From the NCBI GenBank assembly GCA_021827985.1, contig JAKATL010000007.1, positions 13,764 to 77,763 of the forward strand: 64,000 bases of DNA, in the 5' to 3' direction. Source of the DNA: a bacterium. GTDB lineage: Bacteria; Chloroflexota; Dormibacteria; Aeolococcales; Bog-877. The position numbers and the translations under genes are program-made. The notes beneath the pieces were generated by a model. That model worked only from the letters and a program-made list of their open reading frames with translations. It was not told where the DNA came from and ran no database searches. This document shows, in pieces, positions 1 through 64,000 of this stretch. Numbering within the stretch: position 1 is the stretch's first letter; every line of letters begins with the position of its first letter.

Positions 1-147
1 GGTGAAGCCGCCGCCCACGATGGCGAAGTCGGCGGAGACGTTCCCCTCCAGGGGCGGCCGCGCCGATCCGGCCGGCCGCGAAAGCCAATAGCTGGGCTTT
101 GTCAGCCGTCCCCAGGCCCGATCCGGATCCTCGACTTCCATCTCCAT
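1..147 (-). CDS. FAD-dependent oxidoreductase, N-terminal fragment; gene continues beyond the window start
   Basis: Reverse-strand translation of nt 1-147 gives MEMEVEDPDRAWGRLTKPSYWLSRPAGSARPPLEGNVSADFAIVGGGFT. The ADFAIVGGGFTG segment is a dinucleotide-binding Rossmann GxGxxG motif. The frame is open to the window edge, so it is not in the ORF track. Confidence 0.4.
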   Translation of the reverse strand, partial: MEMEVEDPDRAWGRLTKPSYWLSRPAGSARPPLEGNVSADFAIVGGGFT

Positions 148-288
148 CTCCCACCCACCTCCGGGGACCCCATCACTTACCGCCGGCTGGGCCCGCCCTC
201 ACCGCCCATCTTGAGATCCGGATGGCGGCGCCGCAAGGCCCTGGAGCCCCTCCGCGAGCCCACGGGTGTCTATACTCTCCCGAGCGCC

Positions 289-1419
289 ATGCGCAGCGGG
301 CTCCACCGTCTTCTCCACATCCTCGCCTTGGCCCTGGGCCTCGGAGCCTGGTCAATTTTCGCCCTCACGCCCGCGGCCGCCGCCGCGTCGGCGCCCAAGG
401 CCCCGCCCGCCCCCTACGTGGTGGCCATAGCTCCGGGGCACGGCGGCTACGATCCCGGGGCGGTGTCGCCCTACAACGGGCTCGAGGAGAAGAACGTCAC
501 CCTCTCGGTTGGCTTGGACCTCCGGGCACTCCTGGAAGCAGAGGGGGTCAAGGTGGTGATGAGCCGGAGCACGGACACCTACGTGAGCATCGCCGGCATG
601 GAGGCGGTGGCCGAGAAGAACCACGCGAACGTCTTCGTAAGCCTCTGGGTGAACGACTGGAGCACCGCGAGCCTGGAAGGGGTGACCGTCTTCACCCCGC
701 ACCCCTCCGACACCCCCTTCGCCCAGGCGATCGACCAGGCCATGGGCAAGACCATCGCCCCATACGGGATGGGCAACCGGGGAATCCAACCGCTGCCCCA
801 GCTGTGGGTCCACGCCACCATGCCCACGGTCACCATCGAATCCGGGTTCATGAGCAACCAGAAGGACTCTGAGCTGCTGGCAGAGCCCGGCTTTCGGCAG
901 GCACTGGCCCAGGGGATCTATGACGGCGTCCTGGCCTTCGCCCCCCAGATCCAAACCATCCACGCCCAGCAGCTCGCCTACCAGGCGGCCCAGGCCCGGC
1001 AGGCGGCGGCCCGCCTGAAGGCTGCCAGGCAGGGGACCCTCATCTCGACGGTGAGGGGCTGGGCCGTGGTCGCGGGGATGACCGCGATCCTGCTCTTCCT
1101 GGCCCTCTACCGGGACACTCTGGGACGCGCCGAGCGCTGGGCCTACCGCAGGGTGCGCCGGGAGGTCGCCTCCCGGCTCTCAGACGCGCTCGCTGCCAGC
1201 CCTCGCACCGAACGCCGGGTGCCTGCCACCAGAGCCCGCCCCACTGCGGCCCGCCGCCAGGAGCGCCGCCCGGCACGCCGGCAGGGCAGGGGGGCGGAGC
1301 GGTGGAGGGTACCGGGGGCGGCGACCCACCCCAGCCGTGTGGTGGAGATGGTGCATCCGGACGAGCCGCTCCGCCGGAGGCGGGAGCGGGGCTCGATCTA
1401 TGACGACCTGCCCTTCTGA
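289..1419 (+). CDS. N-acetylmuramoyl-L-alanine amidase (Amidase_3 family) with signal peptide and C-terminal TM/Arg-rich tail
   Basis: A signal-like N-terminus (MRSGLHRLLHILALALGLGAWSIFALTPAAAAAS) is followed by the family pattern VVAIAPGHGGYDPGAV...EKNVTLSVGLDL...VVMSRSTDTYVS...ESGFMSNQKDSELL. The start was chosen at the second ATG, which precedes the signal peptide. Confidence 0.8.
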   Translation: MRSGLHRLLHILALALGLGAWSIFALTPAAAAASAPKAPPAPYVVAIAPGHGGYDPGAVSPYNGLEEKNVTLSVGLDLRALLEAEGVKVVMSRSTDTYVSIAGMEAVAEKNHANVFVSLWVNDWSTASLEGVTVFTPHPSDTPFAQAIDQAMGKTIAPYGMGNRGIQPLPQLWVHATMPTVTIESGFMSNQKDSELLAEPGFRQALAQGIYDGVLAFAPQIQTIHAQQLAYQAAQARQAAARLKAARQGTLISTVRGWAVVAGMTAILLFLALYRDTLGRAERWAYRRVRREVASRLSDALAASPRTERRVPATRARPTAARRQERRPARRQGRGAERWRVPGAATHPSRVVEMVHPDEPLRRRRERGSIYDDLPF

Positions 1420-1479
1420 CGGCTGGTCTGGCTCCCGCTCAAATAGGCCGCGATCCCGGCTGAGGCGTACCATCCGGCT

Positions 1480-1680
1480 ATGACCCACCTGCTGCGACAT
1501 CCCCTCTCTCTGGTTCTGGTGGTCCTGGTGGCCCTCTTCGTGGTCTTCTTCGTGGTGCTGCCGGCGCTCTCGCTGATCATCCATGTGGTGATAGCTCTGG
1601 CCATCATCTGGACCGTGCTCTCCCTCTTCCGCTTCCACCGCCATCACAAGCGGCGGGAGCAGGCACTGCGCAAGACGTAG
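1480..1680 (+). CDS. small hydrophobic membrane protein (hypothetical)
   Basis: 66-aa ORF with two predicted TM helices (LVLVVLVALFVVFFVVLPALSLIIHVVIALAIIWTVLSLF) and a basic C-terminus. Confidence 0.35.
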   Translation: MTHLLRHPLSLVLVVLVALFVVFFVVLPALSLIIHVVIALAIIWTVLSLFRFHRHHKRREQALRKT

Positions 1681-1712
1681 GGCCCGCCACTCCGACCGTG
1701 GCTGAGCTAGCC

Positions 1713-2066
1713 CTACAGCCGCGGCACGACCCGGTGTCCGGCGCCCGTGAGTGCCGCAACGGCCTCCTCGAGTCGGCCGGAGGGGACTAGGACGTGATCG
1801 GTGTCGAAGGTCGAGATCACGAAGACCGGAATGCCCGCCCGCGCCAGGGGCTCCAGCAGGGTCAGCAGCACCCCGATCAGGTCGTCGGCGAGCGGGCCTT
1901 CCACGCTCAGCAGCCGCCACGGTCCGCTGCGCCTTCCCCCGTCTGCCGAGAACTCCCAGGAGTGGACGATGGAGAGCTCGTCCGCGGTGCGGCTGACGCT
2001 GGCCCAGCCTCCGGACCAGGCCCACGTGGGGATCTCTGCCTCCGCCTCCAGTCGGGAGATGGCCAT
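1713..2066 (-). CDS. ACT domain-containing protein
   Basis: The C-terminal region LADDLIGVLLTLLEPLARAGIPVFVISTFDTDHVLVPSGRLEEAVAALTGAGHRV has the ACT-fold pattern. The start was trimmed to the internal ATG (MAISRLEA) because the longer ORF would overlap the CBS gene. Confidence 0.55.
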   Translation of the reverse strand: MAISRLEAEAEIPTWAWSGGWASVSRTADELSIVHSWEFSADGGRRSGPWRLLSVEGPLADDLIGVLLTLLEPLARAGIPVFVISTFDTDHVLVPSGRLEEAVAALTGAGHRVVPRL

Positions 2067-2145
2067 CTCCGTCGGTGAGAGGTGCAGGGTCCTCACTCGG
2101 GAGACAGTACCGGCAGGGGCGGGAGGCGCGCCAGGGGATTCCTCC

Positions 2146-2643
2146 TCAGAGGCCGGGCCAGGAGTCCTCGAGGTGGAACTCGCTCGCCGGTCCACCGCAA
2201 TCGGGGCAGTTGGGTGGGGGGGTGAGCCCCCGCTGGGAGGCTCCGCACCGGCCGCAGACCCAGACGTGGTGGCAGAGGTACGAGACGAGGGCGGTGCGGG
2301 ACAGCCTCCCGACCAACTTGCCGTGGCTGACCACCGGCAGGCTGCTGAGGCGGCGGTTGAGGAGCAGGTCAGCGGCCTCGGTGAGCGGGCGTTCCTCGTC
2401 CAGGGTCTGGGCGGGAGCGGCCATGAAGTCCTCGACGGTGTGGCCGCGCCGGCGGGTGAGCTCCCGCGGACCGAGGGTCCCCACCACCTCCATGTGCTCG
2501 TTGACCACTGGGGCCGTGACCAGGCGGCGCCTCCTCAGGGTGCTCACCGCCACAGACCCGGGCGTATGGCTGGGGATGGAAACCACGTCCCGGCTCATGA
2601 CCTCCCAGACCCTCGGCAGTGCGGTCTCGGTACCCATGCGCAT
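2146..2643 (-). CDS. CBS-pair domain protein with C-terminal Cys4 zinc ribbon
   Basis: CBS motifs: VMSRDVVSIPSHTPGSVAVSTLRRRRLVTAPVVNEHMEVVGTLGPREL and LSSLPVVSHGKLVGRLSRTALVSY. A C-terminal CGRCG...CPDCG zinc ribbon follows. Confidence 0.7.
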   Translation of the reverse strand: MRMGTETALPRVWEVMSRDVVSIPSHTPGSVAVSTLRRRRLVTAPVVNEHMEVVGTLGPRELTRRRGHTVEDFMAAPAQTLDEERPLTEAADLLLNRRLSSLPVVSHGKLVGRLSRTALVSYLCHHVWVCGRCGASQRGLTPPPNCPDCGGPASEFHLEDSWPGL

Positions 2644-2716
2644 CCCTCCGACTCTCCAGCGGGGCCAAACCCCAGCCCGAGCCTAGACTAGACCTCCAAC
2701 GATCCCCAGCGGGAAA

Positions 2717-3532
2717 TCACCCGGGTGTGGCCGACTCGGCGAGGGGGGCGGCGGCGAGCTGCAGCTGCAATTCGGCCGGCCGGAAGCCGAGCTCCTGGTA
2801 TAGGCATACGGCCGGCCCACTCGGATCCGCCACGATCACCAGGCGTCGCGCCGCAAGGTGGGTGGCGGCGTGGCGGGACGCTGCCACCAGGACGGCGCTG
2901 GCGAGTCCCTGGCGGCGGTGATTCGGATGGGTCTGCACGTGCTGGAAGCGGGCGGTGCCGCCCGTTCCGCCTACGATCCCGCATCCGGAGACCAGCTCTC
3001 CCTTCCGGAAGGCACCGAAGAAGGCGGCGCGACCGGTGGCTTCCAACCGCCGAAAGTCCGCCTGCCGGGCGGCCTGGAACTCGGGACCGCCCTCGCCAGA
3101 CCAGCAGGCCGCCGTGAGGCGCCGCTGTCTGTCCCAGTCGTCCTCGCCGGCCAGCCGCCGCACGACGGTGGCGGCCGGAGGGCGCCGGGGGGAGGAGAGC
3201 CTCTCGGCCAGCAGGGCCCGGTCCACGGTCAGCTCCAACCCGGCTCGGATCATGGGCTGAAGGCGGCCCGCCCCGCGGTCCGAGCCACGGTCCCATCCAA
3301 TCGCCACATGCAAGGCTCCCGGGAAGGCCTCGCGGAAGGTCTGGAGCCACCGGGAAGCGTCCTCCACCGGCGCCGTGCCGGAAAGGAGGATGAAGTTGCC
3401 CCAGTAGAAATATGGGTTGTGGGGCGCGCGCACCACCAGGTGGTCCTCGCCGTCCTCCACCTTGGCTCCGGCCAGGCGCAGGACCATGAGGTCGGTGCGG
3501 AACGCCAGTGTCCGGGCTTGCACCGGCGCCAC
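2717..3532 (-). CDS. GNAT family N-acetyltransferase
   Basis: The acetyl-CoA-binding motif RRQGLASAVLVAASRHAATHLAARRLVIVADPSGPAVCLYQELGF (Q/RxxGxG/A) lies in the C-terminal half. Confidence 0.7.
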   Translation of the reverse strand: MAPVQARTLAFRTDLMVLRLAGAKVEDGEDHLVVRAPHNPYFYWGNFILLSGTAPVEDASRWLQTFREAFPGALHVAIGWDRGSDRGAGRLQPMIRAGLELTVDRALLAERLSSPRRPPAATVVRRLAGEDDWDRQRRLTAACWSGEGGPEFQAARQADFRRLEATGRAAFFGAFRKGELVSGCGIVGGTGGTARFQHVQTHPNHRRQGLASAVLVAASRHAATHLAARRLVIVADPSGPAVCLYQELGFRPAELQLQLAAAPLAESATPG

Positions 3533-3735
3533 GGTACCACCCGCGGGCGAGGCGCCCGCCCAGCCAATCCTCAGGATGACCCGCTAGCCTGGCAGCAGCC
3601 ATTCCCAGCGGGGCGGACGGATGTCGGCGGAGCACCTCGGCCGGCGCCGGTCCACCTGCCTCAAGCCGCACAACCTTCGCCCGGGGATACCCGCCTCCCC
3701 GGCCTGATGAGAGCCCGCCCCGGCCCGGAGTCCAG

Positions 3736-5739
3736 ATGAGTCGCCTTCCGCCAGTACTGCGCCGCTCCTCGCGACCTCAGTGGTTCCTGGCCGCCCTCGG
3801 CGCCCTGGGGGCTCTGGTGCTCAGCGCCACGGGGTGCGCCACCCACCCGGTAAAGGTTGCCAAACCTTCCTCGCCGCTTCCTTCCCCCTCCGTGGCACCC
3901 CTGCAGCTGCCCGCCGCTGAGTCCGGGGTCCTGCCCTGGTCACTTCCCAACCCCATCAGCCGCGAGGTGCTACTACCGGGACCGGGAGCCGGCCAGCTGA
4001 CCGTCCTGGGGGGCCTCGAGGCCGGGGGGGGATCAGCGTCGGGCGTCTTCACGTTGAGCACCTCCAACGGGGCGCTCGCCGGTTCGGGCTCCCTTTTGGC
4101 ACCGCTCCATGACGCTGCTGGAGTGGTCCTGGGCGGGCAGCCGGTGGTGTTCGGTGGAGGCGTGGTGGCCAGCTCGGCCGCGGTGCAGCGGCTTCCCGCC
4201 GCACTCGGGTCTGCTATCCCGGCCGGCAACCTTCCCCAGGCCCGCTCCGATTCGGCGGCCCTGACCATCGGTGGGACGGCCTACGTGATCGGTGGCTATG
4301 ACGGCAGCTCCTTCGATGCCGCGGTCCTCGCCACCACCGACGGCGCGAGCTTCAAGTCGGTGGCCCAGCTCCCGGTACCCGTGCGCTACCCCGCGGTCGC
4401 CGCGCTGGGGGGCCTGATCTACGTCTTCGGCGGTCAGACGGCGGACGGAGAGCCCACCGCCGCTGTCCAGCAGATCGACCCGGCCACCGGGGCCGCCCGC
4501 ATGGTGGGATCCCTGCCCGAGCCGCTCACCGGCGCCAGCGCTGCCGCTCTCGCCGGTACGGTGTACGTGGCCGGAGGTGAGACCTCCGCGGTGGGGGGGA
4601 CCGCCCCCAACGGCACCATCTGGGCCTTTGACCCGCAGTCCTACCAGCTCCTCGCCGCCGGGCAGCTCCGGGTCCCGGTGTCCCACGCCGCCATCGCGGT
4701 GCTGGGGGAGCGCGCGTGGTTGGTGGGCGGGGAGGGTGCCCAGGGCCCGGTGTCCGCGGTGCAGATGCTCATCCCCAACCCGGGGTTCGGGATGGCCGGG
4801 GAGGCCGGTGCCGGCTCCCCCTATTTCGGCGGCAACCTGCTGATCGCCGACGCCGGCGCCAACCGGGTTCTGCTGCTCAACCCGGAGGGGCAGGTCATCT
4901 GGACCTACCCCAACCCCTCCGCCCCACCGCCCCCGGGTGGCTTCTTCTACCCCGACGATGCGTTCTTTGCCAACCAGGGCACCAGCATCATCATGAATAT
5001 GGAGAGCTACCAGGAGATCGTCAAGATCGCCTACCCCTCCGGCAAGGTCCTCTGGACCTATGGTCACCCGGGGGTGGCCGGAAGTGCTCCGGGATACCTA
5101 AACACCCCAGACGACGCCTACCAGCTGAAGTCCGGGCAGGTCTCAGTGGCCGACATCGCCAACTGCCGGGTACTGATCATCAACCCCAACGGGTCTGTCG
5201 CCGGCCAGATCGGGGCCACCAGGTCCTGTGTGCACGCCCCTCCCACCCACCTGGGGTCACCCAACGGCGACACCCCGCTGCCCAACGGCAATCTCCTGAT
5301 TTCCGAGATCAGCGGGGGGTGGGTGAGCGAGTACACCCCGCAGGGCCATCTGGTGTGGACGGCCCGCCTCAACCTGACCTACCCCTCGGATCCGCAGCAG
5401 ATCGGGGCCAACACCTACCTCATCGCTGGATACACCAACCCCGGCGTGATCCTGGAGTTCAACAGCCAGGGGCAGACGCTCTACCGCTACCAGGTGAGCT
5501 CCGGACCGGGAGCGCTGAACCACCCCTCGCTGGTCGAGCTGCTTCCCAGCGGCGTGTTCATGCTCAACGACGACCATAACGACCGCATGATCGCCATCGA
5601 CCCGGCCACCGGGGCGTCGGTCTGGCAGTACGGCGTCAAGGGGGTGCCCGGCACGGCGCCGGGCTACCTGGTTGAGCCGGATGGATTCGACCTGCTGATG
5701 GCTGGAGGGGCGACCCCGACCCACCCGGGCACTGGCTGA
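3736..5739 (+). CDS. lipoprotein with Kelch repeats and a C-terminal beta-propeller (arylsulfotransferase/NHL-like) domain
   Basis: Lipobox LSATGC follows a signal peptide. Repeated Kelch-like units (GGYDGSSFDAAVLATTDG, GGLIYVFGGQTADGEP, GTVYVAGGETSAVGG, ERAWLVGGEG) are followed by a second repeat domain (NLLIADAGANRVLLLNPEG, VADIANCRVLIINPNG). Confidence 0.75.
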   Translation: MSRLPPVLRRSSRPQWFLAALGALGALVLSATGCATHPVKVAKPSSPLPSPSVAPLQLPAAESGVLPWSLPNPISREVLLPGPGAGQLTVLGGLEAGGGSASGVFTLSTSNGALAGSGSLLAPLHDAAGVVLGGQPVVFGGGVVASSAAVQRLPAALGSAIPAGNLPQARSDSAALTIGGTAYVIGGYDGSSFDAAVLATTDGASFKSVAQLPVPVRYPAVAALGGLIYVFGGQTADGEPTAAVQQIDPATGAARMVGSLPEPLTGASAAALAGTVYVAGGETSAVGGTAPNGTIWAFDPQSYQLLAAGQLRVPVSHAAIAVLGERAWLVGGEGAQGPVSAVQMLIPNPGFGMAGEAGAGSPYFGGNLLIADAGANRVLLLNPEGQVIWTYPNPSAPPPPGGFFYPDDAFFANQGTSIIMNMESYQEIVKIAYPSGKVLWTYGHPGVAGSAPGYLNTPDDAYQLKSGQVSVADIANCRVLIINPNGSVAGQIGATRSCVHAPPTHLGSPNGDTPLPNGNLLISEISGGWVSEYTPQGHLVWTARLNLTYPSDPQQIGANTYLIAGYTNPGVILEFNSQGQTLYRYQVSSGPGALNHPSLVELLPSGVFMLNDDHNDRMIAIDPATGASVWQYGVKGVPGTAPGYLVEPDGFDLLMAGGATPTHPGTG

Positions 5740-6040
5740 GGGCCAGGTCCGAGCCGGCCTGCCAGTCGCCCTCCACGGCGCACTCCGGGGGGTGGGCGGC
5801 GACGTTCCTGCGGTCAATGGGTTTGCGGCCCGGGGCGGATGCCAGCTGCTCATGGAGTGCCGGCCCCGCCATCCCACCCGGCCAGCGCCGGGTCCCCGAC
5901 CGCTAGAGCCGAGGCCGCTCCAGGGGACCCTGCTGGAGGACGAATCGGTGCGCCGTCCGGCACACCAGCGGCGGGGCGATTCTGGCCACCTGGGCGGCTT
6001 AGGTGGTGGGTGGGAGGCCGGAGCCTCCCACCCAGCCAGG

Positions 6041-6622
6041 TCAGCCGTCTGAGGGCTGGGGCGACTGGCTCGAGTCACCGCCCGAGCTGTTCTGGTCGGG
6101 GCTGCTCCCAGAGCCTGCCGGTGTCGCCGTGGCCTCGGGAGTCTGGTGCGACTCCGGCGTCTGCTGAGCCTCCGGGGTCTGCCGGGCGTCGGGAGTATCC
6201 GTGGGCTCCGGTGTCCGGCTCGGGTCGGGGGTCTCCGCCGAGGTCGGGGAGGGGCCGGTCAGGGTGCCCAGCTGCGGGGGGCTGGACTCGCTCAAGTGGG
6301 CGGCCAGTACCGAGTCATTGCTGGCGCGCACCGACAGGGAGTAGGTGGCGCCATTGGGTGCCTGGACCACGACGTCGTAGACCGCAACGCCGTGTTCCGT
6401 GTCCGCCTCGGTCCGCAACACCTTGGCCGTCCCGGCACCGGGGTAGTGCTGGCTGACATAGGTCAGGGCTGCCTGGTCGGCGGCCGCAACCGGGCTGTTC
6501 GCCGCCACCAGGTTGACCCGGGTGGGGACGGGAGTGGCGCCGCCGCCCCGGGTGGTGGCCCAGACCCCTCCCACCACCGCCACCGCTCCGATCGCGATGC
6601 CTGCCGCTGCGGTTCTCATCAT
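6041..6622 (-). CDS. PepSY domain protein with Pro/Thr/Ser-rich C-terminal tail (secreted/membrane-anchored)
   Basis: A GGAGGAG RBS sits 5 nt upstream of the ATGATG start. A signal/TM segment (MMRTAAAGIAIGAVAVVGGVWA) precedes a PepSY-like core (ALTYVSQHYPGAGTAKVLRTEADTEHGVAVYDVVVQAPNGATYSLSV). The tail is low-complexity TPEPTDTPDARQTPEAQQTPE. Confidence 0.65.
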   Translation of the reverse strand: MMRTAAAGIAIGAVAVVGGVWATTRGGGATPVPTRVNLVAANSPVAAADQAALTYVSQHYPGAGTAKVLRTEADTEHGVAVYDVVVQAPNGATYSLSVRASNDSVLAAHLSESSPPQLGTLTGPSPTSAETPDPSRTPEPTDTPDARQTPEAQQTPESHQTPEATATPAGSGSSPDQNSSGGDSSQSPQPSDG

Positions 6623-6708
6623 CAGTCTCCTCCAAAAGGCGCTCCGTGCGCTTCTTCGAGGATTCACCCTGGGGATGAGCCGATCGTGGGAGGGGGATTA
6701 GATTCTCT

Positions 6709-7398
6709 TCAGTTCCCCTGACCGGGAACCGGGAGCAGCCGGTACCCGGCGCCCCGGACGGTGTGAATCAGCGGGGCCAGGCCCTCTCGATTCAGCTTCC
6801 GGCGCAGGTAGCTCACGTAGACATCGACCACATTGCTGCCCGGATCGAAGTCGTACTCCCACACCCGGTTCAGAATCTGGGTGCGCGACAGCACCTGGTG
6901 GGGGTGGCGCATGAAGAGCTCCAGGAGCGCCCACTCCCGGTGGGCCAGTTCGATGCGGCGGTCCGCCCGGAAGGCCATCTTGGAGAGCAGGTCCAGTCTC
7001 AGGTCGCCCACCTCCAGCTCGGTGGACACCGTCTGCTCCTTGGTCCGCAGCGCCGCCCGCACCCGCGCCAGCAGCTCGTCGAAGGAGAATGGCTTGGTCA
7101 CGTAGTCGGTGGCCCCAGCGTCCAGCCCTGCCACCTTGCTGGCGACGTCGTCGCGGGCGGTGAGGATGATCACTGGGAGCCCGGGCCTCTTGGCTCTCCA
7201 GAGGCGGAGAACCTCGAGCCCGTCTCTGTCGGGGAGACCGAGGTCGAGGAGCGCAAGATCCAGATCCTCGCCGCTGGCGTCCACCACGCCCAGGGCGGTG
7301 CGCGCATCCGGCGCTCGGGTTACCGCGTACCCCTCCGCCTGCAGGCCCTTGGCGAGAAAGGCCGCGATTCGAGCGTCGTCCTCCACCAACAGGATCAT
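6709..7398 (-). CDS. OmpR-family response regulator (REC + winged-helix)
   Basis: The REC domain shows MILLVEDDARIAAFL...LALLDLGLPDRDGLEVL...PVIILTARDD...GATDYVTKPFSFDELLARV. The C-terminal winged-helix (LSRTQILNRVWEYDFDPGSNVVDVYVSYLRRKL) is characteristic of OmpR. The start was trimmed to MILLVEDD and overlaps the kinase stop by 4 nt. Confidence 0.9.
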   Translation of the reverse strand: MILLVEDDARIAAFLAKGLQAEGYAVTRAPDARTALGVVDASGEDLDLALLDLGLPDRDGLEVLRLWRAKRPGLPVIILTARDDVASKVAGLDAGATDYVTKPFSFDELLARVRAALRTKEQTVSTELEVGDLRLDLLSKMAFRADRRIELAHREWALLELFMRHPHQVLSRTQILNRVWEYDFDPGSNVVDVYVSYLRRKLNREGLAPLIHTVRGAGYRLLPVPGQGN

Positions 7399-8816
7399 TC
7401 CACCTCCTCCTCGTCCGCGGCCCCCGCCCAGAGACACGCTGGCGGCAGCACCAGGACGACCGAGGTCCCCCGTCCCGGAGCGCTGCTCAACTCCACGTGA
7501 CCGCCGTGGCCCTCGACCACGGCCTTGACGATTGCCAGTCCCAGCCCGGCTCCCCGCGGGCCGCCATGGGCCCCCCGGCGGAAGCGGTCGAAGACCGCCT
7601 CCTGGAGCTCGGGGTCGATGCCGGAGCCGGTGTCGGTGACGGAGAGGCGGACCCCTGGCCCGCAGCTCGCGCCCAGGGTGATGGAGTCACCCTCCACGGT
7701 GGCCTTGACCGCGTTGTCCAGCAGGTTGAGCAGGGCGCCGCGGAGCTTGGCTGGATCGACCACCACCACCGCGTCCGGCACCGGATCCAGCACCCAGTGC
7801 CGCGGGGCCAGAACCTGGGCCGCGGCCGAGAGGTCGGCCATGAACGATCTGAGGTCCACCAGCTCACGCTGGATGAAATCAGGCTCCAGGGAGTGTCCCA
7901 GCAGGAGCAGCTGGTCAACCATGGCACTCATCTGGTCCAGCTCTTCCACCACCACGGCAGTCGTCTCCCCCACCTCGACGGGGTCGACGGCGCCGCCCCT
8001 CCGCAGCACCTCGAGGTGTCCCTTGGCGATGGTGAGTGGTGTCCTCAGCTGGTGGGAGACGTCTGAGAGCAGGGCGCGCTGGGCGGCCACGGTCGCCGAG
8101 ATCCGGCCCAGGAGCTCGTCGAACGCCGCTGCCATCCGCCCCACCTCGTCGTCCGCGCCCCGGTATCCCACGCGGCGGGTCAGGTCGCCCGAACTGGCCT
8201 CCACCGCCGTCTGGGTCAGCGCCCCAACGGTGCGCAGCACCCGCCGGAGGATGAGGTAGGCGCTGAGAAGCGCGACCACCAGAGCGACGGCTGCCTCCGC
8301 CGCGGCGAGGAGCGCCACCTGGCCGGTCTCACTCTGGAGGCGGCTCAGGCTGCCGGCGGCGATGATCACTCCGTGGACCTTCCCACCTTCCACGATCGGG
8401 CTGGCCAGCGCGAGATAGGGGGTGGTGCCCAGGGAGAGGTTCAGGGTTCTGGTGCTCCGGGGAGGGTTCAGCAGGGCCTGGCGCACGAGAGGCGCCCTGG
8501 TCATCTCTCCCGCCGCTCCGCTTCCCAGGACCGGTTGGTGGCTGACCGCGATCAGCATCACCTCCCCCGGCGGCAGCGGATGGGTGAGGAGGTAACCCCG
8601 GCTGAAGGCCTCGAGGCTCTGGCCCGGAGGGCGGGTCCCGAAGGAGGCGGCATACCCGCTCAGCTCATCTCCCAGATCCGCTAGGACGGTGTTCTGGTAG
8701 TGGGCTGAGAAGTCTCGGACCACCTGCAGGAGAACGACTCCCAGCACCAGGGCGAGCACAAAGGCATGCAGCAGGAGGAGCCTTGCCGCCGTGCCTAGCC
8801 TCGGAACCCTCAGCAT
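7395..8816 (-). CDS. sensor histidine kinase (2 TM, HAMP, HisKA, HATPase_c)
   Basis: The H-box is LLSDVSHQLRTPLTIAKGHLEVL. N, G1 and G2 boxes follow (LLDNAVKAT, VTDTGSGIDPE, GAGLGLAIVKAVVEGHGG). The N-terminus has TM segments, and the gene is co-oriented and overlapping with the downstream regulator. Confidence 0.9.
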   Translation of the reverse strand: MLRVPRLGTAARLLLLHAFVLALVLGVVLLQVVRDFSAHYQNTVLADLGDELSGYAASFGTRPPGQSLEAFSRGYLLTHPLPPGEVMLIAVSHQPVLGSGAAGEMTRAPLVRQALLNPPRSTRTLNLSLGTTPYLALASPIVEGGKVHGVIIAAGSLSRLQSETGQVALLAAAEAAVALVVALLSAYLILRRVLRTVGALTQTAVEASSGDLTRRVGYRGADDEVGRMAAAFDELLGRISATVAAQRALLSDVSHQLRTPLTIAKGHLEVLRRGGAVDPVEVGETTAVVVEELDQMSAMVDQLLLLGHSLEPDFIQRELVDLRSFMADLSAAAQVLAPRHWVLDPVPDAVVVVDPAKLRGALLNLLDNAVKATVEGDSITLGASCGPGVRLSVTDTGSGIDPELQEAVFDRFRRGAHGGPRGAGLGLAIVKAVVEGHGGHVELSSAPGRGTSVVLVLPPACLWAGAADEEEVE

Positions 8817-8877
8817 CCCACTCGGGCCCGTGCCCACGGCCACCGGCACCCCCGGCGTACCCGGGTATGGGGCGGCC

Positions 8878-9195
8878 TCAGCTGTCGCTGCCAGAGCAGG
8901 AGTCTCCGCCTGGGCAGGTGCCCTTGCCGTCCGTGGACTCCGGGGTGGGCACGGTGATCACCCGGGCGGGAGGAGTCACCGTCTCCACCGGCTCACCCGC
9001 GACCGAGATGCCCGTGTACGGTGACGCCGCCGCCGAAGGATTGCCGGAGCCGAGCCGGACTGCAGACGGAACGCTGCCTGAGCGCAGTGACAGGTTAGGC
9101 CCCAACAGCAGGGCCAGAGCCAGGGCGCATCCCACCGCCAGTGACAGCCAGGCGGTCCTCGGGATGTGGGGTGGCGCCGGGATCCGGTTCAACAA
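8878..9195 (-). CDS. small secreted/membrane-anchored hypothetical protein upstream of the two-component operon
   Basis: 105-aa ORF with a signal anchor (AWLSLAVGCALALALLLG) and a Cys-rich C-terminus (GTCPGGDSCSGSDS). No recognisable domain. Confidence 0.4.
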   Translation of the reverse strand: MLNRIPAPPHIPRTAWLSLAVGCALALALLLGPNLSLRSGSVPSAVRLGSGNPSAAASPYTGISVAGEPVETVTPPARVITVPTPESTDGKGTCPGGDSCSGSDS

Positions 9196-9636
9196 GCGGG
9201 TACCTCCGGGTTGGAGGGTGAGACCAGTCTATGAGTCGATGATTGGCTGAACATTAGATGCATCTCATGTGACCTCGGCCTAGGGGGCGATCCTCCAGCC
9301 TGAGGCGGCCCGGGCCTGGAAGTGGAGTGGAGGCCCCCCGTGACTGCCGACCCGCGGATATCATGGTGCCGAGGGTCACTGCTCCCTCGACCTCCAAGCA
9401 GCCCTCCCGGCTGGATAGTGGTTGCCGTGGGCGACGCGGCAGCCCAGGGAGGTGTCTTGAGTTCTGGGTGGAGTTTTCCTTCGACGAGGATTGGAGCCGG
9501 GCTCCCGCAGATGCTCGTTTCCGGGTACCGTCGGCGCCCTCTGCTGAGGGGAGGGCCGACCCGGGGGTCCCTCGCCCCCCTCGGTCACCACCCAACGCCG
9601 CCATCCCCGGCGCCTACGTGGTCATCCATTTGTGCC

Positions 9637-10362
9637 ACCAACACCCCCGAGGAGATCCGCTTTATCGCGCGGCTGGCGGGACGCTCGGTCGAGGACGTGC
9701 TCCGGCAGCTGCAGGAGGCTGGCCTGGGGACCATGCCAGGCATGGCGGCGGAGATCCTGGTGGAGGAGGTGCGCCGGATCCTGTGTCCGGAGAAGCTGAC
9801 CACAGGCGAGTGGGTGGAGGTGACGCGAGCCGCTCACCGGGTGGGGCTACGCACCACCGCCACAATCATGTACGGTCATGTGGAGACCCCCTGGCACCGG
9901 CTTCAGCATCTGGAGGTGGTCCGCAACCTGCAGCGGGAGACCGGCGGCTTCACGGAGTTCGTGCTGCTGCCCTTTCAGGTGGAGCACAACACTCTGGGCA
10001 AGTACTTTGGGATCCGCCGGCCGCTCACCCCGGAGGACTCGCTGCGCTTCACCGCCTACTGCCGCCTCTATTTCGGGGCCGACAGCCCCAACATCCAGAC
10101 CAGCTGGGTCAAGCTGGGCCCTGCTGGTGTGGCGGAGTCTCGGCGCTGGGGTGCCAACGACTTTGGGGGCACCCTTATGGAGAAGTTGCTTACTCGCATG
10201 AATGGGGCCAACCACGGCCAGAACCCAGAGCCGCAGGAGATCGAGGCGGTGATCCGCTCCGTTGGGCGCACGCCCAAAGAGCGAGACACCGTCTATCGGC
10301 CAGTCGTGAGCAGACCCCGAGACCACGAGCTCGGGCTCGTGAAGTCCGGCGCTCGGTCTTGA
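9637..10362 (+). pseudogene. 3' remnant (~240 aa) of a CofH/FbiC/MqnC-family radical-SAM enzyme; the N-terminal radical-SAM core is missing
   Basis: In-frame segment TPEEIRFIARLAGRSVEDVLRQLQEAGLGTMPGMAAEILVEEVRRILCP...TATIMYGHVETPWHRLQHLEVVRNLQRETGGFTEFVLLPFQ...GANDFGGTLMEKLLTRMNGANHGQNPEPQEIEAVIRSVGRTPKERDTVYR matches only the C-terminal half of CofH/FbiC/MqnC-type enzymes. There is no CxxxCxxC motif and no start codon. The upstream part of the ORF is Arg/Pro-rich non-protein-like sequence. Confidence 0.6.
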
Positions 10363-10803
10363 GCGGACCTGCATTCGGTCTCGTGACACTCCCCTGGTGA
10401 GACGTGTGGCCGCGGTGGCAGGAGGCGCGAGGGCTGCTTCGGCCTGACCCTGGATCCACCGGCGGGGCAGGGGTAGCCAGCCCGGGATAGACCAAGAGAA
10501 GGCGCCCGATGCTGGGGCTGCTTGGCTTGTTTGCAGCACCAATTGCCCCCAGCATCAGGCGCCTTGTCGCTGCGGCCATGATCCCACCCCTTGGCCCGTC
10601 CGGGGGTGGAGTTTGACCACCCCCACCTGCTGGCCGATGTCAGCCCCAAGGCCATGTGTCTCCTCTCGCTAGTCCACCCCTCGATGCTCGCTGGGGGTCA
10701 GAGCAGTCGTCGTGACGGGCGCGCGACCGGATTGCCACCACGGCGGGGGCACCACCACTTCCGGTGGCCGTGCATGCTCGGATGTGCCATTGGAGGTTGA
10801 TCG

Positions 10804-13473
10804 GTGCCAGGACGATTTCACCTGCCCCCACTTGGTGGAGGCCCTCGAACTCCCGACGGTTGGCTGGCTCTCAGCATGCGCGCAGTGGAGGGCAGGATCT
10901 GGCCCTGGAGGCTGCTAGCCGGGGCAGGAGCCGGGCTGACCCTTCTCCTACCGCACTCCACGGTCGACCCCCAGCCACTGCTGGTCGTGGCGGGGCTGTA
11001 CGTGACCGCGTACGCGATCCTCTGGCTGAGCGGGCTGCGCTGTCCCTACTTCTGCCTGCTACTCATCACCCTCGACCTGACCGCCATCACCGCGGTGGTC
11101 GAGTTCACCGGTGGGCCTCAGAGCGCGCTGGCGCTCCTCTACCTCGTCCCGGTGATGGAGGTGGCGATGGTTTGGGGCCTGCGGCAGGCGGCAGGCGTGG
11201 CCACGATGGCGCTGCTCCTGAATCTGGCGACCCTGGGACCAGGCCCTCTCTGGACGCGGGCCCCCCGTGACACCGCCGTGCTGGGTCTGATCCTGTACCT
11301 GACGGCGCTGGTCGCCAGCCAGGTCAAGGTCCAGGGCGAGCGGGTCAGAGATGTGCTGGCCCGGCGCCTCACCGCACTGCACGAACGGCTGGTCGGCCTG
11401 TACCGGGAGGGGGATGTCTCGGAGCTGCTGCAGGGGAGCGTCGATGCGGGCCGGGAGCTGACCGGCGCGCGCCACGCCGCCGTGGCGGTATGGGACGAGA
11501 AGGGCAAGGTCGCCCACTTCCTCACCTCCGGCCTGGATCCCGACCATATGGGATCGATGGCGCACCCGCCCATCGGCAGAGGCCTGTTGGGAGTGGTGCG
11601 GGATGCCCCCAGACCCATCCGCCTCGCTGACGCCGGGCGGCACCCGGCGGCCTCTCCGCTGCCGCCCGGTCATCCCGAGATGGGGCACTTCCTGGGGGTG
11701 CCCATTCCCGCCCTGGGTGATTGGAAGGGTGCCTACTACATGCTGGGCAGGGAGGCGGGCGGGAGCTTCACGTCCGACGACGAGCACATCGGCGAGATGC
11801 TCGCGGCCCAGGTGGGCGGGGCCGTCATGATGCGTCGCTTGGTCGCCAGCCAGAAGGAGATGCACGACAGCCTGCTGGAGATGCTGGTCGAGATCAGCGA
11901 TGCCAGGGAGCACGCAATCAAGGGACACTCGATGCGGGTGAGCAAGTGGGCGCGCGCCCTGGCCGAGCGGCTGGATCTGCCCGCTGACGAGGTGAACCGG
12001 ATCGCGGTGGCGGGACTGCTCCACGACATCGGCAAGATCGGGGTCCCGGACAGCATCCTGGGCAAGCCTGGACCCCTGACCGAGGAGGAACGGATCCTGA
12101 TGATGGCCCACGCCGCCCTCGGAGCCGGGATAGTCGAGCACGCGGGTCCGCTGGCTGCGATCGCGCCCATCGTGCGTCACCACCACGAGTGGTGGGACGG
12201 GCGCGGCTACCCCGAGGGGCTGCGGGCTGAAGCGATCCCCCTCGGGGCCCGGATCGTCAGCCTGGCCGACACCCTGGACTCCATGACCACCAACCGGCCG
12301 TACCGGGCGGCCAAGAGCATGGACGAGGCGCTGCTGGAGATCGAGCGGTGCTCCGGCGCGCAGTTCGACCCCAGGGTGGCCGCGCTGGCAGCTGGCGTCA
12401 CCGGACTCGCTGCTCCCCCCACCGGGGTCTCCGTGCCCTCTGTGGGCGATCCCGCGACCCTCGCGGAGCTGTACACCTCGGGGCAGGCGGCGGGTTGGAA
12501 GCTGCTGACGCGGGTGTCCCAGGGGCTGCGCGAGGGCCTCGACCTGCCCAAGCTGGCCGAGCGGGTTCTGGCTCCGGTCAGGGAGGAACTCCAGGTTGAA
12601 ATGGCCTCGCTGAGCGTGCTGGACGATGACGGCCAAGCGCTGCGGATGGTGGCCTGGCAGGGGAGCCCGTGCCTGCTGCCGGCCGGGACTGTCCGGCACC
12701 GGGGAGAGGGCTTGCTGTGGGCCGCTCTGGAGGAAGGCTCGCCGCTGGTCCTGGCCGATCTGGAGTCGGACCGGCGCTACCTGGGCCGGCGCGGGGAGGG
12801 GCGCCGCTCCGGCGTGTTCCTCCCCCTGCTGGCGAGCTCCGGGGCGCAGGGGGTGCTGTCCGTGTTCAGGAGATGGCCCCAGACCTTTGGGGAGCAGACG
12901 GTGGGTCACCTGGGGGCGGTTGCCTGCGTGGTGGCTGAGGCGCTGGCGGTCTCACGGCTGCGCGGTCAGCTCGAGCAGGCGGCGTCGACCGATCCTCTCA
13001 CCGGAGTGGGCAACCGGCGACACGGGCTGGAGAGGCTGGACGAGGCCTGTGCCGGGGCTGGACTTGGCGGCACGCCCTTCGCGCTCCTGAGGCTCGACCT
13101 CGACAACTTCGAGGAAGTGAATGCCCGGTTCGGTCATCAGGTGGGAGATGAAGTTCTGAAACAGGCGGCTGAGGCGGTGCGCGGATGGCTCCGGCCAGGC
13201 GATGTGGTGGCCCGCTACGGGGGTGACGAACTCATTGTGATCCTGCCCGGCAGGGACCGCGAGGAGGCTGCGCGGCTGGCCCAGCGGCTGGGTCCGAGGG
13301 CTGCTGAGCGGACCATGGTCGTGGATGGCCGCAAGGTGGGGATCCCCTCATGGTCGGCTGGGGTCGCGGTGTGGGCCGATGATGGCACCGAGGCCGATCA
13401 GCTCCTCCGGGCCAGCGGGGAGCGGCTTCATGCGCGCAAGGTGGCCATGGCCAGGGGTTCCAGGAGTGGGTGA
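10804..13473 (+). CDS. membrane-anchored c-di-GMP signalling protein: TM region, GAF, HD-GYP phosphodiesterase, GAF, GGDEF diguanylate cyclase
   Basis: The N-terminus has about five TM helices. The HD-GYP domain carries the full signature HSMRVSKWA...LLHDIGKIGVPD...IVRHHHEWWDGRGYPEGL. Two GAF-like regions flank it. The C-terminal GGDEF domain shows DPLTGVGNRRHG...LLRLDLDNFEEVNARFGHQVGDEVL...VVARYGGDELIVILPG. Confidence 0.85.
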   Translation: MPGRFHLPPLGGGPRTPDGWLALSMRAVEGRIWPWRLLAGAGAGLTLLLPHSTVDPQPLLVVAGLYVTAYAILWLSGLRCPYFCLLLITLDLTAITAVVEFTGGPQSALALLYLVPVMEVAMVWGLRQAAGVATMALLLNLATLGPGPLWTRAPRDTAVLGLILYLTALVASQVKVQGERVRDVLARRLTALHERLVGLYREGDVSELLQGSVDAGRELTGARHAAVAVWDEKGKVAHFLTSGLDPDHMGSMAHPPIGRGLLGVVRDAPRPIRLADAGRHPAASPLPPGHPEMGHFLGVPIPALGDWKGAYYMLGREAGGSFTSDDEHIGEMLAAQVGGAVMMRRLVASQKEMHDSLLEMLVEISDAREHAIKGHSMRVSKWARALAERLDLPADEVNRIAVAGLLHDIGKIGVPDSILGKPGPLTEEERILMMAHAALGAGIVEHAGPLAAIAPIVRHHHEWWDGRGYPEGLRAEAIPLGARIVSLADTLDSMTTNRPYRAAKSMDEALLEIERCSGAQFDPRVAALAAGVTGLAAPPTGVSVPSVGDPATLAELYTSGQAAGWKLLTRVSQGLREGLDLPKLAERVLAPVREELQVEMASLSVLDDDGQALRMVAWQGSPCLLPAGTVRHRGEGLLWAALEEGSPLVLADLESDRRYLGRRGEGRRSGVFLPLLASSGAQGVLSVFRRWPQTFGEQTVGHLGAVACVVAEALAVSRLRGQLEQAASTDPLTGVGNRRHGLERLDEACAGAGLGGTPFALLRLDLDNFEEVNARFGHQVGDEVLKQAAEAVRGWLRPGDVVARYGGDELIVILPGRDREEAARLAQRLGPRAAERTMVVDGRKVGIPSWSAGVAVWADDGTEADQLLRASGERLHARKVAMARGSRSG

Positions 13474-13677
13474 GGCTGGCTGTGACCGGCCATAACCGCA
13501 GAGCCAGCCGCGCCCGTGGCCGATTCTGGGGGACGGCCACCCCCCGGCGCTCGCGCGCACAGGGTCTCCTCAAGGGTCGCCCCGCCTGTCTGGTGGCATC
13601 CAGCCCGAGGGGCAGGTGGCGCCGACCGCCCGTGGCGGGAGTGGGTCCGTGCCGCTACGGGGCGACGGTCTAGCGCG

Positions 13678-15375
13678 ATGCAAGACTCACCCGGGTTGGC
13701 GGCGAGCCCGCTCCGCCCGGCTTCCTTGATCCGGCTGGTCACGAGGACTGCAACGGTGCCGTGGGGGGACCGGGGCTTCTGGGTGACACAGGTTCTGGTC
13801 GTGATCGCGGTCGGCATCCACTTTGTGGACGATCTCTACGGCAGCGACCTCGTCCGCATGCCCGCAGTGGCCACGCTGGTGCTGGCCGTCGTCCCCGTCG
13901 GCTATGCGGCGACCCGGTTCGGCCTCTGGGGCTCGCTGCCGACAGCCGTGTGGACGGCGGCGCTGATGCTCCCCGATTTCCTCGTGCTCGACACCGGCTT
14001 GGAGCGTTGGACGGATGGCACCGTCCTGACTCTCGTCATCATGGTGGGGGTGGCGGCTGGACGGATGGTTGACATGCAGCGCTCCTCCACCGCGTCCCTG
14101 GCCGCGGCCGAACGCGCTCGGGGAATGGCCCGGGTCGCCGATCAGCTGCCTGAGGGAGTGTGCCTGACAGATCTGGACGGGGTGATCACGTATGCCAACC
14201 CCGCCTGGGCCTCCCTCCAGGGGGTGGGCTCACCACAGGCGGCGGTCGGCCGGACCCTGGCGAGCTTGCACGTTGATGAGCACCTCGAACCGGGCAGCGC
14301 TCCCTTTGAGCAGCCGCTGGGCACCGGCGGACAGGTGCGCGCGCTGGTCGAGCACCACCGCGCCGGTGGGGACCAGTATTGGGTGGATGTCACGGCGACC
14401 GCTATGCTCGACGAGCAGGGGCGCCCGATCGGTCGGCTCAGCACGCTACGGGACGTGACCGCGGAGCTGGTGGCCGCCGCGGAGCTCAAGGAAGCCGAGG
14501 AGAGGTTTCGCGTGACCTTTGAGCAGGCTCCGCTGGGGATGGCCATGGTGACCCTTGAGGGACGGTTTCTCCAAGTCAACGATGCTCTCTGCCAAATGCT
14601 GGGGCGGAGTGCTGCCGAAGTACTCGCGTTGGGGGTCTTCGGCCTTACCCAGCCCGAGGACCGCGAGACCACGCGACAAATATTGAAGCAGAGGGACGCA
14701 CGGGTGCGGTTCGCGAAGCGTTACCTGCATGGGGACGGCCACGTGATCTCGGTCCAGATCACCGCCAGCATGGTTCGTGACCAGGATGGAAGGCCGCTCT
14801 ACTACGTCTCCCAGTTCCAAGACGTCACGGAGGAGCAGCGGTCCGAACAGCAGCTCATGCAGCAGGCGCTCCATGACTCGCTCACCGGCCTGCCCAACCG
14901 GGTCCTCTTCGAGGACCGGGCCAGCCAGGCGCTGGCCCGGGCCCACCGCCAACACGGCCTGCTGGCGGTCATGTTCTGCGACCTGGACGGCTTCAAGCCC
15001 GTCAACGACCGCTACGGACACCGCGCCGGCGACGAGGTGCTGCGCTCGGTGGCGGCCCAGCTCCAGGAGTGCGTTCGGGAGGTGGACACCGTGGCCCGCT
15101 TTGGCGGCGATGAGTTCGTGGTTCTTCTTGATGGCCTGCGCGACCTATCGGAGGCGGAGGTGGTTGCCACCAGGATCCACGAGACCCTGGGTCAGATCCA
15201 CTCACCAGGAGATGGGGAGGTGATCATCGATGCCAGCATTGGGATCGCGATCAGCTCCCGGGAGACCGCCAGTCTGGAGGCGCTGATAGATGAGGCCGAC
15301 GCCGCCATGTACCAAGCCAAGGCCGCCGGCGGCCATTGCTCGCGGGTGTCCTCGGGGGGCTCTTCGCTGCATTGA
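13678..15375 (+). CDS. membrane PAS/PAC-GGDEF diguanylate cyclase
   Basis: The start was taken at the internal ATG (MQDSPGLAA), 55 codons into the ORF whose 5' end overlaps the upstream gene. TM helices are followed by two PAS/PAC modules (CLTDLDGVITYANPAWASLQG..., FRVTFEQAPLGMAMVTLEGRFLQVNDALCQMLG...) and a GGDEF domain (LHDSLTGLPNRVLFEDRA...VMFCDLDGFKPVNDRYGHRAGDEVL...VARFGGDEFVVLL). Confidence 0.85.
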   Translation: MQDSPGLAASPLRPASLIRLVTRTATVPWGDRGFWVTQVLVVIAVGIHFVDDLYGSDLVRMPAVATLVLAVVPVGYAATRFGLWGSLPTAVWTAALMLPDFLVLDTGLERWTDGTVLTLVIMVGVAAGRMVDMQRSSTASLAAAERARGMARVADQLPEGVCLTDLDGVITYANPAWASLQGVGSPQAAVGRTLASLHVDEHLEPGSAPFEQPLGTGGQVRALVEHHRAGGDQYWVDVTATAMLDEQGRPIGRLSTLRDVTAELVAAAELKEAEERFRVTFEQAPLGMAMVTLEGRFLQVNDALCQMLGRSAAEVLALGVFGLTQPEDRETTRQILKQRDARVRFAKRYLHGDGHVISVQITASMVRDQDGRPLYYVSQFQDVTEEQRSEQQLMQQALHDSLTGLPNRVLFEDRASQALARAHRQHGLLAVMFCDLDGFKPVNDRYGHRAGDEVLRSVAAQLQECVREVDTVARFGGDEFVVLLDGLRDLSEAEVVATRIHETLGQIHSPGDGEVIIDASIGIAISSRETASLEALIDEADAAMYQAKAAGGHCSRVSSGGSSLH

Positions 15376-15409
15376 GTGGGTAGCGGGCAGGGGGAGGCGG
15401 CCGGCGGTG

Positions 15410-15802
15410 CTGGCCCTGGTGAAGACCATCTACCCACAGCCCACCAGGGAGGCCGCTCGAGCCGCCGTGGCCCAGGTTCTGGAGAGGCTGGAGCCCAAGG
15501 TGGCCAGGATGCTGCGCGAGGCCGAGGAGGACATCCTCGCCTACCTGAGGTTCCCCCGGGAGCACCACAGCTCCAATAGCGCCATCGAGCGGGTGAACGC
15601 TGACGTGGATCGCCGCGCCAAGGTGGTGGGGATCTTCCCCAACCCCGCTGCGCTACTGCGACTGGCCACGGCCGTTCTCCAGGAGCAGCGCGACGAGTGG
15701 CACGACGGCAAGCGCCACTTCTGCCAGGCTTCCCTGGCTCAGCTCTCAGCCGACGGCCGGGACCTCCTCACCAACCCCCTCACCGCCGGGCTGGTGGCCT
15801 GA
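15410..15802 (+). mobile_element. IS256-family (mutator-type) transposase, C-terminal ~130-aa remnant
   Basis: LALVKTIYPQPTREAARAAVAQVLERLEPKVARMLREAEEDILAYLRFPREHHSSNSAIERVNADVDRRAKVVGIFPNPAALLRLATAVLQEQRDEWHDGKRHF matches the conserved C-terminus of IS256 transposases (KTIYxAPT...AIERxNxxxxRRxKVVGxFPNxxAxLRLxxAxL). The DDE core and N-terminus are absent. It abuts the GGDEF gene stop. Confidence 0.7.
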
Positions 15803-16133
15803 TGAACTGCCCCCAGTCCCTCTCCCTAATTTCCACCACTCGAAGGGACTCTGGTCTCTCAGCGCCAAGCGGAGACGTACGGTGCCAGGTTCCTGGACGA
15901 TCAGGATGCGGCAATTGTGGTGATCGCCACCAGGTTGCCGACTCCAGCGCCAGCGTCGCTTTCCAGAGAGAATTCCTGCGCCTTCACCTCTCCCCGGTCA
16001 TGAACCCGCGTGAGTGATCCGCGGCTGACTCGAGGCCGCCCCTGACCCTTGTCGCGGCGGGTGTGCTGCCCTACCATGCAGGCTGAGGAGCGGGGTCCCG
16101 GAGTCGAGCCCCACCGCACCGGAGGCAGCGCAA

Positions 16134-18143
16134 ATGACGGACGTCTCACCAACGCCCGGGTCCCCGCCCGGCGGCGACGCGGAGGCAACTCCACCCTCCG
16201 GAGTGGCGCGAATGATCGCGGATGCCCGCCTGGTTCCACCTGCGCCTGGCCAACGGCGACCGGCTCAGTTCGCCTCGGCCGCGGACTACCTGACCTACAT
16301 GGACGCGGCACGCCGGGACCCCGACGGCTACTGGGCCGGCGTGGCCCTGGAACTCGACTGGTTCAGCCCCTGGCAGACGCTCCGCGAGGGCACCCTCCCG
16401 GACTTCCGCTACTACGTTGGCGGCTGCGCCAACGTCAGCCACAACTGCCTGGACCGGCATGTGGCGGGGGGCCGAAGCAACAAGGCGGCGATCATCTGGG
16501 AGGGCGAGGATGGGGCGGAGCGGGTCCTCACCTACCAGATGCTCCTCGACGAGGTGAGCCGGTTCGCCAATGTCCTCGCAGATCTGGGTGTCCGGCGAGG
16601 CGATGTCGTGGCCATCTACATGTCGAACATCCCCGAGGTGTTCGCGGCGGTGCACGCCTGCTACCGGCTGGGCGCCGTCTACACCGTCATCTTCGCCGGC
16701 TTCAGCGCCGAAGCGGTGGGCCAGCGGCTTCGCGACTGCCGGCCCAAGGTCGTGGTGGTGGCCGACGGCAGCCAGCGGCGCGGGCGGGTGCTGCCCCTGA
16801 AGGCCACACTCGACGACGCTCTGGGCAAGGCGGCGGACTTCGTCGAGCATGTTGTCGTCGTGCGGCACACCGGCGCGGAGGTGGCGATGCACCCCGACCG
16901 CGACCGGTGGTACCACGAGCTGATGTCCGAGGCTGCGCCCACCCGGGTCCCGGAGGCCATGGAGGCCAACGAGCCTGGCTTCATCATCTACACGAGCGGC
17001 ACCGAGGCCCGCCCCAAGGGCGTGGTCCACTCCGGGTTGGGGTTCCTGGTCGGTACCTACGCCAACGTCAAGTGGTCGCTGGACCTGCGCGACGACGACG
17101 TCTACTGGTGCACGGCCGACGTGGGCTGGCTCACCTTCCCGATCTTCGCCCTGGTCGGCGGCCTGGCCCACGGGGCCACCCTGGTGGTGTACGAGGGGTC
17201 GCTGGACTTCCCCGGTCCGGATCGCTTCTACGACATTGTCGCCCGCCACCGGGTCAATAAGGTCTTCACCGCCCCCACCGCTCTGCGCATGCTGCGCCGC
17301 TTCGGCACCGAGGCCCTGCGGGGCCACGACCTCAGCCGCCTGGAACTGATCTCCCTGGTTGGCGAGCCCCTGGACCCCGAGACCTGGTACTGGGTCCGAG
17401 ACAACGTCGGCGGCGGGTCGGTCTGCATCAACAACACCTACGGTCAGACCGAGACCGCCACCGCTTGGACGTCTTCGGTGGTCGGGGTCACGGCAGGCAA
17501 GCCTGGGTCGTGCGGCCAGCCACTGCCCGGGTACGCCAGCCGTGTGCTGGACGCCGAGGGCCACGAGGTGCCACCCGGTCAGCCGGGATATCTCGTCATC
17601 ACCGAGCCGTTCCCCTCGTTGATGCGCACCGTCTGGGGCGACCACAATCGCTACCTCAGCACCTATTTCAGCCGCTTCCCCGGCACCTACTTCACCGCTG
17701 ACACCTGCGTGGTCGACCGCGATGGGCACTACTGGGTCATCGGCCGGGTGGATGACGTCATCAACGTGGCCGGTCACCGTCTCTCCACGATGGAGATGGA
17801 AGCGGCCTTGCTCAACCACCCCCTGGTTTCCGAGGCGGCTGTCATCGGCGTCGACGACCCGCTGAAGGGACTCCTGCCCGTGGCGTTCGTCGTCCTTCGC
17901 GGCGGAGCGGAGAACCGTTCTGACATGGAGTCAGAACTCAGCGAGCAGATTGTGGTTGCCATAGGCGGCATGGCCCGACCGGGCCGGGTCTACGTGGTCC
18001 CAGCCCTGCCCAAGACCCGCAGCGGCAAGATCATGCGGCGTCTGCTGCGCGAGATTCTCTCCACCGGCGAGGCCCGCGGGGACACCTCGGCGCTGGAGAA
18101 CGCGGACTCGATCAAGGTGCTTCTGGAACTGGTGCGGACGTGA
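16134..18143 (+). CDS. acs: acetyl-CoA synthetase (AMP-forming acetate-CoA ligase)
   Basis: Full-length ANL-superfamily enzyme with an Acs-specific N-terminus (YLTYMDAARRDPDGYWAGVALELDWFSPW). The AMP-binding motif is YTSGTEARPKGVVHS. Other conserved blocks are YWCTADVGWLTF, TYGQTETA and the C-terminal PKTRSGKIMRRLLR. Confidence 0.9.
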   Translation: MTDVSPTPGSPPGGDAEATPPSGVARMIADARLVPPAPGQRRPAQFASAADYLTYMDAARRDPDGYWAGVALELDWFSPWQTLREGTLPDFRYYVGGCANVSHNCLDRHVAGGRSNKAAIIWEGEDGAERVLTYQMLLDEVSRFANVLADLGVRRGDVVAIYMSNIPEVFAAVHACYRLGAVYTVIFAGFSAEAVGQRLRDCRPKVVVVADGSQRRGRVLPLKATLDDALGKAADFVEHVVVVRHTGAEVAMHPDRDRWYHELMSEAAPTRVPEAMEANEPGFIIYTSGTEARPKGVVHSGLGFLVGTYANVKWSLDLRDDDVYWCTADVGWLTFPIFALVGGLAHGATLVVYEGSLDFPGPDRFYDIVARHRVNKVFTAPTALRMLRRFGTEALRGHDLSRLELISLVGEPLDPETWYWVRDNVGGGSVCINNTYGQTETATAWTSSVVGVTAGKPGSCGQPLPGYASRVLDAEGHEVPPGQPGYLVITEPFPSLMRTVWGDHNRYLSTYFSRFPGTYFTADTCVVDRDGHYWVIGRVDDVINVAGHRLSTMEMEAALLNHPLVSEAAVIGVDDPLKGLLPVAFVVLRGGAENRSDMESELSEQIVVAIGGMARPGRVYVVPALPKTRSGKIMRRLLREILSTGEARGDTSALENADSIKVLLELVRT

Positions 18144-18339
18144 CCGCCGTTCTCCCCCCATACCGGCGCCGGAAGTGCTTCCGGTGGACCCGGCCCGCTT
18201 GGGGAGCCCGGCCAGCCCGGGGTCCGTCGCGGTGCTCTAGTCCTGTGACGCCCAAGTTCGACGTCTTGCGCCTCACGACCCGGCAAGCGGTGCGCGCCGG
18301 ACAAGGCCTCGACCCAGCAGACGAGGCCGCAGGACCAAC

Positions 18340-18855
18340 ATGGGCAGGCGCGTTGATCCTCTAGACGATCTTCCCAGACCTCCTAACCGCCTCGCTCGGG
18401 CCATCAACCGCCTGAGCGCCCCTAACAGCGCCCCGCCACTGGTGCTACGTGCGCACCGGTGGCTCTATGAACGCACCCGTGGTCGCGTCGGGCACGGCAT
18501 GATCGGCGCCCCTGCCCTGCTCCTGTACACGTGCGGGCGGCGTAGTGGTTTCCGGCGCTGCTCGGCGCTGGTCTATGGGCGGGACGGCGGGCGGATCGTG
18601 CTGGCTGCCTCCAACAATGGACTCGACCGCGCGCCTTCCTGGTTGCACAACATCCGGAACCACCCCGAGGTGGAGTTACGAGTCGGCCGACACCAGCTGT
18701 GGGGCAGGGCGACGGTGGTCGAGCCCTCCCATCCGGAATACGCCCACCTGTGGGAGGTCATGAACCGCAGCAATCACCGCCGCTACGATGCCTACCAGGC
18801 CAAGACCTCCAGGCCCATTCCCCTGGTGGTCGTCACCGCCAGCCAGTCTCGATAG
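18340..18855 (+). CDS. deazaflavin (F420)-dependent nitroreductase-family protein (Ddn/DUF385-like)
   Basis: RAHRWLYERTRGRVGHGMIGAPALLLYTCGRRSGFRR...ASNNGLDRAPSWLHNIRNHPEVELRVGRHQLWGRATVVEPSHPEYAHLWEVMNR fits the Ddn/PNPOx-like split-barrel family pattern. Confidence 0.8.
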   Translation: MGRRVDPLDDLPRPPNRLARAINRLSAPNSAPPLVLRAHRWLYERTRGRVGHGMIGAPALLLYTCGRRSGFRRCSALVYGRDGGRIVLAASNNGLDRAPSWLHNIRNHPEVELRVGRHQLWGRATVVEPSHPEYAHLWEVMNRSNHRRYDAYQAKTSRPIPLVVVTASQSR

Positions 18856-19269
18856 GCCCGGCGTTTGCGGCAGCGGGGGCGCTCCTGCCCGGAGGCGGTC
18901 CCGCGGTGGATTCGGCGGCGCCGCCGGGGCGCCGGCGGATGTCCGGTTCCGCCCATGATCCTGGACCCGGTCCCTGCCGCCGGGGACCGTGTCCTTGGTG
19001 ACCGGACAGGATCGCTGAACTCCTGAGGCAGGTCCGATCGCCGGGCTCCAAGAGGAGCCAGTGCCGCCCCTTGACACCCACGACCCTCAGCCCGTACCTT
19101 GACCAAATGAAGCCGACGCCCGCGCCAATGCCCGGCCCCATGGCCCCGCTAGGTGCCAGCATTCCTGGAGGGGCGGTCAGCTAGAGTTCACGCGTACCGT
19201 GGCGAAGTAGCACCGGCCCCTTCCGGGTCCGGTGCTTTTTTGTTGCCGCTGTGGGCCCACGACCCAGAG

Positions 19270-22200
19270 ATGTTGAAGTCGCAGCCGTCCCCCCGGAGCC
19301 CGGGGCCGCCCGCCGCCACGCCTCCCGACTGGGGCGCTGATCCGGGCCGTGCCAGCTGCGGCGTGGGGTTCGTGGCCACCTCGGACGGATCGCCGTCGCG
19401 CCGGATCGTGGACCTGGGGCTGCTGGCGCTGGCGCGCCTCGGCCACCGGGGGGCGGTTGGGGCCGACGGGGCGACCGGGGACGGAGCCGGCGTGATGCTC
19501 GACACCCCTTGGCGCCTCCTCCGTCGCGAGGCGGGGGAGGCGGGGGTGCGCCTCCCTCCGCCTGATGCCGGGGCGGTGGCGGTGGTGTTCCTGCCCCGGC
19601 GGGGCGGAGACCGGGCGGCGGTGCGCGCGGCGCTGGAGCGTGCCAGCCGGAACGAGGGCATGGAGCCGGTCTGGTGGCGCCAGGTGCCCTGCCGCCCGGC
19701 CGTGGCGGGTCCGATCGCCAGGGCGGGCCGCCCCGACGTCTGGCAGCTCGTGGTCGACACCGGCGGCGGCGAGAGCGGGCTCGAGGCCGGCCTCTTCCGG
19801 CTGCGCAAGCGGGCCGAGGCCCGGGTCCGAGGGATCCATTTGGAGCATGCCCAGAGCCGTGCCCAGTTCTCGATCGCCAGCCTCTCGGGGCGGACCCTCG
19901 TGTACAAGGGTCAGCTCACCGCAGCTCAGCTGCCGCGCTTCTACCCGGACCTGCGCGACCCGGAACTGGAGAGCCGGATGGTGATCTTCCACCAGCGCTT
20001 CAGCACCAACACCGAGCCCGACTGGAAGCTGGCCCAGCCCTTCCGCTTCCTGGCGCACAACGGCGAGATCAACACCGTCCGGGGCAACCGCAACTGGATG
20101 CGGGCCCGGGCGGGCAGCTGGCGACAGGGGGTCTGCGGGCTGCGGCCCGCCGAGCTGCTGCCCATCCTGGAGCCAGGAGCCAGTGACTCTGCGGACCTCG
20201 ACTGTGCGGTCGAGCTGCTCCTGCGCAGCGGACGGCCGCTGCCTCAGGCCCTGCTCATGCTCATCCCCGAGGCCTGGGAGAACTCCCCCGAAACTCCGGC
20301 GGCGCTGCGCGACTTCTACGCCTACCACGCCAACCTCCTGGAGCCCTGGGACGGCCCGGCCGCCCTGGCGTTCAGCGACGGCCGGGTGGTGGGGTCCGCC
20401 CTCGACCGCAATGGCCTGAGGCCCCTGCGCTTCGCCGTCAGCCGGGGCGGTCTGATCGTGCTCGCCTCCGAGGCCGGGGTGGTGGACATTCCCCCGGCCG
20501 ACACCGCGGAGCTGGGCCGGCTGCAGCCCGGCGAGATGCTGGTCCTGGACCTCGAACGGGGCGCACTGCTCCGGGACGCCGAGCTCAAGCGCGAGGTGGC
20601 ATCGCGCGCCCCCTGGGGGCGTTGGGAGCGGGAGCGGGTGGTGATCGCTCCCGACGAGCGCGGGAAGGACGGCACCGCTGAGCTGCCGGTCCCCACCCTG
20701 GGCGATCTCCTCCCCCAGCACGTCCACTTCGGGTACACCCAGGAGCAGCTGCAGGAGGTCCTGGCGCCGGCGGCGGCGTCCGGGCACGAATCCGTGGCCT
20801 CCATGGGCAACGACGCCGCCCCGGCGGCGCTGTCCAAGCGACCCCGTCTCCTCTTCGACTTCTTCCTGCAGGGTTTCGCCCAGGTGACTAACCCCCCCTT
20901 GGACCACATTCGGGAGCGGCGGGTCATGTCCCTGCGCGCCACCTTGGGGCCGGGCGGCGACCTGCTGGCCCAAGATCCGGGGGTGGCCCGTAGAGTCGAG
21001 CTGCGCAGCCCGGTGCTCGGGGATGCGGAGCTCCGCTGGTTGTGTGGGCGGCGGTCCCCGCTCAGCTCCCGCACGCTGAGCCTGGGATTCGCCACCGACC
21101 CCGGGGACCTGGAGGCCGCGCTCCATGATTTGGGCCGGGCCGCCGACGCCGCCGTGAGGGACGGAGTCCAGTTGCTGGTACTCAGTGACCGCCAGCTGGG
21201 CCCGGAGGAGGCGGCGGTCCCCAGCCTGCTGGCCCTCGGCTACGTCCACCACCACCTGGTGCGGCGCGGACGGCGCACCAGGCTCAGCCTGGTGGTGGAG
21301 TCGGGGGAGCCGGCGAGCACCCACGACCTGGCGTGCCTGGTCGGGCATGGCGCTGAGGCCGTCAACCCCTACCTGGCGCTGGCCACCGTCTCCGCCCTGG
21401 CCAGCTCGGGAGAGCTCGGCCCCCGAGCCTCGCGCCGGGAGGCGCGGGCGCGGTACCGGGCCGCGCTGGAGGAGGGGCTGCTCAAGGTGATGTCGAAGAT
21501 GGGCATCTCCACCCTGGCCAGCTACTGTGGCGCCCAGGTCTTCGAGATCGTCGGTCTGGGGCCGGAGGTGGCCGCTCTCTGCTTTCCGGGGACCCCCTCC
21601 CGAGTGGGTGGCATGGGCTTCCAACAGATCGGCTCAACCGCCTTAGAGCGCCGCCGGCAGGCTCTGGAGGCGAAGGAGCTCGACCTCGGCGGAGACCACC
21701 GCTGGCGGGAGGGGGCGGAGGTTCACGGCTGGAGTCCGGGCGCGGTGGCCAACCTCCAGCAGGCGGTCCGGGACGGTCTGGAAGGACGCTTCGAAAACTT
21801 CCGCCGCTGGGCGGACGGGGAGGCGAGCGCACCCTTCGTCCTGCGTCACCTGATGGAGCCGGTGCTCGGGCCTGCGGTGCCTCTGGAGGAGGTGGAGCCG
21901 GCCACCGAGATCGTGCGCCGGTTTGCCACCGGGGCGATGTCCCTGGGATCGCTGGGTCCTGAGGCCCACCTGACCCTGGCTCTGGCGATGAACCGGCTGG
22001 GGGCCAAGAGCAACACCGGCGAGGGCGGCGAGGACCCCGCACGCGCCCTCCTCCGCGCCGACGGCTGGTCGGGCCGCAGCGCCATCAAACAGGTCGCCTC
22101 GGCCCGCTTCGGGGTCACCATCGGCTATCTGGTGAGCGCGGATGACCTTCAGATCAAGATCGCCCAGGGCGCCAAGCCCGGAGAGGGCGGACAGCTGCCG

Positions 22201-23808
22201 GGCCACAAGGTGGACCCGGCCATCGCCCGGCTCCGCCACTCCGCCGCGGGGTTGGAACTCATCTCCCCGCCTCCGCACCATGACATCTACTCCATCGAGG
22301 ACCTGGCCCAGCTGATCTGGGACCTGAAGCAGACGAACCCCTCGGCCCGGGTTTCGGTGAAGCTGGTGGCGGCGCCAGGCGTGGGCACGGTGGCCGCCGG
22401 CGTCGTCAAGGCGCGGGCCGACCACCTCACCATCTCCGGCCAGGAGGGAGGGACCGGGGCCGCCCCCCGGGCCTCGATCAAACATGCCGGGTTGCCCTGG
22501 GAGCTGGGGCTGGCGGACACCCAGCAGGCGCTGGTGCGGCAGGGGCTGCGCTCTCGGGTGGCGGTTCAGGTGGACGGAGGGCTGCGTACCGGCCGCGACG
22601 TGGTGGTGGCGGCCATGCTGGGGGCGGAGGAGTTCGGCTTCGGGACCGCAGCCCTGGTGGCATCCGGCTGCGTCCTGATGCGGGCCTGCCACCTCAACAC
22701 CTGCCCGGTGGGGATCGCCACCCAGGACCCGGAGCTGCGGCGCCGCTTCGCGGGCACGCCGGAGCATGTCATCCGCTACTTCATGCTGGTGGCGGAGGAT
22801 GCCCGGGGGTGGCTCGCCCGTCTGGGGTGGAGGTCTTTGGCCGAGGCCGTGGGCCAGGTGGAGCGGCTGCGAGGCGCCCCCGGGGCGTCCCTGGATCTCT
22901 CCGCCCTCCTCGCCCCTCCCGTGGCGCGGGCCGCTCGCCACCTCCGCTCCGAGGCACGCCGCCAGGCCCTGGCCCGGCGGCGACTGCAGGACCAGGATCA
23001 TCGCCTGGGATCAGCCCTGGACGGCACCATCCTGAAGCGGTTGGGTCCCCGGCTGGCGCGAGGCGAGCCGGCAGAGCTGTGCTTGCCGGTGAGCAACCGT
23101 CACCGCACGGTCGGCGCCATGCTCAGCGGAGAGGTGGCGCGGGTGCATGGCGAAGGTGGGCTGGAGCCGGGAACCTTTACCATCCGCCTTCGCGGCGTGG
23201 CCGGGCAGAGCCTGGGCGCCTTCCTCTGCCGGGGGGTGGCGGTCAGCTGCGTGGGGGCGGCCAACGACTATCCGGGCAAGGGGCTGAGCGGCGGGCGGTT
23301 GGCCGTGCGCCCGCCCGCCCGGCTCCGGTCCCGGGCCTCCCAGCTGGTCATCGCCGGCAACGTGGCCCTCTACGGGGCCACCTCCGGCGAGGCCTACTTC
23401 GCCGGCCTGGCGGGGGAGCGCTTTGCGGTCCGCAACAGCGGCGCCGACGCGGTCGTGGAAGGGGTGGGGGACCACGGCTGCGAATACATGACCGGCGGGA
23501 CGGTGCTGATCCTGGGTCCGGTGGGGCGGAACTTCGGGGCGGGGATGACCGGGGGTCTGGCCCTCGTGCTCCACGGCGAGCCAGTCGCCCCCCACCTCGA
23601 TTCGCGCTCGGTGTGGGCCAGCTCCGCCTCCCCGGATGAGGAGGAGCTGGTGCGCTCGCTCCTGGAGCGGCATTTCCGATACACCGGAAGTGCGCGAGCC
23701 GCCCGCCTCCTCCGGGACTGGCCCCGCAGCGTCCGCTGGCTGGAGGTGGTGCGTCCCCGGGATCCCGCGGCGCGTCCCACGGTGGCGGCGCTGGCAGCGG
23801 GCGGCTGA
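19270..23808 (+). CDS. gltB: glutamate synthase large subunit
   Basis: ~1510 aa. The N-terminal Ntn amidotransferase domain begins at CGVGFVATSDG. Central glutamate synthase/FMN (TIM barrel) regions show GEGGE, LISPPPHHDIYSIEDL and ADTQQALV. A C-terminal GXGXG domain follows. The start was placed at the ATG immediately upstream of the Cys-1 segment. Confidence 0.95.
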   Translation: MLKSQPSPRSPGPPAATPPDWGADPGRASCGVGFVATSDGSPSRRIVDLGLLALARLGHRGAVGADGATGDGAGVMLDTPWRLLRREAGEAGVRLPPPDAGAVAVVFLPRRGGDRAAVRAALERASRNEGMEPVWWRQVPCRPAVAGPIARAGRPDVWQLVVDTGGGESGLEAGLFRLRKRAEARVRGIHLEHAQSRAQFSIASLSGRTLVYKGQLTAAQLPRFYPDLRDPELESRMVIFHQRFSTNTEPDWKLAQPFRFLAHNGEINTVRGNRNWMRARAGSWRQGVCGLRPAELLPILEPGASDSADLDCAVELLLRSGRPLPQALLMLIPEAWENSPETPAALRDFYAYHANLLEPWDGPAALAFSDGRVVGSALDRNGLRPLRFAVSRGGLIVLASEAGVVDIPPADTAELGRLQPGEMLVLDLERGALLRDAELKREVASRAPWGRWERERVVIAPDERGKDGTAELPVPTLGDLLPQHVHFGYTQEQLQEVLAPAAASGHESVASMGNDAAPAALSKRPRLLFDFFLQGFAQVTNPPLDHIRERRVMSLRATLGPGGDLLAQDPGVARRVELRSPVLGDAELRWLCGRRSPLSSRTLSLGFATDPGDLEAALHDLGRAADAAVRDGVQLLVLSDRQLGPEEAAVPSLLALGYVHHHLVRRGRRTRLSLVVESGEPASTHDLACLVGHGAEAVNPYLALATVSALASSGELGPRASRREARARYRAALEEGLLKVMSKMGISTLASYCGAQVFEIVGLGPEVAALCFPGTPSRVGGMGFQQIGSTALERRRQALEAKELDLGGDHRWREGAEVHGWSPGAVANLQQAVRDGLEGRFENFRRWADGEASAPFVLRHLMEPVLGPAVPLEEVEPATEIVRRFATGAMSLGSLGPEAHLTLALAMNRLGAKSNTGEGGEDPARALLRADGWSGRSAIKQVASARFGVTIGYLVSADDLQIKIAQGAKPGEGGQLPGHKVDPAIARLRHSAAGLELISPPPHHDIYSIEDLAQLIWDLKQTNPSARVSVKLVAAPGVGTVAAGVVKARADHLTISGQEGGTGAAPRASIKHAGLPWELGLADTQQALVRQGLRSRVAVQVDGGLRTGRDVVVAAMLGAEEFGFGTAALVASGCVLMRACHLNTCPVGIATQDPELRRRFAGTPEHVIRYFMLVAEDARGWLARLGWRSLAEAVGQVERLRGAPGASLDLSALLAPPVARAARHLRSEARRQALARRRLQDQDHRLGSALDGTILKRLGPRLARGEPAELCLPVSNRHRTVGAMLSGEVARVHGEGGLEPGTFTIRLRGVAGQSLGAFLCRGVAVSCVGAANDYPGKGLSGGRLAVRPPARLRSRASQLVIAGNVALYGATSGEAYFAGLAGERFAVRNSGADAVVEGVGDHGCEYMTGGTVLILGPVGRNFGAGMTGGLALVLHGEPVAPHLDSRSVWASSASPDEEELVRSLLERHFRYTGSARAARLLRDWPRSVRWLEVVRPRDPAARPTVAALAAGG

Positions 23809-23811
23809 GCC

Positions 23812-25224
23812 ATGCCCGACCCCCTCGGCTTCATCCGGCTGGCGCGTGCCACCGCTCCGGAGCGTCCGGTGGCCGAGCGGGTCCGCGACCACGCTGAGGT
23901 GCACCTGCCCATGCCGCCGTCTGAGGTGGCGGTCCAAGCGCGCCGCTGCATGGGCTGTGCCGTGCCCTTCTGCCACCACGGCTGTCCGCTGCACAACTAC
24001 ATTCCCGACTGGAACCGTCTGGTGGAAGGGGCGGATTGGCGGCGGGCGCTGGAGATGCTCGAGCGCACCAACAACTTCCCGGAATTCACCGGCCGCCTGT
24101 GTCCGGCGCCCTGCGAGCCGGCCTGCGTGCTGGCGATCAATGCCGAGCCGGTGGCCATCAAGGAGGTGGAGCTGGCCATCGTCGAGCGGGGCTTCGCGGA
24201 AGGTTGGATTCGCCCTCGCCGGCCCGCCCGACTCTCGGGACAAAGCGTCGCCGTGGTCGGCTCCGGCCCGGCCGGGCTGGCCGCCGCCCAGCAGCTGGCG
24301 CGACTGGGGCACCGGGTGACCGTGTTCGAGCGCCAGGACCTTCCGGGAGGGCTCCTGCGCTACGGGATTCCCGACTACAAGCTGCCCAAGTCCATCCTCG
24401 ACCGGAGGCTCGCCCAGATGGTGGAGGAGGGGGTGACGTTCCTCTGCGGCCGTCCCGCGGCGGCCCTGTACGGACCCTGGGGGCTGCTGGCCCAGTTCGA
24501 CGCCGTCTGCCTCGCCGTCGGGTGCCGCCAGCTCCGCGACCTTGCCCTGCCCGGCCGCGACCTGTCCGGGATCTACCCCGCCATGGACTACCTGGAGGGC
24601 CGCAATCGGTGGGTGGATGGCCGGCCCCAGGCCGGGGCGCCCTCGGCCGCCGGGCGCAACGTGGTGATCCTCGGCGGTGGGGACACCGGGGCCGACTGCC
24701 TGGGGAGCGTTCTGCGCGAGGGGTGCGCCTCGGTGCGCCAGCTGGAATTGCTCCCCGAGCCCCCGCCGAGTCGGGCGGCGGACAACCCCTGGCCGGAGTG
24801 GCCCCGGGTGATGCGCTGGTCTCCCGCCCACGAGGAAGGGGGTGAGCGCGCCTTCGGAGTGGAGACCCTCGCCTTCGTGGGGGAGCACCGGCGGGTCACG
24901 GGACTGCGGGTGCGCCGCCTCCGGGCCGGCCCCGGCGGAAGCCTCGAGGCCGTCCCGGGCTCTGGAAGCGTGATGCCCGCCGACCTGGTGTTGCTGGCCA
25001 TGGGGTTCACCGGGCCCCGGGCCGGCGACCTCCCGCCGGAGCTGCAGGGTGCGCTGGGCGAGCGCGGCACCCTCCCGGTGGGCAGTGGGGGCACCACCTC
25101 GGTCCCCGCAGTCTTCGCCTGCGGCGACGTGGTCGAGGGCGCCTCCTTGGTGGTGCGTGCCATCGCCTCTGGACGGCGCTGTGCCGAGACGATCCACGAG
25201 AAGCTGGCGGGGCAGCTCGATTAG
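23812..25224 (+). CDS. gltD: glutamate synthase small subunit (NAD(P)H-dependent)
   Basis: The Fe-S cluster region is CMGCAVPFCHHGCPLHNYIPDW...CPAPCEPACV. FAD/NAD(P) Rossmann motifs VAVVGSGPAGLAAA and VVILGGGDTGADC are present. It starts 4 nt after the gltB stop. Confidence 0.95.
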   Translation: MPDPLGFIRLARATAPERPVAERVRDHAEVHLPMPPSEVAVQARRCMGCAVPFCHHGCPLHNYIPDWNRLVEGADWRRALEMLERTNNFPEFTGRLCPAPCEPACVLAINAEPVAIKEVELAIVERGFAEGWIRPRRPARLSGQSVAVVGSGPAGLAAAQQLARLGHRVTVFERQDLPGGLLRYGIPDYKLPKSILDRRLAQMVEEGVTFLCGRPAAALYGPWGLLAQFDAVCLAVGCRQLRDLALPGRDLSGIYPAMDYLEGRNRWVDGRPQAGAPSAAGRNVVILGGGDTGADCLGSVLREGCASVRQLELLPEPPPSRAADNPWPEWPRVMRWSPAHEEGGERAFGVETLAFVGEHRRVTGLRVRRLRAGPGGSLEAVPGSGSVMPADLVLLAMGFTGPRAGDLPPELQGALGERGTLPVGSGGTTSVPAVFACGDVVEGASLVVRAIASGRRCAETIHEKLAGQLD

Positions 25225-25374
25225 GCCCGCGCAGCGACCAGCCTCGGGGTATTGCTACCAATACTAAGCCTAGGATTTGTGGGTATCGGCTGGACCACCG
25301 CCCGGCGCCCGGACCTAACATCGGGGCCAGCAACAAAAGTCCCGCGGCGCCCGCACCGCGGTGGAGGCCGGCCC

Positions 25375-26760
25375 ATGTACATCCCGTCTCCTTCGTTCGT
25401 CAACCCGGGAGACAACGCCTGGCAGCTGACCGCGGCCACCTTCGTCGGCCTGCAGTCGATCCCCGGCCTGGCGATCCTGTATGGGGGGCTGGTCAAGCGC
25501 AAGTGGGCGGTGAGCTCGGCGCTCTTCGCCATCTACGCCTTCGCGGCGGTGCTCGTGGTCTGGGTCCTGGCCGGCTTCAGCATGGGGTTCGGCCGCCCCA
25601 TGATCGGGAGCCTGGTGGGGATCCCCCAGCCGGTGCTGAGCGCCTTGACCGAGGAGGGACAGGCAACCATCCCCCTCCTCAAGGGCCTCATGCCCCAGTT
25701 CGCGTTTCCGCAGTCATCGTTGATCTACTTCCAGTTCGTCTTCGCGGCGATCGCCCCGGTGATCCTGGCCGGCGCCATCTTCGGACGGATGAGCCTCAAG
25801 GCCTGGATGGTATTCGTGCCGGTGTGGTCGCTCCTCGTCTACAGCGTCAACGCCTTCATGATTTGGGGGGGTGGCTGGCTGGCCCAGCTGGGGGTGGTGG
25901 ACTACAGCGGCGGCTACGTCATTCACGTGGCGGCCGGGATCTCCGGCTTCGTGGCGGCGCTGATGGTCGGCCCCCGCACCCTCAAGGACCAGAGGGACTT
26001 CAAGCCCAACAACATGCTCCTGGCGGTGGCCGGCGCCGGCATCCTCTGGCTGGGTTGGAACGGTTTCAACGGCGGTGATCCGTACTTCGCCAACGGCGAC
26101 GCCGCGGCGGCCGTCCTGAACACCAACCTGGCCACCGCCGTGGCCCTGCTGGCCTGGTTCTTTCTCGACATCCTGCTCAACCGCAAGCTGTCCGTGGCCG
26201 GCGCCATCAATGGCATGATCTGCGGGCTGGTGGCGATCACCCCGGCGGCTGGGTACGTCGACGGGCTCGGGGCCATCGCGGTCGGGCTGCTGGGGGCAGT
26301 TGTGCCCTGGTACGCCATGAACCGCCTCGCCGGGCGCTGGCCCTTCAAGCACGCCGACGACACCCTCGGCGTGGTGCACACCCACTTTCTGGCGGGCGCG
26401 GTCGGCGGCCTCCTGGTTGGTCTCCTGGCGGACCCGGCGATGGTGGTGTACACGGGCATCCGCGGGACCTCCTCAGCCGCTGTGGCCGGGGCCTTCTACG
26501 GCAACCCCCACCAGCTGCTGCTGCAGTTCGTGGGCCTGGCGGTGGTCTCGGTCTACTCCGGGGCCATGACCGCTGGCATTCTCAAAGCCATCTCCCTGGT
26601 GGTGCCGCTGCGCATGACGGAGCGCGAGCTGGAAGGGGGTGACCGGCTGATCTTCAACGAGGAGGTCTTCGAGCTCCACCACCCCATCCCGCCCCCCGAG
26701 CCCATCGAGGCGCCAGGTCTGGTGAGCATCGACCGGGATCCAGCCCCGGCGTCGGGGTAG
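25375..26760 (+). CDS. amt: ammonium transporter (Amt family)
   Basis: Eleven predicted TM helices carry Amt signatures (DNAWQLTAATFVGLQSIPGLAILYGG, DYSGGYVIHVAAGISGFVAAL, GWNGFNGGDPY, the twin-His region HTHFLAGAVGGL). The gene sits directly downstream of gltBD. Confidence 0.9.
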   Translation: MYIPSPSFVNPGDNAWQLTAATFVGLQSIPGLAILYGGLVKRKWAVSSALFAIYAFAAVLVVWVLAGFSMGFGRPMIGSLVGIPQPVLSALTEEGQATIPLLKGLMPQFAFPQSSLIYFQFVFAAIAPVILAGAIFGRMSLKAWMVFVPVWSLLVYSVNAFMIWGGGWLAQLGVVDYSGGYVIHVAAGISGFVAALMVGPRTLKDQRDFKPNNMLLAVAGAGILWLGWNGFNGGDPYFANGDAAAAVLNTNLATAVALLAWFFLDILLNRKLSVAGAINGMICGLVAITPAAGYVDGLGAIAVGLLGAVVPWYAMNRLAGRWPFKHADDTLGVVHTHFLAGAVGGLLVGLLADPAMVVYTGIRGTSSAAVAGAFYGNPHQLLLQFVGLAVVSVYSGAMTAGILKAISLVVPLRMTERELEGGDRLIFNEEVFELHHPIPPPEPIEAPGLVSIDRDPAPASG

Positions 26761-26766
26761 CTGTCT

Positions 26767-26809
26767 TCCCCCGCGGCGGCGGCCCCGCCGGGGCCGCCGC
26801 CGCGGGGAC
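26767..26809 (+). terminator. GC-rich perfect hairpin (18-bp stem, 4-nt loop) immediately after the amt stop; candidate intrinsic terminator
   Basis: CCCCGCGGCGGCGGCCCC-GCCG-GGGGCCGCCGCCGCGGGG forms a perfect stem. There is no U-tract, as is common in high-GC genomes. Confidence 0.45.
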
Positions 26810-27391
26810 CTCCCCAAACCCCGGGGCGCACCGCTCTCCGGCTGGCCCATCACGCCGCCGAGAGCCCCGCCCGGCGATCGGAAACGCCCCTCCGGGCCCG
26901 GCCGTGCTTGCGGGCCTGCACCCGCACCGGACCGGGCCGTGAGCAGAAGGTGGAAGCCCCCGGATGCTCACGGCCGCCAGGCGGTCGACAGCACCGTCCC
27001 TTTGTTCTCGGCGATGAGCCGGACCGGACAGCGCAGCAGGTGACACGGCTCCCGCCTTCGGGTCGTCCACCGTCGGTTTCCAGCTCCAGGACCCGCTCGC
27101 CTTGTGGCCCGGATGGGCCGGAGCCGCCGCTCCCGGAGCGGGCTCCCTCCTGCTCGAGCTGCGGGCCGGTCCTGGAGCGAGGCCTCAACGCCGCGACCAC
27201 CCTCGCCGGGCGGGCCCACTGGGCCGTCGCCGCCAGGGCGGTGGAGTCGTCCACCGCCGGTGGAGCCGACTGTGGGGCCGGACTCCGACCGGGGGGTGGT
27301 GGGGAGGGGGGAACCGGGACCCACCCGGAGCCCACCGCCCTCAGTGGTGGTTCTCAGACCGGTGCCGCTCCTGTCGTGGCTCGAGGAACGG

Positions 27392-28021
27392 TCAGCGCCG
27401 TCCCGCCCCTGGCGATCGCCCGGCGCGGTGGCGGCGCTGCAGCTCCTCCATGACGTCGGCCAGTTGCAGATCGCGCGCGGTCAGGAGCACGGCCGTGTGA
27501 AACCAGAGGTCGGCCACCTCCGCCACCAACTGCCCCTGGCTGTCCTGGTGGGCGGCCAGGATCACCTCGACCGCCTCCTCGCCGACCTTGCGGGAGATGG
27601 ACGGGATCCCCGCCTCGAGGAGGGCCGCCGTGTAGGAGCCCGGGGGCGGCGCCTGGCGGCGCTGGCGCAGCGTGTCCTGCAGCTGCTCGAGCGTGATACC
27701 GGGCTGGGGGAAGCAGGACCGCCGGCCGAGGTGGCAGGCCGGCCCCTGCGCCCGGACCGAGACCAGGAGCGCGTCGCCGTCGCAGTCGGCCTGGATCGCC
27801 GCCACCAGCATCACCGCTCCGGAGGACTCCCCCTTGCGCCAGAGGCGCTGGCGGCTGCGGCTGTAGAAGTGAGCCTCTCCGGTCTCCGCGGTCAGCTGCA
27901 GCGCCTGGCGATCCATGTAGGCGACCATGAGGACGGCGCCACTGAGCGCGTCTTGGACCACGGCCGGGACCAGACCCGCCCCGTCGAAGCGCACGCCCGC
28001 GGGCACCTTAAGGGTCATAGC
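27392..28021 (-). CDS. hisI: bifunctional phosphoribosyl-AMP cyclohydrolase / phosphoribosyl-ATP pyrophosphatase
   Basis: The HisI part shows [58 protein letters not shown]...DCDGDALLV...[12 protein letters not shown]. The HisE part shows [27 protein letters not shown]...[16 protein letters not shown]. The start was trimmed to MTLKV. Confidence 0.85.
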
Positions 28022-28770
28022 CGTACCTTGACCCCTTCGGAGTGCAGGCGCGCCTTGACCGCTGCCACCGTCCACCGGCCCGAGTGAAAGATGGAGGCAG
28101 CCAGTGCTGCATCGGCGTGGCCGGCGGTGAGCACCGCGACCAGGTCCTCCGGTCCCCCGGCCCCGCCCGAGGCGATCACCGGGATACGCACGCTGTCGGC
28201 GACCGCTCGGGTGAGTTCCAGGTCGTAGCCGCCGGCGCCACCGTCTGCGTCGATGCTGGTCACCAGGAGTTCGCCGGCTCCCAGCCTTTCCAGTTCAGCG
28301 GCCCACCCCAGGGCGTCGAGACCACTGGGGCGGCGGGCCCCATGGGTGTAAACCTCCCAACCCTGCTGGCGGCGCCGCGCGTCGATCGAGACCACCACGC
28401 ACTGAGAGCCGAAGGTCGCGGCCGCGCGGGCGACCAGATCAGGCCTGGCCACGGCGGCGGTCTGCACCCCCACCTTGTCGGCGCCGGCGCGCAGCAGGTC
28501 GCGGAAATCGGACAGGGACCGGACCCCGCCGCCCACCGTGAAGGGGATGGAGAGCTCGCGAGCGACCCGGGTCACCATGTCGAGGGTCGCCGGGCGGCTC
28601 TCGATGGTGGCGTTGACGTCCAGGAGGACCAGTTCATCGGCTCCCTCCTCGGCATAGGCCCGGGCGCGCTCGACCGGGTCTCCCTGGTCTCGCAGACGGC
28701 GGAACTGGATCCCCTTGACCACCCGGCCGTCCGCCACATCCAGGCAGGGTATGACGCGCTTAGCCAGCAT
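28015..28770 (-). CDS. hisF: imidazole glycerol phosphate synthase, cyclase subunit
   Basis: [23 protein letters not shown]...[12 protein letters not shown]...[10 protein letters not shown]...[12 protein letters not shown]...EVYTHGAR...[15 protein letters not shown] is the conserved HisF pattern. Confidence 0.95.
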
Positions 28771-29377
28771 CGAACCCGGGGGCGCTCAGCCCAGCGAAGT
28801 TCCTCAGCAAGCGCAGCCCGGCCGTTCCGCTGCGTTCCGGGTGGAACTGCACCCCGGCCAGCGGGCCGGCGGTCACCGCGCTCACGAAGGACACTCCGTG
28901 GGTGGTGCGGGCGCAGGCCACCTCGCCCGACAGCGGCTCCGCCACGTAGGAGTGGGTGAAGTAGAAGGCCTCACCGTCCACCCCCTCCAGGAGGGCGCTC
29001 CAGCGGGTGCTCTCGACCGTGTTCCAGCCCGTGTGAGGAACCTTCTCCCAGGTGGCGAGGCGCACCACCCGCCCGGGGATGACTCCCAGGCAGGGCTGGC
29101 CGTCCTCCGCACTCCGGTCGAAGAGGAGCTGGAGCCCCAGGCAGATGCCGAGGTACGGTCGGCCCGACCGCAGGAAGGCCTGCAGGGCCGGCAGGAGGCC
29201 GGATGTTCGCAGCCCGGCCATGGCCGCCCCTGCCGCCCCGACCCCGGGGAAGATCAGGGCGTCGACGGCGTCCAGCTGGCTCGGGGTGCGCACCAAGGTC
29301 CAGGCCGTCTCCAGCCGGTCCAGCGCATAACCCACGCTGGCGAGGTTGCCGCCGCCCAGGTCCAGCACTCCGATCAC
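28760..29377 (-). CDS. hisH: imidazole glycerol phosphate synthase, glutamine amidotransferase subunit
   Basis: The class-I glutamine amidotransferase triad context is present ([15 protein letters not shown]...[14 protein letters not shown]...[13 protein letters not shown]...[10 protein letters not shown]). Confidence 0.9.
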
Positions 29378-29964
29378 AGGATCCCCTTGGTGCTGGGGGC
29401 GCGGCCCAGGACCGTGGGATCCCGGCGCACGGCCTCCCGGAGGGCGCGCGCGGTCGCCTTGAAGGCCGCTTCGGCGACGTGGTGGTCGTCGGCGCCGGCT
29501 GCGGTCAGGTGCAGAGTGATCTGGGCGGTGCGCGCCAGCACCTCGAAGAAGTGAGCCAGGAGGGAGGCCGGTATGCCCCCTGCCCCGGGCCCGCTGAGGG
29601 CGATCTTGACCACCCCCAGTCCCCGCCCCGAGCAGTCGACGGCCGCAGCCGCCTGGCTCTCGTCCATCGGCACGACGGCGTGGCCGAAGCGCTCGATTCC
29701 CAGCCGCTCCCCCAGGGCGGCGGCGAACGCCGCTCCCAGCACGGCGGCCACATCCTCCACGGTGTGGTGGCTGTCCACCTGCAGATCGCCTGAGGCGCGC
29801 ACCAGGAGGTCGAAGTGGGCGTGGCGGGCCAGGCTCTCCAGCATGTGGTCGAAGAACCCGATCCCGGTGGCCACCGAGGCGTCCCCGCTGCCATCCAGGG
29901 ACAGGGTCACCGACACCTCGGTCTCCCGGGTCCGCCGCTCCTCGTGAGCTCGCCGCTCATCCAT
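29374..29964 (-). CDS. hisB: imidazoleglycerol-phosphate dehydratase
   Basis: RRTRETEVSVTLSLDGSG...TGIGFFDHMLESLARHAHFDL...DSHHTVEDVAAVLG...HAVVPMDESQAAAAVDCSGR...HHVAEAAFKATARAL carries the HisB metal-binding His/Glu motifs. Confidence 0.9.
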   Translation of the reverse strand: MDERRAHEERRTRETEVSVTLSLDGSGDASVATGIGFFDHMLESLARHAHFDLLVRASGDLQVDSHHTVEDVAAVLGAAFAAALGERLGIERFGHAVVPMDESQAAAAVDCSGRGLGVVKIALSGPGAGGIPASLLAHFFEVLARTAQITLHLTAAGADDHHVAEAAFKATARALREAVRRDPTVLGRAPSTKGIL

Positions 29965-32257
29965 CGCGGCTAGCCCTCCAGCTGGCCAGCCCCTCGAGCA
30001 GCCGCGCGTTCTCCGGCTCGGACCGGATTGTGACCCTCATCCAGCCGCCGAGCGCGTGGGCGGGACCGAAGGCTCGCACCACCAGCCCCCGGGCGGCCAG
30101 GAAGTCGGGGAGCCCGGCGGGGCAGGTGACCAGGAGGAAATTGGCCGCGGACATGCGCACCTGGAACCCCAGCTCCTGAATCTGTCGTTCCAGTGCCCTT
30201 CCCCACCGGCGGAGCTGCAGCACCCTGGCCCGCATCTCCCCCGCCGCCTCCAGGGAGTGCGTGGCGAGCGCGGCCGAGCAGGAGCTCACCCCGGCCGGGG
30301 GCCGGACCCGGGCGAGGGTGGCGGCCAGTTCGGGCCCGGACAGGGCGTAGCCAACCCGCGCCCCGGCCAGCCCGAAGGCCTTGCTCAGAGTGCGGACCAC
30401 GACCAGGTTCGGCAGCTGAAGCACCAGGCCGGCGCTGGTCGCGCCGCTGAACTCGTAGTAGGCCTCGTCGGCCACCACCACGCCGGGGCTGGCCAGGGCG
30501 AGCTCTTCGACGAGGCCAGGGGGGAGCAGGCCGCCAGTCGGGTTGTTGGGGTTGCAGACCCAGGTGAGGCGGGCATGGCGCCCCGCCTCCAGCAGGCGAT
30601 CCGGGCTGTCGGCGGGGACGGTGATGACCTGGCCCCCAGCTGCCTCGGTCAGGACGCGGAACATCGCGTAGCTGGGGTCGGGGATGACGACCGGGTCGAG
30701 GGGCGCGACGTAGGCCGTCGCCACCAGGGAGAGCAACTCGTCGGCCCCGGCGCCGACCGTGATCGCGGAGGAGGGAAGGCCGGTGTAGTCGGCTACGGCC
30801 GAGACCAGGGCGGGGTAGGCGGAATCCGGGTACTCGTGCAGCACCTGAGGCGGCAGGTCCCCCAGGGTGGCGCCCGCCCAAGGGCAGGTGTTGGTGTCGA
30901 AACGCACCACCTCCTCCTCCCTCAGCCCGGCACGGGCCGCTATCTCGGCGCTGGAGGCCTCCCACTCGTAGGGGTGCATGGCGCCGACGCTGCGCCGGGG
31001 GGACGGGGCCGCCCGCTCCGGAGCCGGGGCCGACCCCATCCGCAGCAGGGCCGAGCGCAGGTGGTGGGAGAAGCCCTCGGCGCGGGCCAGCGGCTCGATC
31101 ACCGCCTTCAGGGACGCCAGGCCAGCGGGGGTGATCTCCTGGACCTGCAGGGTGCGCCCGAAGTCGTCCAGGCCCAGAGGGCTGAAGCTGCGCACCGCTC
31201 CCCCCGTCGGGATCACGTGGTTGGCCCCGGTGGCGTAGTCCCCGGCTGCCGCCGGGGAGTGGGAGCCGAGGAACACCGATCCGGCACTCTGGACTCGGGG
31301 CAACCAGCGGCGGGGGTCGCGGCAGGCGAGGATGAGGTGCTCTGGGCCGAAACGGTTGGAGAAGCCCAGCGCCTGCTCGAGCGACTCGGCTCGGTACACC
31401 CTGACCTGAGCCGCCAGCCTCGGGTCCAACAGGCCCCTGACGGCGGCGGCGTGCTCGGGGTCGGTGGAGATGAGAACTCCCAGCGCGTCCGGCGCGTGCT
31501 CCGCCTGGGCTTCCAGGTCGGCGGCCAGCCAGGCCGCGGGAGTGGAGCCGTCACTCACCACCACCACCTCCGAGGGGCCGGCGGGCATGTCCACCGCGAC
31601 CCGGCCGAACACCAGGCGTTTGGCGGCGGTGACGTGGGCATTCCCGGGGCCGAACACCTTGTCCACCGCCGCCAGCGTCTCCGTGCCGAAGGCCATCGCC
31701 GCGATCGCCTGGGCCCCGCCGATGGCGTGGACCTCGGTGGCGCCGGCCAGGCCCGCGGCCGCCAGGATGTGGGGGTGGATCCGCCCGTCCCGGCCCGGCG
31801 GCGCACACAGGACGACCTCCTCGCACCCCGCCAGTCGCGCGGGCGCGCACAGCATGACGACTGAGGAGGGGTAGGGGGCGCGCCCCCCGGGCACGTAGAT
31901 CCCCACCCGACGCAGGGGGCGCCACTCCCGCCACAGCTTCACCCCCGGCCGGACGGACACCTCCTCCTCGGCGAACCGCTGGGCGCATGCCACCCTACTC
32001 AGGTTGGTGGCCGCCGCCTGCAGCGCCTTCACCAGCTCCGCTGGTGCCGCCTGCAGCGCGGCGCTGATCTCCGCCGGCTCGACCCGGCTCTGAGCCACCC
32101 GCACCCCGTCAAACCGCAGGGTGAGTTCTTGGATGGCCCGGTCGCCGCCCCTGCGGACCTGTTCCAGGACGGCGGCGGCCTCCCGTTCCACCTCGGCGGG
32201 GCAACGACTCAGGGGGAGGCGGGAGGGCACGCCGGCCCCCGGGATCTCCTGAATCAA
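29957..32257 (-). CDS. hisD-hisC: in-frame fusion: histidinol dehydrogenase (N-terminal ~440 aa) + histidinol-phosphate aminotransferase (C-terminal ~330 aa)
   Basis: The HisD part carries the NAD- and Zn-binding motifs IYVPGGRAPYPSSVVM, AIGGAQAIAAMAFGTE, FGPGNAHVTAAK, SEVVVVSDG and AEHLIL...GDYATGANHVIPTGG. A ~25-aa linker (MGSAPAPERAAPSPRRSVGAM) follows with no stop codon. The HisC part shows VRFDTNTCPW, the CNPNNPTGG aminotransferase class I/II motif and the PLP lysine context RTLSKAFGLAGARVGYAL. Confidence 0.85.
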   Translation of the reverse strand: MIQEIPGAGVPSRLPLSRCPAEVEREAAAVLEQVRRGGDRAIQELTLRFDGVRVAQSRVEPAEISAALQAAPAELVKALQAAATNLSRVACAQRFAEEEVSVRPGVKLWREWRPLRRVGIYVPGGRAPYPSSVVMLCAPARLAGCEEVVLCAPPGRDGRIHPHILAAAGLAGATEVHAIGGAQAIAAMAFGTETLAAVDKVFGPGNAHVTAAKRLVFGRVAVDMPAGPSEVVVVSDGSTPAAWLAADLEAQAEHAPDALGVLISTDPEHAAAVRGLLDPRLAAQVRVYRAESLEQALGFSNRFGPEHLILACRDPRRWLPRVQSAGSVFLGSHSPAAAGDYATGANHVIPTGGAVRSFSPLGLDDFGRTLQVQEITPAGLASLKAVIEPLARAEGFSHHLRSALLRMGSAPAPERAAPSPRRSVGAMHPYEWEASSAEIAARAGLREEEVVRFDTNTCPWAGATLGDLPPQVLHEYPDSAYPALVSAVADYTGLPSSAITVGAGADELLSLVATAYVAPLDPVVIPDPSYAMFRVLTEAAGGQVITVPADSPDRLLEAGRHARLTWVCNPNNPTGGLLPPGLVEELALASPGVVVADEAYYEFSGATSAGLVLQLPNLVVVRTLSKAFGLAGARVGYALSGPELAATLARVRPPAGVSSCSAALATHSLEAAGEMRARVLQLRRWGRALERQIQELGFQVRMSAANFLLVTCPAGLPDFLAARGLVVRAFGPAHALGGWMRVTIRSEPENARLLEGLASWRASRDG

Positions 32258-33141
32258 GGGATCAGCTTCTCGATCGGGAGCACCAGGATCGACGACGCCC
32301 CGGCCGCCTGCAGCGGACCCAGCTGCTGCCAGACGGTGTCGGCGTCCACCACCGTGTGGATCGCCACCATGCCGGGGTCGGTCAGGTGGATCACCGAGGG
32401 AGATCTCATCCCCGGCACCACCTTTTTGATCCTGTCCACCGCCTCGGCGGGGGCATTCATCATGAGGTACTTGCGGTGCCGCGCCCTGATGACGCTGGTG
32501 AGCATGAGCGCCACCTGCCCGGCGAGGTGATGGCGCGCCGGTCTCAGTTCGCGGGTGCGGACCAGTTCGGCCTGGGAGTCCAGGATGGCGTCCAGGGCCA
32601 CGAGCCCGTTGGTGGCCAGGGTGCTGCCGCTCGCCACCAGGTCGACGACGGCGTCGGCGACGCCCAGCAACGGGGTGACCTCCACCGCCCCTGTGATCTC
32701 AATCAGCCGCACCTCGACCCCCCTTTCCAGGAAGAACCGGGAGCTCACCTTGGGGTGGGAGGTGGCCACCACCCGGCCTCTGAGGTCCTCCGCCCCGGTG
32801 ATCCCACTGTCGCGCGGGGCTGCCAGTTGCAGCCGGCAGCGACCGAAGCCGAGGGGCTCGATCCGGGTCACGTCGACGCCGGCCTCTAGGAGCAGGTTGG
32901 AGCCGGTTATGCCCAGGTCGACCACCCCGTCCTGGACGTACTCGCCGATGTCGTCGGCCCGCAAGAACAGCAGGTCGAGGGGAAAGTTCTCGCAGGGAAC
33001 GAAGAGGCGGCGTTCGTCCTCCTCGAAGGTGAAGCCGGCCTCCCGGAGCAGGGAAACCGCGGGCTGGCAGAGCCGACCTTTGTTGGGCACCGCCAGCCGC
33101 AGCCGGTCGTCGGGGGCGGCGGCTGAAGTCAACGCCGCCAC
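32254..33141 (-). CDS. hisG: ATP phosphoribosyltransferase, long form with C-terminal regulatory domain
   Basis: LRLAVPNKGRL...DLLFLRADDIGEYVQDGVVDLGITGSNLLLE...LVASGSTLATNGL followed by the HisG C-terminal ACT-like domain. Confidence 0.9.
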   Translation of the reverse strand: MAALTSAAAPDDRLRLAVPNKGRLCQPAVSLLREAGFTFEEDERRLFVPCENFPLDLLFLRADDIGEYVQDGVVDLGITGSNLLLEAGVDVTRIEPLGFGRCRLQLAAPRDSGITGAEDLRGRVVATSHPKVSSRFFLERGVEVRLIEITGAVEVTPLLGVADAVVDLVASGSTLATNGLVALDAILDSQAELVRTRELRPARHHLAGQVALMLTSVIRARHRKYLMMNAPAEAVDRIKKVVPGMRSPSVIHLTDPGMVAIHTVVDADTVWQQLGPLQAAGASSILVLPIEKLIP

Positions 33142-33443
33142 CGGTCGAGCATCTTGCGGTAGCCACCCCGGCCGAAGCGCAGCCAGGTGTTGACCCGGCT
33201 GATGGTGGCAGGGCTGGCGCCCGTCTGGGCCGCGATCGCCTGATAGTGGAGGCCCTGGTCGAGCATGCGCGCCACCTGCCAGCGGGTGCTCAGGGCCTGC
33301 AGCTCCTGGGCCGTGCAGAGATCGCGCAGGAAGTCGGCCGTCTCCTCGGCCGAGGCGAGCTGCGCGATCGCCTCGAAGAGCTCGCGGGTGGCGGGGTTGG
33401 TGAGTTCGGGAGGAGGGGGGGCGAAGCTGGCTTGCTTCATCAT
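33129..33443 (-). CDS. TrpR-like YerC/YecD-family DNA-binding protein, first gene of the minus-strand his operon
   Basis: ELFEAIAQLASAEETADFLRDLCTAQELQALSTRWQVARMLDQGLHYQAIAAQTGASPATISRVNTWLRFGRGGYRKMLD matches the YerC/YecD family nearly residue-for-residue in the conserved core (ELQALxxRWQVAxMLxxGLxYxxIAxxTGASxATISRVN...GxGGY). It overlaps the hisG start by 13 nt. Confidence 0.8.
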   Translation of the reverse strand: MMKQASFAPPPPELTNPATRELFEAIAQLASAEETADFLRDLCTAQELQALSTRWQVARMLDQGLHYQAIAAQTGASPATISRVNTWLRFGRGGYRKMLDRWRR

Positions 33444-33460
33444 GCTAGCATGATATCATG
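33439..33460. promoter_or_regulatory. perfect 16-bp palindrome ATCATGCTAGCATGAT plus a third ATCATG half-site, overlapping the yerC-like start codon in the divergent his promoter region
   Basis: Seen directly as ATCATGCTAGCATGATATCATG within the only strongly AT-rich stretch for kilobases (followed by TTATTTGAGAGG). It lies between the divergent yerC-like/hisG... operon and hisA. Confidence 0.5.
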
Positions 33461-33471
33461 TTATTTGAGAG

Positions 33472-34191
33472 GTGCGCGGATTGCTGGTGATCCCGGCCGT
33501 CGACGTCCTCGACGGTGCGGCGGTGCGCCTGGTGCAGGGCAGGTATGACCGGGTGCTTCGAGCTGAGCTCGGCCCTCTGCAGATGGCGCGGCGGTTCGCC
33601 GACCAGGGCGCCCGCTGGCTCCACGTGATCGACCTGGATGGGGCGCGCGCCGGCCGGTGGCACAACCTGGAGCTGATCGGGCGCATCGCTGCCGAGGTGG
33701 GCGCTCGGGTGCAGGCCGGTGGCGGAGCCAGGAGCCGGGAGGGCATCCGCGCCGCCCTGGAGGCCGGAGTCAGCCGTGTCATCATCTCGACCGCGGCCCT
33801 GGGCGATCCCCACGAGTTCAGTGCCCTGGCAGCGGAGTTCGGCCAGAGCCTGGTGGTAGGGCTCGATGCCCGCGGCGGACACCTCCTGGCGCGGGGGTGG
33901 GAGGTCGACACCCACCTGGAGCTGGGATCGGCCGCCAGATCGCTGGTCGACCTCGGGGCGCGTCGGCTGCTCTACACCGACACCCAGCGTGACGGGATGC
34001 TCTCCGGGGTTGACGCGGAGGTGGTGCCGGAACTGGTGCGACTGGGAGTCCCGGTGATGGTGGCGGGCGGCGTCCGGGACCCCGCGGACCTGGTCCGCTT
34101 GCGGGAGGCGGGGGCGGAGGCCGCCATCGTGGGACGCGCCCTGCTGGAAGGCACCCTGGACCTGGCTGAGGCGCTGGCCCTATATGCGTGA
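33472..34191 (+). CDS. hisA: 1-(5-phosphoribosyl)-5-[(5-phosphoribosylamino)methylideneamino]imidazole-4-carboxamide isomerase (HisA; possibly PriA-type)
   Basis: LLVIPAVDVLDGAAVRLVQGRYD...LHVIDLDGARAG...RVQAGGGARS...VIISTAAL...LVVGLDARGG...GW...RRLLYTDTQRDGMLSGVD...PVMVAGGVRD. GTG/TTG start region. Divergent from the yerC-hisG operon. Confidence 0.9.
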   Translation: MRGLLVIPAVDVLDGAAVRLVQGRYDRVLRAELGPLQMARRFADQGARWLHVIDLDGARAGRWHNLELIGRIAAEVGARVQAGGGARSREGIRAALEAGVSRVIISTAALGDPHEFSALAAEFGQSLVVGLDARGGHLLARGWEVDTHLELGSAARSLVDLGARRLLYTDTQRDGMLSGVDAEVVPELVRLGVPVMVAGGVRDPADLVRLREAGAEAAIVGRALLEGTLDLAEALALYA

Positions 34192-34263
34192 GTCGTTGCG
34201 GAGCGGGGCTGGGAGCCCGTCTGCCATGGAGCTGGCCGCCCCCCTTGCCTGGAACTGCCGCCG

Positions 34264-35103
34264 GTGAGCCCTGGTGCGGGCGGCGTCGATCTTCACGTCC
34301 ACAGTGAGTGGTCGTGGGATGCCCCCGGGGGGTCGATGCGGGAGACCTGCGTTCGTGCCCAGAGTCTGGGCCTGCAGGTGGTCGCCTTCACCGACCACGC
34401 CGACCACACCGCCATCGCCGGTGGCCGCCACCTCGACCTCGCTGGCTACCGCGAAAGCCTCGCTCGGTGCCGCCGGGCGTTTCCCCGGCTGGCCATCTGG
34501 AGCGGCGCGGAGCTGGGGGAGCCGCACCGCTTCCCGGTGGAGACGGCGGAGCTGCTGGCTCAGGGGGACTTCGACCTGGTTCTGGGATCCGTGCACGCCA
34601 TCGAGGTCGGGGGCCGGCTCGAGGATTGCAGCATGGGGCCGGGCGGACAGGGGAGCGACCCGGTGGCCTGGATGAGGCTCTACTGGGGCGAGACCCTGCG
34701 CCTGCTGGAGTCCGCCGGTTCATTCCAGGTTCTGGCCCATCTGGAGTACCCCAAGCGATACTGGCCATCTGGCGGGCAGCCGTACCGGGCCGCCGACTAC
34801 CGAGAGGAGATCCAGACGGTGCTGGAGCAGGCAGCGCGCTGCGAGCTGATCCTGGAGATCAACAGCAGCGCAGGTTTGGAGCCGGAGCGGGGGCTGTGCC
34901 CTGGACCGGAGGTCGTTCGCTGGTGGCGTGCCGCCGGTGGCCGCGCCGTGTCGGTGGGGAGCGACGCGCACCGGCCCGGTGCCGTCGGAAGGGGCCTGGA
35001 TCGGGCGCTGGAGGCGGCGGCCTGGGCTGGGTTCACCTCCGGCCAGATTCTGGGCGGCACCCTCGCCGCCCGCCCCTTAAGTCTCGACGGCCCTCCGTGG
35101 TGA
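34264..35103 (+). CDS. hisJ: PHP-family histidinol-phosphatase
   Basis: The PHP domain metal-binding motifs are present (VDLHVHSEWSWD, VVAFTDHADH, LVLGSVHAIE, VLAHLEYP, VSVGSDAHRPGAVG). GTG start. It lies between hisA and the class-III aminotransferase. Confidence 0.8.
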   Translation: MSPGAGGVDLHVHSEWSWDAPGGSMRETCVRAQSLGLQVVAFTDHADHTAIAGGRHLDLAGYRESLARCRRAFPRLAIWSGAELGEPHRFPVETAELLAQGDFDLVLGSVHAIEVGGRLEDCSMGPGGQGSDPVAWMRLYWGETLRLLESAGSFQVLAHLEYPKRYWPSGGQPYRAADYREEIQTVLEQAARCELILEINSSAGLEPERGLCPGPEVVRWWRAAGGRAVSVGSDAHRPGAVGRGLDRALEAAAWAGFTSGQILGGTLAARPLSLDGPPW

Positions 35104-36290
35104 GCGAGCTTGAGGCTCGGGCACGCGCCGTCCTGTGCGACAGCTATGCGCGTCTTCCCGTGACGCTGGAGCGGGGAGACGGGGTCTGGGTGTTCACCGA
35201 CTCCGGAGAGCGACTCCTGGACGCGGTCGGGGGCATCGCGGTCAACGTGCTGGGGCACGGAAATACACGGCTGGTGGAGGCGGTGGCGGCGCAAGCCCGG
35301 GCGATGATCCACGCCAGCAACCTGTACTACACCCGGCCCCAGGTGGAGCTGGCAGAGCGGTTGGTGGCCACCGCCTTTCCCTCCCGGGTCTTCTTCAGCA
35401 ACAGCGGAGCGGAGGCAAACGAGGCGGCCATCAAGATAGCCCGCAAGTGGGGGCACCTCCGGAAGGACGGGGCCACCGAGATCGTCACTCTCAGCGGGGC
35501 ATTCCACGGCCGCACCCTCGGTGCCCTGGCGGCGACCGGGTCGGCGCGCTACAGCCAGTTCTTCCAGCCTCTGCCCGGGGGGTTCCAGCAGGTGCCACGA
35601 GGAGATCTCGCCGCCCTGGAGGCGGCGCTCGGGGACACCACGGCGGCGGTGATGCTGGAGCCGGTGCAGGGGGAGAGCGGAGTCTTTGCCCTCCCGCTCG
35701 ATCACCTTCGGGCCATCCGCGACCTCTGCGACCGGCACCACTGCCTCCTGGTGGTGGACGAGATCCAGTCAGGTATGGGTCGGACCGGAAGGATGTGGGC
35801 CCACCAGTGGGCGGGGGTGACACCCGACATCATGACGGTGGCCAAGGGGCTGGCCGGGGGGCTGCCGATCGGGGCCACTCTGGTGGGCGCCCGGGCGGAT
35901 GTTCTCGAGCCCGGTGATCACGGCAGCACCTTCGGTGGCAACCCGCTGGCATGCGCGGCAGGGATTGCCGTCCTCGACACGATCTCGGAGCAGAACCTGG
36001 TGGCCAACGCAGCCACGGTGGGGGACCGGCTGCGGGCCGGGATCGCCGCCCTGGAGGACGCTGGGCGTCCCATCCTCGAGGTCCGGGGTCTGGGCCTCAT
36101 GCTCGGGGTGGGGCTGCGCCGGCCCATCGCCCGGGCGGTGGCGACCGCGGCTCTCCAGGGTGGCCTCCTTCTCAACCCGATCGGGCAGCGGACCCTCCGG
36201 CTCCTGCCGGCGCTCACCCTCGGCGCAGCCGAGGCCGACCTTGTGGTCGAGCGGTTGGACCGGGCGCTTCTGGCGGTGGCGGCTCGATGA
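35100..36290 (+). CDS. class-III (acetylornithine/LysW-gamma-aminoadipate semialdehyde) aminotransferase, ArgD/LysJ-like
   Basis: PLP-dependent class-III signatures are present (NSGAEANEAAIKIARKW, LLVVDEIQSGMGRTGRMWAHQW, the lysine in DIMTVAKGLAGGLPIGA, GSTFGGNPLACAA). The GTG start overlaps the hisJ stop (GTGA). The real start is 264 codons inside the listed ORF 34308..36290. Confidence 0.85.
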   Translation: MSELEARARAVLCDSYARLPVTLERGDGVWVFTDSGERLLDAVGGIAVNVLGHGNTRLVEAVAAQARAMIHASNLYYTRPQVELAERLVATAFPSRVFFSNSGAEANEAAIKIARKWGHLRKDGATEIVTLSGAFHGRTLGALAATGSARYSQFFQPLPGGFQQVPRGDLAALEAALGDTTAAVMLEPVQGESGVFALPLDHLRAIRDLCDRHHCLLVVDEIQSGMGRTGRMWAHQWAGVTPDIMTVAKGLAGGLPIGATLVGARADVLEPGDHGSTFGGNPLACAAGIAVLDTISEQNLVANAATVGDRLRAGIAALEDAGRPILEVRGLGLMLGVGLRRPIARAVATAALQGGLLLNPIGQRTLRLLPALTLGAAEADLVVERLDRALLAVAAR

Positions 36291-36379
36291 GAGGCGGGCC
36301 GCACTGCCGCGGCCGCCAGGTGGCCGCCCCGCCTCCAGGGCCGGTGGCAGGCGTCCGAAGAAGCCCTTGCCTGGCGCTC

Positions 36380-36700
36380 ACCAGCCTGATAGACTCTCGT
36401 CCCACAACTGAATACCAAAGGCATTGACGAGGACGAGTAGGAAGGTCCAGCCCCCTCAAGAGAGCGGCCGGTAGCTGGAAAAGCCGCAGCGGGGCCCCTG
36501 CCGAAAAAGACCTCCGAGCCGCGGGAAGAAACCGGCACCCAGCCGGGAGTAGAACCCGCCGGCGGCCCCGCCGTTACCGGGGCAGGGTGTGATGGCACCC
36601 GGTGAGGCTGGTGCTGCGAGGCACTGGCGAAGAGAGGTGGTACCGCGTGGTCGGAGCCCCAGGGCTTGGCCCCGCCCTCTCGGACGGCCGCTAGAAGGCT
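36380..36700 (+). ncRNA. T-box riboswitch-like leader upstream of the homocitrate synthase/lysine cluster
   Basis: The sequence GAAGAGAGGTGGTACCGCGTGG (36629-36650) contains the invariant T-box core GGTGGTACCGCG with the UGGU bulge. An F-box CCGTTA sits at 36571-36576. Upstream is a stem (CTCGTCC...GGACGAG) with an A-rich loop containing AAAG, and a GC-rich hairpin follows the T-box. The ORF-free region is 447 nt. Confidence 0.5.
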
Positions 36701-36737
36701 GTCCGGAGCGGCGTGGCCTGAGGGCCTGGAGGCGGAG

Positions 36738-37898
<1,161 letters not shown>

Positions 37899-37900
37899 CC

Positions 37901-39136
37901 GTGGGCACTCTGATGGAGGAGATCATCGCCGCCCATCTGGGCCGATCCGTGGTGGCGGGGGATACGGTGGTGGTGCCGGTGGACCTTGTGATGAGCCACG
38001 ACACCACCACTCCCCTCGTGGCCGACCAGCTCGCGCGGCTGGGTCGGGGGGTCAAGCACCCCGAGCGCGCGGTGGTGGTCCTGGACCATGTGACCCCAGC
38101 GGCGACGGTGGCGGCCGCCCAGCAGCACCAGCGTTGTAGAGAGTTCGTGGCCGGGCAGCGGATCGGGAGCCTGCTCAGTGACGGCATCTGCCACCAGGTC
38201 CTGCCCGAGCACGGATTGGTGGCTCCCGGTGACATCGTGGTCGGTGCCGACAGCCACACCGTGACGCTCGGTGCCCTGGGAGCGCTGGCAACCGGCATGG
38301 GGTCCACGGATATCGCGGTCGCCTATGCCACCGGCGAGACCTGGCTGCGGGTCCCGGCCACGATCCAGGTCCGGCTGGAGGGCTCGCTGCAGCCGCCTGT
38401 GTCCGCCAAGGACCTGGTCCTCGAGCTGGTGCGCCGCCTCGGCAGCGACGGCGCCCGCTACCAAGCCATCGAGTACACGGGCCCGGGGGCGGCTTCGCTG
38501 CCGATGGGGGACCGCATGACCCTCAGCAACATGGCGGTGGAGATGGGCGCCAAGGCGGGCATCTTCGCCGCCGATGAGGTCACCCTGCGCTGGCTTGACG
38601 GTCGCTCCGACCGGCCGTGCAGGGTTGTGACCGCACGGGACCCCGGGTACTCGCGTTCGGAGGGGATCTCCCTCACCGCCCTGGAGCCGATGGTGGCGCC
38701 ACCCCCTGCGGTGGACAGCGCGCGGCCCGTGCGCGAGCTGGCCGGGCTCGCCGTGGACCAGGTCTTCATCGGGACCTGCACGAATGGCCGCCTGGCCGAC
38801 CTTGCGGTGGCTGCCACCCTGCTGCGGGGTCGCCAGGTGGCGGTGCGGACGGTGGTGGTGCCTGCGTCCCGAGAGGTCTACCTGGAGGCCCTCAGAGCTG
38901 GCTACTTGGAGAGCCTGGTCGCGGCGGGGGTGGCGGTGGAGAGCCCGGGCTGTGGGCCCTGCCTGGGGCGGCACAAGGGGGTGCTCGGCCCCGGGGAACG
39001 GGCGGTCACCACCATGAGCCGGAACTTTCGCGGCCGGATGGGAGACCCCTCCAGTGAGATCTACCTGGTCAGCCCCGCCACAGCCGCCGCCACGGCGTTG
39101 CGGGGGTGCCTGACCGACCCGCGGGAGGTTGTCTGA
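37901..39136 (+). CDS. homoaconitase / 3-isopropylmalate dehydratase large subunit family (aconitase domain)
   Basis: DLVMSHDTT, VVLDHVTPA, GICHQVLPE, VGADSHTVTLGALGALATG, FIGTCTNGRLADL, ESPGCGPCLG and TTMSRNFRGRMG are the Fe-S aconitase-family motifs of the LeuC/HACN type. Confidence 0.85.
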   Translation: MGTLMEEIIAAHLGRSVVAGDTVVVPVDLVMSHDTTTPLVADQLARLGRGVKHPERAVVVLDHVTPAATVAAAQQHQRCREFVAGQRIGSLLSDGICHQVLPEHGLVAPGDIVVGADSHTVTLGALGALATGMGSTDIAVAYATGETWLRVPATIQVRLEGSLQPPVSAKDLVLELVRRLGSDGARYQAIEYTGPGAASLPMGDRMTLSNMAVEMGAKAGIFAADEVTLRWLDGRSDRPCRVVTARDPGYSRSEGISLTALEPMVAPPPAVDSARPVRELAGLAVDQVFIGTCTNGRLADLAVAATLLRGRQVAVRTVVVPASREVYLEALRAGYLESLVAAGVAVESPGCGPCLGRHKGVLGPGERAVTTMSRNFRGRMGDPSSEIYLVSPATAAATALRGCLTDPREVV

Positions 39137-39687
39137 TGGCGCGAGTGTGGCGCTTCGGCGATTCAGTGAACACGGACCAGATCATTCCCGGCCGCTACAA
39201 CCTGACCACCGACTGGGCGGCCCTGGGCCGGGCCTGCTTTGTGGAGCTTCGTCCCGACTTCACCTCCGGGGTCCGCCCCGGCGACGTGATCGTGGCCGGA
39301 GAGGACTTTGGATGCGGCAGCTCGCGAGAGCACGCCGTCATCGCCCTGCAGGCGGCTGGTGTGGGGGCCGTGGTCGCCCCCAGCTACGCCCGCATCTTCT
39401 ACCGCAACGCCATCAATCGCGGGCTGACCCTGCTCGAGTGCTCCGACCTCGGTTCCCTGGCAGACGGCGCCGAGGTTGAGCTGGACCGCATCAGCGGCGT
39501 TCTGCGGGAGGCCAGCACCGGTCGGGAGTGGCGGGCCCGGCCACTGCCCGAGTTCGCCCAGCGGATCGCCAGGCACGGGGGCGTCCTGGAGCTGGTCCAA
39601 GCCCACGGCGGTCTGCGGGGCGAGTGCGGGCCCGACTGTGGCTCCGGCCTCGCCCCGGTCCCAGGAGGTGAGTCCGATGTCCGATGA
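39136..39687 (+). CDS. homoaconitase / 3-isopropylmalate dehydratase small subunit family
   Basis: MARVWRFGDSVNTDQIIPGRY...VIVAGEDFGCGSSREHAVIAL...AVVAPSYARIFYRNAINRGL. ATGA overlap with the large subunit. Confidence 0.85.
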   Translation: MARVWRFGDSVNTDQIIPGRYNLTTDWAALGRACFVELRPDFTSGVRPGDVIVAGEDFGCGSSREHAVIALQAAGVGAVVAPSYARIFYRNAINRGLTLLECSDLGSLADGAEVELDRISGVLREASTGREWRARPLPEFAQRIARHGGVLELVQAHGGLRGECGPDCGSGLAPVPGGESDVR

Positions 39688-39865
39688 CCTCAACCCGCAG
39701 GCTGGCGAGTGCCCCGAATGCGCCGCCGTCTTCGTGCTGCCCACAGGTACTGTCGTGGGCGAGATCCTCCCCTGCCCGGACTGCGCGGCCGAGCTGGAGG
39801 TGGTCGCACTCGACCCTCCTAGGCTGGCTCTGGCCCCGGAGATAGAGGAGGACTGGGGGGAGTGA
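39677..39865 (+). CDS. lysW: amino-group carrier protein LysW (62 aa)
   Basis: MSDDLNPQAGECPECAAVFVLPTGTVVGEILPCPDCAAELEVVALDPPRLALAPEIEEDWGE has a CPEC...CPDC zinc ribbon and the invariant C-terminal EDWGE. A strong AGGAGGTG RBS precedes it. Confidence 0.9.
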   Translation: MSDDLNPQAGECPECAAVFVLPTGTVVGEILPCPDCAAELEVVALDPPRLALAPEIEEDWGE

Positions 39866-40743
39866 GTGCGCTGCGTTTCGGACTGGTGTGCTCGCGGGTG
39901 AGGGTCGAGGAGAAGCTTCTTCTGGAGGCGCTGGCCCGGCATGTGGGGCTGGAGGTGGTCCAGTTCGACGATGAGCTGTTCGAGGCGCCCTTGGTGGGGG
40001 GGAGGCCGCTCTCTGGCCCGCTGGCGGCTCTGAGCGGATGCGACGTCGTCCTGCTCCGCTCTCTCAGCCATGCCCGCCAGGTGACCATGGCGCGGGTACT
40101 CGAGGCCTGGGGCGTCCCGACCGTCAACCGGGCCGACGTCCTGGAGACCTGCGGGGACAAGGTCCGCACCACGCTGGCTCTGGTGGCCGCCGGGGTCCCC
40201 ACCCCCCCGACCAGGGTGGCGTTCACCGTGGAGGCGGCACTGGCGGCGGTTGAGGCGCTGGGCTACCCCTGCGTTGTCAAGCCAGTGACCGGATCCTGGG
40301 GGAGACTGGTGGGTCGCCTCAACGACCGCGACGCGGCCGAGTCGGTCCTGGAGCACAAGTCGCTGCTCGGAGGGGCATTACATCGAGTGGCGTACCTCCA
40401 GGCGCACATCGACAAACCGGGTCGGGACCTGCGTGCCTTTGTGATCGGAGGGCGCACCGCGGCGGTGATCGGACGGCGGTCATCGCACTGGGTCACCAAC
40501 ACCGCCCGGGGGGCGGTCGCGGAGGCCGTCCCCGTGTCCGACGAGCTCGACCACATGTGCCGCCGTGCGGCCGCAGCGGTGGGTGGTGGGGCCTTGGCGG
40601 TGGACCTTCTGGAGAGTCGCGATGGGCTCCTGGTCAATGAGGTGAACGGCACCATGGAATTCCGCAACAGCGTGGCTCCAACCGGAGTCGACATTCCTGG
40701 CCTGCTGGTGGCGCACGCGCTGGACGTGGCGGGGGGCGGGTGA
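39862..40743 (+). CDS. lysX: LysX, RimK-type ATP-grasp ligase (alpha-aminoadipate-LysW ligase)
   Basis: ATP-grasp pattern GYPCVVKPVTGSWGRLV...VAYLQAHIDKPGRDLRAFVIGGR...GGGALAVDLLESRDGLLVNEVNGTMEF. GTG start in a GTGA overlap with the lysW stop. Confidence 0.9.
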   Translation: MSALRFGLVCSRVRVEEKLLLEALARHVGLEVVQFDDELFEAPLVGGRPLSGPLAALSGCDVVLLRSLSHARQVTMARVLEAWGVPTVNRADVLETCGDKVRTTLALVAAGVPTPPTRVAFTVEAALAAVEALGYPCVVKPVTGSWGRLVGRLNDRDAAESVLEHKSLLGGALHRVAYLQAHIDKPGRDLRAFVIGGRTAAVIGRRSSHWVTNTARGAVAEAVPVSDELDHMCRRAAAAVGGGALAVDLLESRDGLLVNEVNGTMEFRNSVAPTGVDIPGLLVAHALDVAGGG

Positions 40744-41780
40744 TGCGCGTGAGCGTGGTGGGTGGCGCGGGATATGTCGGGGGGGAGCTGGTCCGCTATC
40801 TCCTTGGGCACCCGGGACTGGAGCTGGCCCAGGTGACATCGTCGTCCCTGCCGGGCCGGCCCGTCACCATGGTCCATCCCAATCTGCGGGGCTTCACCTC
40901 CATGCGGTTCGTCGCACCCGATCAGTTACGGCCGTGCGACGCCGTGGTCGTGGCTGGAGGCGAGGGCCCGGCGCAGGTGCCGTCCCTGAGTGAGCTGCGA
41001 GCGGTTGCCCCGCTGGTCGTGGACTGTGGGCCCCGCCTTCGCCTGCGCGACCCGGATGCCTTTCGGGCGTGGTACCGGAGCGAGCCGGAGCCCCCCGAGG
41101 TCCTCCGGGAAGCCGTCTATGGGCTTCCCGAGCTGGGGCGCGCAGAGATCCTCGGCTCGAGCCTCGTCAGCGGGGTGGGCTGCTCGGCGGCGGCCGCGAT
41201 CCTGGCGCTGCTCCCCGTGGCCCGCGCGGGTTGGAAGTTGACCGCGCCCGCCTGCGTCGAGGCCAGGTTCGGGTCGTCAGCCGCCGGGTCTCGGCCGGAT
41301 CTGTCCACCCATCATCCGGAGCGTTCCGGAGCGCTCCGGGTGTTTGCCCCGGATCACCACCGGCACGCCGCCGAGGTCGCCCAGGCACTTGGTTGGGAGG
41401 CAAGCCGCCTCAGCTACGCCGGGATGGGGGTGGAGATGGTCCGCGGAATCTCGGTTTCCATCCGCTGCTTTCTCGCCGACCCGGTTCCCGAGAAGGACCT
41501 CTGGGACGCCTTCCGGTCCACCTATCGAGACGAGCCCTTCGTCCGGGTGGTAGCCCAGAGGGCGGGCCTGCACCGCCACCCGGACCCCCGGTGGCTGGCG
41601 GGCACCAACCTGTGCGACGTCGGCTTCTGGCTGGACCGTTCCGGCCTCCGCCTGAGCCTCTTCGCCGCCCTGGACAACCTGGGCAAGGGATCGGCGGGCA
41701 ACGCGGTCCAGGCCCTCAACTGCGCGTTGGGGATGGACGAACGGTTGGGACTGACGTTCATGGGGCTGCACCCTCTGTGA
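40743..41780 (+). CDS. lysY: LysY/ArgC-family [LysW]-aminoadipyl-phosphate reductase (N-acetyl-gamma-glutamyl-phosphate reductase homolog)
   Basis: MRVSVVGGAGYVGGELVRYLLGHPGLEL shows the NAD(P) Rossmann pattern, VSGVGCSAAAAILAL the catalytic Cys, and ALDNLGKGSAGNAVQALN the ArgC C-terminus. Confidence 0.9.
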   Translation: MRVSVVGGAGYVGGELVRYLLGHPGLELAQVTSSSLPGRPVTMVHPNLRGFTSMRFVAPDQLRPCDAVVVAGGEGPAQVPSLSELRAVAPLVVDCGPRLRLRDPDAFRAWYRSEPEPPEVLREAVYGLPELGRAEILGSSLVSGVGCSAAAAILALLPVARAGWKLTAPACVEARFGSSAAGSRPDLSTHHPERSGALRVFAPDHHRHAAEVAQALGWEASRLSYAGMGVEMVRGISVSIRCFLADPVPEKDLWDAFRSTYRDEPFVRVVAQRAGLHRHPDPRWLAGTNLCDVGFWLDRSGLRLSLFAALDNLGKGSAGNAVQALNCALGMDERLGLTFMGLHPL

Positions 41781-41820
41781 GCTTCGGGTGCCGGAATCCA
41801 GCTGGCCGAGGGACGATCCG

Positions 41821-42651
41821 ATGCTGGTGGTGAAGGTGGGCGGAGGTCAATCCATAGCTTGGGACGAGGTGTGCGCCGACCTGGCCAGGCGATGGCGCCA
41901 GGAGCCGGTGGTGCTGCTGCACGGGGCCTCCAAGGAGCTGGATCAGATCTCGGCACGCCTCGGGCAGCCCCCCAGGCACGTGCGTTCCGCGTCGGGAATC
42001 GAGAGCCGCTTCACCGATGACGCGACCATGGAGATCTTCACGATGGTCTACGCCGGCAGCGCCAATGTGCGGGTGGTGGCGCGCCTGCTGGCCCACGGAG
42101 TCGTGGCTCTGGGGCTGAGCGGGGTCGACGGGGCTGTGCTCCGGGGGCCCGAAAAGGGAGTCCTGAGGACGCGCGACGAGGATGGCCGGCAGCGCGTGGT
42201 CCGCGGTGACCGCACCGGCGTGGTCAGTGAGGTGAACTCTTCCCTGCTCCGGCTGCTGCTGGACGGCGGCTACATGCCCGTCCTCTGCCCCCCGGCCCTC
42301 TCCGACCAGGGCCGGCCCATGAACGTCGACGGGGACAGGGCCGCGGCCAGGGTGGCGTGCGCTCTCGGGGCGGACACCCTGGTGTTGCTCAGCGACGTGC
42401 CGGGGCTGCTGCGAGACCCCGACGACGAAGGCTCGTTGGTGGCGGAGTTCCGCCGCCACGAGATCGGGCGGGCCATGGAGATGGCCCGAGGGAGGATGCG
42501 GTTGAAGGTGCTGGCGGCCCGGGAGGCATTGCAGGGCGGGGTCCGCCGCGTCGTCCTCGCCGACGGGCGGAAGGCCCGACCCGTGTCGAGGGCCTGTCGC
42601 GGCGAGGGGACGGTGTTCCGCCGCTCCGGGGCGCCCCGGTCGCGGGAGTGA
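41821..42651 (+). CDS. lysZ: LysZ/ArgB-family [LysW]-aminoadipate kinase (acetylglutamate kinase homolog)
   Basis: MLVVKVGGG, VVLLHGAS, GGYMPVLCPPALSDQGRPMNVDGDRAAARVACALGADTLVLLSDVPGLL match the amino-acid kinase family. The start is at the ATG after a GAGGGA RBS. Confidence 0.85.
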   Translation: MLVVKVGGGQSIAWDEVCADLARRWRQEPVVLLHGASKELDQISARLGQPPRHVRSASGIESRFTDDATMEIFTMVYAGSANVRVVARLLAHGVVALGLSGVDGAVLRGPEKGVLRTRDEDGRQRVVRGDRTGVVSEVNSSLLRLLLDGGYMPVLCPPALSDQGRPMNVDGDRAAARVACALGADTLVLLSDVPGLLRDPDDEGSLVAEFRRHEIGRAMEMARGRMRLKVLAAREALQGGVRRVVLADGRKARPVSRACRGEGTVFRRSGAPRSRE

Positions 42652-43766
42652 ACTTGTCCCCGGCACGGGCCGGTCTTGCCGGGCCGTTGGTCCCAGCTGG
42701 GGGACCCAGTGGCGCGGAGGTTGCCCTGCTCCGGGGCCTGGTCGCGGTGCCCAGCCCGTCCGGGGAGGAGCGCCCCGCGGCCGACTGGCTGCTGGCCCGG
42801 CTGGGGGAGATGGGCGTCGCGGCGCACCTGGACCAGGTGGGAAATGTCATTGCCGCGGTGGATCCGACTGCCGGGTCGGGTGCGAGCCAGGGCCCGATCT
42901 ACCTTCTTGGCCACATCGACACAGTGGCCGGGTTCTGGGAGCCGAGGGAGTCAGGGGGCACGCTCTGGGGTCGTGGGAGCTCGGACGCGAAGGGGCCCCT
43001 GTGCGCCTTCGTGGCGGCCGCGGTGCGGGCCAGGGAAAGCCGCCGGCTGCGCCGGCGGGTCCTGATTCTCGGCGCCGTGGAGGAGGAGACCACCTCGCGC
43101 GGGGCCCGTCACCTGGCAGCGTCCCTGCCGCCGCCGGCCTTCCTGGTGGTGGGGGAACCCTCAGGGTCCGGTCGCGTCGTGGTGGGCTACATGGGCAGCC
43201 TCAGGTGCCGGCTGGAGGTCAGTCGCGGCGTCGCCCACACCTCTGGCCCCCATCCGACCGCTGCCGAACTTGCCATCGAGACCTGGTCGTCGGTGCGCCG
43301 GCTGGTCGACCGTCTGAACTCGGGGCGCAGGGGATTCGGGGCGGTCCAGCTCCACCTCCTGGGCTTCGACACCGTCTCTGATGGGCTGATGGAGACCGCC
43401 GCCTTGAACCTGAGCTTCAGGCTACCCGTCGGCCTTCCCTGCCAGCAGATGCTTCTCCACCTCCGCCGGCTCCATCCGCGCGCCAGCTGGCGCGCGGATG
43501 GCGGGGAAGACGCGGTCGTGGTGCCGCGCCGCGGGCCGCTGCCGGCCGCCTTTGCACAGGCGATCAGAGCCGCGGGGGGTGACCCCGGGTGGCAGCACCG
43601 CCTGGCGACCTCGGACCTCAACGTGGTCATGCCGACCTGGCGCTGCCCTGCGGTGGTCTACGGCCCCGGCGACTCCCGCTCCGATCACACGCCGGCAGAG
43701 GCGATCACCCTCTCCGACTACGGGCGAGCCATCGGGGTCCTCACCTCGGTCCTGGGCTCGCTGTGA
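42648..43766 (+). CDS. lysK: LysK/ArgE-family M20 metallohydrolase ([LysW]-lysine hydrolase)
   Basis: LLGHIDTVAG, GRGSSDAKGPLCAFVAA, GAVEEETTS and VVGEPSG are the M20 His/Asp/Glu metal ligands. The GTG start overlaps the lysZ stop. The listed ORF 42357.. is a spurious 5' extension. Confidence 0.8.
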   Translation: MNLSPARAGLAGPLVPAGGPSGAEVALLRGLVAVPSPSGEERPAADWLLARLGEMGVAAHLDQVGNVIAAVDPTAGSGASQGPIYLLGHIDTVAGFWEPRESGGTLWGRGSSDAKGPLCAFVAAAVRARESRRLRRRVLILGAVEEETTSRGARHLAASLPPPAFLVVGEPSGSGRVVVGYMGSLRCRLEVSRGVAHTSGPHPTAAELAIETWSSVRRLVDRLNSGRRGFGAVQLHLLGFDTVSDGLMETAALNLSFRLPVGLPCQQMLLHLRRLHPRASWRADGGEDAVVVPRRGPLPAAFAQAIRAAGGDPGWQHRLATSDLNVVMPTWRCPAVVYGPGDSRSDHTPAEAITLSDYGRAIGVLTSVLGSL

Positions 43767-43801
43767 GGAGGTCCGCCCACGACGGCCGGGCACGGCAGCT
43801 G

Positions 43802-44839
43802 ATGGTGCTGGCGGGAGACGGGATCGGACCAGAGGTGGTGGGCGCCGCCCTCGAAGTTCTTGACGTTCTCCGGGAGCGGCTGCCCTGGCCGGTGGAGGTC
43901 CACCAGGCCCCTCTCGGGCGGGCCGCCCTCAGAGCCTACGGGGAGACGGCGCCCGCGCATGTGCTCAGGGAGGCGCGCCGAGCGGACGCGGTGCTGGTCG
44001 GCGCGGTGGACACCGTGGGAGCGGTGGCGGACGGCGCCAGTGGACCTTCGGCCATCCTGGTGTTGCGCCGGGCCCTTGGTTGTCACGCGGCCTTGCGGCC
44101 CGTGCGAGGCTGGCCGGGGGTGGCCCACGCCTCGCCGATCCGCACCAGGGCAAGCACCCAGCTCGACCTTCTCTTCGTGCGCGACCTGAGGGGCGGAGCC
44201 TTCGCCGGGCCCCACCGGCGGACCTCCCTTGCGGTCGGGGGAAGGGCCGCCACGGACCGGATGGCCTACACCGAGTCGCAGGTCCGCCGGGTGGCCCAGG
44301 CGGCATTCGCGTGCGCGGGGCAGCGCCGTGGCCAGCTCACCTCCGTTGAGTATGGCCCCGGCTTGGCCACCGGGGCTCTCTGGACAGCGGTGCTGGGTGA
44401 GGTGGCCGTCCAGCATCCGCAGGTCGGATTCCAGCGCATGCGGATCGGGGACTTCTGGCGCCTGCTCCTGCGCCGGCCCCAGGACTTCGACGTGGTGGTG
44501 ACCGAGAATCTGCTTGGTGACATTCTGAGCGATGCGGCTGCGGCCCTGGCCGGGTCGCTGGGGCTGATGCCCTCTGCGAGCCTGGGGCCGCCAGACCGCC
44601 CGGCTCTGTACGAGCCCGTGCATGGCGCCGCGCCACAGCTTGCGGGACAGGGGTCAGCCAATCCATTGGGGGCGATTCTGAGCTTGGCCATGCTCCTCGC
44701 TGACTGGGGCCGGGACGAGGCCGCTGCCGCCATAGAGGTAGCGGTTGCCGCCGCCTTGCGAGCCGGGGTCGCCACCCCCGACATCGGCGGAAGCGCCACC
44801 ACCGCCTCCATGACGGCCAGTGTGCTGGAGCGCCTCTGA
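43802..44839 (+). CDS. homoisocitrate/isocitrate/isopropylmalate dehydrogenase-family enzyme (HICDH in this context)
   Basis: MVLAGDGIGPEVV is the N-terminal motif. VVVTENLLGDILSDAAAALAGSLGLMPSASLG and LYEPVHGAAPQLAGQGSANPLGAILSLAMLL are the beta-decarboxylating dehydrogenase signature. Confidence 0.8.
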   Translation: MVLAGDGIGPEVVGAALEVLDVLRERLPWPVEVHQAPLGRAALRAYGETAPAHVLREARRADAVLVGAVDTVGAVADGASGPSAILVLRRALGCHAALRPVRGWPGVAHASPIRTRASTQLDLLFVRDLRGGAFAGPHRRTSLAVGGRAATDRMAYTESQVRRVAQAAFACAGQRRGQLTSVEYGPGLATGALWTAVLGEVAVQHPQVGFQRMRIGDFWRLLLRRPQDFDVVVTENLLGDILSDAAAALAGSLGLMPSASLGPPDRPALYEPVHGAAPQLAGQGSANPLGAILSLAMLLADWGRDEAAAAIEVAVAAALRAGVATPDIGGSATTASMTASVLERL

Positions 44840-45305
44840 CGGCCGCCCTCTCGGGCGCCGGGGCGGTGGCGGCCCGTCTCGCGACCAGCAGGGCCAGCTT
44901 CCCCCTGAGACCCGGCGATGGCCGCCGGAGGGGCGCGCGGATCCCCGCAGCCGGACCCCGCCGGCCTGCGGGGCCTTCTTACCGGCTGCAGATCTGACGG
45001 GCCCTTCGGCAACATCGGCCCTTCCCGGTCGTGACCCCGCGTGAACCATCGCCCCTTGGGGGTGGGGCCCGCGTGGAGGGAGACTCAGCTCCCGTGGTTG
45101 GGATGGTGGGTGGACGCAAAGTCAGCTTGGTGAGGACCGGGAAGACGGGCGCCTGCACCCGCTCTGATCTGCCCACCCGGAGGGGCTGAGCCAGCCCAGC
45201 AGCGCCCCGGGACCGGCCGGCTCGCTCGAACGGATGTATCATCGGCGGAGACCGGCCGACATGCCTGCCGGAGGTACGGAGTGAGCGCGCCCGCGCGGCC
45301 GGGGC

Positions 45306-46607
45306 TTGACGGCTGACCGGCAGGCTGAGGAGGCCATCTTGGAAGAGCCGGACCGACTCCTTGGAGGTGTCACCGGGTACCTGCTCGGCCTCCGACCACG
45401 GCTCCCGGCCGCAGTCTGGACCGTGGTGGCCGGGGGAGCGGTTTCTGCTCTGGGCAACGGTTTCGTCCTTCCGTACGGCTCCATCTACCTGCATGTGGTG
45501 CGCGGCATCCCGATACCCGTGGTAGGCGCCCTTCTCTCCTTCTCGGCGCTGGCCTCGCTCCTGGTGGCGGTGGCCGGAGGCACCCTGGTGGACCGGCTCA
45601 GCCCCAAGGCGGTGATCCTCCTCGGGCTGGGATTCCAGACGGTGGGGTTTGCGTCCCTGGGGTTTGCCACCGGGATTCCCCAGGCCGCGCTCTCGCTGGG
45701 GCTGGTGGGGCTGGGTGCCGGGTGCTTCTTCCCCGCCCTGGGGGCATTGCTGGCGGCCATAACTACCCGGGCGGAGCGGACCGCCGCCGCCTCACTACAA
45801 TATGCCGCCAACAACCTAGGCATCGGCGTGGGCGCCATCGTGGGCGGGCTGCTGGTGTCCACCTCCCGCCCCAGCAGCTTCACCCTGGTCTACCTGCTGG
45901 ACGCCGCCACCTTCGTGGTCTTCGCCGCGGTGGCGATCCTGCTGGTGCCTTCCGGACGGCACCGTGAGGAGCGGGCCAAGAGTTCCGGGTATCTCGCCGT
46001 CCTACGGGACTGGCGCTTCATGGCGGTGGTGCTCTTCAACGTCATGGTGGTGGTCTCCACCTACTCCCAGCTGGACAGCTCTGTGCCCCTGTACGCCCGG
46101 GTCTTCCTCAGGGTGCCCACGGCCGCCATCGGGCTGATCCTCGCCGCCAACACGGCGTTCATCGTCCTCGCCCAGCTGCCCCTGGCCAGAGCCGTCCGCG
46201 CGGTGCCCCGCACCACGACCCTAACCCTGTGCGGAGCAGTCTGGGCCGCCTGCTGGATGGTCGGCTGGCTGGCCAGCCTGGAGCGGGGCCTGGCGGCGGC
46301 TGCCTGGCTCGGAGTCTTCGCCGTGATCTTCGGCGCCGGCGAGTGCTTGCTCAGCGCCACTCTGGGACCCCTGGTCGCCGATCTGGCGCGCCCGGCTCTT
46401 CGCGGCCGCTACATGGCCGCCTTCAATCTCTCATGGTCGATTGGACTGCTGGTCGGACCGAGCTTGGGGGGAGTTCTGGTGGGGTCCTTCCTGCGGCCCT
46501 GGATGTGGCTGACCTGGGCCGCCGTCGCCGTTGGGCTCGCGGTCTGGGCCTCACTGTTGGCCCGCTGGTTGCCCGACGCGGTCAACCGGGCGCCTCTGCC
46601 TGCCTGA
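45306..46607 (+). CDS. MFS transporter (12 TM)
   Basis: Twelve hydrophobic segments with MFS loop motifs (GTLVDRLSPKAV, LGPLVADLARPALRGRYMA). Confidence 0.8.
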   Translation: MTADRQAEEAILEEPDRLLGGVTGYLLGLRPRLPAAVWTVVAGGAVSALGNGFVLPYGSIYLHVVRGIPIPVVGALLSFSALASLLVAVAGGTLVDRLSPKAVILLGLGFQTVGFASLGFATGIPQAALSLGLVGLGAGCFFPALGALLAAITTRAERTAAASLQYAANNLGIGVGAIVGGLLVSTSRPSSFTLVYLLDAATFVVFAAVAILLVPSGRHREERAKSSGYLAVLRDWRFMAVVLFNVMVVVSTYSQLDSSVPLYARVFLRVPTAAIGLILAANTAFIVLAQLPLARAVRAVPRTTTLTLCGAVWAACWMVGWLASLERGLAAAAWLGVFAVIFGAGECLLSATLGPLVADLARPALRGRYMAAFNLSWSIGLLVGPSLGGVLVGSFLRPWMWLTWAAVAVGLAVWASLLARWLPDAVNRAPLPA

Positions 46608-46667
46608 CGTGCCGCACGGCTCCCCGGGTGGACGGTGGGCGGGCTGGCGACGAGACCGGCGCCCGGT

Positions 46668-47084
46668 CTAGGCGGATACGGCGATGCTGACCTCGGGGGG
46701 CTGGCGCAGGGAGTTGTGGACGGTGCAGCGGGCGGCCACCGAGAGCAGCGACTCCTGCACCTCCGGTGGCAGCTGGGAGACCCCGCTCACCCCGAGGGAG
46801 ATCCGGCTCACCCGGTAGGGCCGGGTGGCGTACTCGACCTCTGATGTGACGGCCAGGCTGTCCACTGGGTGGCCATGGCGGGTGAGGAAGCGGCGGACGT
46901 AGAACCCGACGCAGGCGGCCAGGCTGGCGATGAAGAGCTCGGTGGGGGTGGGGGCGGTGTCCTCGCCGCCATCCGTCTCCGGCTGGTCAACGTGCAGGAT
47001 GTGCTGGCGCATGGAGAGCCGGAACCGGTCGCCCGACTCGTGCTCGACCCGCACGGCCACCTCGGCGGCGGTCCCCGCCTCCAC
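46668..47084 (-). CDS. OsmC/Ohr-family peroxiredoxin-like protein
   Basis: GDRFRLSMRQHILHVDQPETDGGEDTAPTPTELFIASLAACVGFYVRRFL...TSEVEY fits the OsmC fold with its conserved Cys pair context. The start is a GTG 2 nt after the trxA stop. The longer listed ORF upstream is Arg/Gly-rich non-protein-like sequence. Confidence 0.7.
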   Translation of the reverse strand: MEAGTAAEVAVRVEHESGDRFRLSMRQHILHVDQPETDGGEDTAPTPTELFIASLAACVGFYVRRFLTRHGHPVDSLAVTSEVEYATRPYRVSRISLGVSGVSQLPPEVQESLLSVAARCTVHNSLRQPPEVSIAVSA

Positions 47085-47086
47085 TG

Positions 47087-47464
47087 TCAGACGGCCTCGG
47101 GCGCGGCCTGGGCCGCCTCCACCTGGGCGCGGACCTCGTCCATGTCCAGCTCCTCGACAGCCGCGATGAGCTTCTCCAGCGAGCTGGCCGGCAGCGCCCC
47201 CGGCTGGGCGAACACCAGGATGCCGTCGCGGAAGACCATCAGCGTGGGAATGGAGCGGATCCCCAGCCCCTGCGCCAGCCCCGGCTCGGCCTCGGTGTCG
47301 ACCTTGGCGAACACCATCGAAGGATGCTTCTCCGAGGCCGCCTGGAACACCGGAGCGAAGGCCCGGCAGGGGCCGCACCAGGCCGCCCAGAAGTCGACCA
47401 GGACCATCCCCGGCCCGTTTACCGTCTTCTCGAAATCTGCCTCGCCGAGTGCGGTGGTGGCCAT
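47087..47464 (-). CDS. trxA: thioredoxin
   Basis: The WCGPC active site sits in VLVDFWAAWCGPCRAFAPVF. The fold pattern AKVDTEAEPGLAQGLGIRSIPTLMVF is typical. The start was trimmed to MATTALGE. Confidence 0.85.
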   Translation of the reverse strand: MATTALGEADFEKTVNGPGMVLVDFWAAWCGPCRAFAPVFQAASEKHPSMVFAKVDTEAEPGLAQGLGIRSIPTLMVFRDGILVFAQPGALPASSLEKLIAAVEELDMDEVRAQVEAAQAAPEAV

Positions 47465-47577
47465 GGCTGCCTCGCTATGAATGTACCCCAGTGGGTATGG
47501 CTTGCTGACGCAAGTGTACACCAGACTCGCGTGCCAGTACGAATGGGAGCGGGCTGCGGCGCCCGTCTTGCACCGGG

Positions 47578-48423
47578 TCAGATCCCGATGAGCACGACCG
47601 AGATGGCGGCTGCCAGCAGGCCCGCCCGTTGCACCCGGTTCCAGCGCTCTCCCAGCCCGAACCGTGCCAGGAGCACGGTCACCGCCGGGTAGAGGGAGCT
47701 GATTACCGCCACCAGCGCCAGCTGTGCCAGGCCGGTCGCCTGCAGGAAGAGGATGTTGCCGGCACCCCCCAGGATCCCCGCCCCGGCGGCCAGAGGTGCC
47801 ACCCGGCGCCAGCCGCCGCCACCCGATCGGACTGCGGCGCTCCCGACGATGAGGAGCGACACCAGCTGCCCGGAGATCAGTGGCCAGGTTCCGGATGCCG
47901 TGCCGGCTCGATCCAGGGCGATGAAGAGAAGGGCGAAGCCCACGCCGGCCAGGAGCGCCTCAGAAACGCCGAGGCCCCTGGCACGGTGCTCCCGGGCCTG
48001 CCAGGAGACCATGGCCACCGCCGGGATGGCGATCACCATCCCGGCCAGCTGCACCGCGGCCGGTCGGTTCCCCAGCGCCAGCCCCACGGCCGCGGGTATC
48101 AGCGCTGCCAGCACTCCGGAGAGCGTCGCCACCACCGTCATCTCGCCGATCGCCAGGCCGCGGTAGAGCGCCAGGATCCCGAACCCGCTGCCCAAGCCGC
48201 TGGCGGCTCCCCAGGCGAGGGCGGCCGGAGCCGGCCCCGACCAGGGGAAGAGCAGCAGCCCCAGAACTGCCGCGGTCAGGGCCAGAGGCTGCCCGGTGAC
48301 TGCCACCAGGGCCGTTGACCCACGGCGCCCGGCCACGCCGGCGAGGAAGTCGGAAGCGCCGTAGCCCACCGCGGCGCACAGGCTCAGGGCGATCCCCACC
48401 CGGCCAGCGTACTGGGGCGACAA
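47578..48423 (-). CDS. EamA/DMT-superfamily transporter (10 TM)
   Basis: Two EamA-like repeats of hydrophobic helices (GIALSLCAAVGYGASDFLAGV..., ...AGILGGAGNILFLQATGLAQLALVAVISSLYPAVTVLLA). TTG/GTG start. The upstream part of the listed ORF is Arg/Pro-rich non-protein-like sequence. Confidence 0.7.
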   Translation of the reverse strand: MSPQYAGRVGIALSLCAAVGYGASDFLAGVAGRRGSTALVAVTGQPLALTAAVLGLLLFPWSGPAPAALAWGAASGLGSGFGILALYRGLAIGEMTVVATLSGVLAALIPAAVGLALGNRPAAVQLAGMVIAIPAVAMVSWQAREHRARGLGVSEALLAGVGFALLFIALDRAGTASGTWPLISGQLVSLLIVGSAAVRSGGGGWRRVAPLAAGAGILGGAGNILFLQATGLAQLALVAVISSLYPAVTVLLARFGLGERWNRVQRAGLLAAAISVVLIGI

Positions 48424-48473
48424 GCGCCATCGCCATCCGCCGCCCCCGGGGTCGGGCCAGCTCCGCCCCTGGT

Positions 48474-50300
48474 ATGGTCGCCCCCGTGGCCCCGGACATC
48501 CGTGACTTCCTGGCCGCCCCGGTGTGGCGGGCTCTGGACGTGGACGACGAGGGGCGGGTGCTGGCGGGCTGTGACGCCCCCGGGACCATCCAGCTGGTCG
48601 AGCTGGCCTTCGATGGCACCCCGACCTGGCTAACCGACCTCCCGGGCGGCTGCTCCGGGCGGTACCTGCCCGGTGAGCGCCTCGTGGTGGTCGAGCACGA
48701 CCAGGACGGGGACGAGCGCTGGCAGCTGTCGCTGCTGGACCTGGAGGAGCCCCCGACTGAGCCGGTGGGGCCGGCGGGGCTTCAGCCACTGGTTCGCGAT
48801 CCCCGCTTCCTGCACCAGCTCGTCCAGGTGCTTCCCGGCCAGGTGGTCTACCGCACCAACCGGCGCAACGGCGTCGACTTCGATGTGGTGATCCGCGACC
48901 TCAGGTCGGGTGCCGAGCGGGAGGTGTACGCCGCGGGCGGCATGGTCGAGGGGGTGGCCCTTGCACCATCCGGGGAGGCGGCGGTTCTGACGCGGGCCGC
49001 CACGTGCCCCATGTCCGAGCAGCTTCTCCTAGTGAACCCGATCGGAGCCCCACCCCGCCAGCTCACCGGCTCAGACCTTCCCGCCCAGCACCTGTTCCCG
49101 GGCTTCGCCGGCCCCTCCAGCCTGGTCCTCACCACCGACCGCGAGCGTGAGCACACCGCAGTCGTCGAACTGGACCTCAAGAGCGGGAGCTGGAAAGAGC
49201 TCATCTCCCGTCCGGGATTGGACGTGAGCGGCCACCTCGCGCCCTCTTCCACCCGCCTCCTTCTGCGGGTCAACCGGGGGGGGCGGGCGGAGCTGGAGCT
49301 TCACGAACTGGATGTCGCGCGGGCGCCGATCCCGGTCGCCCTGCCCGGAGCCGGATGGATCGGGGAGCCCACGCTGCCATCTCCCGCCTGGGCGCCATCC
49401 GGGAGGTGGGCCGCCGTCTCCTTCAGCAGCCCCACAGTCCCCGGGGACGCACTGAGGGTCGACGCCCTGACCGGGGAGGTGGCCACCGTCGCCAGCAGCC
49501 AGGGGGACCTAGGCGCCCACAGCTTCAGCTTGCCCACCCTGCATGAGGTTCCCTCCCCAGCCGGGCGGCCGATCCCCTGCTGGGTCTACGCGCCCACCGC
49601 ACCCGGTGGCCCGCTCGCCGGCTCGGCCGTCGTCGTGGTCCATGGTGGTCCCGAGTCCCAGTCGGTGGCCAGCTTCAACCCGGTGATCCAGGGCCTGGCG
49701 GCGGCAGGGCACACGGTCATCGTCCCCAACGTCCGGGGATCCACCGGGTACGGACGGGGCTGGTACTCGGCGGATGACGGCCGCCGGCGCCTCAACCCCG
49801 TCGCCGATCTGGAGAGCATCCACGCCTGGCTGCCGCAGGTGGGGGCCGACCCCTCCCGGGCAGCCCTCTGGGGCGGCTCCTACGGCGGCTACATGGTCCT
49901 CGCCGGCCTGGCCTTCCAGCCCCAGCTCTGGGCTGCGGGGGTGGACATCGTGGGGATCTCCTCCCTGGTCAGCTTCCTGCGCAACACCTCAGGCTACCGC
50001 CGAGCGGCTCGGGAGCGCGAGTACGGCTCGCTGGAGGCCGACCTGGACTTCCTTGAGCTTGCCTCGCCGCTTTCGCGGGTCGACAACATCCGCGCCCCCC
50101 TCTTCATGATCCACGGGGCCAACGACCCTCGGGTACCCCTCAGCGAGGCCGAGCAGCTGGCCAGGCGTCTTCGGCAACGGCAGGTGGAGTGCCACCTTCT
50201 GGTCTACGGGGACGAGGGCCACGGCCTCGCCCGCCGGCGCAATCGGCTGGACGCCTATCCTCGGGCGCTCCAGTTTCTCGCGAGGCATCTGTCCGGCTGA
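48474..50300 (+). CDS. S9-family serine peptidase (prolyl oligopeptidase/dipeptidyl peptidase-like) with N-terminal beta-propeller
   Basis: The catalytic nucleophile motif is LWGGSYGGYMVLAGL (GxSxGG). The downstream Asp/His region is IHGANDPRVPLSEAEQL...GDEGHGL. TolB-like propeller repeats lie upstream. The start is at MVAPVAPD. Confidence 0.85.
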   Translation: MVAPVAPDIRDFLAAPVWRALDVDDEGRVLAGCDAPGTIQLVELAFDGTPTWLTDLPGGCSGRYLPGERLVVVEHDQDGDERWQLSLLDLEEPPTEPVGPAGLQPLVRDPRFLHQLVQVLPGQVVYRTNRRNGVDFDVVIRDLRSGAEREVYAAGGMVEGVALAPSGEAAVLTRAATCPMSEQLLLVNPIGAPPRQLTGSDLPAQHLFPGFAGPSSLVLTTDREREHTAVVELDLKSGSWKELISRPGLDVSGHLAPSSTRLLLRVNRGGRAELELHELDVARAPIPVALPGAGWIGEPTLPSPAWAPSGRWAAVSFSSPTVPGDALRVDALTGEVATVASSQGDLGAHSFSLPTLHEVPSPAGRPIPCWVYAPTAPGGPLAGSAVVVVHGGPESQSVASFNPVIQGLAAAGHTVIVPNVRGSTGYGRGWYSADDGRRRLNPVADLESIHAWLPQVGADPSRAALWGGSYGGYMVLAGLAFQPQLWAAGVDIVGISSLVSFLRNTSGYRRAAREREYGSLEADLDFLELASPLSRVDNIRAPLFMIHGANDPRVPLSEAEQLARRLRQRQVECHLLVYGDEGHGLARRRNRLDAYPRALQFLARHLSG

Positions 50301-50357
50301 GAGCTGGGGCGCCGCTCCCACCTATATTCGAGTATTCGAGCAGTTTGGGCGCGCCGG

Positions 50358-50738
50358 GTGCGGGGCGCGCCGCCCCTCAATCCAGGTGCCCACTTGTCCC
50401 AGGTCCAAGGCCATCCGCGTCGCTGGCTGATCCTCGCCGTGGTCACCGTGGTGGCCTTCATCGGCAACGTCCACGGCACCATCGTGGTGGTCGGGCTGCC
50501 CCGGATCGTCCAGGGGCTGCACACCACCATCACCACCGGCCTCTGGACCCTGACCGGCTACATCATCACCAGTACCGTCTTCCTGCTGCCGGCGGGGCGG
50601 TGATCGGACGTCGTGGGCCGGAAGCGGATCTTCCTGGTCGGTGTGGGGCTGTTCGGCCTGGGCACGGTCCTCTGCGGGTTCGCTCCGTCCGGGGGAGCCC
50701 TGGTGGGTTGGCGCCTGCTGCAGGGGGTAGGGAACTAG
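50358..50738 (+). pseudogene. 5' fragment (~125 aa) of a DHA2-type MFS efflux transporter, frameshifted near 50603 and truncated at the junction with the serine-recombinase element
   Basis: Frame 1 reads RRWLILAVVTVVAFIGNVHGTIVVVGLPRIVQGLHTTITTGLWTLTGYIITSTVFLLPAGR then stops. The family-typical continuation SDVVGRKRIFLVGVGLFGLGTVLCGFAPSGGALVGWRLLQGVG is in the +1 frame (50603-50735). Homology ends abruptly at 50738, where the sequence turns AT-rich. Confidence 0.6.
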
Positions 50739-52582
50739 TCCCCGAGAACATCCCGCAAGAGCCCGTACGTATGTGTTAGTCTGCAGTTGTGAACCTGACT
50801 GAGTGGGCCCGCCGCCAAGGGATCCACCCCCACACCGCGTACCGATGGTTTGAGAGCGGCACCCTGCCGGTGCCGGCGGAGCGGGTGGGGCCGCGCACCA
50901 TCCTGGTGAACGTCGGCGCGGCCAGCGCGCTCCCGGCAGCCGGCCTGGGCCTCTATGCGCGAGTCTCGACCCGTGGGACGCAATCGAGCGGACCCCTGGC
51001 TAGATCCTCGGCCGTGCCCGCCGTCTTCAATTGCTGATTGGGGCAGAGCCAGGACCACCTGGACCTTGCCCCCACCTGCGTCGATGATAACGCGGCGGAC
51101 AAGCAGGCGTACAACTTGGCGCCGTCCGTCGAAGTCAAGTTGGCCGATCCCCTCAGAGACCCGCGCCGTGAAGGCCTCCAGGGATTGCAGCACGGCCGTC
51201 CAGTAGTCGCGGCCGCTGCGCCGGTCCGCCTGTGCCGCAAGGTCAGCTTCCAGACGCCCTAGGTGGTCCTTGAGCTCGGCGAGGCGCTGGCGCAGGTCTG
51301 TCTGGTCGAGCTCACCGTACTGGTAGAGGTCGACCAGCCGCTTCTGCTGGCTCCGCAGCCTGGCCCGGCGCCGCTCCGCCTCCCGTCGTTGCGCAGAATC
51401 CGTGCTGTCGGCCCCCAAGGTATCGATGCGGCGCTGGTACTCCCGCATGAGCGTCCCGGGGTCCTCACGAGCCTCCCGGACTGCGTCCCAGACCGCCTCC
51501 TCAAGACCCTCGGCTCTGACCGCTGGCGTCGGGTAGCGGCAGGCGCGACGATCACCGACGTTGAGCGGGTCAGCGGCACTGCACCGGTAAAGACGTCGCC
51601 CGTGGCTGACTGCCCCGGACATGGCAGCACCGCAGCTGGGGCAACGAACCAGACCGCCCGACAACAGGTAGCTGTGCCGCTTGTTGTTCCTCGGCGAGAA
51701 GCGGAAGTTCTCGGCAAGCTGCTGCCGGGCCCGTTTGAAGGTGGCCTCGTCGATGATCACAGGAACCCTGATAGCGACCCAGTTCTCCGTCGGCTGCACC
51801 TGGCGGACGGTCTTCGGCCGGTTCGATGGAGATGACCCGCCGGCTGATTCTGCCTTCACATAGGCGTTCCGCGCGTACAAGAACCGGCCTGCGTACCCTT
51901 CCTGCCGGAGCATGCGCCCGACCGTCGAGGCTCGCCAGTGGTCACCTCCCGCCGGTGCTGGCAGACCTCGCTCAGTGAGTACTCGGGCGATCTGCCGACA
52001 GGACTGGCGGTCCTCGACCAGCAAGCGGAACATCTCCCGCACCACATCGGCCCGGTCATCATCGATGGTCAGAGTCGCCCGCCTTGATCCGGACCGCGCG
52101 ACGTACCTGAAGCCGTAGGGAACGAAGCCCCCCATCAGGGCTCCCTCCCGCGCCCGAAAGAGCTTGCCTCGGCGCATACGATCTCGGATCACCTTGCCCT
52201 CGAAGTCGGCGAAGTCTCCCAGGATGTTCTCGATGAGCTCCCCTTGCGGGCTCGCGTCCGAAGGGTGCTGCACGAACTCCAAACGTGCTCGGCGCCTGAG
52301 CTCCTTAAGGAGGAGGGCCTGATTGCAGCGGTCCCGCGACAGCCGACCTATCTCGTGGATAACGATCACGTCGACGTCGCCCCGGGCGACTGCGTCGCGT
52401 AGGCGGTCGAGCGCGGGGCGGGCGAGATCGTACCCTGATCGGGCCTCGTCGACGAACTCGGTTGGAGTGTCGTAGCCTTTGCGCTGAGCATAGGTGCGCA
52501 GGGCGTCCAGCTGGCTCTCGACGGTCTCCTCGCGCTCCTGCCTCTCAGAGCTAACTCGGGCGTATAGGGCGACTCGTGTCAT
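50735..52582 (-). mobile_element. large serine recombinase (site-specific integrase/resolvase family) of an integrated element
   Basis: The N-terminal resolvase catalytic domain is MTRVALYARVSSERQ...SQLDALRTYA...DVIVIHEIGRLSRD. A recombinase domain, a zinc ribbon (CPSCGAAMSGAVSHGRRLYRC) and a coiled-coil (LRSQQKRLVDLYQYGELDQTDLRQRLAELKDHLGRLEADL) follow. An AGGGGGGA RBS precedes the ATG. The last ~130 codons are low-complexity and may be read-through. The gene's 3' end abuts the truncated MFS gene. Confidence 0.85.
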
Positions 52583-52915
52583 CGGTGATCCCCCCTGATG
52601 TGGCGGCGGAGTGTAGCGGCTTCTGTTGTGTAGTGGGGGGATACTTCGCGACTTCACCGGCCTGTCGCGGTGGGCGGGCGTGCAAAGCGCCCGGCGGGGC
52701 CTTCTCAGCCTGCAGCGCCAGCTCAACCGCCTGCCGCAGCCGATCATGCGTGTCGGGCACCGGCTCCCAGACGACGACCGTCTGGAGGGGACCGCAGGCA
52801 GTTCGGGGATGCCGTTCTGAACTCACCTCTCAACGATCGGGTGTGGGCACCGCCTCCGCGTGGCGGGGTCGGGCTGCCGGGTCCGCAACGCGCTCCTTGG
52901 AGGCATGACCAGCGG

Positions 52916-53830
52916 ATGCCCAGAAAGCTGAGCGGCGAGGACCTGCATGGCCTTCTGGCGGCTGTCTACGGGCCGCCGCCCTGGGACCTCACGGCTGAGG
53001 GAGTGGCCGCGAAGCTCAGCGCCCTCCGCCAACCCCTGGTCAGCGGCGAGGGTCTGTCGGCGGACATCAAAGAACGGGAGAGGAAGCGGCGGGCGCTGGC
53101 CAAGCCCCCGGCCGTCCGCCGGCCAGCTGAGGACGAGCTAGCCCACGAATGGCTGTCTATACATCGAGAGGCGGCAGCGCAGAAAGCCTTTCGGACGCGC
53201 CTCATCTACCTCGCGCGGTCAGCCGTTCCGGTAGCCGAGGCAAGTGCCGCAGTCGACTTGGCCAGTGCGCCTGGACCCGGGTGGCTGCGGACAGCGCCAG
53301 CCCCGGACGCACCCAGGGGCGGAAGCGCCCCTATCGACCGAGCGGTCGCCCGGCTGATCGAGCGGCACAGACTCCCGCCGACCCGGGCGGCCGCTCGGCG
53401 GCTCAGCCGGCACCTGCTGACCGGCAACCCCGACTGGCTCATAGGCTGGGACCTGAGCATGGCGCTGGTTCGAACCCCCGGCGAGTCTGTGGAGCCCGGG
53501 TACGACTCCCTGACGGTGACGGTGGTCGGGCTCGACGCCTTCGTCACGCGTGAAGACTGGGCGGAGATCTGGGAGCGGGTCGTCGAGCCTCGCCAGACCC
53601 TGTGGCTGGCGGTGCGAGGCCAACCTTCCCCGCGGGGTCCACGAGGAGTGCAGATTGCAGCGCTCGAGGCGACTATGCCACTGTACCGTGCGATTGTCCT
53701 GGATGGCTTGTCGCTACCCCAGGCACGGCAAGCGCTGCAGGAGAAGAGGGGGCGATCCACAGGGATCTCCCCCTCAACCGACTACCGAGGGGTCCGCGCG
53801 CTCCGGCGGCTACTCGAACCCGGCCCGTAG
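52916..53830 (+). CDS. hypothetical protein (304 aa), divergent from the serine recombinase
   Basis: Protein-like composition with no motif I can assign. The start is the internal ATG MPRKLSG; the upstream part of the ORF is Ala/Pro-rich non-protein-like sequence. Possibly an element-encoded regulator or recombination directionality factor. Confidence 0.45.
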   Translation: MPRKLSGEDLHGLLAAVYGPPPWDLTAEGVAAKLSALRQPLVSGEGLSADIKERERKRRALAKPPAVRRPAEDELAHEWLSIHREAAAQKAFRTRLIYLARSAVPVAEASAAVDLASAPGPGWLRTAPAPDAPRGGSAPIDRAVARLIERHRLPPTRAAARRLSRHLLTGNPDWLIGWDLSMALVRTPGESVEPGYDSLTVTVVGLDAFVTREDWAEIWERVVEPRQTLWLAVRGQPSPRGPRGVQIAALEATMPLYRAIVLDGLSLPQARQALQEKRGRSTGISPSTDYRGVRALRRLLEPGP

Positions 53831-53876
53831 TCCCAGCCCTTCGCCCCGGTGATCATGCACCTATCCTGACAGGACC

Positions 53877-54953
53877 ATGGAAGACGATACCGGGGGACGC
53901 CGTCGCAGTTGGTGGGCCATCGTTGGCCCTCTGCCGTCCTCTGAACCTACGGGCTGGCTCACGACACCCCACGACCGTACCCGCGTGCTCGATCGGGAGT
54001 ACGAGGTCGGCCCACTGCGTCTTCGTCCCGGTGGGAAGCGCTTGGTCGAGTACTTGCGCCTGGACCCGCTGGCACTGGAGGGCATAAGGAGGTCCGAGTC
54101 GTGGCCCCTTCTCGTGGAGAGCTCCTGGGAAGATGGTCTGCCCAGGATCTTTGCGAGCGGCCCGGAGGAAGTTCGAGCGGCCAAGCCAACCTGGCCAGCC
54201 ATCGAGCGGCAAGGCAGTGAGGACTTGCACCGGCTCTGCGCGCTCCTTTCCTTGGCGTGGGGTGAGCCCTGGCAGGTCCGAACCTCACCCAAGCCTTCGG
54301 AGCACCTCGACGCCGAGGTGCCGGACTCATGGCCAGCTCCACCCAGATGGCACCAGGACGACGACTTCCCACCCTCGCACCAGGAGGGGCTGCCGGACTG
54401 GATCAGCACGGCCTGGGATCAGGTGGGGACGGACGACCACGTTGCTGCCGCTCTTACCGCCTGGCACCAGGGCCTGCTCCTGACTCCGCAGCACCCCTCG
54501 TTCGCGCACGTGGCCCTCGTAGGCGCGATCGAGGAGTTGAGTCACGCCTCACCATTCGCAGCTATCGTTGACAATGGTCTGCCGGTTCCGTGCCATACCT
54601 GCGACGCGCGACACGATGCCTCCCAGCGCTTCTGGCGGATGGTGAGGCAGGTAGCGGCCGGCGCGGAGGTTGCCGAGCTAAAGGAACTCAACCCTCTGGG
54701 GAAGCGTGGCGCGGCCGCGCATGGAGCGCGGCTCCCTGGCATCGAAACGACGTACGGCTCCGTGGTGCTCCTGGACTGGATACCCCCGAGCCCGGAGGGA
54801 GACCCTCCGAGATTCGAGTTCAATCCGGACGACCCAGCCCAGATCTTCGTCCTCAAAGTGGTGCCCGCCGTGCGTGGGATTGCCCGCCGCCTCCTTCTCA
54901 AGGCCCTCGGCGCACCTGCCAACTCGTTTACCCCGGGCCTCGGAGCGGCCTGA
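53877..54953 (+). CDS. hypothetical protein (358 aa)
   Basis: Protein-like ORF with an AGGACC RBS. It is preceded by the palindrome TCCTGACAGGA, the same motif found upstream of the RHH gene at 58043. No assignable domain. Confidence 0.5.
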   Translation: MEDDTGGRRRSWWAIVGPLPSSEPTGWLTTPHDRTRVLDREYEVGPLRLRPGGKRLVEYLRLDPLALEGIRRSESWPLLVESSWEDGLPRIFASGPEEVRAAKPTWPAIERQGSEDLHRLCALLSLAWGEPWQVRTSPKPSEHLDAEVPDSWPAPPRWHQDDDFPPSHQEGLPDWISTAWDQVGTDDHVAAALTAWHQGLLLTPQHPSFAHVALVGAIEELSHASPFAAIVDNGLPVPCHTCDARHDASQRFWRMVRQVAAGAEVAELKELNPLGKRGAAAHGARLPGIETTYGSVVLLDWIPPSPEGDPPRFEFNPDDPAQIFVLKVVPAVRGIARRLLLKALGAPANSFTPGLGAA

Positions 54954-54994
54954 AGAGGTCATCGTGGGACCGACCGGGTAGTCCACCCAGTCCA

Positions 54995-55130
54995 GCATTC
55001 GTCCACGAGTCCTCCCATTCGTCCAGCCACGAGTCCACGCCGTCCCTGTGCCGTTGCGGGACGACGTTAGGGACGACATCTGAGATCATCCGCAGGACGA
55101 CATACGTGACGACGCCTCCGACGACATGAC
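54995..55130. repeat. intergenic cluster of short direct repeats: 2x CATTCGTCCA..CGAGTCC and at least 5x GACGAC(AT)
   Basis: Seen directly: CATTCGTCCACGAGTCC / CATTCGTCCAGCCACGAGTCCACG, then GGGACGACgttagGGACGACATctgagatcatccgcagGACGACATacgtGACGACgcctccGACGACATgacg. It lies immediately upstream of the 55155 gene. Confidence 0.55.
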
Positions 55131-55154
55131 GTACTGTGGCGGTGCAAGATCATC

Positions 55155-56285
55155 ATGTCGCTTACCGAAACTATCGAAGCCGAACTGCTGCACACCCTGG
55201 AGGGGGGTGGGGAGCCCGGGGAGGTGATCGCTCGGTATTCGGGCTCCAAGGGTCCCCTGTACTCCGCGCTGGCTCGGGCGACCGCAAGGGGTTCGGTGGA
55301 GCTTGCCCGCATCCGGCAGCAGCTTGCCGAGGTCCGAGGCCATCTTGCCCAGGCACAGCGGGACGCCGCCACAGCGGAGTCGAGGGGCCACAAGGCTCAG
55401 GTCGTTGCGGCTGCCGCAGAGGCCCGAACCTCGGAGCTGGCCGAGGCAGTCGCCCACGCCGAACGGGTTCTGCGGCAGGCCGAGGCTCTCCGAGCGCAGG
55501 GTTGCGGTGACGAGACCCTGGCGGCCATCGGAAGGCTTATAGCCGCAGTTGCCGATGGGGACGGGATTCCGCCTGCAGAGGCCGTTACCCGCCTGCTGGA
55601 GGCCGGTGAACACCACGGCCGTCTGGTCGACTTCGAGGCTCAAGCCCTGGCTGTGGAGCGCCGCCTCCAGCGCGCTCAGTCCGAGCTAGCGCGGTTGACG
55701 CCTACGGTCGCAGCCTTGAGGGACGAGCGAGAGGTCATCAAAGCGGGGTTGGCCGCAATCGCCGCCGACGGGACCAGCCAGCTGGCCAGGGCGCAGCAAG
55801 TGGCGGTCACCGCGCTGCAGGAGGCCCAGCGAGCGGCGCAGGGCGCTCTGCAGCAGGCTGGGATGCGGGCTCAGTCCCAAGCCCAGGCGGCCGAGCAGGC
55901 AGCAGAGCGGAGCCTGGCTGGCTACCGACGCCTCACCCGGGAGGCCGCCCTCCTTGAACAGGACGTCACCTTCGCCCGGCTCCTCCGGGATCCGGACGCC
56001 CGCTACTGGCAGGTGGTCGCCCCGTCAAGTTGGCAAGTCGTTATTGCTCGACTGGCCGCCTGGGCCGGTGCCGTGGTCCCCGACCTCCCGGTGCCGATTC
56101 CCGAGCCCGTCAAGGGGGTCGTGGCCGGGAGCGTCAGCTACCCGGCGGTCTACGGACCGCTCCGGGTCCCGCTTCTTGGGCTCATCGCCTGGCTGAGCGA
56201 GGGGATCAAATTGGTGCCCAGTGCGGCCCTCCGGGCGCACCTCGACCGGGTGGCCGACAGCAACTCGCGGGTGGAGTCCGAATAA
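55155..56285 (+). CDS. hypothetical coiled-coil protein (376 aa) with hydrophobic C-terminal region
   Basis: Long Ala/Gln/Arg/Glu-rich heptad-like stretches (about residues 40-290) are followed by a hydrophobic C-terminus (AVVPDLPVPIPEPVKGVVAGSVSYPAVYGPLRVPLLGLIAWL). No catalytic motif. Confidence 0.5.
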   Translation: MSLTETIEAELLHTLEGGGEPGEVIARYSGSKGPLYSALARATARGSVELARIRQQLAEVRGHLAQAQRDAATAESRGHKAQVVAAAAEARTSELAEAVAHAERVLRQAEALRAQGCGDETLAAIGRLIAAVADGDGIPPAEAVTRLLEAGEHHGRLVDFEAQALAVERRLQRAQSELARLTPTVAALRDEREVIKAGLAAIAADGTSQLARAQQVAVTALQEAQRAAQGALQQAGMRAQSQAQAAEQAAERSLAGYRRLTREAALLEQDVTFARLLRDPDARYWQVVAPSSWQVVIARLAAWAGAVVPDLPVPIPEPVKGVVAGSVSYPAVYGPLRVPLLGLIAWLSEGIKLVPSAALRAHLDRVADSNSRVESE

Positions 56286-56360
56286 CTGGCTGAGCGCGAG
56301 CTACCTCGGGAGGTGGAGATGGCTGATGGCGGCCCAGCGCGGGCCGCCATCAGCCCACCA

Positions 56361-57851
56361 TCAACTCACAGGGACAGTGTGCGGTCCCCGCGCGGCCAGG
56401 GCCGGAACCAGGTTCGCGGCGATAGGAGTTCCCAGGCCGGTCACCGGATCCCACCCGGGGCTGGCGCTGTACCCCGGAATCGCGGGATCGGTCTGATTGT
56501 TGCCGATCGTGACGTCGTTGAAGTAGGTGCTGTAGCTGCCGCCAGCGGCGAGTGCATAGAGCGAGTCGTTGATGAGCCCCAAGTTGGTGCCGGCCTTCTG
56601 GTCTGCAAGCGAGACCATCGCCGCGAACTGGGGCGATGCTGCCGAGGTGCCGCAGATCCCGTAATACCCCGGTGTGAAGCCTTGGGCCGAGATGTACACC
56701 CATACGAAGGTTCCGCATGAGGCCTGCCAGGCTACATCTGGAACGCCGCGCATGGTGCCGCTGAAGTTGGATCCAGTGGGCAGGTTGTCCTGATATGGCG
56801 GGCGGGCGAAGATCTGGCTGAAGCCGCCCCCGGATCCCCGCCAGGCCACGTCGTGCTGAGCCGGAGAGACGTTGCAAGCGGAAGGGCCACCGGTAGGCTC
56901 AAGGCTCGACCCCGTGACGGGGTTGGTGCAGAGGTTGGTCCCGCCGACCGCCGTGACCAGCGGATCCGACGCCGGCCATTGGACAGTTGGATAGGGGATG
57001 GTGCTGCCGCCCTGGCCAACCGGAGTCTTGGTGGAGTTGGCGGTACCGCTGTCACCAGCGGCTGCCATGAAGGTGATACCCGCTTCGGTCCCCGTGATGA
57101 AGGCGTGGCGAAGGCTGAGGAGCGACTGTGCGCTCCCGAAGGAGCCCTCAGCGGCAGCGAAGCTCTGGGTCACAACGTTGGCCATGTGGTGGTCCACCAC
57201 GTACTGCTCCGCGTTCATCATGTTGGGGAAGCCCTGCACGCCAAGGGTCTCAGCGGTGGGGACGACCACGAGGAGGATGTTGGCCTCCGGGGCGATCGAG
57301 TGGGCCCACTGGGTGTCCAGCGCCACCTCGCCGACCCACCCGCTGCTCTGCTCCTGGCCGGGGCCGTAGGGATTGCTCTGGGAGCTGCTGGTGGGTGGCT
57401 TGACTTGGCGGTTGCCGAACATCAGCACATGGAAGGTGGGCATGCCCGGCTTGCAGGTGACACCTGGCATTCCACACATGAGAGGGAGCCCGTAGGCTTG
57501 AGAGAAGGTCTCCAGGTCAGAAGCGACTGCCGGGTAACCGAACGAGTCAACGATGGCTATGGTCTCCCCCTGGCCCATCAGTCCAGAGTTGTAGAGAGGG
57601 GTCAGGTCGTACGAGACCTGCATCGAACTGGGGTCGAAAGCCCGCGCTCCGAAGTAGAAGCCTCCCGGAGGAGCCTGGGTGCCTGCCTCAAAGGCTCCTT
57701 GGAACTGGGCGCTAAGTGGCGTCGCCGCCGGATAGGAGATCGGCCTCGCCGCTGCTCCGACCGCGACTCCCGAGGAAGCAGCCACCGCGCCGAACGCCAG
57801 CGCTGCTATCCACGCGCGCCAGCTCCGCAACCGCACGCCAGAGGATTTCAT
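56361..57851 (-). CDS. secreted S53-family (sedolisin/kumamolisin-like) serine peptidase
   Basis: A GGGAGGA RBS is followed by a signal peptide (MKSSGVRLRSWRAWIAALAFGAVAASSGVAVGAAA), a pro-domain-like region, the catalytic domain (VDHHMANVVTQSF, AAGDSGT) and the nucleophile motif GYYGICGTSAASPQFAAMVSL (SGTSAAxP type). Confidence 0.75.
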   Translation of the reverse strand: MKSSGVRLRSWRAWIAALAFGAVAASSGVAVGAAARPISYPAATPLSAQFQGAFEAGTQAPPGGFYFGARAFDPSSMQVSYDLTPLYNSGLMGQGETIAIVDSFGYPAVASDLETFSQAYGLPLMCGMPGVTCKPGMPTFHVLMFGNRQVKPPTSSSQSNPYGPGQEQSSGWVGEVALDTQWAHSIAPEANILLVVVPTAETLGVQGFPNMMNAEQYVVDHHMANVVTQSFAAAEGSFGSAQSLLSLRHAFITGTEAGITFMAAAGDSGTANSTKTPVGQGGSTIPYPTVQWPASDPLVTAVGGTNLCTNPVTGSSLEPTGGPSACNVSPAQHDVAWRGSGGGFSQIFARPPYQDNLPTGSNFSGTMRGVPDVAWQASCGTFVWVYISAQGFTPGYYGICGTSAASPQFAAMVSLADQKAGTNLGLINDSLYALAAGGSYSTYFNDVTIGNNQTDPAIPGYSASPGWDPVTGLGTPIAANLVPALAARGPHTVPVS

Positions 57852-58086
57852 GCCACGTCCTCCCTTGCTACTCACCTAGCCAGCGAACGCATCGCCGCCT
57901 CCGACGACATCCTACTCCTCAGTTCCCGCGCCGTCGGCCGGGCACAAGTCCAACTCTGCCGGATCTCCCCTGTAGTTAGGCTCGCCTGTGATCAGGTCCA
58001 GGGTGGCAGAACCTACACCTCTTGACGATGGCGTCCAATCGTCCTATCCTACAGGACGCTAGTCCTACACTACAGAGGAGGTCGTC

Positions 58087-58476
58087 ATGGGCGTGATCAA
58101 GAAGACCGTGGTCCTCGATGACCGCATCGAGAGGTTCGTACGCCGGACTCAGGCGCTGATGCTGGAGGCCGAGCCCCCCATCGAAGCGACGTACTCCTCT
58201 GCCCTGAACTTCATGCTCCTGGCGGCCATCCATGAGGCCTCCCGTCCGGGCGGCCTGTCAGCCGAGACCCGGGAAGTCATCTGGGACTTCGCGCGCGACA
58301 ACGACACCCTGGAGGAGCTGAACCTGCACGAGCGGATGGGAGCGGTCCGTGCCGCCCTACTGCTCGGCGAAGGCGTTGAACACCCCCACGCCAGGCAGCC
58401 TCCAGCCAATCCATCTCCTGAGGCGCCGGATGGCGAGTCCGACACGTCGGCTCCCCACCCGACGGCGGCCGAATGA
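58087..58476 (+). CDS. ribbon-helix-helix (CopG/Arc/MetJ-like) domain protein with acidic/Pro-rich tail
   Basis: The N-terminal beta-strand-helix-helix pattern is KKTVVLDDRIERFVRRTQALMLEAEPPIEATYSSALNFMLLAAI. A GAGGAGG RBS precedes it, and upstream lies the palindrome GTCCTATCCTACAGGAC. Confidence 0.55.
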   Translation: MGVIKKTVVLDDRIERFVRRTQALMLEAEPPIEATYSSALNFMLLAAIHEASRPGGLSAETREVIWDFARDNDTLEELNLHERMGAVRAALLLGEGVEHPHARQPPANPSPEAPDGESDTSAPHPTAAE

Positions 58477-58636
58477 ACCCGGCTGGCATCCTGCAGGGGG
58501 TCGCTCCTCTCTGCAGCCACCTCGGCTGGGGGGCAGGGGCACCGGGGCGGCCCTGTGCCCGGGCCGACGAGGCGCTGCCGGGAGCGGCTTCCGTGTGCAT
58601 GCAGGCCGGGCTCGATGGGCTGCAGATGGCGCGGCC

Positions 58637-59272
58637 ATGCTAGCCGCTGTTCGGCGAGCCTGCGGGTGCATGGTCCTCTTCTTGGCCGTGGGCGCGGCGT
58701 TGGGCGTGGCTATCGCCGCCTACCCGTACGTCGCCCCCCAGGTCCCCCGGGCCGCCTCAGCCGTTTCTCATGGGGTGAGCGAACTTCGCTCCCTGGTGTA
58801 TGGGCTCCAGCGGGTAGGGCCGCCAGCCCACCTTCCGGCGACCCCCGCACCGCTACCATCAACGGCGGCGACACCGGCCAAACCGACGTGGACCCGGCCC
58901 AGCTCGGATAGCTGCCAGTGGGGGATCTCCCTTCTGGCCCAGGACCACGCCCTCGACGTGAGGGCAGCCCGAGAGTACCCCGCCTGGCAGACCTGGTACG
59001 ACACTACTGCCGGTTGGTGGGCAGGGGCCGAAGTGGATCTGGAGGGTCTGTGCGGTCAGGCGGCTGCGCCCAGCCGTGCCAGCTGCCAGGCCGACCTGTC
59101 CCACTTCAGCGAGGCGGAGCAGAACCACGAGGCCGCGGCGGCTGGCACGGAACCGAGTTCGATGCCCGGTACGACGACCCAGGATCGGACATGGAACTTG
59201 GAGTGGGCCGCAGACTACCGGCGGCTCTTCGGCATCTTCGCCATCACCGGCTGCGGTGGCGTGGGCGGATGA
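58637..59272 (+). CDS. hypothetical membrane-anchored/secreted protein
   Basis: An N-terminal TM/signal anchor (CMVLFLAVGAALGVAIAAYPYVA) is followed by a Cys-containing extracellular region. No assignable domain. Confidence 0.4.
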   Translation: MLAAVRRACGCMVLFLAVGAALGVAIAAYPYVAPQVPRAASAVSHGVSELRSLVYGLQRVGPPAHLPATPAPLPSTAATPAKPTWTRPSSDSCQWGISLLAQDHALDVRAAREYPAWQTWYDTTAGWWAGAEVDLEGLCGQAAAPSRASCQADLSHFSEAEQNHEAAAAGTEPSSMPGTTTQDRTWNLEWAADYRRLFGIFAITGCGGVGG

Positions 59273-59624
59273 CGACGCGAGGGGCCTCCAAGCGGGGCAG
59301 GCCTTGGCACGGGGCCGCCCCAATGGGGAGGGAGGCCCCGTAGGCAACGTGCTGCCGCCCTGCCGAGCCACGGATCGAGGTTTGGATCGCCGGCTGCTGG
59401 CGCCTGTTGTCCGTGCTGCCGGCGACCCACTGCGGCATCCCGTGAGTCGCCGCCACCTGGGAGAGCCGCAAAGAGAGACGGCCAGGCGCCGGACGCGATC
59501 AGCTGCCGGGAGGACCCGGCTCCCCGGTGGCTCCCCAGCGCCCCCCCTGCTCTGCGACCAGCTCGACAGTCGCCCAAGGGTTGGGCCTTCCGATCAGAGG
59601 GGAGATGGGCGGGTGCAGGAGAGA

Positions 59625-59682
59625 GGTGTCCTGATCCGGTGTCCTGATGAACCGCTGACGCTCCCCTGACCGGTGTCCTGAC
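59625..59682. repeat. three direct copies of GGTGTCCTGA(T/C) (iteron-like) upstream of the 59715 gene
   Basis: GGTGTCCTGAT occurs at 59625 and 59638, and GGTGTCCTGAC at 59672. Additional CTGAC repeats lie between, and a CTACTGTAG palindrome sits at 59696. Confidence 0.5.
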
Positions 59683-59714
59683 GCCGACCTTAGAAGCTAC
59701 TGTAGGAAGGAGCG

Positions 59715-60086
59715 ATGGCCCGATCTGTCCGCTTGCTGAAGGACGGCCAAGCCCCGCACCGGGAGCCTCAGTCGCGGGCGCGCCATCGTGCAGAGCACGT
59801 GACGGTCGGGGTGATGGTGACCATCGAGGAGCGGGACGCTCTCGCGGCCCGAGCCGCCGCTGCCGGCATCTCGATGGGCGCCCTGCTTCGAGGGGATCCG
59901 GCTGCCCGGGACGCCGAGCTGCAGATCCTCCGGGAGCGAAGTCGTCGCGCAGGGCTGGCCGAGGGGCGGCGGGAGCGTGAGGCCGACGTGGCGGCGCTGC
60001 GAGAGAAGCTTGCCTCGATTGCATCCACGGGCGACGCTCGGGCCAACTCCGTGGCTGCAGCGTGGAGAGCCTTGCAGTGGAGATAG
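59715..60086 (+). CDS. MobC/RHH-like small DNA-binding protein (hypothetical)
   Basis: VTVGVMVTIEERDALAARAAAAGISMGALLRG resembles the MobC/ribbon-helix-helix pattern (strand, then helix ending in a basic residue). An Arg/Glu-rich helical tail follows. No relaxase lies downstream. Confidence 0.4.
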   Translation: MARSVRLLKDGQAPHREPQSRARHRAEHVTVGVMVTIEERDALAARAAAAGISMGALLRGDPAARDAELQILRERSRRAGLAEGRREREADVAALREKLASIASTGDARANSVAAAWRALQWR

Positions 60087-60344
60087 AAGCGCTCAGCGAA
60101 CTCAGAGCTGTGGTCGAGGCACGGGTACCTCTCGCGGTCTACCGAACCGATCCGGCCCAGCTACCCGGAGAACTTCGACGCGCGCCTCCAAGACCGGCTC
60201 AACCGGATCCCGCCACCGCTAGGTGGTTGGCCACCCGCCTGAGGGCGCAAGCCCTGGCCAGCTTGGCGACCTGCCGCCCCATCACAAGGGGTCCCCTGTG
60301 ATCACTCCACCACTTCGAGCGGCGATGCGTTGATCGCACGAGCT

Positions 60345-60974
60345 TCAAGTCCGGTGCAAGGCTTCCCAGCCCAATAGGCCACCAAAGCCCACCAGCCCTA
60401 TACCGGAAGCTACGTCGACCGCCCTGGCTGTCCGGGGTCCGATGCGCCGCCGAGTGAGGCTTCCCACGGCTGAGAGCAGGGAGAACCAGCCTAGGCTGCC
60501 GAGTCCGACACCCACCACCAACCCCGCCGCGTCGAGGGGCGTCCGGGCAGGGGCAGCAGCGGAGGCCGCCGTGAACAGCGCGGCCCAAGACAGAATCGTG
60601 AGCGGGTTCGATGCGGTTGCGATCAGGGCAGTGCGAACCGCCCGACCCAGATGCCTCACCTCCTCCTCTGTCTCCAAGCCCTGTCTCACTCGCGCGGCGG
60701 ACCACACCGTGCGAACGCCCAGGGCAATCAAGAAGGCGGCCCCAGCTACACCGAGGGAGACCTGAAGCCCGGGCAGGGCGCGGAGTGCGGAGGCCGCGCC
60801 GACGGCGCCGAGAGCCGCATACGTCATGTCGATCGTGGCCGCCCCAACCCCGATCGCCAGTCCGGCCACGAACCCGCTCCGAAGTGCGCTTCGGGCGCAC
60901 AGGAGCCAGATCGGACCCACCTGAGCGGCAACCAGGGCTCCGAACCCAAGGCCGCCCAGGAAGGCTGCCGCCAT
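60345..60974 (-). CDS. LysE/RhtB-family amino-acid exporter
   Basis: MAAAFLGGLGFGALVAAQVGPIWLL is the typical LysE N-terminus. The topology is six TM segments. Confidence 0.8.
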   Translation of the reverse strand: MAAAFLGGLGFGALVAAQVGPIWLLCARSALRSGFVAGLAIGVGAATIDMTYAALGAVGAASALRALPGLQVSLGVAGAAFLIALGVRTVWSAARVRQGLETEEEVRHLGRAVRTALIATASNPLTILSWAALFTAASAAAPARTPLDAAGLVVGVGLGSLGWFSLLSAVGSLTRRRIGPRTARAVDVASGIGLVGFGGLLGWEALHRT

Positions 60975-60976
60975 CG

Positions 60977-61162
60977 CTACCCCAGTGCCTCGATCGTCAG
61001 CGCGAGCCGCTTCGGAGAACCGAGCCTAGCATGGGCCGCCTTCTGCAGGTAGAGGGTCCCGACGACGGGGCTACCGGGGTGGTCCGGTGGCTGGCCCGTC
61101 TCGTCCTCGGCGAACCGGATGGTGTTCTTGGTCTCCCGCTCCAGGGTGAGGTGGATTTCCAT
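60977..61162 (-). CDS. small hypothetical protein (61 aa) in operon with LysE-family exporter
   Basis: MEIHLTLERETKNTIRFAEDETGQPPDHPGSPVVGTLYLQKAAHARLGSPKRLALTIEALG has protein-like composition. Its stop overlaps the LysE start. The longer listed ORF upstream is non-protein-like. Confidence 0.4.
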   Translation of the reverse strand: MEIHLTLERETKNTIRFAEDETGQPPDHPGSPVVGTLYLQKAAHARLGSPKRLALTIEALG

Positions 61163-61554
61163 GATGCCTCCCGAACTCGGCCAGGCAGGGTGGGGGCCCG
61201 TTTGCCCTCTCCGAAATGGGGGTCTGGCCGGACCCCGGTTCCGCTGTGTACAGTAGCCGCCATGACCATCTCCGGAAGGGCTCCCTTTCCAGTGCCCCCG
61301 GGCCATCATTGGGGCGACGGAGCCCAGACCAATAGCGCCAGCCTCCGGCAGCGCGGCAGAGCGCTGATGACCGGGTTCCCTGGGGCCGGCGTGGTGCGGG
61401 TGTGCTGGGTGGCTGTTGGCCGCAGATAGCCGGCCGATGGCAATCCGGCAGCGGCCCAGGGCACCGGCTGCGGAGGCCTTGAGGAGCACGGGAGCGGAGC
61501 CTTTGGCTCCCACTGGATCATCGCGACTTGAGAGCCGCATTTGCCGCCCGCCCG

Positions 61555-64000
61555 ATGCGTGAGGACGGATCCGGCCCGACGAGTCTTGCCGATGGCAGCT
61601 TCGATGAACTTGTCCAGCTGGCAGCAGGACATTCGCCATATCCGTACCAGCGGCGGCTCGCCAAGGGAGGGCTGCCCGAACTCTTGCAGATCCCCACTGG
61701 TGCAGGCAAGACCCTCGCCGCCACGCTTCCCTGGTTGTACCGTCGACGATTCCATCCCGACCCTGAGGTCCGGGCCGGGACACCCCACTGGCTGATCTTC
61801 GTGCTCCCCATGCGGGTGCTGGTGGAGCAAACGCGGGACATGATCGGCCGGTGGCTGCAGAACGCGGGGCTTGCGGACGAAGTCGGCCTTCACGTGGTGA
61901 TGGGCGGAGAGGGACGACTGGAGAGTGCGTGGCGCCGGGCCCCGGAGCAGGACGCGATCTTCGTGGGGACCCTGGACATGCTGCTTTCCCGGGCGTTGAA
62001 TCGGGGCTACGCCGCGAGCCGGTTCGCCTGGCCGATTGACTTCGGGCTGTTCAACTCCGGGTGCCAATGGGTATTCGACGAGGTCCAGCTCATGGGCCCT
62101 GCACTGCCGACATCGCGCCAACTTGAGGGGCTTCGGCGCGCGCTTGGCACCGCCGTCGCCTGCCGCTCCATGTGGATGTCGGCCACCGTCAACAAACGCC
62201 GGTTATCCACCGTCGATCTTCCAGAGGTCGGAACTGGTCTCGAACTCGGATCGGCAGACTGGGCTGGTCCTTTGGCTAGGCGCCTCAACGCCCCGAAGGC
62301 TGTACGGCAGCTCGCTCTCGACAGCGGTGCGGCGGGCTACGGCCGCAGTCTGGCGACAGCGCTGCGTGAGCACCACCGACCCGGGACGCTGACCATCGCC
62401 ATCGTCAACACCGTGGAGCGAGCGCAAGCCGTCTGGCGCGAGCTTACCAAGGGGCCAGGCGTGGACGATGTCGAGGTTGTCCTCCTCCACTCACGCTTCC
62501 GAGCGCCAGATCGAGCGACCCAAGCTGCGGCTGCTCTGCGGCCAATCGATCCGTCGGGCCCTGGACGTCTGGTGATCTCCACGCAGGTACTCGAAGCCGG
62601 GGTCGACATCTCGGCCACCACTTTGTTCACCGAAGCCGCGTCCTGGCCATCGATTGTGCAGCGCGCCGGGCGGTGCAACCGCGACGGAGACAGCCCCGGG
62701 GCCGTCCTTCTGTGGGCTCAACCTCCGTCTTTCCAGCCCTATGAGGCGGACGATGTCGACCACGCCGCAGCCGAACTCATCTCACTGGAAGGGACCGCCG
62801 TTACCGCCGGCGACCTCGTCCAACGGACAGTGGAGGTTGTCGAGCCGGTCCATCCGGTTCTCCGGCTCCCAGACCTGGTTGGGCTGTTCGACACGACGCC
62901 CGACCTGACAGGTAACGATCTCGATGTGGGTCGCTACATCCGTGAGGGGGGCGACCTGGACGTGCAGATAGCGTGGCGGGCCGGGCTCCAGGTCAACGCC
63001 CCGCCCGCTGAAGCCCGTCCCACACGCGATGAGCTGTGCCCGGTCCCCATAGGCCAGGTCCGGTCGTGGCTTAAGGTGCCACGGGGGGCGGCGTCTCCGG
63101 TGTTGGCCTGGAGGTTCGACCAACTCGGCGCGGAGTGGGTGCGTTGCAAGGCTGAGGAGGTCCGCCCCGGCCATGTGCTGTTGGTGCCCGCGGAGGTCGG
63201 CGGCTATGATCCCTTCTCGGGCTGGGACCCCAAGTCGACCGCTCCGACCACCGTTCTGCCTGAAGTGGAAGCGTCGCCCATCGCCCAGGCGGAGGAGGCG
63301 ACCGCCGACGATCCGTGCACTTTCGCCCCCGGTGTGTGGGTCAGCCTGAGGGATCATCTGGAGCAAGCGGAACGCGCGCTCCGCGTAATAGCGGCGGCGT
63401 ACCCACTACCGCCCCACCTGGTCGAGGCTGCGGCCAACGCAGCCCGGTTCCATGACCTCGGCAAGGCACATCCCAGCTTTCAGGGGTTCCTCTTGAGTTC
63501 CATCCGCTCACCGGCGGAATCACCGCCAGCCGGCGGTCCCTGGGCGAAGTCGGCAGGTCGGGGCCGAGGCAACCATCAGCGCCGATTCTTCCGACATGAG
63601 TTGGCATCGGCCCTCGCGCTGCTGGCCAACCCGGAATCCCTTGAGGCGGTGCCCGATCCCGACTTGGTGGTGTACCTGGTTGCCGCCCACCACGGGCGAG
63701 TTCGCATTGCCATCCGCTCCCAACCTGGCGAGATGCCACCTGCTGGTGACCCTGATCGGCGCGTGGCCATGGGGATCTGGGACGGCGAGCCACTGCCCGC
63801 CGCCGAAGTTCCTGGGACGACATTCCCGTCCGTGTCGCTCAGCCTCGGCTCTATGGAACTTGGGGACGGTCCGGATGGAGCACCGTCTTGGACATCTCGG
63901 ATGATGGCACTCCGGGATCGGTCGGATATCGGCCCCTTCCGGCTGGGATTCCTGGAGGCTCTGGTGCGCCTTGCCGACTGGAGAGTCAGCGCCGATGACC
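61555..64000 (+). CDS. cas3: Cas3-like superfamily-2 helicase with C-terminal HD nuclease domain (helicase then HD order, type I-G/I-U-like); partial, continues past the window end
   Basis: Helicase motifs: I LQIPTGAGKTLAA, II FDEVQLMG, III SATV, V/VI ISTQVLEAGVDISATTLF...SIVQRAGRCNRDG. The C-terminal HD domain shows DHLEQAER, FHDLGKAHPSFQ, FFRHELASALALL, VAAHHGRV and LVRLADWRVS (the H, HDxGK..FQ, RHE, HHG, AD series typical of Cas3 HD). The frame is open from ATG 61555 to nt 64000, which is why it is not in the supplied ORF track. Confidence 0.75.
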   Translation, partial: MREDGSGPTSLADGSFDELVQLAAGHSPYPYQRRLAKGGLPELLQIPTGAGKTLAATLPWLYRRRFHPDPEVRAGTPHWLIFVLPMRVLVEQTRDMIGRWLQNAGLADEVGLHVVMGGEGRLESAWRRAPEQDAIFVGTLDMLLSRALNRGYAASRFAWPIDFGLFNSGCQWVFDEVQLMGPALPTSRQLEGLRRALGTAVACRSMWMSATVNKRRLSTVDLPEVGTGLELGSADWAGPLARRLNAPKAVRQLALDSGAAGYGRSLATALREHHRPGTLTIAIVNTVERAQAVWRELTKGPGVDDVEVVLLHSRFRAPDRATQAAAALRPIDPSGPGRLVISTQVLEAGVDISATTLFTEAASWPSIVQRAGRCNRDGDSPGAVLLWAQPPSFQPYEADDVDHAAAELISLEGTAVTAGDLVQRTVEVVEPVHPVLRLPDLVGLFDTTPDLTGNDLDVGRYIREGGDLDVQIAWRAGLQVNAPPAEARPTRDELCPVPIGQVRSWLKVPRGAASPVLAWRFDQLGAEWVRCKAEEVRPGHVLLVPAEVGGYDPFSGWDPKSTAPTTVLPEVEASPIAQAEEATADDPCTFAPGVWVSLRDHLEQAERALRVIAAAYPLPPHLVEAAANAARFHDLGKAHPSFQGFLLSSIRSPAESPPAGGPWAKSAGRGRGNHQRRFFRHELASALALLANPESLEAVPDPDLVVYLVAAHHGRVRIAIRSQPGEMPPAGDPDRRVAMGIWDGEPLPAAEVPGTTFPSVSLSLGSMELGDGPDGAPSWTSRMMALRDRSDIGPFRLGFLEALVRLADWRVSADD

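Follow-up and report, generated by a model that had tools for sequence, protein, structure and literature searches.

A truncated transporter gene and an IS607-family end

The window, by which we mean the whole 64-kb stretch of DNA that was analyzed, contains the 5' fragment of a transporter gene, followed by the left end of an insertion sequence (IS) and, on the opposite strand, the gene of a large serine recombinase (LSR) that opens an island. The features around the break are listed below; L048, L010 and L011 are loci with other IS607 copies.

50358..50732, + strand: 5' fragment of a DHA2-type MFS transporter gene, a pseudogene (codons 1 to about 123-125 of 505)
50724..50732, no strand: MFS/IS junction zone, GGGGTAGGG, in which MFS-derived and IS-derived letters are indistinguishable
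50725..50788, + strand: non-coding left end of an IS607-family element, 54.7% G+C, aligning with the left ends of L048, L010 and L011
50789..50967, + strand: tnpA', IS607-family serine transposase gene, codons 1-60 (N-terminal HTH, linker, GLYARVS)
50735..52582, - strand: LSR ORF, 615 codons (Resolvase E 2e-27, Recombinase E 8e-17, Zn_ribbon_recom E 2e-10)
50945..50995, no strand: putative attL of the LSR island, with LYARVS-coding DNA as the B half-site
50976-50984, no strand: P' half-site motif GGACGCAAT, within the putative attL

An intact 505-residue MFS orthologue (L001:11883-13400) was compared with the window by tblastn and returned a single HSP, in which residues 4-125 correspond to 50367-50732 at 97.5% identity. 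The gene is whole in all six of the related genomes, and these six MAG loci retain 84-91% nucleotide identity to the window until 50731/50732 and none beyond. The fragment starts with GTG at 50358, and its codon 82 (50601-50603) is an in-frame TGA where 6/6 relatives have TGG (Trp). The reading frame is kept across 50603, as shown by the distance of 50613 from the start codon (50613 - 50358 = 255 = 85 x 3). The remaining 380 MFS codons and the genes downstream of MFS are absent from the 64-kb window in the same tblastn search. Matches of the fragments to the EmrB and MFS_1 families are weak (TIGR00711, E 1.6e-6; MFS_1, E 2e-5; both far under the cut-offs), and with about 123 of 505 codons left and an internal stop the gene falls short of the 14 TMS of a full-length DHA2 efflux transporter. 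The MFS gene is a truncated pseudogene. The initial annotation had recognized a DHA2-like 5' fragment with its 3' half outside the window and had proposed alignment to an intact orthologue; the tblastn result and the six alignments uphold both points. It had also reported a frameshift at 50603 and a loss of homology exactly at 50738. No frameshift is present, the change being a TGG>TGA nonsense codon in an unchanged frame, and homology ends by 50732 at the latest. The MFS codons from about 124 on, missing here, would begin near GTSGGGGCGGCC.

Beyond the break, positions 50725-50788 have a G+C content of 54.7% versus about 70% on both sides, in agreement with the AT-rich DNA of the initial annotation. 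The tnpA' gene that follows matches the NCBIfam model NF033518 at positions 2-68 of 187 (E 8e-7, 28.7 bits), and 407 homologues with 60-81% identity, many of them named IS607 family transposase, align with it up to GLYARVS and no further. The tnpA' ORF itself continues by chance past 50967 to a stop at 51037. In the L048 IS607 copy the same site is uninterrupted and VSSHDQ is read straight through. The TnpA architecture of HTH and serine catalytic domain is present as fragments only, covering model positions 2-68 in the window and 127-187 in L111, a contig 100% identical to window 51528-64000; because both are pieces, their scores (28.7 and 64.5 bits) lie under the full-length cut-off of 110. 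The interval 50725-50967 is IS607 DNA. By eye, three CCCG motifs spaced by 10-11 bp (50741, 50752 and 50762) can be seen in the left end, the left tip of which reads GGGGTWGGGAAC; the uninterrupted tnpA sequence at the LSR site contains GTCTCSAGCCACGACCAG.

IS607 has a GG target and GG termini and makes no target duplication (PMC6188088). The MFS/IS junction falls in GGGGG(T), and its counterparts are GGGGTSGGG in the MFS relatives and GGGTWGGG at IS607 left ends elsewhere: four other IS607 copies begin with GGGTWGGG after different flanks, and the flanks differ among the left ends of L048, L010 and L011. The true junction lies within 50724-50732, and the letters suggest an IS607-type GG crossover somewhere in this G-run. 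The element that cut the MFS gene is an IS607-family insertion sequence and not the LSR element.

The recombinase gene and its junction

The LSR gene lies at the edge of the island and reads outward over the junction; antisense IS DNA supplies its stop codon and its last 77 codons. Residues 1-538 (50969-52582) are encoded by the island, with the junction at residue 538, and for residues 539-615 the frame runs on through the antisense strand of tnpA' and of the IS left end. Where the flank differs, the gene has 635 codons (P0241). The protein carries a catalytic domain (PF00239, E 2.2e-27, residues 4-148) with the motif ALYARVSSERQ, followed by PF07508 (E 8e-17, residues 176-292) and PF13408 (E 1.6e-10, residues 310-369). 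Its best solved relative is SprA (9dxh, E 1e-14) and its best phage match is the WO recombinase, at 31% identity. The 615-aa recombinase called antisense at the break in the initial annotation stands as an ORF with three domains that ends at 50735, but only residues 1-538 come from the element. The adjoining att-like junction, also proposed there, is borne out as the neighbor of a genuine LSR; its placement in the MFS coding sequence is not, as about 243 bp of IS607 DNA (50725-50967) separates the MFS break from the LSR element. Residues of about 400-470 are heptad-rich by eye (RREAERRRARLRSQQKRLVDLYQ...) and form a putative coiled coil. No directionality factor (RDF) is recognizable by homology. 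An inversion switch that could fuse the HTH domain to the LSR was considered and rejected, since a search for inverted repeats linking the two sets of YARVS codons, in tnpA' and in the LSR, found none.

The YARVS codons of tnpA, which include that of the catalytic serine, are immediately followed by the LSR element, the start of which is at about 50967. Homology to tnpA breaks off abruptly at a motif that is conserved among three diverged LSR elements. The window, L010 and L011 agree letter for letter in the stretch TCGACCCGTGGGACGCAA and vary at the positions flanking it, and the two other LSRs, 66% and 52% identical to that of the window, interrupt the same tnpA codon in IS607 copies with other chromosomal flanks. 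The window and L011 tnpA' are mutual best matches (54/62), with LSR-free TnpAs almost as close (52/61), and the L010 tnpA' matches LSR-free TnpAs better (39/59) than it does the window tnpA' (35/59). In a 46%-identical sister clade (L043, L044 and L045) the motif GGACGCAA is likewise 8 nt from the junction, which there lies directly on P-loop genes, and no IS607 fragment intervenes. The ABC ATPase gene beside L043 was examined as the other half of the interrupted one and rejected, since it is intact with its own Walker A. From these alignments we infer a crossover for attL at about 50966-50967 (+/-2), by conservative site-specific recombination with the YARVS stretch of IS607 tnpA as attB. In the predicted attP junction, ACCCGTGGGACGCAA would be joined to the far end of the island.

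The LSR clade is known from three independent members only. No member was found in viral contigs (nearest LSRs at most 32% identical) or in JGI metagenomes (nearest at most 37% identical), the junction 18-mer was not found in viral contigs, and there was no sign of an attP, of an empty island or of an excised circle. No report of LSR integration into IS607 tnpA was found in the literature searched.

Content and extent of the island

The features of the island beyond the LSR gene are as follows. The basis for the cargo block at 53877..61162 includes gene calls on identical ENA contigs.

52583..52915, no strand: conserved intergenic region separating the divergently read LSR and 304-aa genes, with long invariant runs in the window, L011 and L010
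52916..53830, + strand: conserved hypothetical gene, 304 aa, 65% identical to L011:3-971(-), which lies beside the 66%-identical LSR
53877-54953, + strand: hypothetical gene
55155-56285, + strand: hypothetical gene, coiled-coil-like
56361-57851, - strand: secreted S8-like peptidase
58087-59272, + strand: small hypothetical genes
59715-60086, + strand: NikA-like ribbon-helix-helix gene (sub-threshold NikA-like match)
60345-60974, - strand: LysE exporter
60977-61162, - strand: 61-aa ORF
61528..64000, + strand: cas3g, type I-G Cas3 (PADLOC Cas3g, E 2e-263), running off the window end

The 304-aa gene appears from its neighborhoods to travel with LSRs of the window type; it has no match in Pfam, NCBIfam, PADLOC or PHROG. 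The type I-G CRISPR-Cas locus is complete as read on L111, and its first gene is the cas3g of the window, to which the 829-aa P0242 is 100% identical. After cas3g, L111 carries cas8g1, cas7g, csb2, cas4g/cas1g, cas2 and a repeat array. These remaining cas genes reach curated cut-offs, except for cas2, which rests on a precomputed Pfam Cas2 match. The array follows cas2 with 36-nt repeats, of which four copies are visible in the sequence, and Tandem Repeats Finder reports it as 2.5 units of 74 bp.

Comparison of GC and codon usage between island and flanks, which the initial annotation had suggested, gave a GC3 of 0.74-0.81 in all genes from 50.97 kb to the window end versus 0.86-0.90 in flank genes. 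The same annotation had seen the classic picture of a phage or integrative conjugative element, which our analysis does not support. Pfam and PADLOC searches found no phage structural, conjugation or relaxase genes in the island, and ten island ORFs gave no PHROG match; the only Pfam/PADLOC matches are the S8-like peptidase, LysE, the sub-threshold NikA-like match and the Cas proteins. The nearest named homologues are from Candidatus Dormibacteria. Window 9270-45329, absent from the relatives' loci, was considered as a second island and rejected, given that it holds housekeeping genes with host-like GC3 and is contiguous in L112, an independent metagenome contig.

Metagenome contigs that are 100% identical to window 51528-64000 give the island a length of about 22 kb. 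As the initial annotation had expected, the foreign region exceeds 13 kb and its other end lies outside the window, in which neither a second att site nor the rest of tnpA was found. Beyond the cas genes and array, L111 continues with an IS3-family IS and then with a tnpA 3' part that matches IS607 TnpA profile positions 127-187, in the same orientation as tnpA' (64.5 bits, NF033518). At this far junction profile positions 69-126 (58 positions) are missing, tnpA resuming at 127 and not at 69, and the right junction is therefore not a clean attR; a search for the P' arm in inverted orientation was negative. The missing segment probably reflects a later deletion. After the tnpA 3' part, the start of an ORF (58 codons, no NCBIfam match) reaches the contig end and is presumably tnpB. 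The genome of the window is likely to continue as these identical contigs do.

Origin of the arrangement and comparison with known systems

The link between the MFS-borne IS607 and the island is carried by one contig alone, that of the window, across a 162-bp repeat. L112 is 100% identical to window 38474-50945, MFS::IS607 junction included, and ends before the LSR, its end at 50945 lying 140 bp past the SNP at 50805. The same island, 100% identical, occurs in three other contigs (L108-L110), where the IS607 5' end attached to it is another one, next to a gene for tRNA-Arg. The window and L108-L110 differ by 5 mismatches over 11,859 bp, all at 50729-50805, and are identical from 50806 on, which makes 50806-50967 an exact repeat common to the two IS607 copies. 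In L108-L110 tnpA' carries a TGG>TAG nonsense codon and is therefore a remnant. A conserved excisionase/RDF gene, for which tnpA' might be taken, is ruled out by the same codon together with the transposase homology that ends at the junction. No other contig on record holds the window-type tnpA' fused to the island (82-aa product).

We assign a probability of about 75% to a reading with three nested layers, namely an IS607 in the MFS gene, a LSR island of about 22 kb in the tnpA of that IS607, and CRISPR-Cas as cargo of the island. An IS607-family element, moved by its serine transposase, would have inserted at GG in the G-run of the MFS gene near codon 123. The insertion would have killed the MFS gene, which would have acquired its TGG>TGA codon since. 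The LSR-mobilised island would then have entered tnpA directly after the YARVS codons, bringing with it the 304-aa gene, the hypotheticals, the secreted peptidase, the NikA-like protein, the LysE exporter and the type I-G CRISPR-Cas system.

The 162-bp repeat bears on two other accounts. An assembly chimera would have switched between two IS607 copies, one in MFS and one beside tRNA-Arg with the LSR island, inside their identical 5' region. All five mismatches fall before 50806, as such a switch predicts, and the sample ERZ27237313 holds both L112, ending exactly k-1 past the last SNP, and L110, in which the LSR island is found together with the variant left end and the tRNA-Arg flank; the single occurrence of the window-type fusion agrees with this as well. 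We nevertheless consider a chimera unlikely. The window contig passes unbroken through the repeat and extends 50 kb to one side of it and more than 13 kb to the other. Had both in-branches and an out-branch with intact tnpA been similarly covered in that sample, such continuity would not be expected. Two strains with different arrangements also fit the same data. A somewhat better, still tentative case can be made for a real adjacency that arose by homologous recombination between IS607 copies rather than by LSR integration at this site, either through a single crossover (inversion/translocation) or through a double crossover that copied the island via both IS arms. Window-specific sequence gives way to shared sequence in 50806-50967, with 0 differences in those 162 bp and 5 in the preceding 82 bp. 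Furthermore, the far junction on the identical contigs lacks the 58 tnpA positions, so the LSR would probably be unable to excise the island from that copy. The differences cluster at the extreme IS tip, however, and the divergence between copies may simply be uneven.

Two further accounts concern what the mobile unit is. The IS607 left end and tnpA' might be a fixed part of one composite unit, either IS607 ends that carry the LSR island as cargo and are moved in trans by TnpA, or an island into which the fragment was captured; a single ancient fusion, rather than repeated site-specific integration, would then lie behind all three loci. In 3/3 clade members it is at the IS tip, and not at the LSR junction, that the flank changes. 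The 5' and 3' parts of an IS607, in the same orientation, enclose the island, and the window and L011 tnpA' match each other best. A composite unit is improbable all the same, given that LSR-free TnpAs are almost as close to the window tnpA' as L011 is and that the L010 tnpA' is nearer to them than to the other two. Whole-unit transposition does not lead one to expect four tip differences between otherwise identical islands, the sister clade bears the junction motif on P-loop genes with no IS607 DNA, and tnpA' is inactivated in L108-L110. A LSR prophage, ICE or IME directly in the MFS coding sequence, its attL placed at about 50738, has in its favor that 3 bp separate the LSR stop codon (50735-50737) from the point where MFS homology ends. 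This account is highly improbable in view of the IS607 left end and tnpA codons 1-60 at 50725-50967, a LSR tail that varies with the flank (615 versus 635 aa), the MFS::IS607 junction in L112 that never reaches the LSR, and the lack of phage or conjugation genes.

Under the nested reading, the apparent LSR element in a MFS gene resolves into two nested mobile elements, and the LSR protein in the databases (615 or 635 aa) includes a tail that varies with the flank and is no part of the enzyme. The island is an ordinary kind of mobile DNA and its landing site is unusual. If IS607 tnpA serves as attB, each IS607 copy is a potential landing site, integration silences the IS, and the IS arms offer the island homology for relocation, which would explain the same island beside two chromosomal flanks. 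As a conjecture that is rather less likely than not, the LSR lineage (at least 46% identity, shared GGACGCAAT half-site motif) may home to DNA that codes for catalytic motifs, one branch to the YARVSS of IS607 and the sister branch to the Walker-A P-loop Asn codon in unrelated ATPase genes, with type I-G CRISPR-Cas as a passenger and IS607 copies as docking sites that move immunity around and between genomes. An island with a serine recombinase would then put a transposon with a serine recombinase of its own out of action and acquire many portable landing pads. With its conserved half-site and short motif-coding targets, this small LSR clade provides candidate attB/attP pairs for tool builders, and its type I-G cargo is a further case of a defence system carried by an integrative island, in this instance from an uncultured lineage of high G+C.

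Among known systems, SPbeta SprA/YokA, TP901-1, A118, Bxb1 and Wolbachia phage WO share with the window LSR the order Resolvase, Recombinase and Zn ribbon, and phage serine integrases likewise have their gene at the element edge beside the att junction and a coding-sequence target. They differ from it in sequence (at most 31% identity), in the phage genes that the island lacks, and in the LSR having no stop of its own before the crossover and hence a flank-dependent C-terminal tail. The best NCBIfam models for the LSR are SCCmec Ccr (CcrB, E 7.5e-25) and cyanobacterial XisF (E 1.9e-23), at scores far under the family cut-offs (88 versus 900 bits and 83 versus 375 bits) that make it a member of neither. 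Ccr proteins are LSRs that move non-phage islands, and XisF excises a developmentally regulated element from an interrupted gene. The window IS resembles IS607, IS1535 and ISC1926 in a TnpA with an N-terminal HTH ahead of the serine catalytic domain. Members of the IS607 family have no terminal inverted repeats and insert at GG/(G)GG (PMC6188088); unlike them, the window IS is interrupted by a 22-kb island and is short of 58 central tnpA positions, so that this copy cannot encode its own transposase. A further parallel is phiRv1 of Mycobacterium tuberculosis, the LSR of which (Rv1586c) is described as integrating into the repeated REP13E12 (PMC9317374, citing Bibb & Hatfull 2002). On that description, phiRv1 is like the island in being a LSR element with its attB inside a multi-copy repeat, which gives several alternative sites per genome. 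The two differ in that the repeat here is an IS607-family IS with the site in the catalytic-serine codons of its transposase, and in that the island carries CRISPR-Cas and no phage-like genes; this comparison concerns the elements and their sites.

An IS607-family element at the break in the MFS gene

The initial annotation described an MFS transporter gene with a frameshift at ~50603 and a loss of homology at 50738, where a serine-integrase element was thought to have entered it. The observation stands as to the truncated MFS gene and the recombinase on the opposite strand, and requires correction as to the frameshift and the break point. The ORF starting from the GTG at 50358 corresponds to the N-terminal part of a DHA2-type MFS transporter. 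When a genome collection was scanned with the S9 peptidase gene that lies upstream, six syntenic loci (L001-L006, 82-89% protein identity) were found in related uncultured bacteria, and BLASTN alignment of the window with all six ends at 50731/50732. A tblastn comparison using the intact L001 transporter (11883-13400, 505 aa) returned one in-frame HSP (aa 4-125 at 50367-50732, 97.5% identity) and no match to aa 126-505 anywhere in the 64-kb window. Therefore, the truncation is real and, as annotated, the distal part is absent from the window. ORFs 50358-50603 and 50613-50738 share one frame; the supposed frameshift is a nonsense codon (TGG>TGA at 50601-50603, TGG in 6/6 relatives) that precedes the IS607 junction by 120 bp. 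This fits decay of the remnant that followed the insertion or was unconnected with it, and the two events may have occurred in either order.

Window G+C is 71% before 50.7 kb and 67.7% after, and the 64 bp past the break (50725-50788) are G+C-poor as reported (54.7%). A plus-strand ORF follows from 50789 (MNLTEWARRQGIHPHTAYRWFESGTLPVPAERVGPRTILV…GLGLYARVS) and matches the NCBIfam IS607-family transposase model (profile positions 2-68/187, E 8e-7). A protein-database search returned 407 homologues of this fragment (tnpA') at 60-81% identity, many of which carry the name IS607 family transposase. In all 407, similarity ends after GLYARVS, where true transposases go on SHDQ..DLERQ. An IS607 copy in another genome (L048), uninterrupted at this point, aligns with the window from the left-end tip GGGTTGGGAACTGG through tnpA and reads on where the window diverges (GTCTCCTCGCACGACCAG against GTCTCGACCCGTGGGACG). 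Because of the profile match, the common end point of the homologues and this read-through, 50725-50967 is assigned by sequence to the left end and first 60 tnpA codons of an IS607-family element, which fits the IS607 definition as far as the fragments allow. In L048:1-10764, the tnpA is truncated (113 aa), and a PemK toxin pair and a second resolvase gene come after it. Paralogous nucleoside hydrolase and sugar-MFS genes flank the locus on either side, a layout that suggests rearrangement.

The MFS/IS junction lies in the run CAGGGGGT. IS607 elements target GG, with a preference for (G)GG; their termini have GG, and insertion produces no target duplication (PMC6188088). Since the MFS continuation in the relatives (GGGGTSGGG) resembles the IS607 start GGGTAGGG, the junction can be placed only within 50724-50732; A50729 is IS-type, with C or G in the MFS relatives. 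A second assembly confirms the insertion: the independent metagenome contig L112 (sample ERZ27237313) matches 38474-50945 at 100% identity, a stretch that takes in the TGA codon, the junction and the IS tip. Our main conclusion on the transporter is that it was disrupted by IS607 and not by the recombinase-bearing island, under all three readings of their adjacency considered below.

A 36-kb stretch further upstream (9270-45329) is missing from L001, L003, L005 and L006, in which its flanks are only ~450 bp apart. Its genes have housekeeping roles, encoding glutamate synthase, an ammonium transporter, histidinol dehydrogenase, GGDEF/HD-GYP signalling proteins and LysW-type lysine/arginine biosynthesis enzymes. 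Its GC3 is host-like, and in L112 its right-hand part (38474 on) runs without a break into the S9 peptidase/MFS flank; the stretch has the look of a difference in synteny and not of an island.

The large serine recombinase and its inferred attachment site

ORF 50735-52582 on the minus strand encodes the three domains of a large serine recombinase (LSR) and, judged by sequence, fits the domain definition of that group. Among solved structures SPbeta SprA comes closest (E 1e-14), and among phage matches the Wolbachia WO recombinase (31% identity); Ccr or XisF family membership was rejected with scores far under the cut-offs. A search of 5.8 billion proteins gave only three close relatives, namely the source protein itself, P0002 (66%) and P0003 (52%). 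On the contigs of the latter two (L011 and L010, respectively) the LSR 3' end likewise overlaps, antisense, an IS607 tnpA N-terminal fragment broken after YARVS. An IS607 left end precedes this fragment, and the chromosomal flank beyond the tip differs in each. The LSR frame has no stop ahead of the crossover. Of the 615 codons originally annotated, residue 538 is the last island-encoded one, and tnpA' and the IS tip, read in antisense, supply the final 77; where contigs have a different flank, the gene has 635 codons.

Eighteen bases around the break (TCGACCCGTGGGACGCAA) are identical in the window, L010 and L011, with variable adjoining positions. The tnpA' fragments are not in every case each other's closest relatives, and because that of L010 has its closer matches among LSR-free transposases (39/59, vs 35/59 for the window's), separate LSR integrations into different IS607 lineages are favoured. 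Sister-clade LSRs (P0006, P0008 and P0009, ~46% identical) carry the same motif GGACGCAA near their 3' ends, with the half-site GGACGCAAT common to L043:5647-5910, L044:11588-11773 and L045:2616-2732. Beyond it are the N-termini of unrelated P-loop ATPase genes, each interrupted within its Walker-A codons (GYVGP/KT, LLLGG/KT and LVGPNGAG/T), and no IS607 sequence is present at these three junctions. Since the motif there abuts ATPase genes without IS607 sequence, the island boundary is set at the conserved motif, and the sister clade further supports this attachment point. By analogy with its 8-nt spacing, the crossover would fall at ~50966-50967. The arrangement suggests that the attB sites of this lineage are short motif-coding sequences. 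Homing to catalytic motifs, in which IS607 copies would be the docking sites of an island that bears CRISPR, is a tentative proposal to which we give somewhat less than even odds. That the LSR island resides inside IS607 tnpA is our second main conclusion, unaffected by any of the three adjacency readings.

Size and gene content of the island

At 90% identity the LSR clusters with P0241, found on three ENA contigs (L108-L110) that differ from window 50724-62582 by 5 mismatches in 11,859 bp. L111, from one of these contigs, is 100% identical to 51528-64000 and reaches the far end of the island.

Features of the distal island, in order
61528 to 64000 and on into L111, plus strand: cas3g (PADLOC, E 2e-263)
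L111, after cas3g: cas8g1/csx17, cas7g, csb2, cas4g/cas1g (cas4g-cas1g) and cas2
L111: short CRISPR array (36-nt repeat GTCTCCACGGCTGCAACGCCGTGGCTCCATTGAAGG; four copies can be seen in the sequence as printed)
L111, directly after the array: IS3-family IS
L111, after the IS: 115-aa zinc-ribbon ORF
L111, after the ORF: ~190 bp of G+C-poor DNA
L111, same orientation as tnpA': IS607 TnpA profile positions 127-187 (E 9e-18)
L111, contig end: another ORF, its start only

A complete type I-G CRISPR-Cas locus (61528-64000, plus strand, continuing at L111:10001-19600) thus sits in the low-GC3 island between two IS607 tnpA pieces. We infer an island of ~22.0 kb (window-equivalent 50968 to ~72950) with two parts of one tnpA at its ends, in agreement with the earlier estimate of >13 kb. 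On these contigs the right-hand boundary lies at the far tnpA piece. It is not a clean attR, because profile positions 69-126 are missing and a search for an inverted copy of the island-side (P') arm found none; a secondary deletion is the simplest reading. The proposed codon-usage comparison sets the island apart (GC3 0.74-0.81 vs 0.86-0.90 in flank genes). The suggested phage or ICE identity was not borne out: ten island ORFs gave no PHROG match, and genes for phage structure, conjugation or a relaxase were looked for among the island genes and not found. The LSR island is a non-phage integrative island, and the original interpretation is partly supported, the element being integrative and lying within an IS607 tnpA instead of the MFS gene.

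Island cargo includes an S8-like peptidase with a signal peptide (56361-57851, minus strand; PF00082, E 1.8e-6, partial), whose gene has the lowest first-position G+C among island genes. A 123-aa ORF (59715-60086, plus strand) gave a sub-threshold NikA-like ribbon-helix-helix match (26.0 bits vs a cut-off of 27) and weak TraJ/MobA matches; it is the sole hint of mobilisation functions, with no relaxase nearby.

Adjacency of the two insertions and comparison with known systems

All five differences between the window and L108-L110 fall in the IS part (50729, 50735, 50737 and 50745, all four in the tip, and 50805, where TGG in the window is TAG in the others), with identity from 50806 onward. 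Beyond the IS tip the flank of L108-L110 is different, and after 744 bp it ends in a tRNA-Arg(ACG) gene. Given the different flanks and this identity, two distinct IS607 5' ends exist, one in the MFS gene and one near tRNA-Arg, which share a 162-bp exact repeat from 50806 to the LSR junction. Sample ERZ27237313 has both (L112 and L110, respectively). L112 stops at 50945, exactly 140 nt past the SNP at 50805 in a k=141 assembly, while L110 continues into the island. The window contig is the only one to encode a window-type tnpA' fused to island sequence, and hence the only one to join the MFS-borne IS to the island. This join may reflect LSR re-integration into a second IS607 copy, homologous recombination between IS copies by single or double crossover, or an assembly switch inside the 162-bp repeat. 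That the window contig is unbroken speaks mildly in favour of a genuine difference between strains, and we give a chimera less than even odds.

L108, L109 and L110 are otherwise identical and diverge mutually inside the tRNA-Arg(ACG) gene (L110:12549-12627; L108/L109 near 12604), at a distance of 744 bp from the variant IS607 left end on its outer side. In L108 an IS3-like gene and hydantoinase genes follow; in L109 the sequence goes on to encode a 1731-aa fn3/He_PIG protein and an SSB. The site is probably a separate integration hotspot.

Full-text searches of the literature library used found no report of an LSR targeting IS607 tnpA. The closest conceptual precedent is phiRv1 of M. tuberculosis, a serine integrase element with attB inside the multi-copy REP13E12 repeat (PMC9317374). 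The LSR and the IS607 element are both of known kinds, and it is the choice of target that is unusual and possibly systematic.

Follow-up and report, generated by a model that had tools for sequence, protein, structure and literature searches.

A putative operator over the promoter of a 129-aa protein gene and a partial copy of its core at a second gene start in a Dormibacterota island

The locus and the two copies of the motif

The window is the whole stretch of DNA analyzed here, 64,000 nt in length. In it, a short palindromic motif recurs at the starts of two genes of a serine-recombinase island, one encoding a 358-aa protein and the other a 129-aa protein. The features around these starts are as follows.

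53860 to 53876, + strand: site 1, the first motif copy, CCTATCCTGACAGGACC, extending up to 1 nt before the ATG at 53877
53862 to 53867, + strand: -10-like hexamer TATCCT within CCTATCCTGACAGGACC of site 1
53864 to 53874, + strand: 11-bp palindrome TCCTGACAGGA within CCTATCCTGACAGGACC of site 1
53877 to 54953, + strand: gene for the 358-aa protein, with no usable Shine-Dalgarno sequence and a start position conserved in homologues
56367 to 57969, no strand assigned: 1.6-kb segment with a peptidase gene
58087 to 58476, + strand: gene for the 129-aa protein, the candidate repressor, with an RHH-like N-terminal domain (approximately residues 5 to 52), a helical C-domain (59 to 95), and a disordered tail
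58637 to 59272, + strand: gene for the 211-aa membrane-anchored partner, the second gene of the cassette

The second motif copy, site 2 (58043 to 58057, + strand), lies 29 nt upstream of the ATG at 58087, which agrees with the first-pass annotation that had placed it about 30 nt upstream of a ribbon-helix-helix (RHH) gene. The two copies had been reported at these coordinates on the + strand and are indeed located there, and a check of the 64,000-nt window for further copies returned no third full match. The reported partial third copy after site 2 was also recovered, as the repeat AGTCCTACACTACAG at 58061 to 58075, and the shorter unit TCCTAYMCTACAG occurs at 58042 and 58063, at a distance of 21 nt. 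The AGTCCTACACTACAG repeat is present in the close relatives L027, L017, and L030 and partly in L020, and it is missing from L022, L003, L002, and L021, and therefore it is not a family-wide feature. An inverted repeat TCCT..AGGA exists at both sites as annotated, in the form TCCTG-A-CAGGA at site 1 (53864 to 53874) and GTCCT-N7-AGGAC at site 2 (58041 to 58057), but at site 2 it is merely the inner part of a bigger 9+5+9 dyad. Outside the motif, the two sites have unrelated flanks, and no homology extends beyond 8+7 nt. Pairs of the inner half-sites, CCTA-N5/6-YAGG, were found four times in the window versus 3.1 expected, which is not meaningful.

The 129-aa gene and its downstream partner form a cassette that is encountered in different surroundings. 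Homologues of the 211-aa protein, 39 to 81% identical, lie directly 3' of the 129-aa gene in L015, L016, L017, L020, and L021 and also in L030, and these partners of about 200 aa carry an N-terminal hydrophobic segment. The neighbors of the cassette vary (VapB, HicB, Abi_C, a resolvase, the 376-aa gene, and a peptidase), and the cassette is often located among toxin-antitoxin and defense genes. A type II toxin-antitoxin module was considered and rejected: an adjacent small toxin of a recognized family is absent, and the partner, at about 200 aa, has no family match and is missing in L022. Neither the 211-aa protein nor the 358-aa protein has a match in Pfam, PADLOC, or NCBIfam, and searches for defense, phage, and NCBI family names for the 386-, 358-, 376-, 211-, and 129-aa proteins returned nothing beyond coiled-coil noise for the 376-aa protein. 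The element is mosaic, as shown by comparison with the sister element L027, in which the recombinase is 60% identical, the 358-aa protein is 96% identical, and the 129-aa protein is identical over the 73 residues covered. The peptidase segment, which parts the 376-aa gene from the cassette, is absent from L027 by blastn of L027 against the window.

Promoter, 23-bp dyad, and candidate binder of the 129-aa gene

Upstream of the 129-aa gene, the following elements were identified.

58022 to 58027, + strand: -35 box TTGACG, part of the sole sigma-70-like promoter match in 50000 to 62000
58031 to 58036, + strand: GCGTCC in the promoter spacer, resembling an extra direct half-site
58038 to 58060, + strand: putative 23-bp palindromic operator ATCGTCCTA-tccta-CAGGACGCT, centered on 58049 and straddling the -10 box
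58045 to 58050, + strand: -10 box TATCCT, forming the left half of the site 2 motif
58061 to 58075, + strand: partial repeat AGTCCTACACTACAG, located in the 5' UTR 21 nt downstream of the first unit
58076 to 58081, + strand: Shine-Dalgarno sequence AGGAGG of the 129-aa gene

Site 2 is thus the inner part of a 23-bp dyad that covers the -10 box of the 129-aa gene's own TTGACG-17-TATCCT promoter. Conservation in homologous elements, a check proposed with the first-pass annotation, is observed for site 2, which is kept as a 23-bp dyad in ten promoters. The alignment of these promoters is gap-free, and TTGAC, the -10 box, and the arms share columns throughout; TTGAC is preserved in nine of ten, the 17-nt spacing is unchanged, and the -10 column reads TATCCT, TATCTT, TATCGT, or TAGCGT in all ten. 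The family consensus is AGCGTC(C/T)TA-N5-TA(G/A)GACGCT over a TTGAC-17-TATCCT promoter. A matrix built from eight homologous sites, with the window left out, scored 58038 to 58060 at 28.5 bits, the best match in the window, with the next unrelated match at 8.1 bits.

The symmetry of the dyad is maintained where its sequence changes. Across the ten promoters, 83% of the arm cells are complementary in register versus 26 to 46% in slid registers, and both-sided changes are found at four of the nine pairs. The arm symmetry is 60/81. The L020 operator is perfect (AGCGTCCTA-N5-TAGGACGCT), and that of L015 (AGCATCTTA-N5-TGAGATGCT) is altered in both arms. Among sites whose proteins share at least 86% identity, variation occurs at operator positions 2, 7, and 15 to 17, and CGTC/GACGC is fixed. 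The sequences show a promoter match and a dyad that is conserved in position and kept symmetric by both-sided changes. The spacer element GCGTC(C/T) occupies the same place in L027, L020, L015, L002, and L030 and may have a functional role, and homology to L030 begins 7 nt ahead of the -35 box. Because the left arm precedes the -10 box, transcription from this promoter does not include it, and so the dyad would act as DNA rather than as RNA.

The site is kept with the 129-aa gene across lineages, in at least six genomic contexts. Since the neighbors vary and L022 is without the 211-aa partner, the 129-aa gene is the sole constant companion of the dyad, which makes it the candidate binder. The RHH designation of its product is supported by structural similarity but not by sequence. 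The protein shows structural similarity to solved RHH domains, and an AlphaFold2 model contains helices at residues 12 to 26 and 36 to 52 with pLDDT of >90, preceded by an extended 11-residue N-terminal segment whose strand is not formed in the monomer model. In a 121-sequence alignment, K6 of this segment is invariant and K5 and V8 are near-invariant, while T7 is not flagged. An RHH assignment by sequence was rejected: the protein matches none of the curated RHH families (Pfam RHH_1, CopG, Arc, MetJ, ParG, and others), Pfam gave no match for it, for 25 family members (E up to 10), or for 10 distant representatives, a PDB profile search returned none, and hhalign against CopG gave a probability of 0.9%, which is no match. 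A Foldseek search against PDB was also negative. The family comprises 327 detected members and is without a Pfam model; a viral origin was considered and dropped, as viral contigs gave no match.

Site 1 and the start of the 358-aa gene

The annotation had placed site 1 over the ribosome-binding site of the 358-aa gene, and this placement fails: only 2 nt separate AGGA from the ATG, and the sequence is missing from the nearest diverged homologue. Its further suggestion of a shared operator is partly supported: at site 2, a conserved putative operator covers the 129-aa gene's own promoter, but site 1 is without the conserved parts of that operator.

Taken as a bare repeat, the motif does not stand out: low-GC repeats of the type 8+7 nt with one indel occur one or two times in the real window versus about 1.5 (up to 4) in dinucleotide shuffles, and the bare 8-mer CCTATCCT occurs three times (50254, 53860, and 58043) versus 0.72 expected, with three or more reached in 5 of 100 shuffles. 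These frequencies would accord with site 1 being functionless, either a chance occurrence or the remnant of an earlier recombination between promoter cassettes of this highly mosaic element, and the 46-nt spacer containing it shows no significant excess conservation. We nevertheless regard this reading as decidedly improbable. Given site 2 as the operator, a 15-nt partial copy matching it as well as site 1 does arose in only 2 of 1,000 shuffles, a figure that is conditional on site 2 being defined independently as a conserved operator, and 247 kb of related loci contained no non-homologous instance of a comparable copy; the resemblance between the sites is therefore probably not pure chance. 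In addition, CCTATCCTGACA is the longest conserved block of the L019 spacer, and the 358-aa gene, without a Shine-Dalgarno sequence, needs some means of translation initiation.

The three direct copies of CCTATCCT might instead be recombination or junction sites of the serine recombinase that mark the modules of a composite island, and would then resemble the integration-site repeats at the flanks of SCCmec-type elements. All three are on the + strand, the copy at 50254 sits within the final codons of a chromosomal gene adjoining the recombinase gene, where GC3 falls to 0.73, and the modules between the copies differ among sister elements. However, the copy at site 2 is fully explained by the -10 box and operator and is conserved in cassettes without a nearby large serine recombinase (L015, L021, and L022), the peptidase indel boundaries (56367/57969) match no copy, similarity at 50254 does not go past 8 nt, no junction-type repeat is found elsewhere, and three copies are only marginally above expectation. 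This reading, which we reject, is highly improbable.

Both sites could also be operators, with the 129-aa RHH-like protein repressing itself and the 358-aa gene, and with site 1 as a lower-affinity target through the inner half-sites CCTA and CAGGAC. This is unlikely, and it draws on more than the rarity of the 15-nt identity. Site 1 covers a -10-like hexamer right at a gene start, and the 358- and 129-aa genes share one element in the window and in L027. RHH dimers about 11 bp apart would touch the inner GTCCTA/TAGGAC, which is largely kept in site 1, and the spacing may be tolerant, as a distant homologue, L008, has 7-nt arms one base wider apart. Regulators that use operator-like palindromes at other promoters are known (MqsA, PMC3920265). 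Against it, site 1 lacks the invariant operator positions C3, T5, and G21, has a spacing increased by one, and matches the operator mainly at variable positions (the set of 2, 7, and 15 to 17). Its family-matrix score is -8.1 ungapped and 9.1 with a central gap, the latter ninth in the window behind unrelated sites, and its arms score 0.8 and 2.0 bits, which is background. Site 1 is unchanged in the near-identical elements L027, L028, and L029, but L019 retains only CCTATCCTGACA, in which TATCCTGACA is kept and GGAC, the right arm, is lost, and L027 has CTG at site 2 and an unchanged CAG at site 1, so that the sites do not covary. The motif was not found upstream of six more distant homologues, no second copy of each homologue's own operator occurs within 10 kb on either side, and the two gene families show no linkage elsewhere. 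In YefM, a non-RHH antitoxin that binds paired palindromes, changed spacing disrupts cooperative binding (PMC3920265). As a second operator, site 1 falls short both in conserved positions and spacing and in conservation and covariation. An RNA hairpin at site 1 was rejected as well, with a structure z-score of -0.25 and a TCCTG/CAGGA stem that would leave a 1-nt loop.

Proposed regulation and comparison with known systems

The reading that we favor, with moderate confidence, is that site 2 is the operator core of a self-repressing cassette and that site 1 is a weak promoter element rather than a second conserved operator. The putative 23-bp operator (58038 to 58060) overlaps the -10 hexamer of TTGACG-17-TATCCT, a strong promoter of the sigma-70 type that is predicted to drive a portable two-gene cassette of the 129-aa RHH-like protein and the 211-aa membrane protein. 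The 129-aa protein most likely binds the dyad, either as a dimer of dimers or in a higher oligomer held together by its helical C-domain, and once bound it would keep RNA polymerase off the -10 box and so repress its own transcription. The identity of the binder, taken from the constant association of gene and dyad, and the repressive sign of the regulation are inferred. Site 1 has the -10 hexamer and inner positions in common with site 2, but three of the four outer dyad positions that are best conserved are missing from it, and its center is longer by one base; it is probably a promoter element only and at most a weak secondary site. Its most likely role is that of a -10 element in a weak internal promoter, giving a leaderless mRNA, or one with a 3-nt leader, for the 358-aa gene; L025 has a leaderless-type layout, TACCCT-6 nt-GTG.

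A more far-reaching possibility, which we consider quite improbable, is that the cassette is a self-contained mobile regulatory module of an uncharacterized family found in Dormibacterota, Chloroflexota, and archaea, and that, once established in an element, it extends its control to neighboring cargo by means of operator copies that, like site 1, are degenerate and differ in spacing. If so, the 129-aa protein would be the master switch of the serine-recombinase island. Under the favored reading of self-repression at site 2, the mechanism is the textbook one of ordinary self-regulation, in which a small repressor covers the -10 box of its own promoter, and the result is of interest in that a concrete putative operator is now offered for a widespread, unannotated protein family. 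We know of no experimental genetics in the host phylum, Dormibacterota, and this locus is one of few at which comparative data reveal its promoter architecture directly. The result also illustrates how a motif that recurs at the starts of two genes can combine a genuine operator with a promoter look-alike.

TraM of F-like plasmids serves as an accessory protein of the relaxosome and binds sbm sites near oriT rather than an operator overlapping a -10 box. It differs from the 129-aa protein in sequence (10% identity; pED208 TraM-sbmA, PDB 3on0/3omy), and no conjugation context lies directly at the 129-aa gene. Compared with CopG of pMV158, Arc/Mnt of P22, and MetJ, the 129-aa protein is larger and carries an additional helical domain as well as a disordered tail, and its putative operator is 23 bp with 9-nt arms and conserved cores about 16 bp apart, in contrast to their typical 8 to 11 bp. 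MqsA-type regulators also control unlinked promoters via operator-like palindromes (PMC3920265) and would be a precedent for a repressor acting at a second promoter with a similar palindrome, although MqsA is not an RHH protein and the second site here is without the conserved arm positions. The 129-aa protein has no sequence relationship to the RelB, CcdA, ParD, or CopG families, and unlike in RelB-type systems, its downstream partner is a membrane-anchored protein of about 200 aa without a toxin family match. RelBE is regulated through 12-bp inverted repeats, one of them over the -10 box (PMC3920265), and the system proposed here resembles RelB and other RHH antitoxin operators in its putative small N-terminal RHH-type DNA-binding domain, in its putative negative autoregulation via inverted repeats over its own -10 box, and in the frequent location of the cassette among toxin-antitoxin and defense genes.

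Motif copies and gene order of the island

The palindromic motif that the first-pass annotation reported at two gene starts was found at both, together with a partial third copy. CCTATCCTGACAGGAC(C) at 53860-53876 (site 1) abuts the ATG of a 358-aa ORF, CCTATCCTACAGGAC at 58043-58057 (site 2) lies 29 nt 5' of the ATG of a 129-aa ORF, and AGTCCTACACTACAG follows downstream of site 2 at 58061-58075. The flanks of the two sites are unrelated. The G+C content of the sequence is ~70%, and the genes are arranged as follows.

50735-52582, minus strand, large serine recombinase
52670-53830, plus strand, 386-aa ORF, probably about 304 aa
ATG at 53877, 358-aa gene
55155-56285, 376-aa coiled-coil gene
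56361-57875, minus strand, S8/S53-like peptidase
ATG at 58087, 129-aa gene
58637-59272, 211-aa membrane-anchored gene
59715-60086, NikA-like ORF
Last in order, LysE transporter gene

The 386-, 358-, 376-, 211-, and 129-aa proteins have no meaningful match in Pfam, PADLOC, or NCBIfam, and homologs of the 358- and 129-aa genes are mostly from Candidatus Dormibacteria/Dormibacterota metagenome-assembled genomes. The NikA-like ORF (123 aa), the second ribbon-helix-helix (RHH)-like ORF of the island, matches a NikA-like mobilization protein at 26.0 bits, below the cutoff of 27, and TraJ weakly; a possible role as a relaxosome accessory protein hints at a possibly mobilizable island. A perfect 19-nt inverted repeat, CTCGGCAAGCTGCTGCCGG and its complement (51710-51728 and 55313-55331, 3.6 kb apart), has one arm in the recombinase gene and the other in the 376-aa gene and exceeds the length expected by chance in 12 kb. 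A third CCTATCCT lies on the plus strand at 50254-50261, ~480 nt from the recombinase gene, in the final codons of an S9-peptidase gene (GCC TAT CCT, rare AT-ending codons); three copies were observed versus 0.72 expected, a count reached in 5 of 100 shuffles. The GC3 of the last 22 S9-peptidase codons drops to 0.73, versus 0.82 to 0.95 elsewhere, and the left junction of the island may therefore lie at the end of this gene.

Promoter and putative operator of the 129-aa gene

A consensus scan of 50000-62000 revealed a single sigma-70-type promoter, TTGACG (58022-58027) and TATCCT (58045-58050) with a 17-nt spacer, so that the left half of the site 2 motif is its -10 box. In a gap-free alignment of ten independent promoters from loci fetched for 129-aa homologs, nine have TTGAC followed, after an unchanged 17-nt spacer, by a TATCCT-like hexamer, and all ten have a 9+5+9 dyad across the -10 hexamer.

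Dyads across the -10 hexamer in the window and in loci with 129-aa homologs
Window, 58038-58060: ATCGTCCTA-tccta-CAGGACGCT
L027, sister element of the island: AGCGTCCTA-tccta-CTGGACGCT
L030: ATCGTCTTA-tccta-CCGGACGCT
L020, perfect palindrome: AGCGTCCTA-tcctc-TAGGACGCT
L015, both arms changed: AGCATCTTA-tcctc-TGAGATGCT

The arm cells are complementary in 83% of cases in register, versus 26 to 46% with the partner arm slid by 1 to 3 nt; strict arm symmetry is 60/81, and four of the nine dyad pairs carry changes on both sides. In the window, L027, L030, and L017, with protein identities of at least 86%, operator positions 2, 7, and 15 to 17 vary and the outer CGTC/GACGC is fixed. When the entire window was scanned with a weight matrix from eight homologous sites, the window itself left out, 58038 came out on top (28.5 bits; next unrelated match, 8.1). 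Because the left arm precedes the -10 box and so stays outside any transcript from this promoter, the dyad is a DNA site rather than an RNA hairpin. This comparative evidence identifies site 2 as the inner part of a genuine, conserved palindromic putative operator that overlaps the -10 box.

The promoter, dyad, and 129-aa gene move as one unit across loci, and the homology between the window and L030 begins at 58015, which is 7 nt 5' of the -35 box. The neighbors are VapB (L015/L016), HicB (L021), Abi_C in a defense island (L022 to L024), HTH_17 and a small resolvase (L030/L031), the 376-aa gene (L027), and the peptidase (window), and a ~200-aa partner gene usually lies beside the 129-aa gene, being missing in L022. 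The 129-aa gene is therefore the sole constant companion of the dyad, and its product is the prime candidate for binding the dyad. Bound there, it would occlude the -10 box, most likely causing repression, and the autoregulation proposed in the first-pass annotation is likely. With the ~200-aa gene, these parts behave like a portable cassette (window 58015-59512; L030 967-2452; L017; L015; L021; L022). Type I RM, DUF4011 helicase, RelA_SpoT, and HEPN_Apea genes are further neighbors alongside Abi_C. Defense-type genes (type I RM, Abi_C, and HEPN_Apea) lie near the 129-aa homolog in L022 (1-20306), and SNF2 helicase/DUF1156 methylase/DUF499 genes lie near a 358-aa homolog in L025 (522-9618); the two families, found separately, may both be residents of defense or variable islands.

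The RHH assignment that accompanied the autoregulation proposal is moderately supported by structure, pointing to a putative RHH protein, and is unsupported by sequence. Neither the 129-aa protein nor 25 family members nor 10 distant representatives matched Pfam. A sequence-profile search of the PDB, hhalign against CopG, and Foldseek likewise found nothing, and sequence places the protein in none of the curated RHH families. The family comprises 327 proteins at E values up to 0.01 (95 representatives at 50% identity), reaches Chloroflexota and archaeal genomes, and has no Pfam model. This RHH-like family is new to annotation; the mechanism is ordinary. Archaeal (Bathyarchaeota, Hecatellales) and Dehalococcoidia homologs share a different upstream element with GTATGCTAGTA/AGTATG repeats (L005, ~330-400; L006, ~3240-3310; L007, ~440-470), which suggests that operator-like repeats are kept in the family, probably with differing specificity in these loci.

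The motif before the 358-aa gene

The operator proposal is half right, holding for site 2; for site 1, a promoter element resembling the operator is the most probable identity. Against the family matrix, site 1 scores -8.1 bits ungapped (rank 606). If every scanned site may carry one extra base at its center, site 1 reaches 9.1 bits and 9th place, with unrelated sites above it at up to 17.5. TATCCT alone contributes 12.4 bits and the arms 0.8 and 2.0. Site 1 agrees with the window operator at the -10 box and the variable inner positions and lacks C3, T5, and G21 (positions in the 23-bp operator), so that as an operator it fails against the family consensus.

Two null models for the likeness of the sites gave different answers. 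By chance, a sequence composed like the window gives ~1.5 (up to 4) low-GC repeats of the type "8+7 nt with one indel," and the real window has 1 to 2, whereas a 15-nt partial copy of the independently defined 23-nt operator arose in 2 of 1,000 shuffles and had no nonhomologous occurrence in 247 kb of related loci. The latter results imply that chance alone probably does not account for the resemblance; the sites may have a promoter function in common, share ancestry within a very mosaic element, or reflect weak secondary binding.

Coregulation, in which the 129-aa protein also acts at site 1, is unlikely. The nearest diverged 358-aa homolog (L019), 74% identical and with the same gene upstream, retains CCTATCCTGACA with CAACT in place of GGACC, and the motif is absent 5' of six more distant homologs. 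In L027 (~94% nucleotide identity), site 2 has changed from CAG to CTG, but site 1 is still CAG. At each of eight other loci, the fetched flanks lack a further copy of the local operator. The 358- and 129-aa families were found together solely in this element and near-identical relatives. Control of the 358-aa cargo gene by the 129-aa protein is thus unproven and disfavored.

The simplest reading of site 1 is a -10 element, from which a leaderless or 3-nt-leader transcript would start near 53874-53877. The 358-aa gene starts 46 nt past the preceding gene and has no usable Shine-Dalgarno sequence (its AGGA is only 2 nt away from the ATG, and L019 lacks it), and its L025 homolog has TACCCT-6 nt-GTG. 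This promoter reading has two weak points: no good -35 box is present, and 9 nt separate the -10 box from the ATG. RNA folding gave no signal at site 1 (z, -0.25).

Mosaicism and comparison with known systems

A 1.6-kb segment (56367-57969) with the minus-strand S8/S53-like peptidase gene is absent from L027 (L027 5746/5747), in which the 129-aa gene directly follows the 376-aa gene; its left breakpoint lies right after a strong GC-rich hairpin (~56321-56373). Between L027 and window 50953-58305, amino acid identities are 60% (recombinase), 79% (386-aa protein), 96% (358-aa protein), and 84% (376-aa protein), and the 73 residues of the 129-aa protein that L027 covers show no difference. This strong mosaicism between the sister elements points to frequent recombination within such a group of elements.

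A recognizable toxin-antitoxin pair was rejected, the partner being a membrane protein without a toxin family match. RHH repressors and antitoxins such as RelB recognize inverted repeats that overlap the -10 box of their own promoter (PMC3920265), and the candidate dyad over the 129-aa gene's own -10 box would be functionally analogous. The 129-aa protein resembles TraM in its predicted architecture, with a helical C-domain after the RHH head. Unlike those of Arc, CopG, and MetJ, the conserved arm cores here are ~16 bp apart, a wider spacing that may be set by the C-domain of the 129-aa protein.

What the first reader, a model, noticed from the sequence alone, without database searches (positions are those of the whole stretch)
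61555..64000. Unlisted >800-codon gene at the window edge: Cas3-like helicase with the HD nuclease at the C-terminus
Translating frame 1 from ATG 61555 gives one uninterrupted reading frame to the end of the window (>815 aa). The ORF track omits it because it has no stop inside the window. It carries SF2 helicase motifs (PTGAGKT, DEVQ, SAT, QRAGRCNR). Behind the helicase it carries the full HD nuclease motif series characteristic of Cas3 (HDLGKAHPSFQ, RHE, HHG, LADW). HD-after-helicase is the arrangement of type I-G (formerly I-U) Cas3, and cas3 is the first gene of such loci, so further cas genes and/or an array may lie just beyond nt 64000. The second motif is DEVQ rather than the usual DExH, and no cas neighbours are visible here. 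It could alone be a stand-alone Cas3-like defence or repair nuclease-helicase carried on the adjacent island.
Basis: partly seen in the sequence, partly recalled or inferred. Interest (0 to 1): 0.75.

Follow-up and report, generated by a model that had tools for sequence, protein, structure and literature searches.

The report
Ordinary type I-G CRISPR cas3 gene

Summary
The gene ends 5 codons past the window, giving 820 aa.

The protein scores 770 bits on NCBIfam TIGR02621 (type I-G Cas3g, cutoff 400) and 874 bits on PADLOC Cas3g. The HD domain lies after the helicase.

An ENA contig (L001) is 100% identical to window 51528-64000 and runs 9.4 kb further. It carries cas8g/csx17, csb1/cas7g, csb2 (cas5-6), a cas4-cas1 fusion and cas2, all above curated cutoffs. 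A CRISPR array of four exact 36-nt repeats follows.

The "odd" DEVQ is not decay. DExQ is invariant in 81/81 Cas3g proteins from bacteria and archaea, and the HD catalytic residues are intact.

Extras:
- The array is short. Close relatives have at least 20 repeats, and this one abuts an IS3 element.
- No protospacers were found.
- The region from window ~50732 onward is an acquired island. It has a large serine integrase at its left edge and is inserted inside an MFS transporter gene. Relatives show the intact empty site. The host is related to Candidatus Dormibacteria.

This is a textbook system that any annotation pipeline would call. Interest is low.

The parts
61555..64000 (+). cas3g coding sequence (type I-G helicase/endonuclease). 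It is 820 aa from ATG 61555 and continues 17 nt past the window, with its stop at extrapolated 64015-64017.
   Evidence: Open frame. TIGR02621 769.8 bits against a cutoff of 400. PADLOC Cas3g 874 bits over profile 2-728/733. 820/820 identical to P0259 and 100% identical to P0001.
61528..61530 (+). Alternative in-frame TTG start (829-aa product, used by one gene caller).
   Evidence: Two of ten cluster members are called at 829 aa and eight at 820 aa.
61681..62199 (+). RecA1 lobe of the SF2 helicase (Pfam DEAD, aa 43-215). Holds motif I PTGAGKT (61693-61713), motif II DEVQ (62077-62088) and motif III SAT (62179-62187).
   Evidence: K, D-E-x-Q and S-A-T are invariant in 81 Cas3g sequences.
62389..62685 (+). 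RecA2 lobe (Pfam Cas3-like_C_2 / Helicase_C, aa 279-377) with motif VI QRAGRCNR (62659-62682).
   Evidence: PF22590, 83 bits. Q-R-x-G-R invariant.
62686..63336 (+). Linker / accessory region between helicase and HD (aa ~378-594). Covered by the Cas3g-specific profiles but not by generic domain models.
   Evidence: The best TIGR02621 stretch is aa 15-580, and PADLOC PDLC01770 spans aa 15-814. The region contains many invariant residues.
63337..63993 (+). C-terminal HD nuclease domain (aa 594-813). Metal-ligand positions: H601 (63355-63357), H633-D634 (63451-63456), H681 (63595-63597), H712-H713 (63688-63693), D808 (63976-63978).
   Evidence: Cas3_HD PF18019, aa 622-716. TIGR01596 48.5 bits against 43.45, aa 598-717. 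PADLOC Cas3 HD, aa 594-813. Each position is conserved in 76-80 of 81 sequences, and the exceptions are gaps.
61163..61554 (+). Non-coding stretch upstream of cas3g, the presumed promoter region of the cas operon.
   Evidence: Gene calls. No sigma-70-like promoter or intrinsic terminator was detected, and the scan does not cover non-canonical promoters.
50735..52747 (-). Large serine recombinase (integrase) at the left edge of the acquired island that contains cas3g.
   Evidence: Resolvase + Recombinase + Zn_ribbon_recom. PHROG integrase, E 1.6e-99.
50367..50732 (+). Stranded 5' fragment (about 122 codons of 505) of a DHA2-type MFS transporter gene, cut by the island. It has an in-frame TGA in place of a Trp codon. 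The left island junction is at ~50731-50733.
   Evidence: 97.5% identical to the first 125 aa of the intact gene in the empty-site relative L088. The nucleotide alignment loses identity at this point.
52916..61162 (.). Island cargo between the integrase and cas3g. Three unknown proteins (304, 358 and 376 aa), a subtilase-like protein (56361-57851, -), small unknowns, a borderline NikA-like protein (59715-60086, +) and a LysE exporter (60345-60974, -).
   Evidence: Gene calls. Pfam and PHROGs scans. Lower GC (0.66-0.70 against 0.70-0.74) and lower GC3.

Best explanation
The ORF is cas3g, the helicase-nuclease of a complete type I-G (formerly I-U) CRISPR-Cas system. It is the first gene of a tightly packed operon: cas3g, cas8g/csx17, csb1(cas7g), csb2(cas5-cas6 fusion), cas4-cas1, cas2, then a leader and a CRISPR array. 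The 4-nt and 1-nt gene overlaps suggest translational coupling.

Inferred mechanism, by homology with the characterised Thioalkalivibrio sulfidiphilus and Geobacter systems:
1. The array is transcribed from the cas2-proximal leader.
2. The Cas6 domain of Csb2 cuts each 36-nt repeat 4 nt 3' of the 7-bp hairpin. This leaves an 8-nt 5' handle, ATTGAAGG.
3. Cas7g, Csb2 and Cas8g assemble on the crRNA, with Cas3g bound as an integral subunit.
4. When the complex forms an R-loop on a PAM-flanked target, the C-terminal HD domain nicks and degrades the displaced strand. The SF2 motor (Walker A K52, motif II D175-E176-x-Q178) translocates and extends the damage.
5. Cas4-Cas1 and Cas2 add new spacers.

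What is shown: the identity, domain order and intact catalytic residues of Cas3g, the presence and order of all partner genes, and the array. What is inferred: activity and every mechanistic step.

The locus sits on a horizontally acquired island whose left end, next to a large serine integrase, interrupts an MFS transporter gene. The array is unusually short and ends at an IS3 element.
For: - Family and architecture: TIGR02621 at 769.8 bits against a cutoff of 400. PADLOC Cas3g at 874 bits, nearly end to end. Pfam DEAD, Cas3-like_C_2 and Cas3_HD in that order.
- Catalytic residues: motifs I, II, III and VI and the five HD motif positions are invariant or nearly so across 34 close and 81 diverse Cas3g sequences, and all are present here.
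- Same DNA: L001 positions 1-12473 equal window 51528-64000 at 100% identity with no gaps.
- Partner genes in L001, scores against curated cutoffs: Csx17/Cas8g 511/150, Csb1/Cas7g 75.9/38, Csb2 139/45, Cas4g-Cas1g 731/560, Cas2 27.4/24.5.
- Array: four exact 36-nt repeats with spacers of 36, 36 and 38 nt. The repeat folds into a 7-bp hairpin at -13.2 kcal/mol, followed by 12 nt. That matches the geometry reported for T. sulfidiphilus (PMC9638904).
- Operon order is conserved in most of 80 genome loci from many phyla.
- Literature: a C-terminal HD is the I-G hallmark, and Cas3 is an integral Cascade subunit (PMC10482374).
- Island: the synteny break inside the MFS gene, the serine integrase, the composition shift, and the same cassette in ICE-like and housekeeping contexts in relatives.
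Against: - Nothing contradicts the identification.
- Present-day activity is less secure. The array has only 3-4 spacers, against at least 19 in close relatives, and it is followed at spacer distance by an IS3 with no target-site duplication.
- A 99.83%-identical strain differs only by an internal spacer, which fits loss better than leader-end acquisition.
- No protospacer was found for any spacer, so neither the targets nor the PAM could be checked.
- No promoter was detected upstream.
- The downstream genes are read from a different assembly of identical sequence, not from the window itself.
- The right end of the island was not found.
Confidence: 0.95

Rival explanations
1. The locus is a decaying remnant. 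The genes look intact, but the system is no longer providing immunity, because IS activity removed most of the array and perhaps its regulation.
For: - The array has 4 repeats, against at least 20 in relatives with a near-identical repeat.
- An IS3 begins 39 nt after the last repeat, exactly where a fifth repeat is expected. It has no target-site duplication, and an IS607 fragment lies beyond it.
- The only spacer difference between two strains is internal, which looks like loss.
- No protospacer matches were found.
Against: - All six cas ORFs are full length, match their profiles end to end, and pass curated cutoffs.
- All catalytic residues are intact.
- All four repeats are exact copies and the leader is present.
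- Three to four spacers are enough for function.
- The lack of protospacer hits is expected for an uncultured soil lineage when only exact matches can be scanned.
Confidence: 0.15
2. A stand-alone Cas3-like repair or defence helicase-nuclease that is not part of a CRISPR-Cas system.
For: No cas neighbour and no repeat copy is visible inside the window itself.
Against: - The identical-sequence contig carries the full I-G operon, starting 4 nt before the cas3g stop, and an array.
- The protein scores 770 bits on the I-G-specific model, but only 35.7 bits against a cutoff of 850 on the ligase-associated DEXH helicase model.
- 72 of 80 relatives have csx17 immediately downstream. Most of the exceptions lie at contig ends.
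Confidence: 0.01
3. A Cas3 of another type I subtype (for example I-E, I-C or I-B) with a rearranged domain order.
For: Weaker hits to the generic cas3_core model and to PADLOC Cas3e/Cas3b/Cas3c models, restricted to the RecA2 region.
Against: - Those hits fall far below their cutoffs or cover only about 100 residues. Examples are TIGR01587 at 91 bits against 102, and NF007248 at 44 against 569.
- The partner genes are all the I-G-specific families: Csx17, Csb1, Csb2 and the Cas4g/Cas1g fusion.
Confidence: 0.01

Closest known systems
Type I-G (formerly I-U) Cas3g, NCBIfam TIGR02621 (cas3_GSU0051). The characterised example is Thioalkalivibrio sulfidiphilus HL-EbGr7 Cas3 (PMC9638904, PMC10482374).
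   Same: - The SF2 helicase comes first and the HD nuclease is C-terminal.
- The catalytic positions occur in the same order as T. sulfidiphilus K39, D164 and D625: Walker A Lys (K52 here), motif II Asp (D175) and HD Asp (D634).
- The partner set is the same: Cas8g/Csx17, Cas7g, the Csb2 Cas5-Cas6 fusion, the Cas4-Cas1 fusion and Cas2.
- The repeat is 36 nt, with a hairpin followed by 4 + 8 nt.
   Different: - Gene order and content are simpler here. The operon is contiguous, cas3 first and the adaptation genes directly after csb2. The T. sulfidiphilus locus has five extra genes (toxin-antitoxins and an xpf-like gene) between csb2 and cas4-cas1.
- The array here is very short and abuts an IS3.
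- The host is an uncultured relative of Candidatus Dormibacteria.
Closest database relatives: Cas3g of Candidatus Dormibacteraeota / Dormibacteria MAGs (P0003 and P0251, named 'type I-G CRISPR-associated helicase/endonuclease Cas3g' by NCBI).
   Same: 83-87% identical over the full length. The operon is the same and the CRISPR repeat is near-identical, with 3 differences in 36 nt.
   Different: - Genomic context differs. One relative sits beside a tyrosine integrase and type IV secretion genes, and another sits among housekeeping genes.
- Their arrays have at least 20 repeats.
Canonical Cas3 of types I-E and I-C (for example Thermobifida fusca Cas3, motif II DEVH).
   Same: An SF2 helicase plus an HD nuclease, with the same set of helicase and HD motifs.
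   Different: - The HD domain is N-terminal in those enzymes and C-terminal here (PMC10482374).
- Motif II ends in His there (own knowledge of DExH-box Cas3 enzymes) but in an invariant Gln in Cas3g.
- Those enzymes are recruited in trans, whereas the I-G Cas3 is reported to be an integral Cascade subunit.

Membership tests
Type I-G Cas3g (TIGR02621) | Whole-protein score above the curated family cutoff | tested here: met
   769.8 bits against a cutoff of 400. PADLOC Cas3g PDLC01770 at 874 bits, covering profile 2-728/733.
Type I-G Cas3g (TIGR02621) | SF2 helicase core with motifs I, II, III and VI intact | tested here: met
   GxGKT, DExQ, SAT and QRxGR are present. These positions are invariant in 81 family members.
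Type I-G Cas3g (TIGR02621) | HD nuclease domain located C-terminal to the helicase, not N-terminal | tested here: met
   DEAD at aa 43-215 and RecA2 at aa 279-377. Cas3_HD at aa 622-716, TIGR01596 at aa 598-717, PADLOC HD model at aa 594-813. The literature criterion is in PMC10482374.
Type I-G Cas3g (TIGR02621) | HD metal-ligand residues (H, HD, H, HH, D) intact | tested here: met
   H601, H633-D634, H681, H712-H713 and D808 are present and conserved in 76-80 of 81 sequences. The remaining sequences have gaps at those columns.
Type I-G CRISPR-Cas system | Effector genes cas8g/csx17, csb1/cas7g and csb2 (cas5-cas6 fusion) adjacent, with no cas11 | tested here: met
   L001 12487-17135. TIGR04113 511/150, TIGR02570 75.9/38, TIGR02165 139/45. 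L001 is identical to the window over 12.5 kb.
Type I-G CRISPR-Cas system | Adaptation module with a Cas4-Cas1 fusion, plus Cas2 | tested here: met
   NF049935 cas4g_cas1g at 730.8 against 560. TIGR01573 cas2 at 27.4 against 24.5.
Type I-G CRISPR-Cas system | CRISPR array with a ~36-nt hairpin repeat whose 3' tail allows an 8-nt 5' handle after a cut 4 nt past the stem | tested here: met
   Four exact 36-nt repeats at L001 19295-19548. The hairpin spans nt 5-24, followed by CTCC + ATTGAAGG. The criterion comes from PMC9638904. Only the sequence geometry was tested; the actual cleavage site was not.
Type I-G CRISPR-Cas system | TTN PAM next to protospacers | tested here: inconclusive
   No protospacer was found for any of the five spacer sequences in IMG/VR (exact match only), in the window, or in the fetched loci.
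Type I-G CRISPR-Cas system | Cas3 stably bound to Cascade, with ATP-dependent helicase and metal-dependent nuclease activity and crRNA-guided interference | not testable with these tools
   Requires biochemistry or in vivo assays.

The most novel reading that the evidence does not exclude
The whole type I-G cassette is cargo of a mobile island that a large serine integrase inserted into an MFS transporter gene of a Dormibacteria-like soil bacterium. The same cassette (83% identical Cas3g, near-identical repeat) also rides an ICE-like element with type IV secretion genes in a related lineage, and sits among housekeeping genes in another. On this reading the system spreads horizontally within this poorly known phylum as a unit, and IS elements erode its array after arrival.

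A second, smaller point: the motif II glutamine (DExQ in place of DExH) is universal in Cas3g. I found no paper pairing 'DExQ' with Cas3. It might relate to the reported dispensability of Cas3g helicase activity for immunity.
Probability: 0.5. Interest if true: 0.25.

Novelty: already known. Interest (0 to 1): 0.12.

Why it matters
It matters little beyond correct annotation. The gene was missed only because the mechanical ORF list drops ORFs that run off the window. Standard profiles identify it at once as the Cas3g of a complete type I-G system.

Three points have modest value:
- It documents an intact I-G system in a relative of Candidatus Dormibacteria, an uncultured soil lineage.
- It gives a clean example of a CRISPR-Cas cassette on a serine-integrase island with a mapped insertion site, and with different contexts in close relatives.
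- It shows that the DExQ variant of helicase motif II is a family-wide signature of Cas3g and should not be read as degeneracy. That could help anyone judging Cas3g genes by eye or designing helicase-dead mutants.

Tried and rejected
- Exact search of the last 102 nt of the window in the representative-genome collection found no match, so the source genome is not among the GTDB representatives.
- Exact search of the CRISPR repeat in JGI metagenome contigs found no match.
- Exact searches of spacers S1-S3, the extra L090 spacer and the 38 nt after the last repeat in IMG/VR all returned zero. A fuzzy search allowing up to 8 mismatches in the window and in all fetched loci found no self-targets or other hits.
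- Tandem Repeats Finder suggested that spacers 2 and 3 resemble each other. A global alignment gave a score of about 1, so I rejected this as chance.
- No CRISPR array or repeat copy lies inside the window, and there are no tRNA genes to mark an integration site.
- The PDB sequence search found no solved Cas3g. There were only weak matches to the RecA2 lobe of other Cas3 helicases. I ran no structure prediction, because the sequence evidence was already decisive.
- I tried to find the right end of the island through the missing 3' part of the MFS gene. Only intact homologues from other genomes came back. The 85-kb NCBI contig listed for P0259 was not returned by the contig look-up.
- Most island cargo proteins have no Pfam or PHROG hit, so the element type (prophage, ICE or other) could not be decided.
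- The promoter and terminator scan upstream of cas3g found nothing.
- A literature search for 'DEXQ' with 'Cas3' found nothing.
Full report
**1. The observation**

Translating window 61555-64000 in frame 1 gives 815 codons without a stop. The mechanical ORF list for this region does not include it, because ORFs that run off the source are not listed. Positions use ATG-61555 numbering:
- PTGAGKT, aa 47-53.
- DEVQ, aa 175-178.
- SAT, aa 209-211.
- QRAGRCNR, aa 369-376.
- HDLGKAHPSFQ, aa 633-643.
- RHE, aa 680-682.
- HHG, aa 712-714.
- LADW, aa 806-809.

The window is 70% GC, and long spurious ORFs are common on every frame. ORF length alone is therefore weak evidence, and the profile results below decide the matter. 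The frame is open from 61483. The only candidate starts are TTG 61528 and ATG 61555, and neither has an obvious ribosome-binding site. Eight of the ten members of the protein's 90% cluster are called as 820 aa, which corresponds to the ATG.

**2. What the protein is**

NCBIfam places it in TIGR02621, 'type I-G CRISPR-associated helicase/endonuclease Cas3g', at 769.8 bits against a curated cutoff of 400. The generic Cas3 HD model TIGR01596 also passes (48.5 against 43.45). Models for other subtypes and for the ligase-associated DEXH helicase fall far below their cutoffs.

PADLOC's Cas3g model matches at 874 bits over profile positions 2-728 of 733, so the protein is essentially complete within the window. 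Pfam gives DEAD (aa 43-215), Cas3-like_C_2/Helicase_C (aa 279-377) and Cas3_HD (aa 622-716), in that order. The HD domain therefore follows the helicase. The literature describes this as the distinguishing feature of type I-G Cas3 (PMC10482374). No Cas3g has a solved structure detectable by sequence. The best PDB match covers only the RecA2 lobe of another Cas3 helicase, at E 2.9e-9.

**3. Beyond the window edge**

A search of the large protein database returned P0001, which is 100% identical over the whole query and 829 aa long. Its C-terminus shows that only five residues (HASHP) lie past nt 64000. P0259, at 820 aa, is identical from the ATG onward.

The ENA contig that encodes P0001 (L001) is 100% identical to window 51528-64000 over 12,473 nt, with no mismatch or gap. 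It continues for 9.4 kb. I therefore treat it as the continuation of the window. The caveat is that it comes from a different assembly.

Downstream of cas3g, with 4-nt or 1-nt overlaps between successive genes, lie the following (scores are against curated cutoffs):
- Csx17/Cas8g: TIGR04113, 511 against 150.
- Csb1/Cas7g: TIGR02570, 75.9 against 38.
- Csb2, the Cas5-Cas6 fusion: TIGR02165, 139 against 45.
- A Cas4g-Cas1g fusion: NF049935, 731 against 560.
- Cas2: TIGR01573, 27.4 against 24.5.

A 211-nt leader follows cas2. After it come four exact copies of a 36-nt repeat, GTCTCCACGGCTGCAACGCCGTGGCTCCATTGAAGG, separated by spacers of 36, 36 and 38 nt. This is a complete type I-G locus.

**4. 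The DEVQ question**

In an alignment of 34 relatives at 51-87% identity, D, E and Q of this motif are invariant. I then fetched 80 loci from named genomes across many phyla: Actinomycetota, Planctomycetota, Acidobacteriota, Myxococcota, Desulfobacterota, Chloroflexota, and several archaeal groups including Methanotrichaceae, Thermoplasmata and Nitrosopumilaceae. Identity ran down to about 34%. Across all 81 sequences, motif II reads D-E-x-Q, with Q in 81 of 81.

So DExQ is the family's normal form of motif II and not a sign of decay. The same alignment shows the Walker A lysine, SAT and QRxGR to be invariant. The HD positions H601, H633-D634, H681, H712-H713 and D808 are conserved in every sequence that is not gapped there. 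A full-text search found no paper that pairs 'DEXQ' with Cas3. The searchable library is incomplete, so I report this only as an observation.

**5. How it most likely works**

Everything in this section is inferred by homology. The work on the Thioalkalivibrio sulfidiphilus system shows four things (PMC9638904; PMC10482374):
- Csb2's C-terminal Cas6 domain cuts the 36-nt repeat 4 nt 3' of the hairpin base, which leaves an 8-nt 5' handle.
- Cas7, Csb2 and Cas8g assemble on the crRNA.
- Cas3 is a stable subunit of the complex even without target DNA.
- K39 (Walker A), D164 (Walker B) and D625 (HD domain) were the residues chosen to inactivate the helicase and the nuclease. Helicase activity was not essential for immunity in vivo.

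The repeat here folds into a 7-bp hairpin spanning nt 5-24 (-13.2 kcal/mol), followed by CTCC and then ATTGAAGG. That is exactly the reported geometry, so the predicted handle is ATTGAAGG. The equivalent catalytic residues here are K52, D175 and D634. A TTN PAM is reported for the subtype (cited). I could not test it, because no protospacer was found.

**6. State of the array**

Close relatives (83% identical Cas3g) carry at least 20 repeats of a near-identical sequence (3 differences in 36 nt). Their degenerate copies lie at the end far from cas2, which confirms that the leader is cas2-proximal.

Here the array stops after four repeats. Thirty-nine nt after the last repeat, where a fifth would be expected, an IS3-family element begins. 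Its terminal inverted repeats lie at L001 19588-19626 and 21389-21427, with TG...CA ends, and its transposase genes are confirmed. The flanks (GGT and GAG) show no target-site duplication, and the DNA beyond is an IS607 transposase fragment. This fits an IS-mediated deletion of the distal array, but that remains an inference.

A second assembly of the same locus (L090, 99.83% identical) has one extra spacer at the second position and is otherwise the same. An internal difference fits loss by repeat-repeat recombination better than new acquisition. None of the five spacer sequences has an exact match in IMG/VR or a match with up to 8 mismatches in the window or the fetched loci. The exact repeat is also absent from JGI metagenome contigs. 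The cas genes are intact, but current activity is unproven. I give the 'decaying remnant' rival about 0.15.

**7. Context: an acquired island**

Window 1-50300 is ordinary chromosome. It encodes glutamate synthase, an ammonium transporter, acetyl-CoA synthetase, histidine and lysine/arginine-type biosynthesis genes, signalling proteins and an S9 peptidase. From about 50.7 kb onward, GC drops from 0.70-0.74 to 0.66-0.70, and GC3 drops from 0.85-0.89 to 0.72-0.80.

Between the peptidase and a large serine recombinase (50735-52747, minus strand) lies the 5' part of a DHA2-type MFS transporter gene with an in-frame TGA. Relatives with an 83-89% identical peptidase have an intact 493-505-aa MFS gene at this position. 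Nucleotide synteny at 86-91% identity runs up to window 50731-50732 and then stops, at about codon 125 of 505. The TGA replaces a Trp codon of the intact gene.

The island therefore starts at about 50732, next to the integrase, inside the MFS gene. Between the integrase and cas3g lie several unannotatable genes, a subtilase-like protein, a borderline NikA-like protein and a LysE exporter.

The same cas cassette sits next to a tyrosine integrase and type IV secretion genes in one relative, and among housekeeping genes in another, so it moves. The island's right end was not found: L001 ends in IS debris, and the search for the missing MFS 3' part returned only intact homologues from other genomes. 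The nearest named relatives of both the Cas3g and the flanking genes are Candidatus Dormibacteria / Dormibacteraeota MAGs.

**8. Comparison and verdict**

Every defining feature of type I-G that sequence can test is met: the family score, domain order, catalytic residues, the Csx17/Csb1/Csb2 effector set, the Cas4-Cas1 fusion, Cas2 and the repeat geometry. The PAM could not be assessed, and biochemical activity cannot be tested here.

The operon order is the common one. Of the 80 genome loci, 72 have csx17, 67 csb1 and 63 csb2 directly downstream, and most of the gaps are at contig ends. Public pipelines already name 85%-identical proteins 'type I-G CRISPR-associated helicase/endonuclease Cas3g'.

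It is also ordinary: a known system that was missed only because the ORF lister drops ORFs that run off the window. I rate the novelty as already known and the interest at 0.12. The modest extras are the island insertion site, the IS-truncated array and the family-wide DExQ signature.

Noticed in passing
window 50367-50735: A DHA2-type MFS transporter gene is cut at about codon 125 of 505 by the insertion of an island whose first gene is a large serine integrase. The stranded 5' fragment has a TGG-to-TGA nonsense change. Relatives (L088, L089) show the intact empty site.
   Followed up: yes
L001 19549-21856 (extrapolated window ~71076-73383): An IS3-family element begins 39 nt after the last CRISPR repeat. 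It is about 1.84 kb, with 39-nt imperfect terminal inverted repeats, orfA/orfB and an extra 115-aa ORF. It has no target-site duplication, and an IS607 transposase fragment follows. This suggests an IS-mediated truncation of the array.
   Followed up: partly
L090 19340-19412, compared with L001 19367: A 99.83%-identical strain from another sample carries one additional spacer (ACCATCCCAGGCCGTCCGGCCAACCTGGGGAACGCCC) at the second position of the array. The difference is internal, so it fits loss in the window's strain better than new acquisition.
   Followed up: partly
L082/L083 1-9977, compared with L084-L086 1-8993: The same I-G cassette (83% identical Cas3g) lies next to a tyrosine integrase and conjugation genes (a VirD4/TraG-like coupling protein, a VirB4-like ATPase and a CHAP hydrolase) in one relative. 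In another it lies next to housekeeping genes (ThyX, thiolase, transglycosylase). The cassette is horizontally mobile.
   Followed up: partly
window 9270-45329: In the closest empty-site relative (L088), the regions matching window 4861-9270 and 45329-50731 are only about 450 nt apart. About 36 kb of housekeeping genes (GGDEF proteins, acs, gltBD, amt, his and lysine-pathway genes) therefore sit between them here but not there. This is a large rearrangement or indel between related genomes.
   Followed up: no
window 62077-62088 and 80 genome loci (L002-L081): Helicase motif II is D-E-x-Q, with Q (not the DExH histidine) in 81 of 81 Cas3g proteins from bacteria and archaea. A full-text search found no paper that pairs 'DExQ' with Cas3.
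   Followed up: partly
window 52916-56285 and 58087-59272: Six island ORFs (304, 358, 376, 129, 56 and 225 aa) have no Pfam or PHROG match at all. Their function, and the type of mobile element, remain unknown.
   Followed up: partly
window 10801-15375: Two adjacent large signalling proteins: one with GAF, HD-GYP-like (HD_5) and GGDEF domains, and one with PAS, PAS and GGDEF domains. This is an ordinary cyclic-di-GMP module, unrelated to the finding.
   Followed up: no
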